A DNA stretch of 64,000 nt, taken from the NCBI GenBank assembly GCA_016748015.1, contig JAAOMT010000176.1, positions 395,277 through 459,276 of the forward strand, in the 5' to 3' direction. Shown here in pieces: positions 1 through 64,000 of this stretch. The translations under genes were made by a program, and so were the position numbers. Origin of the DNA: Geosiphon pyriformis uo1. Taxonomy: Eukaryota; Fungi; Glomeromycota. The notes beneath the pieces are model-generated. The model searched no databases, was not told where the DNA came from, and saw nothing but the letters and a program-made list of their open reading frames with translations. Every line of letters begins with the position of its first letter. The stretch's first letter is position 1.

Positions 1-49
1 AATAAAAAAATGTGAGAAAAATTTAGAGTTCTAAGATATTCATTAGTAC

Positions 50-840
50 CTTTGGTGCTCATTAATAAATTAACTGATTCTATAACATCTATGAATGCTT
101 CATTTTTTCTATATTTAATGTCGGATCGACGCCATCCAGTAGCACCAGTAGCCTGAATCGTAATTCTCGATGAAGCTTCTGCCTAAAGGGAAAGTCCAAA
201 ATGGTAACAGGGAAATTGAGAAAATCGCAGCTAACAGAATACAATGACAATCAATAATTTTACCAAAGCACGCTCCGTTTTGACTCCTTCAGTTGTGATA
301 TACATTTTCAAAGTGTCCGCCTCACTGTTTTGGGGGTACCCAAAATCTAACACCTCTAGAATAATCAGCGTCAGTTTTAAAGAAAATCCAAAAAGCAAAA
401 CACAAAAAGAGTGGGGAAGAACTTACCATCTAAAAGCTCGTAAATCAGTACAAAATTATTTTTGACCGACTCTTCATCAAACTTACCAAAATAACTTTTC
501 CCAATGTTCACTACCCGATAGCAAAACTCAAAAACTAAGGCTGCGTTTGCGTTACATTTTGTTACAGCAACAACATATAAGTTTTCGTGCCGTACATGAA
601 AAAAAGAGGTGGACCCAAGTGTAATTATTGGAGAGCGAACATCAGTATTTGAGATCACTTGGATTCGAAAGATGTCTGCAACTGATCGTCTGAGAACGCG
701 AACGCAAACGTAAACAATCAGAAAAGAAACTATTTGAGATGTAGATGTGGGTAGAAGAATACTAACTTCAAATCATGCCGATAAAGACGAGATATTAAAA
801 CCTCGCCCTTTTGATTGTAAATAAAAAATGCGCTAATCAT
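50..840 (-). CDS. APM4: AP-2 adaptor complex mu subunit, 5' part (exons 840-767, 689-427, 355-264, 182-50; gene continues left of the window)
   Basis: Spliced translation [63 protein letters not shown]...[23 protein letters not shown]...[23 protein letters not shown] with GT-AG introns; typical mu2 (AP2M1/Apm4) sequence. Confidence 0.95.
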
Positions 841-1536
841 TGTTCTTAAAATCGAGCTTCAGAAAGACAAGAGGTAGGCAAGAATTTGAGGTCTGCCCAA
901 TACCACCAAACTTGTGCCATGGTTTGTTGATCTACAACCTTTATTGGCTAATTATTGGGGTTTATTCACAATATTAATTTACGATAATCGTCCTCTAGAT
1001 TTTTGATTATAATATACAGTGAGTGGTTGAAGGAGGTGCTATTTTTATAAGCTGCTTCCATTGTTAGGCAATTCTCGCAATGAATTCTAACAGTTTCACA
1101 GCAAGATGGTAAATTTGTAGTGCGAGAATCGCAGATCCCTTTGGCTTTCAAGTCTTTACTCCAAAAATCCCTGGTAAAAAGGGTACCCTGAGGATCGCTT
1201 TTGGCAGAATGTTGCCTTAGCAAAGCCGTTAAGATCCACGTATTCCCATTAATAAATAATTTAGAAAGAAATGAGAAGATCAATCTTACACATTGCTTCT
1301 AATAAAAAGTTTCAGGCTCATGAGTCCACTTGTGGTCGCACGAATGTAGATTTTCACATAGTGCGAAACACAAAACGTCTTGGTAGGCCCAATTAAAGTT
1401 AAAGAAAAAAGGTTACTCATCTAAAGGTTTATAGATTAAATGTTAGTTCTAATCGAATAGAAGAAAGAGAGAGATATATATATATATATAAAAACGTATA
1501 TTTTCAAAAAGCTTCTTGACCTCAATTAGAAAATTA

Positions 1537-3977
1537 TTACCGAGGAGGATTTGTCTCGGTTGACGGTCCTGCAGAAGGTCTTTCAGGGAGAGTATGGCGC
1601 TGACGATTATTTTTCCGGGAACCATTACGATCTCCGTTTCTAACACGATCTCGATCACGCGAGCGATTTCGCTTTTGGGTGTTTCGTTCTCTACGAGGCC
1701 GAGAATTTTCGGTTCCTGATTCAACACGAGAAGATCTACGACCATCCTCTTGTTGAGCTATTTTTTTATACTTCCTAAGATCGTATTCATGAGAATCTTC
1801 ATATGCTGGGAGACTAGAAAAATTTAAGCTTTTACTCATTTGAAACTGCAATTAAAACAGCGTAGTTTGAGAAAACTTACTCTTTCGGGTCCGAGGGCAA
1901 TGGGTCAGTCCAAAAGTAGTCATCATCAAGGGCGCTAAATGCGGTCAATCGATTGGATGGATTCAAGACTAATAACTGATCTAATAATTTTGCAGCCTTC
2001 GTTCCATAACTTTAAATCATCGATGCAACTAATATTAGTGAGATTCAGATATAGTGTACAGTATTATTCGTTAAAATTTTTAACATACCTATCATATTCT
2101 GACCTGACAACTCTTTGATAATTACCCGGTGCCTTTACGTCTTTAGACAAAGGGAGTTCTTTCCAATTTGGCCAGGATTCTTCGGTTGGGGAGCCACAAA
2201 GTTGAAATATGATTTCCAATTGGTCGAAATCCGATCGTCCCGGAAGAATAGGTTTTCCTTTTAACATTTCTGCAAAAACACATCTAAAAACCAATAAAAT
2301 GAAGCCGAGCAGAAAATTGCAATGAATTGGTAGAGATTTGCAGAGAAAATGAAGACAGAAAAGCAGATTCAATACCCGACTGCCCACATGTCGATGGCCG
2401 TAGTGTATCTTTTTTCGCCAAGTAAAAGTTCGGGTGGTCGATACCAGCGGGTTACAACACAGCCGGTTAATGATTTATCTTGCATTGGTCGAGATAGACC
2501 GAAATCTGCTATTTTTAAGATTCCTTGATTGTTTATTAACAAATTGGCGGCTAATTAAGAAAAATAAGGCTAAGTGAATGTTATAAATCTTAATTTTAAA
2601 GAACATAGGCAATAGGTTCCGAATACTAAATACCTTTCATGTCCCTGTGCAAAATTCGGTTTTGATGGAGATAAAAAGTACCTTCCAAAAGTTGTTTAAG
2701 ATAGCATTTGATTTGAGCTTCACTGAATTGAACGTTAGGATTTTCTAATAGACCTGCGAGGTCATGATCCATGTATGGAAAAACCATGTATATTGAAGGT
2801 GACACTTCGGCGTCGGTGGCTAGCAAAGAAGCCTCATTAGATAAATTTATAAGGGGTTTGAGCTTGAAAATATTTTTAAAAAGAATAAAAATTTACACTC
2901 GCTGTATCGGATAGCAAGATCATTTAGGCTAATGACATTTGCGTGATTAAGTTGTCGTAAAATTTTTATTTCGCGTATTGCAGTTATTGGAATTCCCTCT
3001 TTTTCGTTATGCATTATGATTCTTTTGAGAGCCACGACATTCCCGGTCACATTATGCATACCTTTATGAACCTCACTTTTGAATTGATACGTCAAAACCG
3101 ATGATAATTATATAGATTAATAAAAAATCAGGCACTTAGCGGGAAAATTTCGGAATTATTAAGGGCTTCAGTACCCAAAGGTCCCTTCCCCAAGCTTATT
3201 GAGTATTGTGTAATCGGTAATTGATGAACATCCAGCAAAAGGATGATCCCTGCCTTGCAAAAACGAGTCACATTCATGTTTAGCGTAGACCGAAGTGTAA
3301 AAAGAACACCCTCCAAATACTCACGGATATTCATGATGTTCTAGTGGGAATGGCTCTATATCAGGACGCGGAGTAGAAGGTGCGTATGGAGAGGGGGATC
3401 CAGATGAAGGATAGCCGCCATTTTGTTCTGGACCAATCGGTGAATAGGATGAGGATTGGAAACGATTATCTCCATTTATTCTTGGAGTCACAGGTTGAGA
3501 GGGCGGACTCAAATGTTGATCAGGTGAATTCGATGAATCAGATAACTTTGCATCATAAATATTAATTGGGGAAAAAGAAGAGGGCGAAAGATTGACCCTA
3601 CTTGCTGCAGCTGGAGTGGAATGAGGTTGAGGTGTGGTGGAGCTATTGTATCCATCTTGTATTGGACTGTGAAAGCGATAAGGGCTTTCAGGCCTCGACT
3701 CTTCAATAACATCTTGCATTTCCTCTTGAATTTCTTCTGGCTCTTGCTGAAAGTCTAATTGTTCGTCAAATTCAGAATTGACCACTTCTGGGGCTGAACC
3801 ATAATCGTCCTCCCCCTCTTTCCCTGCTTGTAATGATAGTTCGTTTTCAATCATATTACTTTCGGCTTCTGCTTGTGTTTCAGTTTCAACTGTAGGGTTT
3901 AAATCGAGCTCTATATTTCCTGTTCCATCTTCCAAATCGTTTTCGGCGTAAATTGGTGGGGTAAGTTCGTCGTCCAT
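1537..3977 (-). CDS. BUR1: Cdk9/Bur1(Sgv1)-family cyclin-dependent kinase, about 8 exons, with acidic/Ser-Pro-rich N-terminus and Arg-rich C-terminus
   Basis: Motifs [88 protein letters not shown] across GT-AG introns. An alternative last intron could move the stop to ~1417 without changing the protein end. Confidence 0.9.
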
Positions 3978-4129
3978 AATTTAGAAAAAAGAACAAAACT
4001 CGATTGTGGATATTTGGTTTCAAATAATTCTTGTGAATTTTTGTTGATCTCTGATGAAGTTCCAATAACAGATAGAATTGAACTGTATATCACAAATATT
4101 TAAATATCACAATTTCCAAAATGCTTAAA

Positions 4130-4626
4130 GAACTGCATCTTTAATTAATGTTGTAATTATAAGTACACTAAAAAACTATATTTTTTATTGAAATTTGTTT
4201 TAAAATTAATTATATTTCCTTAATCAAAAAATTATTATATTTAATTATTGAAAAATTGAAAAATATTATTTTAATAAAAAATTAAAATAATAAAGTTTTT
4301 TTAAATTAAAATTTTTTTATTTTATATAAAATAAATTACTTGTTTATTTATTTATTTCTTAATTATTATTAATTATTTAATAAATAATTATATTATTTTA
4401 CTTTAAAAAATTCAAATAAATAAAAAAATTATATTATTAATTTGTATTTAAAATTTAATTTTTATAAATATTTTAATTTAAAGTTTTTTAAAAAGTTTAA
4501 TATTAATAAAAATTAAACAAAATTTGATTTTTTTCATTTTTAAATTTTTATAATTCAATTAAAATAAAAAATTAAATATTTTTTTATTATTTTTAATAAT
4601 TTTAATATTAAAAAAAATCTTTTTAA
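4130..4626. other. Extremely AT-rich tract starting just upstream of the kinase gene
   Basis: Almost no C or G over ~500 bp; probably decayed repeat DNA. Confidence 0.7.
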
Positions 4627-5540
4627 AAATAAAAACAATTATTTAGAATGTTAGTACAAATAACAAACTTATAATTTGGTCCTTAATAGCTTAATGCTAT
4701 TAATAATTTCTGAAGATTTTTGTGATCTGAAAGTTTTGGTTGAGTTTTTTGTATAATAAACAGAGATTCAATAATTGTTTTAGTACTCTCTTAGAAACTT
4801 ATTCTGTGAATTTTTTTTTTAGCATGGTGACTAGTTTATTTTAATAGTTGTGTTCTTCTGATAAGCTATTTTTAAATTTTTATCCTTGTTTTACAGGTTT
4901 TTTATCAGGCTATCTTTAATATTAATAACTCAGTACTTAATCTCTTTAATCAGTTTAATAAACAACAAAAAATAAAGCAAAAAAAATAAAAATAAAAATA
5001 AAAAAAACAAAAAAAAACAAAAAATTAATATCCTATCAATAGCCATAATTAAGAATTATTGGTCTAGTATAATTAAGTATTGAATTCTATCAATATAAAG
5101 TATTAATAGAATAAAAATAATGAATATTTTTTAATTAGACAATAATAATATAGATTCAAGTAATAATTGGTATTTTATTAATATGTAATTGATTCTATTT
5201 TAAATTATAAAAAACTATCTTTTGAAAGAAAGGATATTGAATAGTTAATTAATTATTGAGATTGATTTTGAATTGAATTCTGTTTTTTTCTGCTTTTAAT
5301 ACTCTTACTATATATATATAATTAATGTTATATAAGATTCCTTGAATTTCTTGAATTCTTTTAATTCTTCTAATCAAAAATCTTGAAATTCCTAGAATTT
5401 TGTAATTTCTTGAGAAAAATCCTGAAATTTCTGGAATTTTGCAATTTCTTAAGAGAAATTCTGAAATTTTTTTTTACTATGCCTATTTTTAATTGGCTAA
5501 TTTATATTTCTATGAAATTTTCAAATTTTTTTGAGTAACA
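4627..5540 (-). mobile_element. Degenerate solo LTR, Gypsy family A (left end approximate)
   Basis: Reverse-complement similarity to LTR 10790-11652 (U3 gaattc/ggaatt repeats, attggct CCAAT); ends ...gagtaaca at 5540. Confidence 0.75.
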
Positions 5541-6573
5541 ACAGCATTTTTTTAAAGTATTTTTTCTAAGTATTAAAGCCATAAAACAGTTTTTAATTGT
5601 TAAAAAAAAATTTTGGCTTTAAATAAAAGTTTTTTTTAATTTTAAAATTTTTTTAAATATTTAATTAAAATTAAAATTAATATAATTTTGGCTTTAAATA
5701 AAAATTTTTTGAGTAAATAATTTTTATTTTGATATTTAATAAAACATTTAAAATTAAATAATTTCTTTTTTTTCTATATTTAAATTTACTAAAAAAAATT
5801 AATTTATTAAAAAAATTTTTTTAACTATTTAGTACAATAAATTCAAACTATTTTTGCTCAATTATAAAACTACTATTGCCTATAATATTGTTGTTATAAA
5901 GAAATCTATTGGAAATTTTGGCTCTAATATTGTTAATAAACCTATTCTATCAAAAAAAAAAGAAAAAGTGGTGTTTTAGAAAATAATATCAATGACAAAA
6001 AAGTTTTTACTAAAAAATTGAGTAACTGCTTTTGGAATTTAAATACTGATAATACTATAAAGTCTAATAATATTGACATAAAAAAAAGTATTTAGTAAAA
6101 AAAATGCTTTTGAAAAGGAAAATTCTAATTAAACACCAAAAGATTTATAAATAAAAACCAAAAAAGATTTAAAGAAGTTATTAAGAAAAATCAATTTTTT
6201 TAAGTAATAATAACAATGATGTTTTATTGGATGCTTTACTAATTTTTTTTTTCACTTTTAAAAAATTTAGTAAGTGTTTTTGTTAGAAAATCATTTATTT
6301 TAAATATTGGCTTAGATAAGATAGTTAAAAAGTTTTCTCAAAAAAAGCTTATAGTAATTAAGAAGTTATTTTTAGAAATCAATTGTTTTAAAAGAACTTT
6401 AACTCTCTTAAAGTTTGTTGAAATTATCAGAATGATATTTATTTTGAAATCAAGTCTGACACAAGTTTTTGAAAAAATTAGAAGTGCAAAAATTTTAATA
6501 AATACCAATATCAAAAAATCTACTAAATAATTAAATTAAACTACAATAATAAAAAAAATTTCAGTTGGTATAT

Positions 6574-7509
6574 TGTTACTAATAGAATTTTAGTCATTAA
6601 ATTAGCATAAAATTACTTTATTAATAATTAGCATATATTAATATTATTTTAATTATCACTTATTATATTAATCAAATTATTGAATATTACTATTTAATTA
6701 ATAATCCAATTTGTATAATAAAAATTAGAATAATTAAATAACACAAGAATCCAAACTTTGTAAAATTTAAAAATTTGCAAAATATCTTAATAATTTACCA
6801 AAATTAGTCATAATTTGTAAAAACAATTTATAGTTTATCAAAATATATCTTTAGTTTATCAAAATGATAGCAAAAAGAAAAGTTCAAGTTCATAAATTAG
6901 TATTATAACAAGTTATATAAAAGAAAAACTTTTCTCTTTAAGAAAATATATCTTACTTAAAATTATTTTATTTTTAATATATATTTATTATTATCATTCA
7001 AATAAAAACATATTTTAAAAAAACAATTTTCTAATCATTTGTACTTAAAATTTCTCAAAATTCAATTAATATTTTGAAATTAATTAGCTACCAATTTTAA
7101 TAATCTATTAATGATACCAGACTTAAATAAAAAATGATTCTCTTGATAAAATCTTTTTTTTTTTACAATTTTTTTATTTTATTTTATTTTTTTATTATAA
7201 TTATTAAAATAGTCTACAAATAAAATTTCTGTAGAAGAATTGACTTTTATTGCAAAGTAACTACATATTTTAATAAGCCTTCAAATAAGCAATTTTTGAA
7301 AAAAAGTTGATATTTACTACAATATAATTATATAAAATAACTGGCATAAAATTGGTTATTTTATTTATAAGTTCAGTAGTTCAAATTATAAAAGATAATT
7401 TAAAAATAAATTCAGTTATTGAAGGTTTAACTATTTTCAAAAAATATAAACTTACAACAAATAAATATTAATAGCATTCAAAAAAAAAGACTTAAAACCT
7501 CCAATAACA
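6574..7509 (+). mobile_element. Solo LTR, Gypsy family B, in LINE ORF1
   Basis: tgttac...taaca termini; similar to 45515-46481 and to the reverse complement of 25441-26422; flanks ATAT/ACAT. Confidence 0.85.
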
Positions 7510-7989
7510 ACATTAACCAAAACTGTGCATACAGCACTGTTTGGATTTGGATTAATTAAGTTAATTAAAATGCAATTGGTAGGAATATGACAAAAAGCTG
7601 TAGTGAAATTTAACCAATCTGATCAGATTAATTTGATTACAACAAAATAGTTTATTCTAATTGAAAAGAATACTATACAAATTGCCAAAACAGATAAAAA
7701 CAAAAAATATTGGAATATAAGAGACAATTACAAAACATTGTTTTATACTCTTTTAGTAAAAACAAATACTTATAATATCTGGAATTTCATTGAATTAATT
7801 GGTAAGAAAACATGTATTATTAATTATTATTTAGTTATATATGTTAAGACCAGATATATAGTTATTTGTTTTGATTTTTCTGAATCATTGAATGCTATTA
7901 TGAAAATTACATCAATGCTAAAAGACATCAATCTATACTAGTCTCATTTAAACTTTGCTAAATGTATAAAATATAAAAACTTAGACCAT

Positions 7990-8887
7990 TGTTACAGATG
8001 ATTATTTGGGGTCTTAAATCAAATAACAAATCCATAACTTGGTGTTCAATGGATATAATAATGTTGGTAATTTCTGAAAGTGTGTTTTTCTGAAGGTTTT
8101 GGTTGAGTTTTTTGTATAATAGACAGAAATTTAATTGATAGTTTTATTCATAGCTTTCCAAAACTGCAGTTTCGTCAATTTTTTTTTCAGTGTAATGACC
8201 AGTAATCTTCCTAGTAAGATATTCTCAATTTCGAGTGTCTATCCTTATTCCTGGGTCTTTTACCAGTGCTATATCCTGACATTAATACCTCTGCATATAA
8301 ATTTTTTTAATCAAGTTTAACAAACAACAAAAAAAATAAAGCAAGAAAAAAAAATAAAAAAAATAAAAAAAAATAAGCCAAGGCAATTTGCATATTAGTA
8401 TTCCATCAATAGTCATGATCAAGAGCTATTGTTCTAGTGTAGTTAAGTATTAATTACTATCAACACTTTATGTTGATAGTAAAGAGTAGATTGAGATAAT
8501 GAATAATTATTTATTGATATTTGTAAATGGAATGTTACTTAAATCAAATCTAAACTGAGAGATCTCTAAGTCTAATTAACTCTGAGAGTTCTGTTAACTC
8601 AGAGTCTTCTTGACTAATTTTCTAGCTTTTAATACTACTGCTATATATACATAAATTTTATTGTACAAGATTTCTTGAATTCTTCAATTCTCTAGCCAGA
8701 AATCCTGCAATTTTTTTGAGAGGAATTCTAAAATTCTGGAATTCTGCAATTTCTTGTATGAAAATCCTGAAATTCCTGGAATTCTGCAATTTCTCTGAGA
8801 AGAATTCTAGAATTCTACTTTTACTACATTTATTCTAATTGGCTAATTTATGTACTAATATTTAATTCCTATATTCTATGAGTAATA
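7990..8887 (-). mobile_element. Solo LTR, Gypsy family A, in LINE ORF1
   Basis: Starts tgttacagatgattatttgggg (reverse complement of the family A LTR end), ends gagtaata; flanks CCAT/CTAT. Confidence 0.88.
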
Positions 8888-10789
8888 CTATATATCTTTA
8901 AACTGTGCTATAAATAAAAATGTTTTTTCTGGTAAATTATTTTATAGAGTGTTTTCTAAAGTAAATAAAAGCAGACTGGCTGCTATTTATGCCAAGTAAT
9001 CAACTTTTATAGCTTGTTTAGTGTTTTTTGGTGGTGTTTTTTGGACAAAAATTGTTAATAAGTCTTTATTTTCTTCTCTTTTAATGCAAAATAGTTCTTT
9101 AAGTCTTGGCTTATCTTTGAAGATAAAGCTTTTTCCACTTGTTTTAAAAGAAGTGAATAACAGATTTGCTACTTTTAAATACAGTCTCATTAGTCTTATA
9201 AAGCAAGTTGATAAGCTGGCTAAAAAGTTGAATACACTTGAACTAATGTTTCCCAATCTAGTTTTGGATGTTAGTCATTGGTAATTTTATTATTACAGAA
9301 TTAAAGAGCAGATATAGTAATAAGTAAAGATTTAAGTATAATTATTAATAGTAAAACTATTATAAAAGTGATATTTTTAGATCAGTCAATAATTTCTAAG
9401 TTGAAAAACAGTTTGCAAAGTTTTTCAAATACAGTTCTAAATTTTTTAGCCAGAGCAAATAATATTGGTTTAGATTTGAGATTACATTTTTTTTAATGAC
9501 CAATTTTGTTTAAAAAATTGTTATATACAATATTTAAGATATCAATGTTTTTACTAAGCAGAAAAATATTATTTATTAACATAAAAGTACTGAATATTTG
9601 ATTTTAATTGTCATAAAAACTAAGTTAAGATCTAATTGCAGGTCTTAAATAATAAACAAATTTAATAGAATTCGGGTTTTTGTTTTAAGACTAGATAAGA
9701 ACTTTTTAAGTACTAATATAACAATAATTATGAATGTTTTTTTGGCTTATTATGTGGCCAAAATTAAAAAAATTCTGGACTATTTGATCTTAGTTCAACT
9801 ACTTTTTAAGAATAAGTTTTTGGTTATAGTTTTGGGTTTGTATATATGTGCTTCTATGGCAGCACAAGTTAAACAAATAATAAAAATAAATACAATTGTT
9901 GCTGAGATTATGATTTTTAGTTCTTTCATAATTGTTGGTAGAAATTTCAATAAAAATAGTTTTGGTAAGAATTTAAGCTCTAAGTTGTGTTCAAGTTTGG
10001 ATCTAATTAATGTTTTTAAGAATTAGTTTTTGCTTAAGATGCTTATATAGAACAATTTAAGAGAGGCTGCAAAAATTATTGACTATTTATTTATAAGTGA
10101 AAATTTTTTATTTTCAATGACTAAACAGATAGTTGTTAATATTTTTAAGTTCTTTGACATAGACCACAAAGCTGTCTTGGTTTTGATTAGACTAGATAGT
10201 CTATTGAATATACAAATAGACATTATTTGGAAGCTGGATAACAAAAATGATTAGATGTTTAAAATTAAAGATGTAAATAACTTTAAGTGAATTGGCTTTA
10301 AGAATCACTTGTTATCTTTATTTTTTTGATAAAAAATAAATTTATTAATGCCAATAACAGTGGTAATTTAAATATAATATAAGAAATTTTACAGAATATA
10401 ATATTAAATTTGGCAGAAGGAATGTTTTTTAAGCAATAATACAATAAAGCAAAGTGCTTCTTTAATAAACAATTATTAAAATTTTATAAGTTAAAATTAT
10501 TAATTGCCAAGTTTGTTAAAGCTTTTAGTATTGAAGACAATATACAATTTGATTATTTTCTATAAGTCTGGCTAATTACTAATTATGAAAAAGTCTTGAA
10601 AATCCAAAGCTTGATTTAGGATAGTGTAAAATTAAATAACATTTTTTGTAGCTTTTCAAGGATCAAAAAAAGGTATCACAAATTTAAGTTATATAAATTA
10701 AGGATTACTAAAACTGCAGTCATCAATGTTGTAATAGAAAAAAAAATGGAAAATTTCTGTTTAAATAAGAGCCAAATAATTAAGAGCAT

Positions 10790-11652
10790 TGTTACTCATA
10801 AAATATAAGAAGTATATTAGCATATAAATTAGCCAATCAGAAGTAGCTGTAGTAAATGTGGAATTCCAAGATTTTTCTCAGGAGAAATTGCAGGATTCCA
10901 GGAATTTCAGGATTCTTGTACAAGAAATCACAGGATTTCAGAATTCCAGAATTCTTCTCAAAAGAAATTGCAGAATTTCAGAAATTCCAGGATTCCTGGT
11001 GTGAAGAATTAAGGAATTGAGGAATCTCAATTATGTATATATAGTAGTAGCATTAGAAATAAAAAAGACAGACCTCTCTGTTTAGATTTAAATCTAAGCA
11101 ATCTTCTACATCACAAATATCAATAAATAATTATTTACTATCTCCAATTTCACTCTTCATTATCAACACTTCATGTTAATAGCAATTAATACTTAATTAC
11201 ATTGAAACAATAGCTCTTGATCATGGCTATTTACAGGATACTAACTTGTATACTGTCTTGGCTTATTTCTTTATTTTCTTTTATTTTCTTTTTTTTATTT
11301 ATTTTTTTTATTTGATTTTATTGTTGTGCACTAATTGATTAAAGAAAATAATGTGCAGAGTTACTGACATTAAAGTAACTAGTAAAAAACCCAGGAATAA
11401 GAGTAGAACACTCAATTGAGGATAACTTATCAGGGAGAATACTGGCCATTACGCTGAAAAAAAAATTAACAAAACTGTGGTTTCAGAAAGCTACAGATAA
11501 ACACTATTGAATCTTTGTTTATTATACAAAGGACTCAACCAAAACCTTTAGATACAAACAACCTTCAGATAAAATTACCAATCAGAACATTAATTAAGCA
11601 CCAAGTTATGGGTTTGTTATTTGCTTTAAGACCCAAATAATCACCTGTAACA
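10790..11652 (+). repeat. 5' LTR of family A copy 1
   Basis: TG...CA termini; direct repeat of 30722-31608. Confidence 0.93.
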
Positions 11653-12292
11653 TTTGGTGCTTCCTATGAAGTACAATTCTATAGAGAACCAGCACCAACA
11701 ACAACCATCCAAACAGTGGCAGAATCTGAAGAAATAGGAACAAACCACTTGGAATTTGCAAAATCTTTATTCCAACATTATCACACCCATCTCAGATTAA
11801 CAAATAATAGTTGACCAACAGAATTAGCTTTCAATTGCTATGTCAATAAAAGAATAGTATATCACTTGGAAGACCAAAGAGATCCAAAATTTGCTTTTAA
11901 TAACTTCTTCAATGAATTGCTCCAAAGCACCACTTTTCCACAAAATCACTTATTTGCACTTCTAATTACAGAAGTAAATAGGAAAATTGAAAAATACACC
12001 AAACAGAGATTCTCTATCACGTTTGCTGACAAAGGAAAAAGAAGGTTACAAACACCAGCAGGAACACCAAAGCAAATCCAACTACCCACTTGAAAGAAAC
12101 AAAGATTTGATTTATTTGCTAATCCATCATATCACCACACACCCGGAAGCACTATTAATATAATAAACATAGCTACAACAAGTGCAACAACATCACTAAA
12201 TAGAATCCCATTCCAAAGTAAACAAAAGAAAGCAGAGTTATTAGGAACATATGGTGATTATTTCAAGAGATTTAAATCGCGATCTCCAATGC

Positions 12293-13235
12293 TATTATAA
12301 GTAATTATTTAGGGTCTCAAAGCAAATAACAAACCTGTAACTTGGTGCTCAATTAATATATTGTTGTTTTATTTAAAAGTTTTGTTATAGAATTTTTTGT
12401 ATAATAGACAGAAATTTACTATGATTGGTTTTGGTTGATTTCTCAAGTCATTTTCCCAATTTCTGTCTTCAGCATGGTGGCTGGTTTAATCTGGCAGTCG
12501 TGTCTTTCTGGTAAGCTATTCATTAATATATATAATTCTATTCTTATTTCTGGGTCTTTTACCAGGCTATCTTTGATGTTAATTATTCAGTGTTTAATCT
12601 CTTTAATCAATAGTAAATTAACAAACAAAAGAAAAGAAAAGAAAATAAAATAAAATAAAAAGAAAATAAGAAATTAGAAATAAGCCAAGGCAATTCAAGT
12701 TAGTATCCCATCAATAACCATGATCAAGAGCTATTGTTTCAGTGTAGTTAAGTGTTGGATTTTATTAACATGAAGTGTTGATAAATGGAAGAGTAATTAT
12801 ATTTTCAAACAAACAACAATAACATGAATTTGAAGAATTGGAGAGATCTTTTATTTATATAATTCCATTTCGGTTGATAACAACTATCCTTAAAATGAGA
12901 GTTAATAAATAGAAAAGAAAGGGGATTATTTTAAATTAATAAAACTCTATTGAATTCTCCAAAAATTCTTGAATTCTCTTGGAATTACTTTTTCTGCTTT
13001 TAACACTCTCACTATATATATATAATTTATGTTATATGAGATTCTGCACATTCGTGAACAATGTGTCTGTAATTTCTAACAATATGCTTATTGCTGAACA
13101 ATGTGCTGTGATTCTCTGACAATGCTTCACATTGCTGAGCAATGTGCTTATGTGCTAAATACTATTCTCTTATTGGTCTATTTTTCCTATTTGTTTTTTC
13201 TACTATTTTCTTGTATTCTTTTTCTATGAGTAACA
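12293..13235 (-). mobile_element. Solo LTR of a family A variant (different U3 repeats), inserted in gag
   Basis: Starts tattataagtaattattt (decayed tgttacaggtgattattt), ends gagtaaca; flanks ATGC/ACAC; gag resumes after 13239. Confidence 0.88.
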
Positions 13236-16200
13236 ACACCATTAGAAATTTGATTACTACTACCACAACCAGATTTCAGAGCCGTTAGTTCTTGAAAAAT
13301 AATCAACTCCAAGAAAGAAAAGAGTAGTGATCAAAAAATTAACAAACAAAACCTGATCTTAGAAAATTCAGAATGATTGAAACCCCAACATAATTAATCA
13401 ACAAAACTTACCTCCAATAATTAAAATCAATTCACCACTCATTCCACCAATTGTCAAACAACAACAACAGCCACAACCACTATTCCAACAACAAATTCAG
13501 CAGCAACTACCACAACAACCAATGGCCTATGCTCCAATTACCAAAATAAAAAAATTTACTAATAAAGAGGATGACGCCCAAGTATGGCTCAATAACATGG
13601 AAAAAGCCATCACAGCCAATGGATGGAATGATAACAGAGCCCTTCAAGCAATTCCTTATTTTCTATAAGATACTGCCAATTCATGGTATCAGAGTTTAGC
13701 CACTAAACCTCAAATGTTTCAGGAATTTAAAATTGTATTCTTGAGATATTTCAGTAATAACAACAGTATTAATCACCTAGCCAACACCTTCACTACAATC
13801 AAACAGGAAAAAACTGAAGCAGTTACTACTTACTTAAGATGCTTCCACAGAAACTTGTGCCAAATTCAAGCAATTCAAGCTGACTATTTTACAGTGCCAC
13901 AGACCCTAAATCAGTTTATCCATTGACTGCGCAATAGTCTTCTTCAATACATACACCTAATGCATCCACAAACTCTTCAAGATGCAGTTACCAATACAAG
14001 AGATTTTGAATCAGCAAAACTTGAAGCAAACCATGTTCAAGCTGTTAACCTAGTCATGAATAGATTATTTGACTTGAATTCCAAATTGAAACAACTTAGT
14101 GATTCAATTAATCAGAAATTGGAAGGATACTTAGCTAACAATCATACAATTTATTAACCACCATAATGATGCAATAACTCAGGAAACATGAATCATTTCC
14201 AAAATCAGTCACATCCATCATCATCTTCAAATCAGCTGTGACAACAAAAAATGCATGTCTGTCATAATTGTGGTAAACAAGACCATATTAGAGCCAACTG
14301 CTGATTTTATAGTAATAACTCACAATCAGAAAATCAATATTGAAACTTCAATTGCTGGTTTCAAGCTCCAAATTATTAACCCAATTCAGCACCATATCAA
14401 CCAAATTACCTACCTATGATGCAACAACCAATCTATCAACCACCAATTTATCAGCCTTCAGTATCTGTCGTTTATTAATTACAGTCCCAACCCATTTATC
14501 AGCCACAGCCTTAGGTAATTTATCAGCCCTAACAAATTCAAACACCACCATAGAACTTACTTCAAAATAAAACCCAAAGGCTGAGATTGACACAACAAAG
14601 CCGGAAATTGTCAATAGTAGTCTATCAACTAATCCCCAATTTTTCCATACAACCATCAGAATTGCGACAATAGAATTTGGGCACCGGATACATCCAAAAC
14701 CCGAATTTCCAGAACTATTTAAGTCTCCTGATCACCCCAGAAAATGCTACATCCAACAAATCAGAAGCCAACCAAAAACCACCCACCAACAATATCTTGC
14801 CAGCAACCATTATAGAAAATAAATTACTTACTGCTATCTTCCCTTTTGAATTTGAGGAACCAGTTGAAATGCCACTATTCAGTGGAGCTGCCTTAGAATC
14901 AAAACTCATTACTGTAATGTATACAGATGCTAAAGTTAATGGGCAGCACATAAAACTGATTCTAGACAGTGGATCAGCTGGTAATATCATCACAAAACAA
15001 CTTATGAACCAACTAGGTTGCTGAGTTGATTAAGCTGCCAGCACACGAATCATCACTACTAATGGAGTGACCAAAACTCCAATCAGTAAGATTGATAATT
15101 TTTCTATAGAAGTCAATAGTATTATTGTGCCAATCAAGATATTAGTCATGCAAACCACTCAATATTAAGCACTTGTTGGCAATGACTGGCTGTTCAAGAC
15201 CAATGTAATGCTTGATTGGAATATGCAGGAGCTTTAACTTAGCCAGAACAGTTGATACACACGCATATCTGCCACATATAGCCATTTCAAGACCACTAAC
15301 ATGCCAGTACTGCTCATTGAGTTCAAAGAAAAAGAGAAGAAACCTACCTGAGAAGCCTATTAAGTGTCATGGGCTGAAGAAAACCACAATGAGCTACCAT
15401 CAATACTTCCTTAGGATAACAACAGAAAAGGAAAACAAAAAAAAAACTTATCTGGAATGCCAACCAAACCTGGGGAACTAACAATGACCTGGACAAGTTT
15501 TCAACTTGGGAATAGAAAGAGACTGGCAAAGAAAAAAAAAGAAAAGAAAGAAGAAACAACTTCTATCAGCACCACTTATAATTACTACATCTATACTACC
15601 CCACAACAATTCACTTATTGTTAACCAAAGCTTATATGCGTCAATTGTGACAAGAAATTGTCATCAATAGATGCATGTTGTAGTAATAATAAGGAATACC
15701 CAACAGCAATCAAGTTTTACTGTCATCCATGTCTTGTTGAACACTTTAGAAGGCCAAAATGAGTTGGAAAATGGGATAATAAGCCATGCTTAGCTTGTGA
15801 AGAAACTTTTTTTGATAAAAGAATGTGGAACAACATTCTTGAAAGAGGAGGAACATGCGACAAATTGTGTTAGCACATAATTCTCATAAGTGATTAGATA
15901 AGGAAAAAAACACCCATAGACACTGCCTGAAGATGAGCAGTCAAACGTCTGAACAGTTGTCCACACAATAATGATAAAATATGACAAATAGCACTCGCCA
16001 AAATCAAAGGAGTGTTACCAGAAAAAATAAAAACAATTAAAAATAACTCATCTGAACCCATAGAACTTGATTGGGACCCAGAACCAGTCATAAATCTTCT
16101 AGACCCAAAACAATTTTATGAACACTACCAAGAGCTAGCATCTACAAGAAAAGAGCAGAAGCAACATTTGAAAGAAATTAACACTCAACTATGTGACCAC

Positions 16201-16566
16201 TGTTTGATCCCATGTGATTTTCAATATTGTAATAAGTATGACTTCATTTACAATCTACCACCACACATAATCTACACAATTGTGGAAGAGAAAAAACCAA
16301 TCAGCAGCTGTGCATCAGAATCAGAATAAATTTTCAATTCTAATTCAAACTCTGATAATGATAATGATAAAAACAATGGTTTCAGCTTCATCCAATATAG
16401 CAACAAAAATAACAATGATTTAGACTTTGATACAAACCCAAAACATATATCACACTCCCTAATCTCACCAAAGAGCAAGAGCTGAAATGGTTTAGCAATA
16501 ATAATGAAAAAATTATGTCAGAATGTCCACATAATACCAATGCAGAGTTTGATCTGAAATATCCAG

Positions 16567-17548
16567 TGTTATCAGAGGTTTTTGGTCTCTTTTTTTGAAT
16601 GTTATAATTGTCTGTTGGTTGCAAATTCACGTTTTTTAGAAGTAGTTGAACCTCCAATAACTGAATTTATTTTCAAATTATCTTCTATAATTTGAACTGC
16701 TGGGCTTATAAGTGGAATAGCCAATTCTGTGCCAGTTGCTTTGTGTAGTTACGTTGTAGTAAATATCAACTCTTTCCCAGGAATTGCTCGTCTGGAAGCT
16801 CACTAAAAATGTGTAGTTACTTTGCTGTGAAAGTCAACTCTTCTACAGGAATCTTGTCTGTAGGCTACCCTAATGATTATAATAAGAAAATAAAAATAAA
16901 TAAATAAAAGAAATGTAAAAGAAATAGAATTCTGTCAGGTGAAACATTTTCTATCTAGGCCTGGAGTCACTAACAGTTTAATGAAATTAGTAGCTAATCA
17001 ATTTCAAAATGTTAGTTGGATTTTGGGGATTTTCCAAGTGCAATAATTAAAGAATTTGGTTTTTCAATTTATTTGATATTTATTTCTTTTTGTGTATATA
17101 GGAATGGTTTTAAGTGATAAATCTAAAGTAAGATACATTTTCTTGAAGAGAAAAGCTCTTCTTTTATACAACTTGTTGTAACACTATTTTATGAACTTGA
17201 ACTTTGCTTTTTTCTACAATTTCACTAAATTAAAGATACATTTCGGTAAATTACAAGTTATTTCTGCAAACTATTAGATATTTCAGTGAACTATCAATTA
17301 TTTTGGTGAATTTCTACAAATTTCGGCGAACTTTTGAATGTTACATATTTTGGAGTATTGCATGATTGATCATTGCACTTAGGTTACATTTGTGTTATGT
17401 ACAAATTGGGTTATTAATTAAATGATAATTTCAGACATTTTGCTAATGTAATAAGTGATAATTTGAAACAATAATATATGCTAATTAATGATAAGATTTA
17501 TAAGGGTAATTTCATGCTAAACAATATTTCTAATTTTGTCTGGTAATA
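16567..17548 (-). repeat. 3' LTR of the family B element
   Basis: Direct repeat of 25441-26422. Confidence 0.93.
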
Positions 17549-17559
17549 TAACCTTCTCC

Positions 17560-18236
17560 TCAAGACTGAGCTCCATCGAAGTCCAAGTACTGTCTGTAAT
17601 TTCCAGATAATAATCCAAAATTATTGAAGAAATTTGGTCTGAAAATTGTTGAAATTTCAGTTCTGTGAGCTTTCCAATGTATTGAATCTTCAAAGACTGT
17701 AAAATTGGGTTTTGTAGGACGTTTTCACAGGTGTAGAATAGGTCATAAAGTCTAAGAACAGCTCTTAGTTTATAATAACTGTTTATAGATCCAGCTGTTG
17801 TCTTGAATTTGTTGTGAAGTTGTTTCTGAATAGCTTTTTTTGTGAGATTTGCTGCTGTAAGCTTCTATTTTTATTTGTAAAGTGTTTTTCCAATGTAGAA
17901 ATATTTATATATTGGAGTATAGTCATAGTTTTTTTCATTAAAACACAGTTGAAGTTTTTGTTGAATAGTAGCATTTGGTGGAATACTAATAGGAGTGAGT
18001 ATTAAGTTTTCTCTTAAAGCAAGCTTTAAAAGTTCTGACAAGTGAATTCCAGAATAACTTCTTGTATTTTTTTTATATGGGTAATATTTTCGTGAATTTG
18101 GGGCTAAATTTGTAACTACTTCTGTTTGGGTATAATTAATGTGGTTTCCAGTAATAGTAATGGATAATTTGGGTATTGTTTTTAAAGCTAACATTAGTTT
18201 TTGGGATAATTGTTGAATGTTTTGAGAAATAGTCAT
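17560..18236 (-). pseudogene. ORF3 of family B (unknown function, homologous to family A ORF3)
   Basis: MTISQNIQQLSQKL...YKYFYIGKTL...RAVLRLYDLF...YIGKLTELKFQQFSDQISSIILD; two internal stops; LDFDGAQS* in a shifted frame at the end. Confidence 0.75.
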
Positions 18237-18364
18237 TATAAAAGATTTGAAAATAAAAGAAAATTATTTTTGGTGTATGGGTTTTTATGTTATTTTTGCT
18301 TTTGTTTTTTTTTTGTGAGATTGTTTCTAAATTATAAGGAGATAACTATAATAATAAATTTAAG

Positions 18365-19765
18365 TTAAGTATTCAAGTTGGGAGGTTGTTCAATGACAAC
18401 TATTGGTTCTAAATTTCGGAGAATATTTTCAGGATTGATTAAAAGAGAATGTGTACCAATTTGTGGAATTAATAGTTCAGAATTGTTTCTGGAATTATAG
18501 TGTTTCAAATGATCTCCATGTGCAACTTTTGCTAGGATTTTGTCATCAAGTCTTAGCTTGTATGATCCGTTGCCTAGGACTTTATGGATAAAGAATGGTC
18601 CATCCCATTTATTTTCAAATTTTCCACTCTATTGTTTTTCAGCTTTAGTTTTGTATAAGAGAACTTTGTTTCTAATTTTAAATCCATTGGTAACTGAAGA
18701 CAATTTGTCATCATGCCATTCTTTTTGTTGAGTTTGGAAGTGTTTAATATGAGTGGCTGCTATTTGTTATTTTCCTTTCAACGTGCTAAGCAGAGTGTAG
18801 GCTCTTTATTGTAGTGTTTTCTAAAAGTTGTCTTTATTAATTGGTTGTACTGAATATGTTTTCATTGTGAAACTAATTAGTAGTGTTGCTGTCCTTCCAT
18901 AGGTTAAATCAAATGGTGTGTGTTTTGTGGTATTTTGTTTTAGTGTTCTATATGCTAGTAATACTGATGGAATAAAGAGATCCCATTTTTGTTCAAAATT
19001 GGTTGAGACTTTGGCTAATGATTCATACAATGTTCTGTTAAAACGTTCTACAAGTCTATTTGTTTATAGATAGTAGGGCGAAGATAATGGTCTTTTGACA
19101 TTAAATTGTCCACAAATTTCCTGGATTAAATTGTTTACAAAATGTGTTTCTTGATCAAATAAAAGTTCTATTGGGCATCCATGTCTACAAATGATGTCTT
19201 CGTAGATGAAGTTTGCTACTGATTTTGCATCTGCTCATTGAATGGCTCTGGCTTCAGGCCATTTGGTGAGATAGTCTACAGCTACTGCAATATAACAGTT
19301 TCCTTGGTTTGTAATAGGAAGTAGTCCAACTAAATTGATACCAATTCAGTCAAAAGGCTGTTCAACTTTGATTGAGTTTAAAGGTTCTGTAGGGCGAGTT
19401 CCTTCACTTTTTTGACAACTATCACAAGACTTAACATATTCATGAATGTCTTTTCTCATTTAAGGCCAAAAATAATATTCTAGTGTTTTCTGAATGGTGC
19501 TGTCTTTTCCTAGATATGCTGATGAAAGGTCTGAGTGCATATTATATAAAATAGTTTCTTTTTCATGTTCTTGTATTAATCTGAGTAGATTGTCTGGGTT
19601 TTTGAAGTTTCGATAATAAATTATGTTGTTGTGTAAGAAGTATTGTTTGGCTTGTTGTAACCGATGTTTTTTATCTGAGGACCAATCTGTTGGGATTGTT
19701 AATGTCTCCAAATATTGTTTAAGATTGTTGTAGTTTTCGGGATTCATTGTTTGTTGTTTTGTCAT
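18365..19765 (-). pseudogene. Stand-alone integrase ORF of family B (467 codons, internal stops)
   Basis: Own ATG 28 nt after the RNase H stop; MHSD..YFWP..CDSC zinc domain, rve core (VDYLTKWPEA, GLVERFNRTL), GPF module, C-terminal LEPIVVIE. Confidence 0.88.
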
Positions 19766-19793
19766 TAATTCAAATGAGTGTTGGTTTTGTATT

Positions 19794-22700
19794 CTAATCT
19801 TGCCTCATTTTTGAGAGACAATCAATGTTAATATGGAGTTTTCTTGGTTTGTGGTGTATAATATATTGGTAGTTGGCTAAAAATCCTGTCCATCAAGTTT
19901 GTTTTGCATTTAGCTGAGTGTTTTTGTTCTGAAGCCATTTGAGTCCAATATTATTAGTAATAATATCAAATTCTTTGGGTCTGAAGTAAAGATTAAAGTG
20001 ATATAGGGCCCAAATTACTGTTGTAGTTTCTAATTTTGTTGCAGGGTAGTTCTTTTTGGCTGGTTTCAATGTTCTGCTAGCATAAGCAATTACTCACTCA
20101 TTTCTATTGTCATTTAACTGTGATAAGATGACACCAAAGACAGTATAAGAGACATCTGTTGCTAACCAGAATCGGTTGCTGAAATCTGAGTAGATGAGAA
20201 TTGGAGCTGTCATTAGTTTTTTTTTGAGAATTTCAAATGTGATTTGGTGTTTAGCAGTTCATTTGTATTTGACGTTTTTGGTGATAAGCTGGTTGAGAGG
20301 TTTTGCAATTTCTAAGAATCCTTTGATAAACTTCTGATAGTAGGAGGCTAACCCTATGAATCCTCTTAGTTCTGTAGTGTTTTAAAGAGTTTTGAAGTTT
20401 TTGACAGCACTGATTTTTTCAGAGTCCAGTTTGATTCCATCTTTACTAACAATATGACCAAGAAAGACCAAGCTTGTTTTTCTAAAGTAGCATTTTTCAA
20501 TGTTGAGTTTCAGTTTTGCTTTTCGTAATCATTGAAAAACTTCTTGCAGGTGTTTTAAGTGTAATTTGAATGATGAAGAATAAACATCAGTATCGTCAAG
20601 ATAAATGACTACTGACTTCCAAAGGAGTTCTTTGTATACAATATCCATTAATCTCTGAAATGTTGCTAATGCATTGCATAATCCGAAAGACATTACATTG
20701 AATTCATAGTTTCTTCCTTGGATTGTGAAGACTGTTTTGGGACGATCTTTGGGGTTCATGGCAACTTGCCAGTATCTACTTTCTAGATCTAGTGTTGAAA
20801 AGTATTTGGCCTTTCCAAGGGCATCCAACATATCATCAATTCGGAGAAGGGGATATGCATCTTCAATAGTGACACTGTTGAGTTGTCAATAATCAACACA
20901 AAATCATATCTTTCCATTTTTCTTTTTAACTAAGACCACAAGTGAGACCCATGGACTCATTGATAGTTGAATAAGCCCATTGTTGAGCATCCATTGTATT
21001 TCTTTGTGGATAAATTGGTAACTTTCTGAAGCAACTCAGTAGGCTTGCTGTTGCCTTGGTTTGGCATCTCCTGTATAGATTTGGTGTTGAGCCAAATTGG
21101 TTTTTCCTAAGTCATTGTTGTTTTTGGCAAAGATATCGGCAAATTCTGCAATTAGCTCTTTGAGCTGACTCTGTTGTTGTGGTTCAAGTTGTCCTATGTT
21201 GATTTGAGATAGTTTTTCCATAACAACATGGTAGTTTTTAGAGCTGTGGTTTGGGTTGATTTTTGGTAGTGAATGTCCAATAATTTCAGAGAAATCGGAA
21301 ACTGTTTGGGGTAATTCTTGTTGAAAAATATTACTATGAATAACTCCAATTTCTAAGTTATTTAATAGAACTATGAAGTAATTATTGGAGTTGTAAAAAA
21401 TAACTCGGACTTTCTTTGTTCTTTCTGTGATGTAAATATTTGGGATCAAGATATTATGTTCCAAGCAAATTCATTCATTGGATTCAAAAATTTGTTGGGT
21501 GGTTGTTGGCTTTGGACAGATATAGATTTTGGGATGTTCTCCGAAAGGTGAAATAGTGATTGGTTGGGGAAGGCATAAAATCTGGTGAGACTCATTCTGT
21601 TCATTGAGAGCTATATTTACTGGAACTGTAAATTGTCCAGTTGAACCAAAACCTTGTGTTCCTCTTTTGCTTTTTCCCAATTGTTCTCTTTGATTGATTA
21701 ACTGTAAGCCTGAAATATTGATTAAGGATAAATAGATAGCTTGAGCAATTTTTTCAGCATATTCAATTTTGAAAGGTTTATCAGTTTTATTTTGGAGTAT
21801 TACTGTTATGTTACCAGTATATCCAGCATTGATTATTCCTCCTCTGACATTGATTTTTTTGCTTGCCAGAGAGGACCGGGAGGTGATTTGAACCATTGCT
21901 CCTGGTGAGATTTCGAGAGCAATTTTGAGGTTGATTTTTGTGTGAGATTTGGGTTTGAGAACAAGAGTATTCTTGTCTGGATATCTTAGGTCATATTCAG
22001 CATCAATTTCATGTGCTTTTTCGGGTTTTATTCCTTGTCTGTTGTTGTTGAAGTCTTTGAGTTGTAAGGCAGGCTGATTTTTGATAAGATAGATGGGTGT
22101 TGCTTTAATTTCTTCTGTTGCTTCAGGTTCTTCAAATTCAATTTTGTTTTCATCATTTTCATTGAGCAGGGGAATGCTAAGAGCATAGCATTCAGGGCAC
22201 CATTGCTCATCACAAGGCATTATGCATTCTTCATACAATTTAATGTTCATTTGCTCTAGCTGTTGGGCTTGAGCTTCTTTGGTCGGGTAAGTGTGACTGG
22301 CAATTTGGTAATATACTTCTACTTTATCTTCATAGTTGTATCTAGTGATTTCAAAGATGTATGCAATGTATTCTGATTCTTTCATTTGACAAACATTTTC
22401 TTGAGTGGTTCTGTTGATTAAAGCCATTGCTAGATCGAAAATCATTTCAGTATTATAAGGATAATGATACAGTTTGTTGAAGGCACTGTTGTAAGCAGCA
22501 TTAAAAGGGGTTCCTCTTGTTACTTTTTCTAAGATTAAAAGGGCATATTGGCATGTTTGATCACAGACTTCTCCTCTGAATACAACATCAATTCAGTCAC
22601 ATTCATCAGATAATTATTCTCCACAAGTCAAATAGGGTGTTCTGTTCCATTTTCCACTTCTTTTGACTAGGTGTTCCCATCATTCTCGGTGGCAAAATTT

Positions 22701-25394
22701 GCAATAGTAACAGGTATGATTTCCATATTCTTCCTTGGGTGAAATACAAGCTCCCATTGATGAGAGTTTCTTGTGGCAATCTTTGCATTTGAGTGGAATG
22801 TAAGAGCATTGTTTTCGTGGTTCTGTTTTTGAATAGAAGATATTCCATCTGGGTGTCACTGGTTCTTTTGTTTCAAGAAAATTGTTTGTTGAAAAATACT
22901 GTTGTTTAGTTTCATCAGCCCAATTGAAGGTTGATCTAAGTGCCATAAATGTTTCAATGATGGGTTTTTCTTTTTCTGGTTTGAATTCAAAAGCCAGAGC
23001 TTTTTCGGAGCATTTGTTGAATGTACCACAAGTGGCAGGTACCCAGGCATGTTTTCCATGGTAGGAAATTGTTAACTCTTATGTCTTTCAATTCAGATTA
23101 GCATTGGCTTTTTGGAGCCAATCATTTCCGATAAGAGCTTGGTATTGGGGAACATCCATAATCAGAACTTTGACTGAAATGGTGATTCCGTCAATTGTAA
23201 ATGAGAAGTTGTCAATTTCTCCTACTGGAGTCTTTTTCATGCCATCGGCAGTAACAATTACTGTCTGAGCTGGTCGGTCAACATTTCTTTTTAACTGTTG
23301 CATCAACTGGTAGGTGATGATGCTTCCAGTGAATTCACTGTTTAGAATCAAGTGAATTGGCTTTCCTTCTGCTTCAGCTTCTGTGTACATTGCAGTGATG
23401 GCTTTTTGCTCATTAACTGCTGCATTGTTAAGCAAGAATGGTGATTCATTTGCTTCAAATTCGAAAGAGAATATATCTGAAAGATTGGCATTTTCAGCAA
23501 TTCTGGCTGGTGGAATTGTGGTAGGAGTATAGGAAGGGTTTTGTTGTTGTGCTGCAGCTCTACCTTCTGAAAGTGCAGTATGGTAAAAATCCTGTTCTTC
23601 TGGCATCATAAGATAACTGGGTTGAGTATGATAGTGGTTGGGTCTATGTTGATTCAAATTTTGAGTGGTTAATTGGTTGTTGGAATTTAATCTGTTGTTG
23701 TTTGTTGGAAAACGGTTTTGTGGTGTAAATTGATTATGTTGAACCAATTTTCTAGCTAGCACTTGATATTGTGGTGTGGATGGTTGTTGATACTGTTGTT
23801 GAATTAGTTGTAGAGCAGATTGATAATAGTGGTTTGGATATTGTGGCCTTGGTAAATATCGAGCTGGTGGTGATAGATAATATGATTGTTGTGGTTGAAA
23901 ATAACATTGATTATTTCTCTGTTGTTGGTCTTATTGCAATTTTCTACAATCACGTTTCCAGTATCCTGAAATTCTACAATAATGACAATTTTGGATTTGG
24001 TTGTTGGATGGTAGTCTGAAGTTGTTTTGATTGCATTATTGTAGGGGTTGATATTTTTGTGGTTGTTGTGATTGCTGCGGCAGCTGTTGTTGCTGTTGGT
24101 TGGTGAAGTAGTTTTCAACTTTTTTGGTTAATTGGTCAATCTTTTTTTCAGCTGCTGAGCTGGTTTTGCCAATAGCCAGGTTAACAAGTTTGGTACAGTT
24201 GGCTTCTTCCATGGCCATTTCATAGTTTTTCGCCTGTTGAATAGCAGTGGCTAAATTTTCTGGTGCATGTGGGTAAACTTTCTTGATAAGTTTGTCTTTT
24301 AGTCCAGCAATGAATTGATCCAAGATTTGTGCATTGGAGTAGTATTCATTGGTTTCCAATTGGTGAATCCTTCTAAGCAGTTTGTTAAATTTCCCAAGAT
24401 AGGTCATAACTGATTTACTTGGTTCTTGCTTGATATTTCAGAACCAATTTTGAAGAGTGATAGAAGTGTTATTGTTAGTGAACTGTTCTAGAAAAGCAGT
24501 TTTGAATGCTTCCCAGTGTTCTGGTGAGGCTTCCAAGTTTTCAAACCATTCACCGGCCGTTCCTTGTAAGAAGTATAGAATTGCTTTTAATATTCTAGCA
24601 GCATTTCAACCATTTACATCTCCTGCTTTTGAGACTTTGTCAAGCCATTTTTGAGGACTGGTTTCACTGTCTTCTTCTGTGAACTCAGGGATTTTTGTGA
24701 TATATGTGGAGGCCATTTTTTCTTCATTTTCTGAGTCTTCTGTTTCTTGTTCTGATTCGGTCTCTTCACTTTGATTTTCTGCTAAGTAGTCAATAAAGTT
24801 TGTGCTGGTTAATATTGGTTTCTGTTGTTGAATAGGGCTTTTGGATGACTGAAAATCTTCTATTCTTAAAAACTGAATAAATGGTGAGCTTGGTGTTTGT
24901 GGTTAAGCAAGTGAAGCTAGAAATAGTGTGATTGAGAATGGTAATTTAAAGCTGGTTCCTTGTTCTGGAGTTTGTAAATGTTTGGCAGTGGTTTTAGGTG
25001 TATTGGAAGTAGTTCTGAGTTTTTGTTTCCTTTTTCTTTTTCTTTTTTCTGTTTCTGATTCAAAACCAAGAGAAAATTTCTGTTCTACTGGGTAATTCTC
25101 TTTACAATACTGAATGATATTGAAGTTGAGTTCTTGGAAATATGTTTTAAGTGTTTGACTGTTAAAATTCTGAGTGTTTAGACAAGAGTAATGTATTAAG
25201 TTTTCATATAAGTTGTGTCTAACTTCTGAAATGTTGTAGTCTCCAAAAAGATAATTGTTGATGTAATTTTCAATATACTGGTAAAGTGTTTTCTTAAATG
25301 TTTCAATTCTGTCTGGGATGTTAAATCTCTGCTTGCAGTGGGTGTAGATTGACTGATAATACTCTAGAGTTTTTGGATCTGTTTGAGTCGCCAC
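19794..25394 (-). pseudogene. ORF1 of family B: Gag-PR-Cys-rich-dUTPase-RT-RNase H in one reading frame
   Basis: ORF fragments starting at 24407, 23762, 22946, 22445, 21464 and 20831 share one frame ending at TAG 19794-19796; knuckle CHYC..G..KRDC, dUTPase RSSLA/GGIINAGYTG/RGTQGFGSTG, RT YLDD. Confidence 0.9.
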
Positions 25395-25440
25395 TTTTGA
25401 AGTTGTTGTTGCTGTGTTATTTCTGTGGAAGAACACCAAA

Positions 25441-26422
25441 TGTTACCAGAGGTTTTTGGTCTCTTTTCTTGAATGTTGTAACTGTCTGTTGATTGCAAAT
25501 TCACGTTTTCTAGAAGTAGTTGAACCTCCAATAATTGAATTTATCTTCAAATTATCTCCTATAATTTGAACTACTGGGCTTATAAGTGGAATGGCCAATT
25601 CTGTATTAGTTGCTTTGTGTAGTTACATTGTAGTGAATGTTAACTCTTTTCCAGGAATTGCTCATCTGGAAGCTCACTAAAAATGTGTAGTTACTTTGCT
25701 GTGAAAGTCAATTCTTCTACAGAAATCTTGTCTGTAGGCTACCCTAATGATGGTAATAAGAAAATAAAAGAAAGAAAATAAAAGAAATGTAAAAGAAATA
25801 GAATTCTGTCAGGAGAAACGTTTTCTATCCAGGCCTGGAGTCACTAACAGTTTAATGAAATTGGTAGCTAATCAATTTCAAAATGTTAGTTGGGTTTTGG
25901 GGATTTTCCAAGTGCAATAATTAAAGAATTTGGTTTTTTAATTTATTTAATATTTATTTCTTTTTGTGTGTGTAGGAATGGTTCTAAGTAATAAATCTAA
26001 AGTAAGATATATTTTCTCGAAAAAAGAAGCTCTTCTTTTATACAACTTGTTGTAACACTATTCTATGAACTTGAACTTTGCTCTTTTCTATAATTTCGCT
26101 GAACTAAAAATACATTTCAGTGAATTATAAGTTATTTCTGCAAACTATTAGATATTTTGGTAAACTATTAATTATTTCGGCAAATTTCTACAAATTTTGG
26201 CAAACTTTTGAATGTTACATATTTTGGGGTATTGTATGATTGATCATTGCACTTAGGTTACATTTGTGTTATGTACAAATTGGGTTATTAATTAAATGAT
26301 AATTTCGAACATTTTGCTAATGTAATAAGTGATAATTTGAAATGATAATATATGCTAATTAATGATAAGATTTATAAGGGTAATTTCATGCTAAACAATA
26401 TTTCTAATTTCGTCTAATAACA
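25441..26422 (-). repeat. 5' LTR of the family B element
   Basis: TG...CA termini, followed by a PBS-like sequence on the minus strand. Confidence 0.93.
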
Positions 26423-28631
26423 CCAGAAAAAAATGCCATCAAATTGGAACCACATTTGTGCACTTACATTGATCTGAAAATAGCACTAGAAATTTTAGCA
26501 ACAACAATGATTCAACTAGCCTTTAGGAGTAGTTTAGCAAAAAAGGGTAACAACATCAGAGGAAGAATAATTGACACAGGTTATGTAGGAAATATTATTG
26601 CAATGCTATAAAATGATTCAGAAAAGGCCTATATTATAAAGTCAAATGAAAAGATAGCACAGGCAATATTCCTGCCTCTGGTGAAAATAGCTTAATTAGT
26701 ATTAGTGGGAAACAGAAAAAAATTAAGAATTACAGCAAGAGAGATACAAAGATTTGGATCCACAGGTAGAATAGATATACTAGTCAATATGACAGAAAAA
26801 GAGGTTATTGGCAAGGGAAAAATTATCTCCACCCATCAATCAATTTCTATCCCACCATATGACCAGTATATGTTAGTCATAAAAAGAGAAGTAAAGAATC
26901 AAGCTCAGTTGTTTGAAGCAGAAGTCACTATTTGCAAATCAGGAAAAATTGAATTCACTAATCTTTACATACCAGCCAAAAGCCCCAAAAACATTAAAAT
27001 TCCAATCTACAACACAACTGGAAATGTTATCAAAATACCAAAAGGAACCATTATTGGATACTTAACCATTGAAGTTGAGGATCAACCACCAAACTACATT
27101 CCAGATTTTCTATAGCTTTGTGAATATGTAGATATTACATCACAAACCATTTATGGACAAAGCAAATGTTATTTGCTCCAACCAAAACAATTGGAACAGA
27201 TGAACATGGAGAATCTAGACTCACTCCAACAGATGCAATTAAAGATATTACTCAACAATTTCAATGACATTTTTGCTAGTGAAAATGAATTTGGCCACAC
27301 TAATATTATCTAGCATCAGATCAAGATTAGAGATATAATGCCAATTAAACAAAGAGCATATTGAGTACCACCAGCCAGCCATAAGATCATCTGTCAAGAA
27401 ATCAATTAAATGCTTGACAATAGGCTAATTCAGCCATCAATGAGTCCATAGTCATTACCAGTGATATTAGTTTGGAAAAAAAAATGGAAAAATCTGCTTT
27501 TGTGTAGACTACTGGAAACTAAATAGAGTAACAAAAAAAAACAGCTACTCAACTCCAAAGATCCAAGAACTTTTCAATGCTTTTGGAGGAAAAAAATGGT
27601 TTTCAACTTTAGACTTAGACAGTGGTTACTGACAAATAGCCATAAAACCAGAAGACAAAGAGAAAACAGCTTTTACAACTCAGGAAAGAAACTTTGAATT
27701 TGAAGTAATGCCATTTGATTTGATGAATGCTCTAGCCACTTTCTAGCAACTTATGGAAATTGTTTATACTGGGCTACTATAGAAATCAGTAATCATATAC
27801 TTAAATAACACCAATGTGTTCTCAAAAACATTCGATGATCATCTGCATCATCTCCAACAAGTGTTTGAAAGACTGAGAAAAGCAGAATTAAAGTTGAATG
27901 CAAACAAATGCTTCTTTGAAAAAACAGAACTCAAGTTTTTAGGACATGTTATAAGCAAAGATAGTATCAAAATAGATCCAGACAAGATAGAAATCATTAA
28001 AAATTTTCCAGTACCAAATAATTTCACAGAATTAAGAGCATTTTTAGGATTTGCTGAATACTATCACTGCTTTACCAAAAACTTTTCCAAAATAGCTCAA
28101 CCACTACACCAACTACAAACAAAGAACACCAAATATGAATAGACTGAAACTCAACAAGAAGCTTTTAATATATTGAGAAGAAAGTTTATTAAAGCCCCAG
28201 TACTGATCTATTCAGATCATAGCAAGCCATTCATAATCACAACTAATGCATCTGGTCAAGTATTGGGAGCAGTACTATTGCAAAGAGGACTGGATGAAAG
28301 AGAACACTCAGTAGATTATACTAGTAGAAGCTTAAGTTCAGCTGAAAAGAACTATGGAACTCCAGCACTGGAACACTTAGCTATCTATTGAGCTGTTATC
28401 AAATAGAAAAAATACTTGAACCAGAAGTTTGATGTATACACTGATTACAAAGGATTGACTTCAATCTAGAAACAAAAATTTAGAGATGATTGCCATGTCA
28501 GATGAAAAATAGAACTTTTACTATTTAATTATACAGTACATTACAAAAAAGAAAAAAAAAATAGAAATGCTAATAGATTGTCATGAATAAGACAAATTTA
28601 AAAACATTTCAACCCAAAAATATAACAAAAC

Positions 28632-30014
28632 ATGAATATACAAAAATACCAATAACTCCAACATTATATAAATACCCAATTGTTCAAAGAGAAACTATCT
28701 CAAAAGAAACAAAACAACATAAAACAACAATCCAAATATTTTATTAACCACCAAAATATACTTTACCAGAAAAACAGAAAGAATTTAAATTAACCAACCA
28801 GAGTAATCACAGAACCAGAGAAAGAAACAATATTGTTCAACATGCACTCAGATCCAACAGCAGGACATTTTTACAAAGAAACAACCATAGAAAAAACTAG
28901 AAAAAGATACTATTGGCCATTAATGTATCCAAACATTATTTAATATGTTCAAAATTGTGATGCTTGTTAAAGAAGAGATGAAACAAAATCCAGTAAACCA
29001 TTAAGACCAATCAAAGTGGGACAACCATTTGATTACATTAGAATTGACTTAGTTAGACTATTAACCATAACCAGCAGAGGCAACAGATACATTGCAATAA
29101 CCATGGACTATTTTACTAAATGGCCAAAAGCAAAAGCCATTCAAAGAGCAGATGCAGAATTTGTTGCCAAATTTGTTTATCAAGATTTGATATGTCAACA
29201 TGAATGTCCAAAAAAACTACTATTAGATCAAGAAACTTACTTTGTGAATAGAACATTGGCAGAATTAAGTCAAAGATTTGGGATTAAAAAACCATTATCA
29301 TCACCATATCATCCACAAATAAATGGGTTAGTTAAAAGATTCAACAAAACATTGTGTAAAGTCATTGCTAAAATCAGCCAAAAAAACCAGGATGAATGAA
29401 ACTTGATTATACTATTAGTATTATTTGCTTATCGGACAATAAAGCAAGATACTACACAAGCAACACTATTCAAATTAGTATATGGTAGAACAGCAACATT
29501 ACCAGTTGAAATAGAAGTAAAAACATATTCAACAGAACCAATAACAGAAGAAAATTTTTAAAGAACATTATTAAGAAGAACATATGACTTAATGAAGACA
29601 CTAAAAAACAAATGATGAAAAGCAGTTGATAACATTTAAAAATTACAAAAAAAACAAAAAAAAAGACATGACAACCAACTATCAGATAAACCAATTAAAT
29701 TCAAGGTTGAAGACAAAGTACTTCTACATTATACTAAAGCGGAAAAACAATGAAGTAGAAAATTTGACTCCAAATAGAATGAACCATTTCACATAGAAAA
29801 AATTCTTGGAAATGGAGCTTATAAATTAAAATAGAACAACAAAATTTTAGCCAAAGTAGCACATAGTGATTGACTAAAACTATATCACTATATAATGTCA
29901 CTATCTACCAATAATATTCTACAATTAGAAGTACAGAGAATACTAGTCCAACCAAATAAGATTCAATGAGATCTGGAACCAATCATAATCATTGAACCAA
30001 ACATGAAAGATTAA
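28632..30014 (+). pseudogene. Stand-alone integrase ORF of A copy 1 (461 codons, internal stops)
   Basis: ATG MNIQKYQ 30 nt after the RNase H stop; MHSDPTAGHF, MDYFTKWPKAKAI; ends LEPIIIIEPNMKD*. Confidence 0.88.
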
Positions 30015-30038
30015 ACAATAAAAAGAGTATATAAAGAC

Positions 30039-30707
30039 ATGGTAGATGTAACAAAAGACTTCAGAAAAATGGAAATCACTAATGACATTCATGTACTAGC
30101 ACAACAACTATTCCAACTAATTCAACAACAGAATATGAAAATTACTATTAACCAACAAACCATTCAATACCAAGATACCAGAAAGATACCCAAATACAAA
30201 AGTCAAAGAAAAACAAAAAACACTATTAACAAAATGGTTTTAAAAATAAAATTAGCAATAGAAGAACCAATAAGTATCACCACATATCAAGAGTTGACCA
30301 AAGAAACTTGGAAATAGTGGATACATGAATTTCCAAAAAACTTTTGTTATTTCTACTTGGAACAACACTTGAATATTCAGAACTTATATACAGATAAAAC
30401 AAAACAATTATTTGACACAACAATACTGCAACAACTAAAACAATTTGTGGAAAAGAACAATTTGACTACACAAGTAAGAGCCATATATTGACTATATACT
30501 GGATTTTAAAACAGACCAGAAATTTTACTTAATCCAGAATTGGACTCCATTATGGTTAACCAAATGAGAAAAATAACCAATGCCCAATTTGAAGAATTAC
30601 AGAACAGGATAACACAAGTAATTCTTGAAAAAGAAGTTCAGAAAATACTCAAAAAGAGAGAATTAGAGTTAGGAGATTTGGAAAATCTTAATGGAGCTCA
30701 ATATTAA
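30039..30707 (+). pseudogene. ORF3 of A copy 1 (223 codons, internal stops)
   Basis: MVDVTKDFRKMEITNDIHVLAQQLFQLIQ...FCYFYLEQHL...GAQY*, colinear with 57856-58515. Confidence 0.8.
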
Positions 30708-30721
30708 AAAGGAGGGAATAA

Positions 30722-31608
30722 TATTACTCATAAAATATAGAAAGTATATTAGCCTATAAATTAGCCAATCAGAAGTAGCTGTAGTAAATGTGGAATTCCA
30801 GGATTTCTTTCAGGAAGAATTGCAGGATTCCAGAAATTTCAGGATTTTTGTACAAAGAATTGCAGAATTCCAGAATTTCAGAATTTCTCTCAAAAAGAAT
30901 TGCAGGATTTCTCTCAAAAAAAATTGCAAGATTTCAGAAATTTCAAGATTCCTAGTGTGAAGAATTAAGGAATTAAGAAATCTCAATTATGTATATATAG
31001 TAGTAGCATTAGAAGTAGAAAAGACAAACCTCTCTGTTTAGATTTAAATCTAAGCAATCTTCCACATCACAAATATCAATAAATAATTATTTACTATCTC
31101 CAATTTCACTCTTCACTATCAACACTTCATGTTAATAGCAATTGATACTTAACTATACTGGAACAATAGCTCTTGATTATGGCTATTGATGAGATACTAA
31201 CTTGTATACTGTCTTGGCTTATTTCTTTATTTTCTTTTGTTTTTTTTGTTTTTTTTGTTTTTTTTCTTTGATTTTATTGTTGTGCACTAATTAATTAAAG
31301 AGAATAATGTGCAGAGTTACTGATGTCAAAGTAACTAGTAAAAGACCCAGGAATAAGGGTAGAACACTCAATTGAGGATAGCTTACTAGGAGAAATACTG
31401 GCCATCATGCTGAGAAAAAAATTAATGAAACTACAGTTTTGGAAAGCTACAGATAAACACTATTGAATTTTTGTTCATTATATAAAGGATTCAACCAAAA
31501 CTTTCAAATACAAACAACCTTCAGATAAAATTACCAACCAGAACATCAATCAAGTACCAAGTTATGGATTTGTTATTTGCTTTGAAACCCAAATAATCAC
31601 TTATAACA
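30722..31608 (+). repeat. 3' LTR of family A copy 1
   Basis: Direct repeat of 10790-11652, preceded by a PPT. Confidence 0.93.
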
Positions 31609-34600
31609 GCATCCTGAAAATATTTTTTTGCAAAATGGTTTTGAATTATCTAAAGAGTTGATTTTGGAACCTAATAAGATTAAAGCCAAAATAAATAAGA
31701 TAATAGAAAACTAAACCAGAAAATAGAAAATTTTAGAGTCTGTTTCTAAAATCTGAACAAATTAATATGTTTTTTTGGAATATGTAGATAATCAGACTTT
31801 TTTTGAGATAATAAACACTATTGATTATAAAAAGTTGAGTCAAGTGGTTAAAAAATTGTTAGATAAAAAAGCTGTTGATTTAAGTAACATATCTAATAAA
31901 TTATAAAAACATTATAAGAATAATATTTTAAGATGTCTACTAGATATACTGAATTTTTGTTTGTTTTCAAATAAAATTTCAATATTGTAAAGACATACTT
32001 GAGTCTTAATAATACTTAAGTTATATAATTAAAAAAAAGTTTTAACAAATACTTAATCTATTGTTCTAATTATAAAGACCAAAAAAATTTTGTTTAAAAT
32101 TTTTTCTGATAAGATTTTTCTTATTTGCAGCAAATTTGAGATGTTTTATAAAGACAATTTTTTAGTGTTAAAAAGTACTTTAACACAAACTCTGATTTTA
32201 GTCATAGGTTTTGTAATTAAAAATACTTTGAAAAAAAATAAAAAATTGTAACTGGTTCTGCAAAATATATGTAAAACATATAAGTTAATTGGCATTATTT
32301 ATATAATAGCTTAATTAAAATTAAAATATGTAAATGTTTCATTAAGTTCTTTAAAAATATCCACAATAGAAGAATTAATTGAATTATAACAGATTTTAGG
32401 CTTTCAAATAGATATATAATTCATAATAGACTTGATTAAAGAGAGATTTTTTTGTTTTTGTTGTAAAAAAATTTTTATAATTTCCTGTTTTATAAGATTA
32501 AGAGACATAAAAATTTGTGTAAATACAGAATAAATTCAAATTTTTTTACAAAAACTGGCAGATCTAATCTCAAAAATGACAAAACTTTTTTTTTTGCAAC
32601 AAGTATCTTTATGAATAATACTATTTAGATTGAGAACTATAAAGTGGTAACACAATATATTTTAGACATTGCAAATAAGTTTTTTTCTATTAATAATATT
32701 TTGATTAATACAGACAAAACAATTGTTATTTCTTTTAATTAAAAAGCTAAAGAGACTGTGCTATTTATTAGTAGTTTAAAAATCTTAATAGCCAAAAAGA
32801 GTAAGTTTCACAAATATTTGAAAATTTTTTTAATAATTGATGGTCTATCTAAACCAAGCTTGGTCAAAGCTTATTTAGATATTAAGTTTTTTTTAAATAT
32901 GATTTTAAGAAAAATTATCACTAAAAAACAATTTTTGTATTTGGTGTTTATTGTTTTGTAGTCTATTATTGGTTATAGAATATAATTTGATTATGTTTTA
33001 AAAAGTGTATATAAAAAATAAAATAAGATATTAAAAAAAAAAGTGAAGCTTAAAACCAATCTATCTAAGAACTTCTTTAATAAGACTTTATATTATCTTA
33101 AATTGTATGGTCTTAAAACATTTAAGCAAATGCTGATTGAGAATCTAATAGCTATCTGGTTAATTTTTTTAATACAAGTAGAATTTTCAGCAGATTATTC
33201 AAACACAAAGCAATAAATCTATAAATTATTACCTGAATGTCCTAATATTCTCTTTGAATTCTAGTCAAATTGTCAATTAATTCTATAAATTGTTTTCTGG
33301 TAAGTGTAATATGTATTTTTATTTTTTGCAATTTGTTTTTAAGTAATAATTTGCCTAATGTCTTTTAGGCTAAAAATAATGTTGCAGTTTTAGATATGTT
33401 GAGCTTAGATAACTATATAAATGTGGTAAGATCTCTTAAAAAGTTTGGTATTATTTTTATAAATCAGTTTCTAAATTGTTATAGTATGTGCTTTGTGTAA
33501 AATACTTTTTGCAGATAGAAAAAACTGAACTCTAAGAGTCTAATTTCTGGCTAATTCAATTTGTTAGTTAAGTTTATTAAGAATAGTAGTTTGGTGAATA
33601 GTGAAGTTTTGGTTTTTTATTTTGTTTTCATAAACTACTCTTGTAATTTAGATGTCAATATAAGTATTAAAGTAAAAATAAATAGTTTGCAGTCTTTAAT
33701 TTTGGTGAAATTGCAAACTATTATTTTTACTTTGAAATATATATCTGCTTTTAACTCTGTTACTTTGTTTACAAATAGTCAGACATTATTAAATATATAT
33801 TGTTTTACCAAAAATATGGCTGGTTCTAATTTTTGCAGTAAATACTGAATTGAAAAAAAACATATTTGCCAAGTCATTTAAAAAAAAAGTTTGTCAATTG
33901 CTTGGAGAAAATTTAAAAGTTATTCTGGTTTTGTTAAAAATAAATATGTTAATTTTTATGTCAATACTGCTATTACTTTTGAATTTATATTGCTTCTTTG
34001 GATACTATGTCATTTTTTTAGCATTAAAAACATATCTGTTTTTGAAAATGCTTATTATTTTGTTAAAAGTTTGTTTAATATAGTTAATTTTATTGGTTGG
34101 AAATTTAAATATGTTGATAATATTATAAATATGAGCATTAATATTAGTTCAAATATAATTAAAACTTTTATTGTTTGGCATTCTAATAACAAGATCTGTT
34201 TTGACCATACTAGCTTATTATTAATAGCACTTTAGTTTTATTTCATAAAAGCACTACACTACTACTTGCTTATAACTAAAAAAAAACTATATGATCTAAA
34301 ATATCCAAGTATAGTTTATATATAATATGGAATAATAAAAAATTCTAATTACTTGTTTTTATGTATATATAATAGTAATGCTAAGAAAAAATTATTATTA
34401 AACATCATTTTAGAATAGAATAAATTATTGGATAACTTTGCTAAAAAGAATATAATTGTTTAATCTTTGTGTAATAAGTTTTGGTTTTTTGAAAGATGTT
34501 TTATTAATAAGTAATTTAGGTGTATAATACTATCTTAATTAGTTTAAATAGCTGATTATATATAAAAAAAACATGGGTCATACTTAATTTAGAATTTTAT

Positions 34601-34652
34601 ATGATTTTATTTCTTTAGGTAATAGTTGAATTGCTTTCATAAAACTTAATAA

Positions 34653-36082
34653 AAGTTTAATTTTAAATTTTTTGTATAAAAAACTAATATTTAATAATAT
34701 TTTTTATAAGATATAATTTACAAAAAACAAAATATTAATAATAATTATTATTATTAAAGTAACAAAAAAAGAATATATAAAAATAAATTATTTTTATAAT
34801 TATTTTTAAAAAAATTTGGATTTATTTTAATTTTTATATTTATAAATAAATTAATTATATTTTAAAAATAAAAAACTTAAATTTAATAAATAAAAAAATA
34901 CATTTAAAATCTTTTTTTATTAACTATTAAGAAAATTAAAACACAAATTTAATTTATAAAAATGAATAAAAATAAAAAATTAATATTTTATTAATAATTA
35001 TAAATAAAAATTATTGATTTTAATTAATTATTTTAAAGAAATTTTAAACTTTAAAATAGTATTTTTTTAATTATTAAAAACTGTTATTATTTTAAAAAAA
35101 AAAAAACACTTTAAAAAAATGTTTTTAAAATTATATTATTATTATAATTAATTTTATTACTGTTATATATATTGGTTTTATGTATTATAAAAAATTTATT
35201 TTGGTATTTTTTATAAATTTTAAAATATAACCAAATATTTTGTTATTTTTATTTTTTTTTAAAAAATTCTAAAGCTTTTTTTTTAAAGATTAAAATATAA
35301 TGAAATTTGTATATTAATTTTAAAATTCAAGATTTATAATATTTATTTTTATAATAAATTATTTTATTAAAAAATATTTTTAAAATGTTAAAATAAATTT
35401 TTTAAAAATAAATAAAAATAATTATAAATATTTAGAATAAAAAATTTTTTATGAATTATAAAATTTAATAAATCATAAATTTTTTAAATTTAAAATTACA
35501 TGTTTATTAAAAAAAACAAGAAAATATTTAATTAATTAATTATTTAATATAGTTATTACTAAGATTACATAAATTAAAGATTATTTAAATATAATAAATG
35601 GCAAAATAAGTATTATTTTTTCAACTTATAATGGATACTAAAACAATATAAAAAAAATTAAATTTTTTTTTGATAATTAGTACAATTTATAATATATATT
35701 TTTATATTATTATTATTATAAATTTAAATTTTTAAAGACTTTATATTAAAAACAATTTTTTTTTAATACAAAATAAATAAATAAATAATTTTTTATTAAT
35801 TTATTCAATTACAATATTTTTATTTATTTAAAAAATCAATTTTTTACAAACCTTTATTTATTTTTTAATTGATTATATTTAAAAATTTTAAGAATATAAG
35901 TTTTAAAACTTTTATTAAAATAAAAAAGTTAAAATTTTTTATTAATAATAATATTTTAATGTGAAAAAACCAAATTTTAAATTTTTTTTTAGCTTATTAA
36001 AAGTTCATATTTGAAATTTAATTCACTTTTTTTTATTAAACTTTTCATTTTTTATTTATTATTTTATTTTAAAATTATATTG
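34653..36082. other. Extremely AT-rich tract
   Basis: Near absence of C and G; no listed ORFs. Confidence 0.7.
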
Positions 36083-36091
36083 AATAAAGGG

Positions 36092-36213
36092 CCCGAGTGG
36101 CTGGCCACATGTAGTAAATGCGTGAGTCGCGTCTAATTTGGGTCACTTAGTCTGATTCTGTATGTTAGATAGCGGTTGGGCTTCGCTCGTTAAATTGCAT
36201 TAATAAAAAAAAT
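36092..36213 (+). mobile_element. Severely 5'-truncated LINE copy or SINE-like retroposon: 3' terminal structure plus A-rich tail
   Basis: Aligns to the reverse complement of the LINE 3' end at 48468-48574; A-rich tail; direct repeat AATAAAGGG at 36083-36091 and 36214-36222. Confidence 0.85.
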
Positions 36214-37248
36214 AATAAAGGGATTATGAATTAAAATATAATTTGAATAATTATTTTAATTAAAATTATATTAAGCTTTTAATATGTTAAAATTAAACAA
36301 AATCTTTTTTTTAATTATTAAGTTATTTATTAAATTTAAATAAAAGTTGAATAAATAATTCACCACAAATTTTTTTAAAAAGTGATTAACCATATTTTTA
36401 TAATTATTATTTTATTTATAATTTCTATAAAAAATAATGTAAAATTTAAGTTTTTTAATAATTATCAAAATTATTATTACCTATTTACTATCACCATGTT
36501 AAAAACAAATGTCTTAATAAATCAATCGGAAAAAAGGTATTTTAAAAACAAGAAATAGTTTATGTATTTATTTAGAAAAAAACTCTAGTCAAAAATAAAA
36601 CCTAGTTTAGACTACACACACTGTTATCAAAATAACACTAAAAAAAGGTGATTAATATTCAAATCCTTTTCTTTTAAGAGTTCTTTTTAATTCATTTTAA
36701 ACTTTATTGAAGATGACTAATTATCAAATTTCAGTTTCTTCCTTAATATCGGATTTATAAAAGTTGGGAAAAATACGGTCAAAAAATTTTTTCCATTATC
36801 TTCAAAAAATTACTGTTATTATCTAATTTCTTAAATTTCAAGTTCGTGAGTTTCTCTATTTTAAAGAACAAAAAAATAGAAAAAAAATTAATTCTTCTAT
36901 ATATGCAGTCATTCCAGTTCTTTGAAAATTTTGAAAAAGTGTCAAACAGAAAAGAAACTAATTTTTATTAGGTTAGCCAACCGAGAATGAAAAAATAATA
37001 AAAAATAATTTTTATGAATGTAAGACGAAAAAATCTCGATATTGAAGGAAAATTAAATTCAAGAATAACTTAAATTAAATAATTAGTTACCTGGTATCTT
37101 TCCCTATTAGAAGAATTTAGACATTTCAAATCTGAATTTTGGATTGAAGATAAAAATTGTAACTATTTTAAAGATAATTATCTAAGAGTGTACAAGTGTC
37201 TTTCCGCCCTTTCATATAAAATTTCATTAATTTTATTGATTGTTTTGA

Positions 37249-37251
<3 letters not shown>

Positions 37252-37290
<39 letters not shown>
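37252..37290. repeat. Poly(T) homopolymer of about 39 nt
   Basis: Direct reading. Confidence 0.9.
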
Positions 37291-37294
<4 letters not shown>

Positions 37295-37996
37295 GTAATG
37301 CTCGTAAAATCAGATTTTCAATATATTTTAAAAAAACTAGAAACTAAATAATTTCCGTTATGATTCATATCTTGGAAAAATTATAAAAGTTTTTAAGAAT
37401 CTTAACATAGTTTTCAATATGATAGCTTCAAAAATTATACTTTTTAATATAAAAAATTAGAATAATCTAATTGGAATTTTGATTTTGATTAAAGAACATT
37501 CGAGAAACTTTTAATCAAAAGACATATGCAGAATAAAATTATAGACATATTGGAAATTATAATTATATTAAAATTTATTTATATTTCAAATTTTCTATTA
37601 AGAAATCTTAAGTAGAACTGTAATATTAAATTTGTTACCATTTATTATTTTATTAAATTATTCTGAAAAAATATAAATTAATAAATTTTTTTAAAAATGG
37701 AAGGTTTTTTATTCAACTCAAAAAAAAATTCTTTTAAAACTCATGAATAACATTTTTAACAAGTCTTAAAAAATGCAAACCCTATTTTTGAATATTTATA
37801 TTAAACTATAAGTGCAAAAAAAACTCTTTCTAAATTCATTGAAAGACAAGCAAATAAAGAAAAAAGAATAGACTGCTATAAAAGATAAAATATTATGAAT
37901 CCTTATAATCAAGAATTTTTAATATTTAAAAAGTTGTCTAATAAAATTAATCTCATTAAAGTTTAAAATCAAGATAACCAATCATAATTAGATCTC

Positions 37997-39696
37997 TTAA
38001 GAGTTATCTAAATATAATAGAAAGTAAAATAAATGTTAAACAATAGCAAACATAAAAGTATATTACAGATTTTTTTTATATAATTTCTTACCTTTAAGCA
38101 AATAGACTAATTCTTTTAAGGAGTAAAATTTAATAATTAAATTAAAGAATTAACCAATTAAACAAAATATTTCTTATAAATTTAATTAATATAAACCAAC
38201 CTTTAGAAAAATCCATCATTTGCAAAATTAAAGGGCGACTTGTATAAACTGCTCCTGGATGAATGTGAGTTGTTGTTTTTGAGTCGTTCTTTAACATTTC
38301 TTTTACGTATTTCTCTGATTCTTTAAACTGATTCTCATTCTCAGACTCTTTATCTATATAGTCAAGTTCCCCCAACTTCTTTTCAACTTCCTTGGCAGTA
38401 GGACGATTCTTAGGATTAGGATGCCAACACTTTTTAATTATTTCGGCAATCGAAGGTGGAATAAGTGGGAAGGTAATCTTAGGCCTAGCCCCATTTAAAA
38501 TAGCCATTATAAGGATATTATCATGAGAATAATCATGAAAGGGAGGCTTTCCTGTTACTAATTCCCATAATAACATTCCATAACTATAAATATCACCAGC
38601 TGAAGTAAACTTTTCTCCTCTTAAAACTTCTGGTGGAATGTATGGAATCACTCCGTATATCTTTTTCTCATCTATTGTTATTATTGTAGTTGTTTTTGTT
38701 GTAGTTGTTATTGTTATTGTTGTTGCTGCTGTTGTTCTTGAACTTGTTGTCGTTTCTGAGTTCGATGTTGATGTCGTTGTTTCTGTTGTTGTTTGAGGGT
38801 TTGTAGGTTGAGATAATCCGAGGTCTCCAATTCTAGAGCTACAGCCAAATAGATTTTCTACAAGTAGGATGTTACCCGAGTGTAGGTTACGGTGAACCAT
38901 ACCAGCAGAATGAATGGTTTCAAGTCCTTGAGCTAAATTCCAAGCGATCATCAATTTATCTTCCCAACTTAATGAATGAAAATTTGTTGATAAATAATTT
39001 CTCATGTCTCCATGTTTGGCAAATTCCATCACAATTCCATACTCGAGTGTTTCAACGTTTTGTGTAATCCCCCATATTGAAGAGATATTTATCAAGTCGT
39101 CCTGGTTTTTATAAATAAACATGGCTCTTTGAATATTTAACTATGAACACAGTGTAAAATGTAAATAAACGGTAATATACAGTAAATAAATAATAGGTAA
39201 ATATGAATTAAACATAAATATAAATATAATAAATGAATTGTTTGTTTACCTCTTTAAACACTTCTGAACTGTTCGTTTTTATAATTTTTATTGCTACTTC
39301 TTTGCCTATTCTGTCTCTTTCATATTCCATTGAACCATGATGTTTTATTGTATCTGTATTAATTAATCCATCAAGTAGGGTTGCTTTATAAATTATACCA
39401 AACCCTCCTCTACCAATTTCGTTGATATTCGATAAATGCTTCCATGGAATCCATTCGTGATAATTCAAATAACCACTATCCTCTTTATCTTCATTATTAG
39501 GTGGAAAATAAATTGGATTCTTAATTATTTCATCCACTTCGTCATTGCCACTTGAAAAGTCTTTATAATGTTTTTCAAAAAATATGAACTGGCATGCATT
39601 ACAAAAATTAAAATTTTGAATGCTATTTCGACACCATATACATTCGTTACAATCATGAGGATACGGACGAGTTCTTTTAATTTCAATGTTTTCCAT
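37997..39696 (-). CDS. Glomeromycotina-type TKL-like protein kinase (exons 39696-39250, 39140-38201, probably 38112-38092 and 38007-37997)
   Basis: N-terminal CNECIWC..CNAC, EWIPW, IGRGGFGIIYKA, VAIK, HRNLHSGNIL, IGDLGLS, YGVIPYIPPEVL, DIYSYGM, CWHPNPKNRPT; GT-AG introns; last micro-exons less certain. Confidence 0.85.
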
Positions 39697-40022
39697 GGTA
39701 TAAAATAAAAAACAAATAATAAGGGATAAAATAAGAAGAAAATTATTCGAAAAAGGGTTTTTTTTTTAAAAAGCTTTTATTAATAGTATGTTTAAAAAGT
39801 AACTTTTTTAAAGATGGAGTTCGTATTTATGTTATTTCTCTATTTTAACAAATCAACTTATTTCATCAAAACTGTGATTCGTTATAAATCATACTAAATA
39901 GGTTTTCTATAGTACACAAAAGCTCTCTCTTGTCTCATTGTCTTATTGTCTTATAAAATAATAATTATAAAACGATTTAGGCTTTGTGAAGATATTAAAT
40001 AAAGTTTAAATTAATCAGGCTA

Positions 40023-40049
40023 ATATATATATATATATATATATATATA
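40023..40049. repeat. (TA)n microsatellite (others: (TA)n ~40299-40322, (AAT)n ~40560-40586, (ATT)n ~41105-41131)
   Basis: Direct reading. Confidence 0.85.
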
Positions 40050-40099
40050 ACTCTAAATGATAAAGTAATCCCACAAATATTATAATAAAAAAATTACCG

Positions 40100-40298
40100 T
40101 GCAATGTGTATTATTAATCAAGAAATATTAAAATCATCTTAATTTATCATCGTTATAATTAAAGACTTGATAAAACTTAATCATCACTTGAACATTGATA
40201 AATTAATTTTAATTATTTTAATTAAAAACTTTTAAATATGTAAAAAGACATTTTGTTCTTATTTTTACTATTATTATTGGTTTTATTACATAATTGAT

Positions 40299-40329
<31 letters not shown>

Positions 40330-42400
40330 GATTATTTCTTTACAAATACAAAATTTAAAAAAAAAAATATTGTAAAAAAATATTAAAAAATATAAAGTTA
40401 TAAATAAAAATCAGGTTAATATTATATTTTTTTAAAAAAATTTTATTTAAAACAAAAAATAAATCTGTTTTTTTGGTTTTTTTTATTAATTTTTTATTAC
40501 TTATATCAATTATAATATTCAATTTTATTATAGTTATAAATAAATTTTTTTTCTATATTAAATAATAATAATAATAATAATAATAAAAACATATTGATTA
40601 ATTTTAATTTAAATTAACTTTTAACTGTATTATTTAATATGTTAATTTTTAATTAATTTTTATTAGTTTTAAAAGCAAAACAAATTATGTTTTTGTATAT
40701 ATTTTTAATTAATTAATTTTAAAGATTAAACTAATTAAATAAAAACTGAATCTATTTATTTATCTTTTTGTTTTTAATAGTATTGTTTTTAATAGTATTG
40801 TTTTTAATAATGATTAAAAAACAATTATTAATTATTAAAAGTTTTTTAAATAAGTGACTTTTATTTTAGTATTTAATGTTTTTTTTAAAATTAAATTTTT
40901 TTATATTAAGATTATTTTTTAGTTTATATGTGGTTTTATTAATGGTAAAATCTGTATTTATTTTTTAGGTTTTTTTAAATACTGTTTTTTAAATTAAGTT
41001 TATTAGTTTTGTTTATTTTTTATTTTTAAAATTATTAAGTTTTTGGTAGTTTTTAAGTTTGCTTTTTTTTTTTAATATTATTATTTACAAAATATGTTTA
41101 AAAGTATTATTATTATTATTATTATTATTAATATTATGAATAATTTTAATATTTTTGGTAAAATTTTATAGATTATATTAAAATTTACTAATATTTAACA
41201 ATATATTATTGTTTATTTTAGGTTTTTTAAAATTAATTACAACTGTTTTTAATTTTTAATTAATTTTAATAATTAAAAATAATATTAAAATTTTTATTAT
41301 TATTAATTAAAGAGAAATTATTATTTTTTATAATATGTTTAAAACCAAATTGAACAATTTTTTTTTTTGGCTATATAACTTTAAGATTAATAATTTAGTT
41401 TTTTAAGTTTATAATTATATTTGGTTTATTTTTTATTTTTTTAATTTTTCTTAACAATTATAATATATAATTATTATTTTAAGTTTTAAAAAAATTTAAA
41501 TATTGTAATTATTAAAATTAATACTTTAAAAATATATTATTATATTTGGTAAAAAAACTTTTAATTATTAATATTATTTTAAATATTAAGATTTAGATTA
41601 TTTAGTTACATATTATAATTGAAATAAATAATAATAAAACTTAATTTTGTGAAAGTATTTTTTTTAAAAAAAAAACCACAACAATAAAAACCATATAATT
41701 AAAATCAAAAAAAAAGTTTTATTAACTTTTTTAATAAAAGTTGTTATAACTTATTTATATTTTTTATATATTAAATTAATAATATAAATTTATTAAAAAA
41801 TTGTTTTAATATTTAATATAATATTAATTAATTTAATTAATTAATCCCTTTTAATTAGCTTATTGATTAAAAATATTTAGCTTTTTATTAATTATTTTTA
41901 TAATTTATTTTTGGCAGAAACAAATTCAAAATAAGAAGTTTACTCTTTAAATAAATTATTTATAGTTAAAAAGGAATTTTTTCTGTTCAAAGTTTAGAGT
42001 AAAGACTTTAATAAATAATAAATCAGTTGTTATGAATTACTAAATAAAAATTTTGTTTGTTTGTTTATTTATTTATTTATAATTAATAATTGTTTACGTA
42101 TTAATAAAGATATTATTTTATTAAAACATTAAAATTATAAATAAAATCAAATAAAGTTTAATTAAAAGTACATTTATTAATATTTGTCTCAATTGTAAAA
42201 ATGTGATAAATTTTTTGTAAATTAATTTGGGAAAAATAAAAAATTATCTATATATATATAAATACATAAAAATATATATATATAACTTTAAAGAAATATT
42301 AATTATTTTCAATTTGAAAATATTCAACTTGATTTTTATAAAAGATTTAAAGCATATTTGATTAATCATAAATACTCACTATTTGATCAATTGAATAATC
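40100..42400. other. Extremely AT-rich spacer between the divergent kinase paralogs
   Basis: Near absence of C and G. Confidence 0.7.
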
Positions 42401-42779
42401 AATAATTATGAAGTTAAGCATCTATATATTTTCATTTTCTATCGAAACATTCGAGAGCTAACAAAAACAACAATAAATTCGAAGCGTCCTTTTCTTTTTT
42501 AGTGCAAGGTATTCTTTTATGCATCATCATCATATCAAACCTAAATTTAGGCAACAAGAAAATCAGAGAATGGAAAACTTGTTTGGGGTCTTTTCTTTAT
42601 TATAGTTACTTAAACCTATTTAGTATTATTTGTGGGGAATAATAGTTTGATGAATAACGAAATTTTATGATTTATTAACATAGAGAAACAACATAAATAA
42701 AGCTTTAAAAAAAAACTCACTCTTCGAATAATAACTTTAATACTTTATCCACACTTATCCTTTGTTCTTTATCCACATT

Positions 42780-43761
42780 ATGGAAAACATTGAAATTAAA
42801 AGAACTCGTCCATATTCTCATGATTGTAATAAATGTAAATCGTGTCAACAGAGTATTAAAAATACAATAGTAAAAATTTTTGTATTGTATGCCCAGTTCT
42901 TATTTTTTGAAAAACTTTATCGTAACTTTTCAAGCGGCAATAAAGTAGTTGATGAAATAATCAAGAATCCAATCTATATTCTACCTAATAATAAAAATGA
43001 ATATAAAGATGATAGTGGTTATTTGAATTATTATGAATGGATTCATTGGGAACGTTTGTCAAATATCAAGGAAATTGGTAGAGGAGGGTTCGGTATAATT
43101 TATAAAGCAACCCTAATTGATGGATTAATTGATAAATCTACAATAAAACATCATGGTTCAATGGAATATAAAAAGGAAGGAAAAGACAGAGAAGTAGTAA
43201 TAAAAATTATAAAAACGAACAGTTCAGAAATGTTTAAAGAGGTAAACAAACAATTCATTTATTATATTTATATTTATATTTATGTTTAATTCATATTTAC
43301 CTATTATTTATTTATTTATTTATTTACTGTATATTACTTTTTACGCTGTGTTCATAGTTAAATATTCAAAGAGCTGGGTTTGTTAATAACAACGATAACG
43401 ACTTGTGTTTAATCTTTTCACAATATAGGGGATTACGCAAAACGCTGAAACACTCGAGTATGGAATTGTGATACCCTTTGCCAAACTTGGAGACATGCGA
43501 AAATATTTAACAACAAATTTTCATTCTACGAGTTGGGAAATTAAATTAAACATCGCACATGATATAGCTATTGGACTTAAAACCATTCATTCTTCTGGTA
43601 TGGTTCATCGTAACCTAAACTCGGGCAACATCCTACTTGTACTTGACTATTACCCTAGAATTGGAGACCTCGGATTATATCAACCTACAAACCATCAAAC
43701 AACAACAGAAACAACGACATCAACATCGAACTCAGAAACGATAACAAGTTCAAGAACAACA
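42780..43761 (+). pseudogene. Truncated paralog of the 37997-39696 kinase
   Basis: Same start MENIEIKRTRPY and same intron (43242-43357); frameshift plus TGG>TAG near 43425; HRNLNSGNIL; joins LINE RT sequence after the Thr-rich segment. Confidence 0.88.
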
Positions 43762-45039
43762 CCCCTGTAATATTGTACAGCTTACCTTTTTTTACTACAG
43801 CAATTGGCAATCCACTAATAGATAAAGAAGCAACTTCAATCCTCTGATTAATAAGAATAGCCACTGTCTTCTTATTGTTAATTAAAACATTATTGATTGA
43901 AAAAAATTTGTTGGCAATGTCCAAATTGTATTATTAACAAAAACATCTGCTGCAAAAAACAAAGTTCTGTCTAAATTGTTTTCCACTTTTCTCATCTTGG
44001 CAACAAACTTAGTATCAATCTGGTAACCACACAAATGCTCAGAAAAAAGGTGAAAAAACTTCACTCTGATTTAAGCTATTATATACTCTATATCTATTTA
44101 AGAGCTCAAAATCTGTTATTATTCTATTAATCATATCTTTATACAGATTTTTAAAAAACTTGATAAAACTTTGACATATTAATATTCAGTTCAAATTCTA
44201 TCACAAATAAATTTAGCCAACAGAATTATAAGTCTTATACATATCTTGCAAAACCAACCACACTTTTTTTCTTTTTTTCAAAGCATTTTTAATAACAAAG
44301 CCTACAGCAAAGACCAGAATCTGTATAAAAGTGCTTTTGAGCACCAAAAAATTGTTTTTACAAAGCACATTAAACTTGCTACAAACAGAAAAAATATGGT
44401 CTGAAAAAATCTTTGACATAATCTTTTTAGCTGTTTTAATTAAAACTATTAATCTGGTGTTTATTAGTACTTTTTTCTACTTATATGGCTTTGAAATCAT
44501 AGATACTCAAGTTTTTCTTCAAGACACAAGAACTGATTCTAAAATTAAGCAACTGTTTAACAAATTCAAAAAATACTTCAAATATTACCATTGCTATACT
44601 TTTACAGTTTATTTAAATATCAAAAAAACTGATTATTTTGTTATTAAAAAGACATATAATTGTGTACTTTAATTTATTAAAACTGATTTTCTTTATTATT
44701 TTAGAAAATACACTATTATCTACATAATTTAAAGATCTATATTAACAAAATTAAAGATTAGGAATAAACTTCAGTACTAAATGTCTTCTAATTCAATTTT
44801 CTATAATATTATTCATCTTATTTCTTATTTTATTCAATTCCAAAACCAAATTATTTCCAACTACCAAATAATTAAGCATTATCTTCCAAAAAAATCATTC
44901 TAAAATGTTTCTAATCATGTAATTTTTGTTTATGTAAAAGTTTTTTATTTTTTTATTAATAGTTTTTTTAATAGCCAAAGTTTTAGCAAACTCTGATTTT
45001 CAATATTACAAATAAACTTAATAAGATAAAAATCATAAA

Positions 45040-46980
45040 TTTTGGTCCTCATAATTTAGAAACCAATTAAGCATTAATGTAATGGTTTTTTTAGTTAAGT
45101 TAATTATCAGTTTCTAAAGATTTTTTTGTTTAAAGTTATATTTATTGAGCTTTTTTGTTATAAAATACAAAGTTTTGGTTTTTTTTAATTGTGTTGTTGT
45201 TATTGTATTTTTTTTTAAACTAATAAATATAATTACTAAGATCTGGTATTGTTTTTTTATTTTTTTGGTAAGTTAATAAGATAAAATTAATATTTAAATT
45301 TAAGAAAAGCTTTTTTTTTTACCAAATTATCATAAAATTTATTTTTAGACAATTTATTTTCAATATTATTACTTTTTAAGAAAAAAAAATATAAAAAAAT
45401 ATAAAATAAAATAAAATAAAAAAACAAAAGAAAAAAAAAGAGAAATTAATATTGTCAATTATTATAATTAAGAGTAATTAGTTCAAGTTATTAGAGTTTC
45501 AAAGCTGTTTATACTGTTACCAGTAGAATTTTAGCTATTGATTAACATAAAATTACTCTCATAATTCTTATTATTAATTAGTATATATTATTATCATTTC
45601 AATTATCACTTATTATTTAATCAAATTATTAAATATTATTATTTAATTAATAATTCAATTTATACCATAGAAATTAAAATAATCAAATTACACAATACCT
45701 TAAACCATTTAATATTCAAAAATTCGCCGAAATTAGCAGAAATTGGCCGAAATAATCAATAATTTGTAGAAATAACTTGTAGTTTACCAAAATGTATCTT
45801 TAGTTTGCCAAAATTATAGCAAAAAGAAAAATACAAATTCAAAGACTAGTACTATAACAAGTTGTATAAAAAAGAGCTTCTCTCTTTAAAAAAATATATC
45901 TTATTATAATATTTTATTTTAGATATTTTAATTGAAACAAATTATCTCTTACATATTTTTATAAAATTAAATAAAAATTAAAAATATTCAAAAACCAAAT
46001 CCTTAATTATTATACTTGAAATTTACAAAACTCAACTAATGTTTTGAAATTGATTAGTTACCAATTTCAATAAACTGTTAATAACTTCAGACCTGAATAG
46101 AAAACGTTTTTCTTAACAGAATTCTATTTTTTTTACATTTTTTTTATTTTTTCTTTCTTTTCTTATTATAATTATTAGGATAGCCTATAAACAAAATTTC
46201 TGTAGAAAATTTGACTTTCACAATAAAGTAACTATGCATTTTTTAGTAAGCTTTTAAACAAGAAATTCCTGGGAAAAAGTTGATATTTATTACAACATAA
46301 CTATATAAAGTAACTGGTATAGAATTGGCCATTCTACTTATAAGTTCAGCAGTTCAATTATAAAAGATAATTTGAAGATAAATTCAATTATTGAAGGTTC
46401 AATTACTTTTAAAAAATGTGAATTAGCAACAAATAAACATTAACAACATTTAAGAAAAGAAACCAAAAACCTCTGGTAACAATACTAATAGCATCTAACT
46501 TGAAATAAAAGTAATAAAGACAATTAATTCAATTTTAACAATCAGAATATTGAAATTATGTACATATAATATAAAATAAAAAGATTTTATTAAACTAATT
46601 TACAAATATATATGTATAATAAAGTTAATTTTTAGGCTAAGTTTAAGATATTTAAAAGAAAAGTAATTTTTGTTTTTGTTTTCTTGTTGTTGTTTTTTTA
46701 TTTGCTAAAATTATTTGTTTTTATACATATTTTTTAGTTTTATAAAATTGTTTTCAATTACTTATTATTACTAGCTATTGTTTATTATTTTTTTTATTTT
46801 TTTATTTTTTTATGTTATAATTAATTATTCTATACTATGACTAATTATTCTGTATTATTTTATGTTTTTGTATATTATCTTGTATTATTTTAAGTTATTT
46901 TATATTATTTTATAATATTTTGTATTATTACGTTTTTTTATATTATTACATATTAATCACGTTTTTTCAATAATTTTAAA
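45040..46980 (-). mobile_element. Highly decayed family A-like LTR remnant (boundaries approximate), itself containing a family B solo LTR
   Basis: 45380-45510 resembles the A-rich/aagagctattgttc block of family A LTRs and interrupts LINE ORF2. Confidence 0.45.
45515..46481 (+). mobile_element. Solo LTR, Gypsy family B
   Basis: tgttaccagtagaatt...cctctggtaaca; TSD ATAC/ATAC. Confidence 0.92.
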
Positions 46981-48089
46981 TTGGTTTTTTTATACAAGTA
47001 ATACTAAAACTTTAAAACATGATATTTTCTTTTGACTTTAAACAAATAACAAAAAACTTTTTTAGATTTTGCCTTATATCCAATCAAAAATTGCATATTA
47101 AAAATCTTAGCATTATTAAGTCTTAACCAAACTCTTATGAAATAACTAAAGTTAAGAGTATTATTAAAAACAAAAACCTTAATAATTTTAAAAACCAAAA
47201 CTTTTAATTTAAAGAATTTAGAAAATTGCTTATTTTTTAAAGCATTAAACTTATTATACTAATATTTAAAAAAACTTTATTTATTAAATTTACTATTACT
47301 TTTATTAAAATATCTTATATTATATTTAACTTATTTTGCTTTTTTGTATCTTGAAACTCATATAAGATTAAAAACAAATCCAATAATAAATACTTTTTAA
47401 AATATGACCATTTTATTTTATTAGTATCTTTTATATTAAACTTCTAATAATTTTAATTGGTCTGCTTATACATTGCATTTAAATAAATATTCAAAAAGTT
47501 ATTTAACTTAAAAAAAACTAACACAGTTTTGTAATTGGTATTAAAAAATTTAGGCACATCAAAAATTTTATGATTAATAATTATTAACAAAAAATAAGCA
47601 CTAACAAAAATATAATTAATAGTCTTTTTCATCTCTTTAAAGTTGCTTTAAATGGAGAATTTAGCATAAAACTTTCAAAAAATAAGTTTTGCAAACTTAA
47701 ATCAGAATATTTCTCAAAACTAGTACTTTTTTTTAATTTATTTTTATTAAAATTATCTTTTAACATTATATAAAAATTAGAATTAACCATATTAGCAATA
47801 AAAAAATTAATATTATTAGTTTAACCAAAATATATATTTGTTAATACATTAACATAAATATTCAGAATTATTATTAAAAGATTATTATTAAACAAAAAGC
47901 AAATTACCAGAAGATAATTTAAAACTTCTAATACTTTATACACATAATAAGCCAATTTATTACTTATTATTATTGTCATATCTGAATCTAATTAGCCAGA
48001 ATTCAGATCAAACATAAAAACTTTTAAACTAGAGAACTTGTTTTTTATTTAAGATCTAATTTATTCTTTTAGTTTTATCTTAATAATAA

Positions 48090-48451
48090 TAATATTAGTA
48101 GAATTTAGTTAATAATTAACATAAAATTATTTTTATAAATTTCTATTCTTAATTAACATATATTATTATTAATTTAATTATTACTTATTATTTAATTAAA
48201 TTCTTAAATATTACTATTTAATTAATAACCTAATTTATATAAATACAAATACAATAATTAGATTATATAATATTCTAAACTCTATAACATTCAAAAATTT
48301 ACTAAATTTTGTAGAATTTTGTGAAATAATTTAATAGTTTACTAAAATAATTTGTAGTTTATAAAAATAACTTGTAATTTACCAAAATGTATTTTTTGTT
48401 TATCAAAATATTAATAAAAAAAAAGTGCAAGTTTAAAAATTAGTATTATAA
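48090..48451 (+). mobile_element. 5' part of a decayed family B LTR, cut by the tail of the next LINE
   Basis: Colinear with 45515-45860 until the T-rich tail at 48452. Confidence 0.75.
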
Positions 48452-49233
48452 TTATTATTTTTTTTTTATGTTTAATGAGTAAAGTCCAAATGCTACCTAG
48501 AACTATACAACATACAAATATTCTAAACTAGGTGCGAATCATGTATTTTCTATACGTGACCAGCCACTCGAGCCAATCAGAACAACACTATACATCTATA
48601 TGAACAGAAACCATATCACTTATACCAGAAAAGAACCGACAATATTTATGAAACCCAAAACTAACACCAAAAGCATTAGTAACACCCAATAATTTAACCA
48701 CACCATCTGAAAGTAGCTTAGGGGGGTCTATCACTAGAAGGGGTAGAGAACCATTACACAGAATTGAACCATTTCCCTCCATAAGAGATCTGTGTTTGGC
48801 ATGAACCAACCAAACCTCCTCCCAAAAAGCAAGACAAAATTTTCACACAAAGTCCATGATGGTCAGAGCCGCCACCTTGGGATCCTTAAAAACAGAAATT
48901 GACTCACGGTACCAATCGTTAAAAACAAAACTTTTACAAAGAGCCATGCTAATCACAACATCAGAAACACACATTGACAACAACTATAAGACACATGAGG
49001 AGAAATGAAATAAACCAGTGTGAGTTTCCCATGCAGACGCATGAACACTGACCAACCGAGCATGGGCAGAAACATCAGACAGGCATGAAAACATGTGGTC
49101 AGAGACCTTAATATTACCACAATAAAGACATATTATGCTGGGATAGCACTTATTATATAACTGTTTATGTACAGCTACAGGAAGCTGATGATGCAGTGCC
49201 TTCATGAAATATGATTAACCATCAGCAGTACAC

Positions 49234-50105
49234 TGTTACTCATAGAAATATAGGAAATATATTAGCATACTTATTAGCCAATCAGAAGTAAGCATAGTAA
49301 ATGTAGAATTTCAGGATTCCTCTCAGGAATTGCAGGATTCCAGGAATTTCAAAATTCTCTCATGAGAAATTGCAGGATTTCAGAATTCCAGAATTCCTCT
49401 CAAAGGAATCGCAGGATTCCAGAAATTACAGGATTCCTGTCGTGAAGAATCAAGGAATTGAGGAATCCCAATTATATATATATAGTGGTAGTATTAGAAA
49501 CAGAAAAAACAGAATCGATATCACAGAATCCTTAACCAAGAAACAAAATCATCAAATAAATAATTATTCCATATCTCAATTCACTCTCCACTATCAACAC
49601 TTCATGTTGATAATAATTGATACTTAACCACACTGAAACAATAGCTCTTGATTATGGCTATTGATGGAATACTAATCTGCCGAACTGTTTAGGCTTATTT
49701 ATTTTCTTTTTTTATTTTCTTTTATTTCTTTTTTTTATTTTATTTGCTTTGATTGTTGTGTATACTAATTGATTAAAAGATTAAGCATGGAGTTATTGAC
49801 GTCAAGAATAGTCTGGTAAAAGACCCAGAAATAAGGGTAGGATTTTATATATTATTAGATAGCTTACCAGAAGGGCACAACTGCCAGACTAAATCCAGCC
49901 ATCATGCTGAGAAAGAAATTGGGAAAACTCTTGGAAAGATACACCTACTATTAACACTATTGAATCTCTGTCTATTATACAAAGAACTCCATCAAAACCT
50001 TCAGATACAATATTTTGCAGAACCTCATTCACGGAAGTAGCTTTTTTTGAGCACCAAGTTACGAATTGTTATTTAATTCAATAGCAGAAATAATCACCTG
50101 TAACA
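49234..50105 (+). repeat. 5' LTR of family A copy 2 (CCAAT box agccaatcag, U3 repeats, TATA-like tatatata)
   Basis: Direct repeat of 58529-59416. Confidence 0.95.
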
Positions 50106-50107
50106 TT

Positions 50108-50124
50108 TGGTGCTCTCTGTAAGG
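50108..50124 (+). promoter_or_regulatory. Candidate primer-binding site (tRNA not assigned)
   Basis: TGG start 2 nt after the LTR end; equivalent tggtg(c/t)t in all three full elements. Confidence 0.7.
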
Positions 50125-50167
50125 TATAATCTTACAGAAAACCAGCACCAACAACACCAAACCAAAA

Positions 50168-53100
50168 GTGGCAGAATCAGAAAATATAGGAGCAAACCAT
50201 TTAGAATTTGCAAAATCCTTATTTCAACACTATTGTCAATACTTGGAATTAAACCACAATCATATATCCGCCGAATCAGCCTTCAATTTCTACGTCAACA
50301 AAAAAATTTCCTCTTTATTAGGAACACCAGTGAATACTGAATCAGCAAGAGAAACTTTCTATAAGGAATTAATTTAAAACACTAACTTATCAACAAATCA
50401 TAATTTCGCATCCATTATCACTAAGATCAACAAAGAAATTAAACATCACACTCAACAAAAATATTCAATTACATATGCTAGTAAAGGCAAGGGAAAATTA
50501 CAAACACCAGTAGTAACACCCAGAAAATTACAGCCACCTGCTTGAAAGAAAAACAGAGTTGAATCCCCAGGCAACTCATCCTATCACTATACACCTGGAA
50601 GCACCATCAACATATCATCAACAGACACATTCCCATCAACTGCGACATCAGCATTTGGACGATTCCCATTCCAAAGTAGACAAAAGAAAACAGAATTGTT
50701 AGGACCATATGGCAAATACTTTGAGAGATTTAATTCGCGATCATCAACTTCATTAGGACTTTGATTACCACTGCCTCCACCAGATTTCAGAATCTCTGAT
50801 CCATGGAAAGTAGCAGAATCAGAAAAAGAGGAAGAAGAATCAAAGGATCAAGAATTTACTTACCAGTGCCCGATTACTGAAAACTGGGAAGTTGAAACCC
50901 CAAATTTTCAAATTCAGCAAAATCCAGATCTAGAAAATTTGGAAATCAAAACTCCAAATCATCAAAGGCAGAACAATCCAAACTCCGAATTAATTAATCA
51001 GCAAAACTTACTTCCAGTAATTGTCATCGATCAACCACCGATTAATCCCATAGCCGAACCCATACAGCAGCCACTTCAACTACCACCTCAACAACCAGTA
51101 CAACAACAACTGCTTTAACAGCCACAACCACCTAACTTAGATCTAATGGCCTACGCACCAATCGCAAAACTTGACAACTTTACTGGCAAAAAAGATGATG
51201 CTCAAATATGGCTGAATGATGTAGAAAAGGCCATCACAGCCAATGGATAGAATGACGTTCAAGCAATGCAAACCATTCCCTACTTTCTCAAGGATACCGC
51301 CAATTCATGGTACCAGAGCTTGATTAATAAACCACAAGATTTTAATGCCTTCAAAGCAAAATTCCTAAGATACTTTAGCAACAATAACAGCATCAATTGC
51401 CTAGTCAATGCATTCACCACCATAAAACAAGGAGAAACTGAAGCAGTTACCACTTATCTGGAATGCTTCCATCAAAACATATGCCAAATTCAAGCAATTG
51501 ATGCCAACTATTTCACAGCACCACAGATACTCAATCAGTTTATCCGTGGTCTGTGCAGCAGCATCTTGCAACATGTATGTTCATTGCATCCAGGTACCCT
51601 TCAAGACACAGTTACATGCACTAGAGATTTTGAATCCGCTGAGTCAGAGGCTAACCATGCCCAAGCCGTTAATCTAGTAATGAATGGATCATCTGAATTG
51701 GATTCCAAATTGGAGAAATTCAGTGAATCAATTAATAAGAGATTGGAAGGATACTTAGCTAACAATTATGCCATTTATCAGCCTTCACAACGATGCAATA
51801 ATTAAGGAAACTCTAATCGTGCCCAAAATCAGTTATGGCCATTTTCATCGACCAATCAACAGTGGCAACAAGAAACACATATCTACCACTATTGTGGTAA
51901 ACAAGGACACATCCAAATTGACTGTTGCCAGCATTTAAATAACCAACGATCAGGAAATCTATATTGAAACCCCGATTGCCAGTTCCAAACTCCAAATCAG
52001 TACCCAAATCAAAACCAACCCACTTACCTACCAGTGATGCAGTCATCCATCTATCAGTCTCCAGTATACCAAGCTCCAATCTATCAACCACAGCCACAAG
52101 TAATTTATCAACAACCGCAGCCGCAATTAATCTATCAACCCCAACAAACCCAAACACTGCCCCAAAGCTTACTACCCAATGGAACCCAAAGACTGAAAAT
52201 AACTCAACAGAGCTGGAGATCGGCGATAGTAGTCCATCAACCGATCCTCAGTTCTTCACAGCAATCATCTGGATTACGCCAGCAGAATTCAGGTACCGGC
52301 CAAGCCCAGAACCCAAATTCCCAGAACTATTTAAGTCTCCTGGTCACCCCAGAAGATGCCTTAACTAATAATCCAGCATTCGCCCAAAAACAACCACTCA
52401 CCAGTAATATCCCACCTGCTACTATCACCAAAAACGAGTCCTTGGCTGCTATCTTCTCATTCGAATTTGAGGAAACAGCTGCAATGCCATTACTTAGTGG
52501 AGCCGCTCTTGAAGCCAAACCAATCACCACAATGTATACTGACGCCAAAGTCAAAGGACAATCCATCAAATTGATCCTTGACAGCAGTTCAGTAGGCAGT
52601 ATTATCACATGGCAACTCATGGACTGATTAGGTCACCAAGTTGATTGAGCTGCCAGTGCCAGAATTATCACAGCCGATGGAGCGACCAAAACTCCAATCA
52701 GTAAAATTGACAACTTCTCTTTTGAAATCAATGGCATTGTGACTCCCATTAAAGTTCTAGTGATGGAAGCCACTCAATATCAAGCTCTTGTTGGTAATGA
52801 CTGGCTATCCAAAGTCAATGTGACGTTAGATTGGAACACCCAGGAACTCCAACTAACACATCAAGGCCAACACATATGTGTACCGGCCACGTGTGGCCAC
52901 TTCAAGACTTCTCCAAGAGAGAAACTATTGATCGAACTAGAGGAGGAGAAAGAGAAATCTACCTGGGAAGCCTACCAAGTGTCATGGGCTGATGAAAAGC
53001 ACAACGAACTGCCACCAATACTCCCCTGGAATAAACAACGACAATAGAAAAAGGAAACAAAAGGAAGAACTTACTTGGAAAACTGATGACTTGACCTGGA

Positions 53101-56100
53101 CCGACAATGATGAGAGTGAACCAACTTCAAGCTGAGAATGGGAAGAAAACAAAGAAAAAAAGGGAAAAGGGAAAGAGAGGGAGAAAGAAAACACTCAAGC
53201 CAACAATGCTTATATCCCATACACCTACAGTCAACAACAACCATCAACTTATCACTGACCCAAACTGATATGTGTTGATTGTGGCAAGAAATTGTCATCA
53301 ATAGGCACATGCTATGGTGACAACAAAGAATATCAGACAGCAACCAAGTTTTATTACCACACATGCTATATCAAACATTTTGGAAGACCAAAACAAATGA
53401 GAAAATGGGATAATACACCATATATAGCCTGTGGAAAAACTCTCTTGGATGATAGGATATGGAACGACATCCCAGAACATAGAGGAACATGCGACGTATT
53501 ATGTCAATACACGATTCTAATAAGCGACTGGGTAAGAAAAGAAACTCCAATAGAAGCAGCCTGGAAAAGAGCCATACAGTGACTGGACAATTGTCCCTAT
53601 GATGACGACGAGATTTGGCAAATGGCACTTGCCAAAATCAAAGAGGCGTCACCTGAGAAAATAAAAACAATCAAAGACAACCCCCAGAATCTTTAGAGCT
53701 TGACTGGAATGCAGAACCCATCATAAATCTCCTGGATCTGGAACAATTTCACGAACACTACCAAGAATTAGCACCCACAAGGAAAGAACAAAAACAATGG
53801 TTAAGGCAGTTAAATGCTCGACTATGTCAACACTGTCTAATTCCCTGTGACTTTCAGTATTGTGATGAGTGTGACCTCATTTACAATCCACCACCATGCA
53901 TGATCTATACGATCTCTGAAGAGGAAAAACCAATCAGCAGTTGTGCATCAGAATCGGAATCAATTTTCAATCCTGATTCAAACTCTAACAATGATAACAA
54001 CTAAAACACCAGTTCCAGTTCCGTTCAATATGGTGACAACAACAATACCAATTCCAACTCAGATTCAAACTCTGATTTAAATTACGAACAATACATTGCA
54101 TTACCAGATCTCTCCAAGGAACAAGAGTTGAAATGATATAGTGACAATGGGGAAGGTATTATGCCAGGATGTGCGCATGATATGGATGCAGGGTTTGATC
54201 TGAGATATCCAGGAAAAGATGCCATCAAATTGGAACTGCATTCACACACCTGCATTGATCTGAAAATAACACTAGAAATTCCGGCAACAACAATAGTTCA
54301 ATTAGCATCTAGGAGTAGTTTAGCGAAAAGAGGGATCAATATAAAAGGAGGAATAATTGACACGGGATATGTGAGAAATATCATTGCCATGCTACAAAAT
54401 GATTCCAAAAAGGCCTATATAATAGAGCCCAACAAAAAGATAGCACAGGCAATATTCCTGCCTCTGGTTAGAGTAGCTCAGTTAGTGTTAGTGAGAAAGA
54501 GGGAGGAATTAAGAATAACAGTGAAAGAAATACAAGAATTTGGATCAATGGGTAGAATAGATGTACCAGTCAATATGGCAGAGAAAAAAATTGTTGGCCA
54601 AGGAGAAATTATCTCAACTGGTCAAGCTATTTTCATTCCACTATATAACCAGTATATGCTAGCAATAGAAAGGAAAGAAAAGGAACAAGGACAAATTTTT
54701 GAAGCTAAAGCAAATCTTTGTGAATCAGGAGAGATTGGGTTGATCAATCTCCACATACTAGCCAAAAGCTATAGCAGCATAAAAATTCCCATCTACAACA
54801 ATACTGGCAATGTTATCAACATACCAGAAGAAACCACTATCAGATATTTAACCACAAAAATAGAGGACCAACCACCCAACCCTATTCCAGACTTTCCACA
54901 ACTTTGTGGATATATTGACATCACATCACAAACAATCTATGGATGAGATGAATGTTATTTGCTCCAACCAGAACAATTGGAACAAATGAACATGGGAAAC
55001 TTAGATCCACTCCAATGTATGCAGCTCAAGATATTACTCAACAATTTCAATGACATCTTTGCCAGTAAAAATGAGTTTGGCCAAACTGACATCATCCAGC
55101 ATCAGATCAAGACTGAAGATGCAATGCCAATCAAACAAAGAGCATACAGAGTGCCACCAGCCAGCCATGAAATCATTTGTCAAGAGATAAACAGAATGCT
55201 TGACAATGGGCTAATTCAATCATCAATGAGCTCATGGTCGTCACCAGTGGTACTCGTCCATAAGAAGAATAGAAAAATCTGGTTTTGTGTAGACTACAGG
55301 AAACTCAATGATATAACTCGTGGAGACAGTTATCCAACTCCACGAATACAGAAATTATTTGACACTTTTGGTGAGAACAAATGGTTCTCAACATTAGATT
55401 TGAACAGTGGTTACTGACAAGTAGTTATGAATTCAGCTGACAAAGAGAAGACAGCATTTACTACTAGAGAAAAGAATTTCGAATTTGAAGTAATGCTATT
55501 CGGCTTAACCAATGCCCCAGCAACTTTTCAGCAGCTAATAGAAATTGTTTATACTGACTTATTGTAGAAATCAGTAGTTGTATACTTGGATGACACCAAT
55601 GTATTCTCAAAAATGTTTGATGATCATCTTCATTATCTTCAACAAGTGTTTAAAAGACTAAGAAAAGCAGGACTAAAGTTAAATGCAACAAAGTGCTTCT
55701 TCAGCAAGACAGAACTAAAATTCTTGGGACACATAGTCAGCAAAGATGGCATCAAAACGGATCCAGAAAAAATAAAAATAGTAAAGAACTTTCCAGTGCT
55801 GACCAATATGACAGAACTGAAATCATTCTTGGGATTCGCCAGCTACTATCAACGTTTTATTAAGAACTTTTCCAAGATAGCGCAGCCACTCAACCAACTG
55901 CAGAACAAAGATACAAAATATGAATGGACCGAAAGTCAACAAGAAGCTTTTAATACTCTAAAAAAAAAGCTTATACAAGCTCCAGTACTGATCTATTCAG
56001 ATCACAGCAAACCATTCATCATTACCACGGATGTATCTGGCCAGGCATTAGGAACAGTACTATCTCAGAGAGGACCAAACAGCAGGGAACATCCAGTAGC

Positions 56101-56386
56101 ATATGCCAGCAGAGGTTTAACACCAGCCGAAAAAAACTATGGAACACCAGAAAAAGAACACTTAGCAATATACTGGTTAGTCATGAAATGGAAAGAATAT
56201 TTAAGCCAGAAGTTTGAAGTGTATACAGATTACAAAGAATTAACATCACTTCAAAAACAAAAATTTGGAGATGGAAGACAGTCAAGATGGAAAATGGCAC
56301 TCGCACCATATAAGTATACTATACATTATAAAAAAGGAAAAGACAATAGAAATGTGAACAGTTTATCACAAATAAGACAAATCTAA
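50168..56386 (+). pseudogene. ORF1 of A copy 2: Gag-PR-Cys-rich-dUTPase-RT-RNase H
   Basis: Fragments at 50168, 51266, 52034, 52739, 54161, 54959 and 55586 are in one frame (one compensated indel pair around 53030-53690); LILDSSS, AGFDL/RSSLA/GGIIDTGY, YLDD, TDVSG, EKNYG. Confidence 0.92.
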
Positions 56387-56448
56387 GAACATTTCAACCC
56401 AAAAATATAACAAAACCAGAACAATACCAACAAAAAATACAACAAAAG

Positions 56449-57831
56449 ATGAACATACAAAAATATCAACAATTACAACATTATATAAACACTCAACAGT
56501 TCAAGGAGAATTTATCTCAAACAAAATGAAAGAGTATTAAACAACAATCAAAATATTTTATCACTTACCAAAATATACTTTATCAGAAAAATAGAAGGGA
56601 TCCAAATCAACCAACCAGAATAATTACAGAGCCAGAAAAAGAGACAATATTATTCAACATGCACTCAAATCCAACAGCAGGACATTTTCACAAAGAAGCA
56701 ACCATGGAAAGAACCAGAAAGAGATACTATTGGCCATCAATATACCCAAACATCATTCAATATGTTCAAAATTGTGATACTTGTCAGCAAAGAGAAGGAA
56801 CAAGACCCAGTAAACCATTAAAACCAATCAAAGTGGAACAACCATTTGACTGTATTGGAATTGATTTAGTCGGACCATTAACAATCACCAGCAGAGGAAA
56901 CAGATACATAGCGGTAGCTATGGACTATCTCACTAAATGGCCAGAGGCAAAAGCAATTCAAAGAGTAGATGCAGAATCTGTTGCCAAATTTGTTCATCAG
57001 GATTTGATTTGTCGACATGGATGTCCAAAAGAATTATTATCAGACCAAAGAACTCATTTTGTGAACAGAACATTAACAGAATTGAGCCAAAGATTCAGAA
57101 TTAAGAGACTATTATCATCATCATACCATCCACAAACCAATGGATTAGTAGAAAGATTCAATAGAACATTGTGTGAAGCAATAGCTAAGCTCAGCCAAAA
57201 AAACCAGAACGATTGGGATTTGTTCATACCATTAGTACTATTTGCTTATTGGACAATGAAACAAGATACTACACAAGCAACACCATTTGAATTAGTATAT
57301 GGAAGAACAGCAACGTTACCAGTAGAGAGAGAAATTAATACATATCCAGCTGAACCAATAACAGAAGAAAATTTTCAAGAAACATTGCTGAGAAGAACAT
57401 ATGACTTAATGGAAACATTGGAAAACAAACAAAGAAGAGCAGCTGATAATATTCAAAAGTCACAAAAAAAACAGAAAAAAAGACATGATAGTTAACTACC
57501 AGATAAACCAGTTAAATTCAAGATTGGAGACAAAGTATTACTACATCGTACCAAAGCGAAAAAACAGTGAAGTGAAAAATTCAACTCCAAATGGGATGGA
57601 CCATTTCACATAGAAGAAATTCTAGGAAATGGAGCTTACAAATTAAGATTGGATAACAAAATTTTAACCAAAGCAGCACATGGAAATCGACTGAAGCCAT
57701 ATTACAACATTATACTACCATCTACCAGTAATATTCCACAATTAGGAGTACAGAGAATACTAGTCTGACCAGAGGAGATTCCACGAGATCTGGAACCAAT
57801 TGTTCTTATCAACAACAACACGTTAAATTAA
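56449..57831 (+). pseudogene. Stand-alone integrase ORF of A copy 2 (461 codons, a few stops)
   Basis: Own ATG 62 nt after the RNase H stop; HHCC (HSNPTAGH..CDTC), IDLVGP..SDQ..NGLVERFN, WDGPF, LEPIVLIN. Confidence 0.92.
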
Positions 57832-57855
57832 TCAATCAAAAGAATATATAAAGAC

Positions 57856-58515
57856 ATGGTAGATGTGACAGAAAATATCAGAAAAATGGAAATTACAGAC
57901 AACATTTACACACTAGCACAACAACTCTTTTAATTAATCCAACACCAGGAAATGGAGATTACAATCAATCAACAAACCATTTGATATCAAGATACTAGAA
58001 AGACATTGCAGCTCAGAACACTGAAAAAAACTGAAAATATGGTGGACAAAATCATGGCGAAAATAAAATTAGCAATAAAAGAATCAACAAAAGAGTCACT
58101 ATATCAAGAGTTGACTAAAGAAACTTGGAATTGGTTGATACAACAATTTCCACCAAACTATTGTTATTTTTACTTGGGACAACATGTAAATATCCAGAAT
58201 CTATATACGGATAAAACAAAGCGATTATTCGACAAAAGAATACTACAACAATTAGAACATTTTGTGGAAAAAAACAACTTATCCACACAAGCCTGAGCCA
58301 TATACCAAATACACACAGCATTTCAGGATAAACCAGAAATATTGCTCAACAAAGCAATAGATATGGTTACCAGTAATCAATTGGGAAAAATCACCAATGC
58401 TCAATTTGAAAAATTACAGACCCAAATAACACAAGTAATTCTTAAAAACAAAATCCAGAAAATACTTCAAGAAGAGAAATTACATGAGTTGGATTTTGAC
58501 GGAGCTCAATATTAA
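57856..58515 (+). pseudogene. ORF3 of A copy 2 (220 codons, three internal stops), unknown function
   Basis: ATG 24 nt after the integrase stop; ends LDFDGAQY* at the PPT; homologs in A copy 1 and family B. Confidence 0.82.
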
Positions 58516-58528
58516 AAGGAGAGAATAA

Positions 58529-59416
58529 TGTTACTTATAGAAATATAGGAAATATATTAGCATACTTATTAGTCAATCAGAAGTAAGTATAATAAATGTG
58601 GAATTCCAGGATTCCTCTCAGGAATTGCAGGATTCCAGGATTCCTCTCAGGAATTGCAGGATTCCAGGAATTTCAAGATTCCCTAACAAGGAATTGTAGA
58701 ATTCCAGAATTCCAAGATTCCTCTCAAAGGAATTGCAGGATTCCAGGAATTTCAGGATTCCTGTCATGAAGAATCAAGGAATTGAGGAATCCCAATTATG
58801 TATATATAATGGTAGTGTTAGAAACAGAAAAGACAGAATCGATATCACAGAATCCTTAACCAAGAAACAAAATCATCAAATAAATAATTATTTCATATCT
58901 CAATTCACTCTCCACTATCAACACTTCATGTTGATAGTAATTGATACTTAACCACACTAGAACAATAGCTCTTGATCATGGCTATTGATAGAATACTAAA
59001 TTGCTGAACTGCCTAGGCTTATTTATTTTCTTTTATTTCTTTTATTTATTTTATTTGCTTTGATTGTTGTGTATACTAATTAATTAAAAGATTAAGCACG
59101 GAGTTATTGACGTCAAGAATAGCCTGGTAAAAGACCCAGAAATAAGGGTAGGATTTTATATATTATTAGATAGCTTACCAGAAGGGCACGATTACCAGAC
59201 TAAATCTGGCCACCATGCTGAGAAAAAAATTGGGAAAACTTTTGGAAAGATACACCTACTATCGACACTATTGAATCTCTGTCTATTATACAAAAGACTC
59301 CATCAAAACTTTTAGATACAACATTTTGCAGAACCTCATCCACGGAAGTAGCTTTTTTTAAGCACCAAATTACGGGTTGTTATTTAATTCAACAGCCAAA
59401 ATAATCACCTGTAACA
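58529..59416 (+). repeat. 3' LTR of family A copy 2
   Basis: TG...CA; carries an extra ~29-bp U3 repeat unit relative to the 5' LTR. Confidence 0.95.
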
Positions 59417-62400
59417 ATGCTTACTAGTGAAACCAGCAGCCAAATGAGAATCTGAATGTCACACCAAAGAAGATCTGAACCAATCAATGTCCAAACGCAA
59501 GCTTTCTATCATAATCCGAGAGCTCGAACCCATCTCCTATCGTGTACAATGAACAGATCGGAACACATCATGGACAAAATGTCTAGAATTACCAAATACC
59601 GCAGTATCACCAGCCATTAAAAACCACTCACTGATAGAAGGAGGTAGGTGCAAGTTAGAAAAAGCAGCAGCCTTAGCTAAAGCATCAGCACGCTCATTGC
59701 CTAAGACACCCGAATGGCCCTTAATTTTAATCCAACTAACATCCAAGTTTTTGCGATGAATGACATTGGCGATGTAACAACACTCAATCCAACAACAATT
59801 CCTAAAATCAGGGCCAGCCGATAAAGACTCCAACCTGCAAGCATCAATAGCCGCCTGGCTGTCCAAGAACAAATCTACCGAACAAAAGGAAAGAACACAC
59901 TCAAGAGCTAAAGCAATGGCCTGCAGCTCCACCAAAGTAGAAAAAACCACACCAGAAATTCTCACACCCAGACCCAAATCAATGTCCTCAAAGAAAACTG
60001 CAGCACCAGCCAACATGTCAACCATGCCCAAGTTACTCAAAGACCCATCAGTGTACACAGAGAGATAGGTGACATCCACACCCAACAGATTGTGACAAAC
60101 AACACCAAAACCAAGAGACTGATGGATGTTATAAGAACTATCAACACCATTATGAGTGGAATGACCAGAAGGAGAAGCTATATCACCAAGAAAATAAACA
60201 GAGAGATCAAACCAGGAGGGGACTGGGCCACAGGAGTCCAGTCTCTTCCAATGCTTGAAAGTCTTCCAATCAAAAACAATGCCATTCCAGTTACAAAGCT
60301 GTTTCACAAAAGCAATACCATAATGCCTGAGAGAGGAGACACATTTGAAGAAAATTTTCTCACTGAGTACCAAAGACATAGGAGTACCACATCAAAGACA
60401 AAAAACACCAGCCAGAAAGCCACCCAAAGACAAATTACATTCAGAAAAAATATGAACTACACTTGCCAAAAAGTTGTTTGAAGGGCTGACTCTAACACAA
60501 ACAGAAAACAACAAAGGGTGACGAGGACTCCAGTTGAGAACCTGGAGATTATAAGACCTATGAAAGAACAAACGACCTAAAACACCAACCAAATTCACAA
60601 AAGCAATAACAGAAGCTGACTTGCTCTTAGCCTGAATCTGCTCAAAAGTCTTTAAATTGTACAAGGAAGGATGATGAAGTGCATCATTGGGAAAGTCCAG
60701 AGGCAGCCCAGATTTGGACTTCAGGCCCTTGCAAATCAAAGTGTCCCACTTATTACACACACTGAGAGGAATAAAACTGAACTGAATTCTGTAGCTGATG
60801 ATGGGAAAGAGAACTGAAGACACTAAATAAGCAAACTGTTTTCTAAAATAACCTTTCTCAGAATGAAATTGACAAAAAACTGAATGTCTGAATGCGCCTT
60901 AACCAAGCTAGGCTTCGAAAGACCATCAGAAGATAAAAAAATACCCAGATAATAATAAGGTTCACCTCTTTTAGTGATGGAAATTGGCATACCACTAATA
61001 GTTAGATAAGAAGCAGCAACCCAACAGTTGATAGAAATGGCCACAGTCTTGTCATTGTTTATCGAAATGTCATTCAAATGAAAGAACTCACTAGCAACAT
61101 TGAGGATGTGTTGTGTAGCAGCTTGGCTGCTACTGACCCAGATAGTATCATCAACAAAAGCACTAGCGGCCAGAAACGATGACAGCCCAGCTTGAGATTC
61201 CACCCAGCCAGTCTTAGAAACAAAATGAGAAATCAACTTGTAACCACAAACACTTTTTTGTCTCTTAACCTCACACAAAAGCAAGTCATAAAATATGCGC
61301 CAGAGAAGTGGTGAAAAAACTTCCCCCTGATTCAATCCATTGTGAACATAATATCCATTAGTTAAACCAAAATCTGTCATTATTTTATTAGTGCAACCAT
61401 TATAAATGCCACCAAAAAATCTGATGAATTTGTCACATATTTTGATCTTAATCAAACTCCTCTTGAAATGTTCCCAACCAACAGAATTATAAGTTTTGCG
61501 CATATCCTGTAAAACCAGCCACAACTTTCGGTTCTTTTCCAAAGCATCTTCGATTACCGAACCAATAGTGAAGATAGGTAATTGAGTAGACGTACCTTTC
61601 AGAACAGAGAAATTGTCCCCGCGGAGAACATCAAAAGTGCTACAAGCCAGAGAGATCTGATCTGAAAAAATCTTGGAAAGAACCTTGCGAGCTGTTTCAA
61701 TTAAAGCAATAGGACAGGTATTTATAAGAATCCCCTCCCACTTATAAAGTTTAGGGATTATTGAGACCCAGGCTTCCCTCCAAGGTCCAGATATTGACTC
61801 ACAATCCAAACAGAAATTCAAGAGCACCAAAAGCATATCCAAGATTGCCTTGTCACAGTGTTTCCAAAGTTCATTAGTGATATCAGAAAGACCAGCCGTT
61901 TTTCCATTGGACAAATTTGAAATAACACCAAACATCTCATCAAAACTGATTGAATGTATTACATCAGAGAAGGCACCATCAAAGACATGATCCAAAGGCC
62001 GAAACTGCCTTGCCCAATCACCAGAGATATCAGAAGCCACCACACGTCTCTTAGTCCAACCCTTCATAATTCCATTCACCTTAGATTTAACCAAATCAGG
62101 CTCCAAGACCAACTTCCCATCATCCACCAAATGATCCAACACCACTTTATGAACAGGACACTTCAAAACACTCCTAATGGTGTAACCTTTATTCATCTCA
62201 AAACTCTCCATTCTCTTCTCAATAGCCTGCCTTATACAAGATTCTTCAGCACGCTTAGATTCCAATAACTTAGAAGAGCAGTAAGACTTTCTCACCTTAG
62301 CCAGCCCAGAACAGATCACATCAAAGCTGGTGCCAGAAAGAAACAGAGCTTTCACTAATGAAGCACTCACAGAATTAAGTCTGTCCCAAGTATCCAACAA

Positions 62401-63721
62401 CGAGGCAAAATCCCTACCAGAAACCAACCAAGAAGCCTTCACCAGTTTAGACACAAGTAGCTCAAGTCTATGAAACCAGAAAGATACCTTATTAAAAACA
62501 CAATTGAAACCCTTAAATCATTTTTTTTTGAACGTTTCACCAGCTGAAAAAACCATAACCTTATGAACAATATCCCATATTGCATCCAGATCAGAAAACT
62601 GCATAGCCACAACATACTCATCCAAGAACATAACCACATTAGCAGCCATAGCATTCCTGAATTCTGACCACTTAATCTTATTGGCATCTTTGATATCATA
62701 CTTCCAATAATCTTTATTAGCTTGTTTACACAGTAAATTTAGCTGAACATCGAGCAGGCCACCCAGTCTCACAGAAACATAAACGGCTTTGTGATTGGTA
62801 TCAAAATATTTCTCAATGCCATCCACACCACAATCCACTACCACTCCAGCCAAATTAGAGGAAACAAACACATAGTCAATTGTCTTAGTGATACTATAAG
62901 AATTGCACCAAGTAGGTGACTTTACAAGAGAGCTCCTCCCCAGAGAGTTAATCAAACCCAAATCAAAACATTTTTTAAAGCTGGCACATTTGTGCAAACC
63001 ATCCTCATTAAAATCACCACCAAGAATAACAAAAGAAGACTTATTAACGGCTTTAGCAATAAGAGAGTTGATCTTACCAGCCTGAGAAAACCAAGCCACC
63101 AATGAAGCACCAGCATAGAGCCCCAAAATAGACACCAAAAATTTATTTTTGAAAAGCAACTTGATGGATAAGAGCTAACCAGACACCTCAAAAATCTTGC
63201 AGACATGCTTTGCTAAAGAAGAATTCACGACGATTAACACCCCAGCATCCGAAGAACCAGAATCCAGATCAGAAGCAAAAACTTGAACACCATCAAATTT
63301 GTCGGCTAACCATGGGTGAACTTTCCTTTTAAGCTTTGACTCTGTGAAAATAGAAACCAAATTATTCATATCTTTGTGCCAACAAATGACATCATCTTGC
63401 TTCGCAGGATTGTTCAACCCATGAACATTACATGTAGCAATTTTTTATACCAGACTATTCATTGAGAAAGAGGGAGAGGAAAAGCACCACCTGCCAAAGC
63501 CAAACTATCCAAGTGCGCTAATAGGCTTATGACTGAAGCAGAAAGATCTTCCAACATGTTTTCTAATTTTACAACTTCAGATGAGGCAGTTGAACCAAGA
63601 ATGGCAGCAGTCTTGTCACTAGTGGCATCACCTAAACCCATTCCCATTACTATATCCTCTCCTTGATTCTGTAATGGGAAGTCACCAGCAGCTGACGTCC
63701 AGGACTAGGCTGGGAAACTGC

Positions 63722-64000
63722 TGTTACCAGTAGAATTTTAGCTATTAATTAGCATGAAATTTCCTTTATAATTCCTATCATTAATTAGCATATATTATTA
63801 TCGTTTCGAATTTCACTTATTATTTAATCAAATTAGCAATTATCATCATTTAATCAATAACCCGATTTGGACCATAGAAATTGAGATGATCAATTTACAC
63901 AATACCCTGAACCATATAACATAGCCAAAATTCGCCGAAATTAATGAAAATTGGCCGAAATAATTCATAGTTCAGCGAAATAACTTGTAGTTCGCCGAAA
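63722..64000 (+). mobile_element. Start of a well-preserved family B LTR inserted in LINE ORF1 (runs off the window)
   Basis: tgttaccagtagaattttagc start as at 45515; CpGs retained in ttcgccgaaa repeats. Confidence 0.9.

Follow-up and report, generated by a model that had tools for sequence, protein, structure and literature searches.

In textbook LTR retrotransposons and retroviruses, integrase enters the particle as part of Gag-Pol, and a group without a Gag-Pol-borne integrase must translate, dose and package the enzyme otherwise. The locus studied here, at positions 49234–59416 of the window (the whole 64-kb stretch of Geosiphon pyriformis DNA that was analysed), raises this very question, as one stop separates Pol from integrase and another separates integrase from a third reading frame. 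Are these breaks genuine and, if so, how are the downstream proteins made? LTR elements account for 41.2% of the Geosiphon genome according to PMC11952901. The element, termed A1 and lying on the forward strand, is a decayed Ty3/Gypsy LTR retrotransposon copy, non-chromovirus, with a three-ORF layout. With slightly better than even confidence, we read it as a fungal element with separate genes for integrase and for a small third protein behind Gag-Pol, likely translated by re-initiation.

A1 shows the Ty3/Gypsy hallmarks, i.e. LTRs with TG...CA ends, a primer-binding site (PBS) and a polypurine tract (PPT). Its 5′ LTR (49234–50105, 872 bp) and 3′ LTR (58529–59416, 888 bp) read TGT...ACA at their ends and are 92.7% identical, transitions making up 58 of the 63 differences. 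A short, TGG-type, PBS-like sequence, TTTGGTGCTC, follows from 50106 (50106–50117), and the PPT occupies 58515–58528; no tRNA genes were found within the 64-kb window. Copying would follow the ordinary LTR route familiar from retroelement biology, with tRNA-type priming at the PBS, plus-strand synthesis from the PPT and a 4-bp target duplication. An inverted copy of the PBS is present in U5 (50049–50057). In self-priming elements of the Tf1/sushi type, the PBS pairs with the 5′ end of the RNA that carries it. For A1 such priming remains unsupported: a 9-nt PBS complement lies 57 nt upstream of the LTR end in A1 and in the related copy A2, but is absent from copy B and from the metagenomic relative L005.

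ORF1 (50168–56386) has a possible GTG start at 50168 and an in-frame ATG at 51146 that opens the capsid region. Pfam places a capsid domain (Ty3_capsid, Retrotrans_gag) at 51155–51637, an aspartyl protease (PR) at 52541–52810, a dUTPase at 54161–54514 (E 1e-16) and reverse transcriptase (RT) with RNase H at 55262–56311 (YLDD at 55583). A degenerate zinc knuckle lies at 51887, and between protease and dUTPase a Cys-rich region of no known family (53241–53900) is conserved in A2 and B, with a dN/dS of 0.15 over ~140 codons. Although Gmr1-like Gypsy elements place integrase before RT, A1 does not: its order is PR-RT-RH-IN, and Pfam and PDB sequence comparison identify capsid, RT and integrase as being of Gypsy type. 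LTRs, PBS/PPT, Pfam and ORF positions thus bear out the layout given in a preliminary description of this DNA, LTR-PBS-[Gag-PR-Cys-rich-dUTPase-RT-RNase H]-stop-[integrase]-stop-[ORF3]-PPT-LTR.

ORF2 (56449–57831) is a stand-alone integrase of 460 aa with its own ATG at 56449, carrying H2C2, DDE and GPF/SH3 regions (Pfam domains H2C2, rve and SH3). In A1 integrase is hence not the C-terminal part of Pol, a position that is usual in Ty3/Gypsy, if not strictly defining. The protein ends ~40 aa past the SH3/GPF region, and a Pfam scan of integrase and ORF3 returned no Chromo match at E 0.1, as expected from the earlier remark that no chromodomain is visible. Its best solved relative in the PDB is Ty3 Gag-Pol (7q5b, E 1e-30), while among viral contigs the integrase search returned only four distant ones. 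Furthermore, 100 of the 120 best homologous integrases have a methionine at the alignment column of A1's integrase ATG, and dN/dS between A1 and A2 is 0.25. Altogether, these sequence features suggest that integrase is likely made separately and not cut from the usual polyprotein.

The state of the copies demands caution. As described before, the window holds three copies from two families with a common layout: A1 and A2 of family A, and B of a second family. A2 (10790–31608, forward strand; integrase ATG 28632, ORF3 ATG 30039) is broken up by an LTR fragment near 12289–12783 and by B (16567–26418, reverse strand; integrase ATG 19747), nested within it, whose ORF3, from 18236 on, overlaps the opening bases of its 3′ LTR. 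The 4-bp target site duplications reported earlier are perfect in A2 (GCAT/GCAT) and B (CTGG/CTGG) but imperfect in A1, whose flanks, ACAC/ATGC, could derive from a single 4-mer through decay of CpGs on the two strands. None of the three copies is functional any longer, and C-to-T changes have decayed them heavily: A1 has 18 in-frame stops in ~2,075 codons of Gag-Pol plus two frameshifts, four stops in integrase and three in ORF3; in B, ORF1 reads in one frame. With such decay, the breaks might be mere damage to, or read-through sites in, a conventional Pol-integrase fusion that has a long tail at its C-terminus; indeed, the A2 spacer is in frame, and in both family A copies ORF3 is read in the frame of integrase. 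We nevertheless give this explanation practically no credence. When 1,857 contigs of family copies were aligned to 56330–56530, the Pol stop (TAA, 56384–56386) showed no alternative letter at or above the 5% variant threshold, and the integrase ATG had a sole variant, G>A, at 7%. In all three window copies Pol ends alike, at 'LSxxRQx*'. The gap behind it, in A1 an A/C-rich spacer without ATG (stop and spacer spanning 56384–56448), measures 62, 30 and 46 nt in A1, A2 and B, that of A2 being 32 nt shorter than that of A1, so that the frame of integrase relative to Pol differs in each of the three; in B, ORF3 lies 128 nt away, in another frame. Read-through and a programmed frameshift into integrase were both rejected on account of this variation of spacers in length and frame.

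Relatives with open frames likewise keep both breaks. Among 42 soil-metagenome loci with both RNase H and integrase, a script classed 18 as split and 24 as fused. Checking by hand left 13 of the 42 as true splits with open frames, the other five (L037, L050, L054, L060, L062) being set aside as probable broken fused copies; every one of the ten loci whose integrase is at least 40% identical to the query belongs to the split type. One of the relatives (L018) is a complete element of A1-type layout with LTRs 96.8% identical. Young copies with a continuous Pol and no ORF3, which would have spoken against the preliminary description, did not appear. Because the stop is fixed across family contigs and intact relatives retain the split, the layout is not a product of chance or decay: conservation of the Pol stop, of a separate integrase ATG and of ORF3 extends over the family and its intact relatives. 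The dUTPase is no marker of the split group, since among the metagenome loci it was detected in L045 only. In trees built from loci without clade names, the RT-RNase H tree did not unite the split elements in a single clade (4 changes). A joint RT and integrase tree, with L080 and L036 left out, gave a core of 10 rows supported at 85/95, four split rows falling elsewhere, and a 13-row clade (SH-aLRT 96) arose only with L033 and L080 left out. Monophyly of all split elements is, as judged from these trees, not established.

ORF3 (57856–58515) encodes a soluble, predicted helical protein of 219 aa. Its dN/dS between A1 and A2 is 0.24 (bootstrap 0.15–0.37), on a par with integrase, versus 0.44 and 1.11 in the shifted frames, and it is conserved in relatives; the third ORF is, as claimed before, a real gene under purifying selection. 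At least 110 homologues were found, each labelled Geosiphon pyriformis, which corrects the annotation: at least that many Geosiphon 'hypothetical proteins' are pieces of this ORF3. Families A and B match each other with an HH probability of 84% (E 7e-6, 187 columns). The family A ORF3 did not rise above decoys against profiles from non-Geosiphon proteins (P0001, -9.6 bits; none of 136 with the family A profile), and its direct profile matches to ORF3s outside Geosiphon failed this test; A1's ORF3 is tied to the wider family only via family B (HH probability 64–68%) and position. This wider family is large (525 representatives at E 0.001 or better) and lacks a name. ORF3 is not universal either, as no profile match occurs in three split loci (L023, L027, L033) despite room downstream. 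The proposed fold rests on L017, a relative whose ORF3 model, a small, all-helical bundle, is confident (pLDDT 89), because the model for A1's own family is poor (pLDDT 44). No Pfam family and no solved fold matched ORF3. With the model, Foldseek had no match at E 0.001 either in PDB or in BFVD (viral folds); VIA-align reached at best Z 4.6 (rmsd 7.8, 92 aligned), with none at Z ≥ 5 among 48,161 chains, which does not in itself prove a new fold. A search of PDB sequences yielded Mdm2 alone, with E values of 0.4 upwards, and nothing usable came from the ESM Atlas. In none of 13 proteins is there a transmembrane stretch (best 19-residue hydropathy ≤1.05 in 13/13). Without such a stretch or a viral-fold match, ORF3 is not an env, and the label 'virus-like' given to the genome earlier was not upheld.

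Another reading is that this single family captured a gene, either a DNA transposase of Ginger type or something akin to env. According to PMC2836005, Ginger1 transposases are similar to complete Gypsy integrases and have an N-terminal YPYY motif; Gypsy integrases of YPYY type, with that motif ahead of the zinc finger, include Athila/Tat, Gypsy-1_RO and DGLT-A. The N-terminus of A1's integrase has a similar Tyr/Pro-rich stretch, a resemblance judged by eye. Against this, no terminal inverted repeats (TIRs) surround the integrase, its closest relatives adjoin RT-RNase H, neighbours in the RT and integrase trees overlap, and ORF3 has no membrane helix. We regard capture as very improbable.

How, then, are the downstream genes translated? 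In the mechanism we favour, ribosomes on the full-length RNA would terminate at the end of one ORF and re-initiate at the next, producing integrase and then ORF3. Spacers without ATG, found at 13 of 18 Pol-integrase and 12 of 13 integrase-ORF3 junctions, overlapping stop and start codons at two of the 18 (L023, L045) and a purine at -3 in 15 of 19 integrase starts were counted for re-initiation, which on these junction sequences we consider about an even call. Gaps of 30–190 nt exceed what tight stop-start coupling usually needs. Five of the 18 spacers contain ATGs, and two long ones (365 and 727 nt, with 7 and 12 ATGs) suit sub-genomic RNA better than re-initiation. Indeed, with the same layout, integrase and ORF3 could each come from their own sub-genomic mRNA, made from an internal promoter or by splicing, much as foamy viruses make Pol from its own sub-genomic mRNA. 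Spacers ranging from overlap to 727 nt, and in part pyrimidine-rich (62–68% in L001 and L009), would agree with this; yet only seven of 18 junctions have an AG within 20 nt upstream of the ATG (A1 does, A2 and B do not), and the overlapping stop-starts leave no leader of their own. This route thus seems possible but rather doubtful.

In one subclade of integrases (SH-aLRT 96), to which A1 does not belong, a covarying 44-nt RNA hairpin motif ends at most ~20 nt before the integrase ATG in seven loci, while an eighth has it at a greater distance upstream. Pairing holds in 96.8% of cells, and five of nine pairs change on both sides, a result reached by none of 500 shuffles, with a structure that was derived from the same, mutually related sequences on which it was scored. 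Folded RNA might accordingly direct internal ribosome entry or RNA processing, families with short spacers such as A1's having lost or never had it. We deem this unlikely, as neither the window (best E 0.45) nor any of the other split loci has the motif, which could instead serve packaging or reverse transcription. Viral contigs and prokaryote genomes gave no match to it, and nothing in Rfam matched above chance. Any route other than re-initiation, sub-genomic or spliced RNA and structured internal entry appears very unlikely.

Being outside Gag-Pol, integrase would have to reach the particle or the cDNA in trans, and ORF3, encoded directly behind it, would be an adaptor or regulator for its delivery. 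In Rhizophagus, the many 'DDE integrases' annotated as free-standing may come from such elements and not from DNA transposons. More speculatively, and we think this improbable as a whole, there may be a widespread fungal lineage that has moved integrase out of Pol into a three-gene, operon-like unit, with delivery in trans aided by a helical ORF3 and translation started by stop-restart or a new structured RNA class. If so, the free integrase gene would be a living intermediate for the proposed Gypsy origin of Ginger DNA transposons.

How does A1 compare with known systems? Errantivirus-like, env-bearing Gypsy elements have a transmembrane anchor or a fusion-protein fold in ORF3, whereas A1's ORF3 shows neither. 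Non-env ORF3s occur in rotifer and plant LTR retrotransposons (PMC5718144), likewise in sense orientation between pol and the 3′ LTR; those of rotifers are described there as captured enzymes, whereas A1's matches no Pfam family or solved fold. Ginger1, as presented in PMC2836005, shares a free-standing integrase of ~400 aa (zinc finger, DDE, GPY/F), a 4-bp target duplication and TGT ends, but Ginger elements lack RT, are bounded by TIRs and carry OTU or Ulp1 domains at the C-terminus, where A1 has direct LTRs and RT. The preliminary description regarded the combination as undescribed. In the literature searched, as distinct from Repbase, GyDB, REXdb and Dfam, no description of the layout was found, and 'undescribed' applies in that sense only. 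A dUTPase located between PR and RT is already known in fungal Gypsy from PosPlaTy3-5 (Postia), Phanerochaete elements and Tuber Tmt1 (PMC2864245). A1 is like these elements in this respect, but that source surveys chromodomain-bearing elements and, in its relevant parts, mentions no separate integrase, whereas A1 has no chromodomain and a separate integrase. Finally, A1 resembles yeast Ty3 (Ty3/Gypsy, Metaviridae) in LTRs, PBS, PPT and PR-RT-RH-IN order, and differs from it in having Gag and Pol in one frame, integrase as a separate gene with its own ATG, and an extra ORF3.

The element under study, A1, extends from LTR to LTR over positions 49234–59416 (plus strand), its 5′ LTR (49234–50105) and 3′ LTR (58529–59416) both having TGT...ACA ends and sharing 92.7% identity, with transitions accounting for 58 of the 63 differences. 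A TGG-type PBS lies just after the 5′ LTR, and the 3′ LTR has a purine tract just ahead of it. With stops read as X, ORF1 gives Pfam matches to Ty3 capsid/Gag, protease, dUTPase, RT and RNase H, ORF2 gives matches to H2C2, rve and SH3, and ORF3 (57856–58515) gives none. The same parts were found in A2, a second copy of family A (10790–31608, plus strand), and in the nested copy B of a second family (16567–26418, minus strand), which confirms the layout shared by three copies from two families that the preliminary description had proposed. Its claim of 4-bp target duplications holds perfectly for A2 and B, but the A1 flanks differ (ACAC and ATGC), and we infer that they derive from a single 4-mer decayed at a CpG.

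A1, A2 and B are all dead, the Gag-Pol of A1 alone containing 18 stops and two frameshifts. Since copy B reads in a single frame from Gag through RNase H, ORF1 was a single polyprotein of about 2,000 residues. Where its start would be expected in A1 (50168), A2 (11716) and B (about 25394, minus strand), GTG-GC follows an A/C-rich leader. Purifying selection on the first 190 codons (dN/dS 0.22) makes translation of ORF1 from a GUG start possible. Between protease and dUTPase, a Cys-rich region (53241–53900) is conserved in A1, A2 and B, and no Pfam hit to it falls below E 0.02. Furthermore, a 9-nt inverted repeat links U5 and PBS in A1 (50049–50057 and 50107–50115); it recurs in A2 at the identical 57-nt offset with a matching change at its end, is absent from B and from the soil-metagenome locus L005, and could form a U5-PBS stem.

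RNase H and integrase are truly separated. A1, A2 and B share the motif that closes Pol; from there to the integrase start is 62, 30 and 46 nt, respectively, and the relative frame differs in each of the three. In an alignment of 1,857 contigs from sequencing run X1 to positions 56330–56530, which represent family copies rather than an independent sample as X1 may be the source run of the assembly, the Pol stop codon (56384–86) shows no alternative letter at 5% or more, and the only variant at the integrase ATG (56449) is G>A at 7%. Methionine occupies the column of this ATG in 100 of the 120 best homologous integrases, from a search restricted to proteins of 253–805 aa that could not return fused forms. 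Soil-metagenome loci with relatives of the A1 integrase were searched with no such length limit: RNase H lies upstream of integrase in 42 of 80, called by script as 24 fused (both in one frame) and 18 split (integrase in its own ORF). Among the latter, the ATG falls exactly at the conserved column in nine and close to the Pol stop in four more; the other five were set aside as they look like broken fused copies. All ten loci at least 40% identical to the query are split. One locus, L018, is a whole element (LTR identity 96.8%) with the order Gag-PR, RT-RNase H, stop, integrase, stop, ORF3, and L005 has PPT and LTR, its PBS beginning as in the window copies. The fixed stop, the ten closest loci and L018 thus bear out the proposed three-ORF layout with separate integrase.

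Two of the split elements carry a long acidic, Trp- and Cys-containing extension between RNase H and the Pol stop, without Pfam match (L005:3505–4438, 311 aa; L018:4953–6702, about 580 aa). At L005:6345–6730, an LTR leads straight into a PBS and a further Gag-like frame, which reads as a tandem element pair with one common LTR.

In trees built from unnamed loci, split elements always cluster, none of 500 shuffles being as low. The joint RT and integrase tree groups A1, A2, B and seven split loci at 85/95, with L013, L027, L033 and L045 outside. The careful RT tree leaves the split group unresolved, and a 13-row clade (SH-aLRT 96) appears only after dropping two rows (L033 and L080); the integrase tree has a 36-row group (SH-aLRT 86) in which the window copies are found and fused loci are not. 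A core clade of split elements is hence likely, and all of them may have a single origin. Among more distant integrase relatives, L036, L079 and L080 have integrase ahead of RT, an order which we take to be Gmr1-like.

One integrase subclade (SH-aLRT 96) carries a conserved 44-nt RNA-like element just ahead of the integrase ATG, modelled on seven loci and found in an eighth (L002:583–626, L005:4461–4504, L006:183–226, L011:488–531, L015:173–216, L019:6–49, L026:490–533 and L031:17–60); L004 has a weak match. It comprises an outer stem of 3 bp and a 6-bp hairpin whose 8-nt loop is conserved, and its covariation is strong (96.8% of cells pair; both sides change in 5/9 pairs). Nothing in Rfam matches it, and it does not occur in the window.

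ORF3 is a real gene. Its dN/dS between A1 and A2 is 0.24 (0.15–0.37), the same as for integrase (0.25), with 0.44 and 1.11 in the shifted frames. Open full-length forms occur among predicted proteins (207–209 aa in family A, 239 aa in family B), the proteins of the two families share homology (HH probability 84%, E 7e-6), and all 110 homologues are named Geosiphon pyriformis by source, which makes this fungus or a close relative the most likely origin of the window. Directly behind integrase, 11 of the 80 loci have a 120–290 aa ORF of one family; these seeded the ORF3 profile, their own matches being partly circular, and none of the 24 fused loci matches. A profile with Geosiphon rows among its members collects 525 representatives at or below E 0.001. 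Against Geosiphon-free profiles, family B ORF3 matches moderately (HH probability 64–68%); against the wide family, family A ORF3 alone places 0 of 136 above decoys, and with A and B joined in one profile 13 of 136 outscore the highest of 272 decoys. On account of family B, the shared position and the shared motif order, we accept the window ORF3 as a likely homologue of the wide family, a link weaker than that between A and B. As the split loci L023, L027 and L033 have no profile match, ORF3 is common, not universal.

An ORF3 relative was modelled confidently as an eight-helix bundle (pLDDT 89, pTM 0.84), the model for the window family's own protein being poor; structure searches, including Foldseek of PDB and BFVD at E 0.001, gave no match. 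An envelope protein is rejected, none of 13 ORF3 proteins tested having a transmembrane stretch, and a review states that an ORF3 located downstream need not be an env (PMC5718144). Nothing beyond the three-ORF drawing favours the earlier label "virus-like", which we have dropped.

The retrotransposition cycle would follow from the element's anatomy and standard Ty3 biology. Read-through and frameshifting into integrase are excluded because the spacer frames vary. The likeliest candidate is instead that ribosomes re-initiate on full-length RNA after Pol to yield integrase, which fits the spacer and start sequences: the Pol-integrase spacer is ATG-free in 13 of 18 junctions and stop and start overlap in two, position −3 is a purine for 15 of 19 integrase starts, and the integrase-ORF3 spacer is ATG-free in 12 of 13. 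Two junctions with long Pol-integrase spacers and many ATGs are better suited by integrase from a sub-genomic RNA. Under re-initiation, as under any separate synthesis from Gag-Pol, integrase would have to be supplied in trans to the particle or the cDNA; gene order makes ORF3 a candidate adaptor or regulator of this delivery.

Other repeats surround these copies. Directly behind the A1 3′ LTR, a decayed element with RT and RNase H (59537–62517, minus strand) is probably a non-LTR retrotransposon of LINE type. Relatives of the family A and B LTRs, solo or partial, lie at 4637–5540, 6569–7516, 7990–8891, 12289–12783, 45510–46488, 48093–48451 and 63721–64000, and one sits within the A2 Gag region. 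An inverted repeat pair of about 1 kb and 83% identity (38730–39777 and 42699–43761) possibly represents DNA transposon ends or a foldback element.

LTR elements are given as 41.2% of the G. pyriformis genome (PMC11952901); this and another paper on AM-fungus transposons handle Gypsy, in the sections concerned, at superfamily level only. In the full-text literature searched, with most subscription journals outside its scope, we found no description of a Gypsy element with stand-alone integrase, the "separate ORF" in passages of PMC2582038 and PMC5911963 being gag versus pol; a Repbase, GyDB, REXdb or Dfam entry with this layout may exist. Altogether, the A1 type is a real, conserved and widespread Ty3/Gypsy variant in which integrase has a gene to itself and an unnamed accessory gene encodes a helical protein, by a mechanism that we infer. 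Free integrase-like proteins are otherwise represented by Ginger DNA transposases, with an origin of Ginger1 from Gypsy proposed (PMC2836005); unlike A1, Ginger has TIRs and no RT. Most fungal Gypsy elements have a chromodomain (PMC3248453), whereas A1, as first described, lacks one, its integrase matching only H2C2, rve and SH3 in Pfam. The dUTPase between PR and RT is common to A1 and known fungal elements (PMC2864245, PMC6431247). In its workings A1 appears to resemble Ty3/Gypsy elements, and among solved structures the integrase of Ty3 is the best match to its own.

Follow-up and report, generated by a model that had tools for sequence, protein, structure and literature searches.

Fungal Ty3/Gypsy retrotransposons have been described as consisting of gag and pol only, with a few added domains. 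In plants and rotifers, Ty3/Gypsy elements with extra 3' ORFs (aORFs) are described in passages of several papers (PMC11963269; PMC11728184; PMC5408684). For one of these, Retand TRP28, DNA binding and regulation of the element have been proposed in part of PMC11963269, and many aORFs are presented in sections of PMC11728184 and PMC5408684 as having no known function. The plant Athila/Tat, Retand TRP28 and bdelloid ORF3s are conserved ORFs located after pol, ahead of the 3' LTR. Env and env-like ORFs of Metaviridae hold the same position after integrase, on the sense strand. Within fungi, a section of PMC2864245 places a dUTPase between protease and RT in Postia PosPlaTy3 and in Phanerochaete and Tuber Gypsy elements; this survey centres on chromoviruses, and one of its figure legends marks an 'add. 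ORF' of unknown function.

We analysed a 64-kb window, the whole 64,000-nucleotide stretch of Geosiphon pyriformis DNA, and found three LTR elements, A (49234-59416, forward strand), C (10790-31608, forward strand) and B (26415-16567, reverse strand), plus solo LTRs. Element B is nested inside element C and interrupts its span. Element A has two LTRs, a polypurine tract (PPT), gag and a pol of the order protease-RT-RNase H-integrase. The domains run gag, a weak protease match (52649-53044, E 0.017), dUTPase, RT/RNase H and an integrase with an SH3 end, and because of this content A is, judged by its sequence, a Ty3/Gypsy element. It shares the dUTPase between protease and RT with the Postia, Phanerochaete and Tuber elements. 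The two LTRs of A differ at 63 of 859 aligned bases, 58 of the differences being transitions. Since more than 90% of LTR differences are transitions, the elements are decaying. The flanks of A (49226-49233 and 59417-59424) have no matching target-site duplication, which suggests recombination between two copies, or decay. The features of A and the ORF3 copies of C and B are as follows.

49234-50105, forward strand: 5' LTR of A, 88% BLASTN match to 58529-59416.
51251-51805, forward strand: gag capsid fragment of A (Retrotrans_gag E 9.5e-12, Ty3_capsid E 4.3e-7).
54137-54946, forward strand: dUTPase segment of A between protease and RT (PF00692 E 3.4e-18).
55568-56386, forward strand: RT end and RNase H of A (RT_RNaseH_2 E 1.9e-34, RVT_1 E 2e-11).
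56530-57831, forward strand: integrase of A (H2C2, rve, SH3), decayed, stopping at TAA 57829-57831.
57856-58515, forward strand: ORF3 of A, 219 codons plus stop, with internal stops at 57931, 57982 and 58294.
58496-58509, forward strand: a conserved pre-PPT DNA motif with GGAGCTC at its core, translated as DGAQ in elements A and C and TELS/MELS in B and L027 (a metagenome locus, see below).
58514-58525, forward strand: PPT of A, overlapping the ORF3 stop codon.
58529-59416, forward strand: 3' LTR of A, paired with the 5' LTR by BLASTN.
30039-30707, forward strand: ORF3 of C, 61% identical to A, three internal stops.
17517-18236, reverse strand: ORF3 of B, 25% identical to A, two internal stops.

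An earlier note on this DNA had described a sense ORF of about 220 codons between integrase and PPT in all three elements, and we found such frames in A, B and C. In A the frame lies where that note had put it, starting 3' of the integrase SH3 domain (PF24626) and ending at the PPT, with the 3' LTR following. However, the title of the note left out the in-frame stops, which are codons 26, 43 and 147 in the translation of this interval. The ORF3 frame has three stops, compared with 10-15 in each of the other five frames of the same interval. The A copy of ORF3 is dead, with its three stops.

The earlier note had proposed dN/dS as a check, and it revealed a frame under purifying selection. Between A and C, one pair of decayed copies on which the estimate is based, omega was 0.27 for ORF3 (NG86, 213 codons) and 0.26 for integrase (377 codons), while the shifted sense frames of ORF3 gave 0.50 and 1.16. 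Since decay is transition-rich, we added a neutral simulation and a correction for kappa. The simulation gave a mean omega of 0.71, with none of 300 runs at or below the observed 0.27, and the transition-corrected omega (kappa 5-20) was 0.52-0.66, with 95% limits below 1. Mismatches between A and C per codon position were 52/34/75 (p 4e-4). For A and B omega was 0.75, a pair too saturated to read. Of the transversions, 35/63 in ORF3 and 5/28 in integrase fell at positions 1-2. Purifying selection acted on ORF3, and it was looser than on integrase.

These values bear on two other explanations. The frame might be a by-product of repeat copying and no gene, as the three stops of the A copy and the many database entries that are automatic gene calls on repeats could suggest. 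The omega far under the neutral simulation largely refutes this, homology is retained across families at about 25% identity, and intact relatives and a confident predicted fold exist; we regard the by-product reading as scarcely tenable. Alternatively, ORF3 may be a silencing suppressor that works via host proteins or small RNAs, not via LTR DNA. This would fit the excess of non-synonymous transversions over integrase, as in an arms race, and part of PMC8647823 reports that TEs of AM fungi are methylated and are sources of small RNAs. Yet accessory genes usually change fast and no known viral suppressor was matched in BFVD or PDB, and we hold a suppressor of this kind to be unlikely. Judged by sequence, ORF3 is a true accessory gene, kept by selection, in a Ty3/Gypsy lineage that is not chromoviral.

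Four blocks had been said to align between A and B. Three of them do, but LDFDGAQ lies in another frame in B, where the copy of the string at 17589-17566 is off the frame of ORF3. A and C have the GGAGCTC core in codon frame 0, B and L027 in frame 2. Among the matches listed, C-terminal ends of the FDGAQ type were seen in 45/110 A-type and 0/120 B-type proteins, and ends of the ELSLEE type in 91/120 B-type and 0/110 A-type proteins. The ELSLEE-type ends are the frame read on across the PPT into the LTR; the frame of the B copy likewise extends through the PPT into the 3' LTR. Because A/C and B/L027 read the core in different frames, LDFDGAQ is a nucleotide-level signal and not a protein motif. 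Such a signal could be the target of an RNA-binding factor, a Rev-like helper in export, packaging or reverse transcription, and ORF3 might be that factor. However, the motif does not change even though ORF3 has diverged to about 20-25% identity, Pfam-type searches gave no RNA-binding family match for ORF3, and the PNPase rows extend over no more than a three-helix bundle, which makes this role rather unlikely. In L027 (8713-9450) the ORF3 frame crosses the PPT and continues for about 90 codons within the LTR repeat array, overlapping it in nef-like fashion.

Sequence matches listed for ORF3 were all Geosiphon pyriformis hypothetical proteins (A, 110/110; B, 120/120), which makes that species or a close relative the most likely host. 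Intact A- and B-family proteins matched each other with a pairwise BLASTP E of 2e-10. Searching 1.84 billion proteins with a joint profile yielded 115 representatives, which fall into at least six Geosiphon families whose prototypes are 19-66% identical; of 20 looked up, 18 were from Geosiphon and two, P0272 and P0277, were intact metagenome proteins. At their ends, both proteins resemble the translated motif-PPT-LTR junction of family B, from which we infer that they occupy the ORF3 position. In family D, automatic gene models fuse the integrase SH3 end to ORF3 (PF24626 in 6/37 matches), and ORF3 therefore has the same genomic position there. The earlier note had also pointed to a repeated Glomeromycotina motif. 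This holds loosely: the first ESM Atlas match of an intact relative was a 98-member Mucoromycota cluster (score 0.94, 176/256 features, with recognition under the tool threshold), but all named sequence matches examined were from Geosiphon.

Scanning metagenomes with the end of integrase gave at least 47 loci. A quick tree built from 33 integrase rows (30/49 loci plus A, B and C, with rows below 200 aligned residues left out) grouped A, B and C with L001-L005, L027 and L040 at moderate support (SH-aLRT 85). The elements stood apart from rows with chromodomain-like ends and beside Athila/Tat-like rows, as labelled from the sequences. L005 and L027, both near-complete elements, have open gag and pol; their post-integrase frames of 218 and 245 codons are probably homologous to ORF3. 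Summed alignment scores to eight prototypes exceeded 500/500 shuffles for L005 and 498/500 for L027. By profile score L005 was equalled by 88/500 shuffles and L027 by 0/500; the ORF3 profile missed both frames in a six-frame search, and their hhalign scores against ORF3 were weak. L002 has a cut-off downstream frame with the Y-Y-x-G motif seen in ORF3, L001, L003 and L004 have at most 134 bases of downstream sequence, and the decayed L040 has no recognisable ORF3 match. An AT-rich locus outside the tree, L034, has a similar integrase end that apparently leads (after 852) straight to a PPT without ORF3, and is possibly an ORF3-less sister element.

No chromodomain was found by Pfam at the integrase end of A (57400-57810), which gave SH3_Tf2-1 and a weak Integrase_p58_C match only; A lacks the C-terminal chromodomain of chromoviruses. 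In A and C a TAA and eight conserved codons (57829-57855 and 30012-30038) join integrase and ORF3 in one frame, and these codons also hold a TATATAAA string. The junction is possibly a read-through or local promoter signal. Both the in-frame junction and the missing chromodomain would suit an integration-targeting partner, either a read-through extension of integrase or a separate cofactor that replaces the chromodomain. In B, L005 and L027, however, ORF3 is out of frame with integrase, so an integrase-ORF3 fusion is not the rule in this lineage, and we consider the targeting role quite unlikely.

The earlier note had judged the product helical and soluble and not an envelope protein, and both judgements were upheld, the first by the predicted model and hydropathy. 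By hydropathy alone, none of 84 aligned ORF3 members reached 1.6 over 19 residues (largest value 1.43), that is, 84/84 lack a signal-like or transmembrane hydrophobic stretch. Since it has no membrane segment, ORF3 is not env. Where Metaviridae env-like proteins are defined by a signal peptide and a transmembrane anchor, ORF3 shows neither by this measure and is likely a soluble, mostly helical protein of about 220 residues, as modelled. Like the plant and rotifer aORFs it is a conserved ORF sitting after pol and ahead of the 3' LTR, and it has been under selection. Unlike them it is a sense, fungal ORF without membrane segment, esterase or exonuclease domain, and it matched none of those aORF families in Pfam.

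The predicted model of an intact ORF3 relative had a pLDDT of 82. As the earlier note had recommended, we compared a structure model of an intact relative with known folds, and nothing in PDB, BFVD, Pfam or PHROGs matched the model or the sequence significantly, in keeping with its description of a conserved ORF of unknown function. Sections of the fungal surveys PMC3248453 and PMC2864245 and of the AM fungal TE survey PMC11952901 describe no ORF3-like family, PMC8778642 offered nothing pertinent, and our search, with Repbase, Dfam and subscription papers outside it, found no published description. ORF3 is a real and apparently undescribed accessory protein family. In P0277 a small helix-strand-strand module is predicted at the N-terminus (residues 7-38); after it come a linker rich in basic residues and a helical core modelled with confidence (81-200). 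Within this predicted core a conserved G-K-[TN]-N turn links two helices, with an A-x-x-R-L-x-x-x-F helix after them. This helix-Gly turn-helix unit is the most conserved part of ORF3, and the protein is mildly basic.

Profile-profile scores of ORF3 against ParB/Spo0J/KorB and YhcG (DUF1016) were at chance, and ORF3 lacks the ParB N-terminal and nuclease domains. By profile, ORF3 showed no similarity to a ParB-type helix-turn-helix, the hhalign score of 11.3 equalling the shuffle mean (positive control, 91%). The YhcG N-terminal domain PF17761 scored 12.9-14.6 bits against ORF3 (cut-off 32.8), hhalign with YhcG/DUF1016 gave 16.5, within the shuffle range, and a 66-column alignment with YhcG had an E of 0.01, with the control at 0.019. 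The YhcG N-terminal domain, described in a passage of PMC1189080 as helical and unassigned, aligned with the ParB helix-turn-helix region at an hhalign probability of 91% over 53 columns (L051-L161). A feature match in the Atlas to the closterovirus coat protein PF01785 might point to a captured filamentous-virus coat or movement protein that aids particle or RNA travel in coenocytic hyphae. The count of shared features was below 170, the tool's level for true family members, and PF01785 was absent from the significant Foldseek and Pfam matches. With no BFVD match at E 0.001 and no Pfam coat match in 84 members, we find a viral capture very improbable.

In the ORF3 elements whose LTR sequence we examined, a short-repeat array lies directly before a TATA-like box, and its motif is family-specific.

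58600-58790, forward strand: U3 array of A, a near-palindromic 10-mer of the RGAWTTSCAG type, with a TATA-like box at 58797.
17219-17330, reverse strand: U3 array of B, with another motif whose copies are spaced 20-21 bases apart, six matches.

The window contains 16 exact matches to RGAWTTSCAG, where 1.3 were expected, 15/16 of them in A/C-type LTRs and none in the LTR of B. At one mismatch there were 12 matches in 272 bases and 4 in 8423 internal bases. The B motif also has six matches at 26093-26204, and the LTRs of L005 and L027 have arrays with other motifs. As the motifs were drawn from these same LTRs, the counts show clustering only.

We propose, with a probability of about 0.4, that the product of ORF3 binds DNA sequence-specifically and regulates its own LTR through these family-specific arrays, a reading built on ParB/YhcG-type helix-turn-helix hints that stayed below threshold and did not pass the profile tests. 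A cognate LTR regulator is the most economical explanation because it joins a soluble, mildly basic protein, a helix-Gly turn-helix unit and family-specific arrays. The protein would be made from a spliced or subgenomic RNA, or by read-through in A and C. Its helix-turn-helix-like unit would bind the short repeats ahead of the TATA box in U3, each ORF3 family recognising its own motif, and binding would increase transcription or prevent methylation of the LTR. Of the roles offered by the earlier note, that of a transactivator is weakly supported; for a silencing suppressor or a movement factor the evidence leans neither way. Part of PMC5735166 describes VANC proteins of VANDAL elements, encoded by the element and found beside family-specific tandem motif arrays. 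As a working analogy only, ORF3 and the VANC of Arabidopsis VANDAL would both be accessory proteins beside such arrays, but VANDALs are plant DNA transposons. A broader form seems to us doubtful: an element-encoded transcription or anti-silencing factor of a highly diverged ParB/YhcG type, possibly of bacterial origin, that co-evolves with the LTR array and is widespread in early-diverging fungi. If true, it would be a VANC-like system in a retrotransposon and would help explain why 41% of the Geosiphon genome is taken up by LTR elements (LTR sequence, 41.2% in a section of PMC11952901).

Hundreds of Geosiphon 'hypothetical proteins' are copies of ORF3, one retroelement gene. Should ORF3 bind its own LTR, it would be an element-encoded switch or counter-defence with natural matched protein-motif pairs, and intact relatives are at hand in P0277, P0272, L005 and L027. 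Even without LTR binding it would be a protein family that has no name and no fold match, and for which a confident predicted model exists.

Other features of the elements were also seen. Long extra pol inserts are present in A (53100-54100), B (22680-23930) and L027 (3361-6705); they are Cys-rich and lie between protease and dUTPase, the long insert of L027 lying between RNase H and integrase, and no Pfam match was found in the A pieces scanned. Before the capsid domain, Gag carries a long extension at its N-terminus (L005 5086-5700; L027 460-1600; B about 25440-24900), which in L005 and L027 contains a CxxC motif. Outside the LTR elements, a 1 kb inverted pair of 83% identity (38730-39777 and 42699-43761) has open frames in each arm. 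Long decayed open frames on the reverse strand at 59537-63174 and 377-3980 are probably remnants of LINE-like RT/RNase H, and element A apparently inserted next to one of them.
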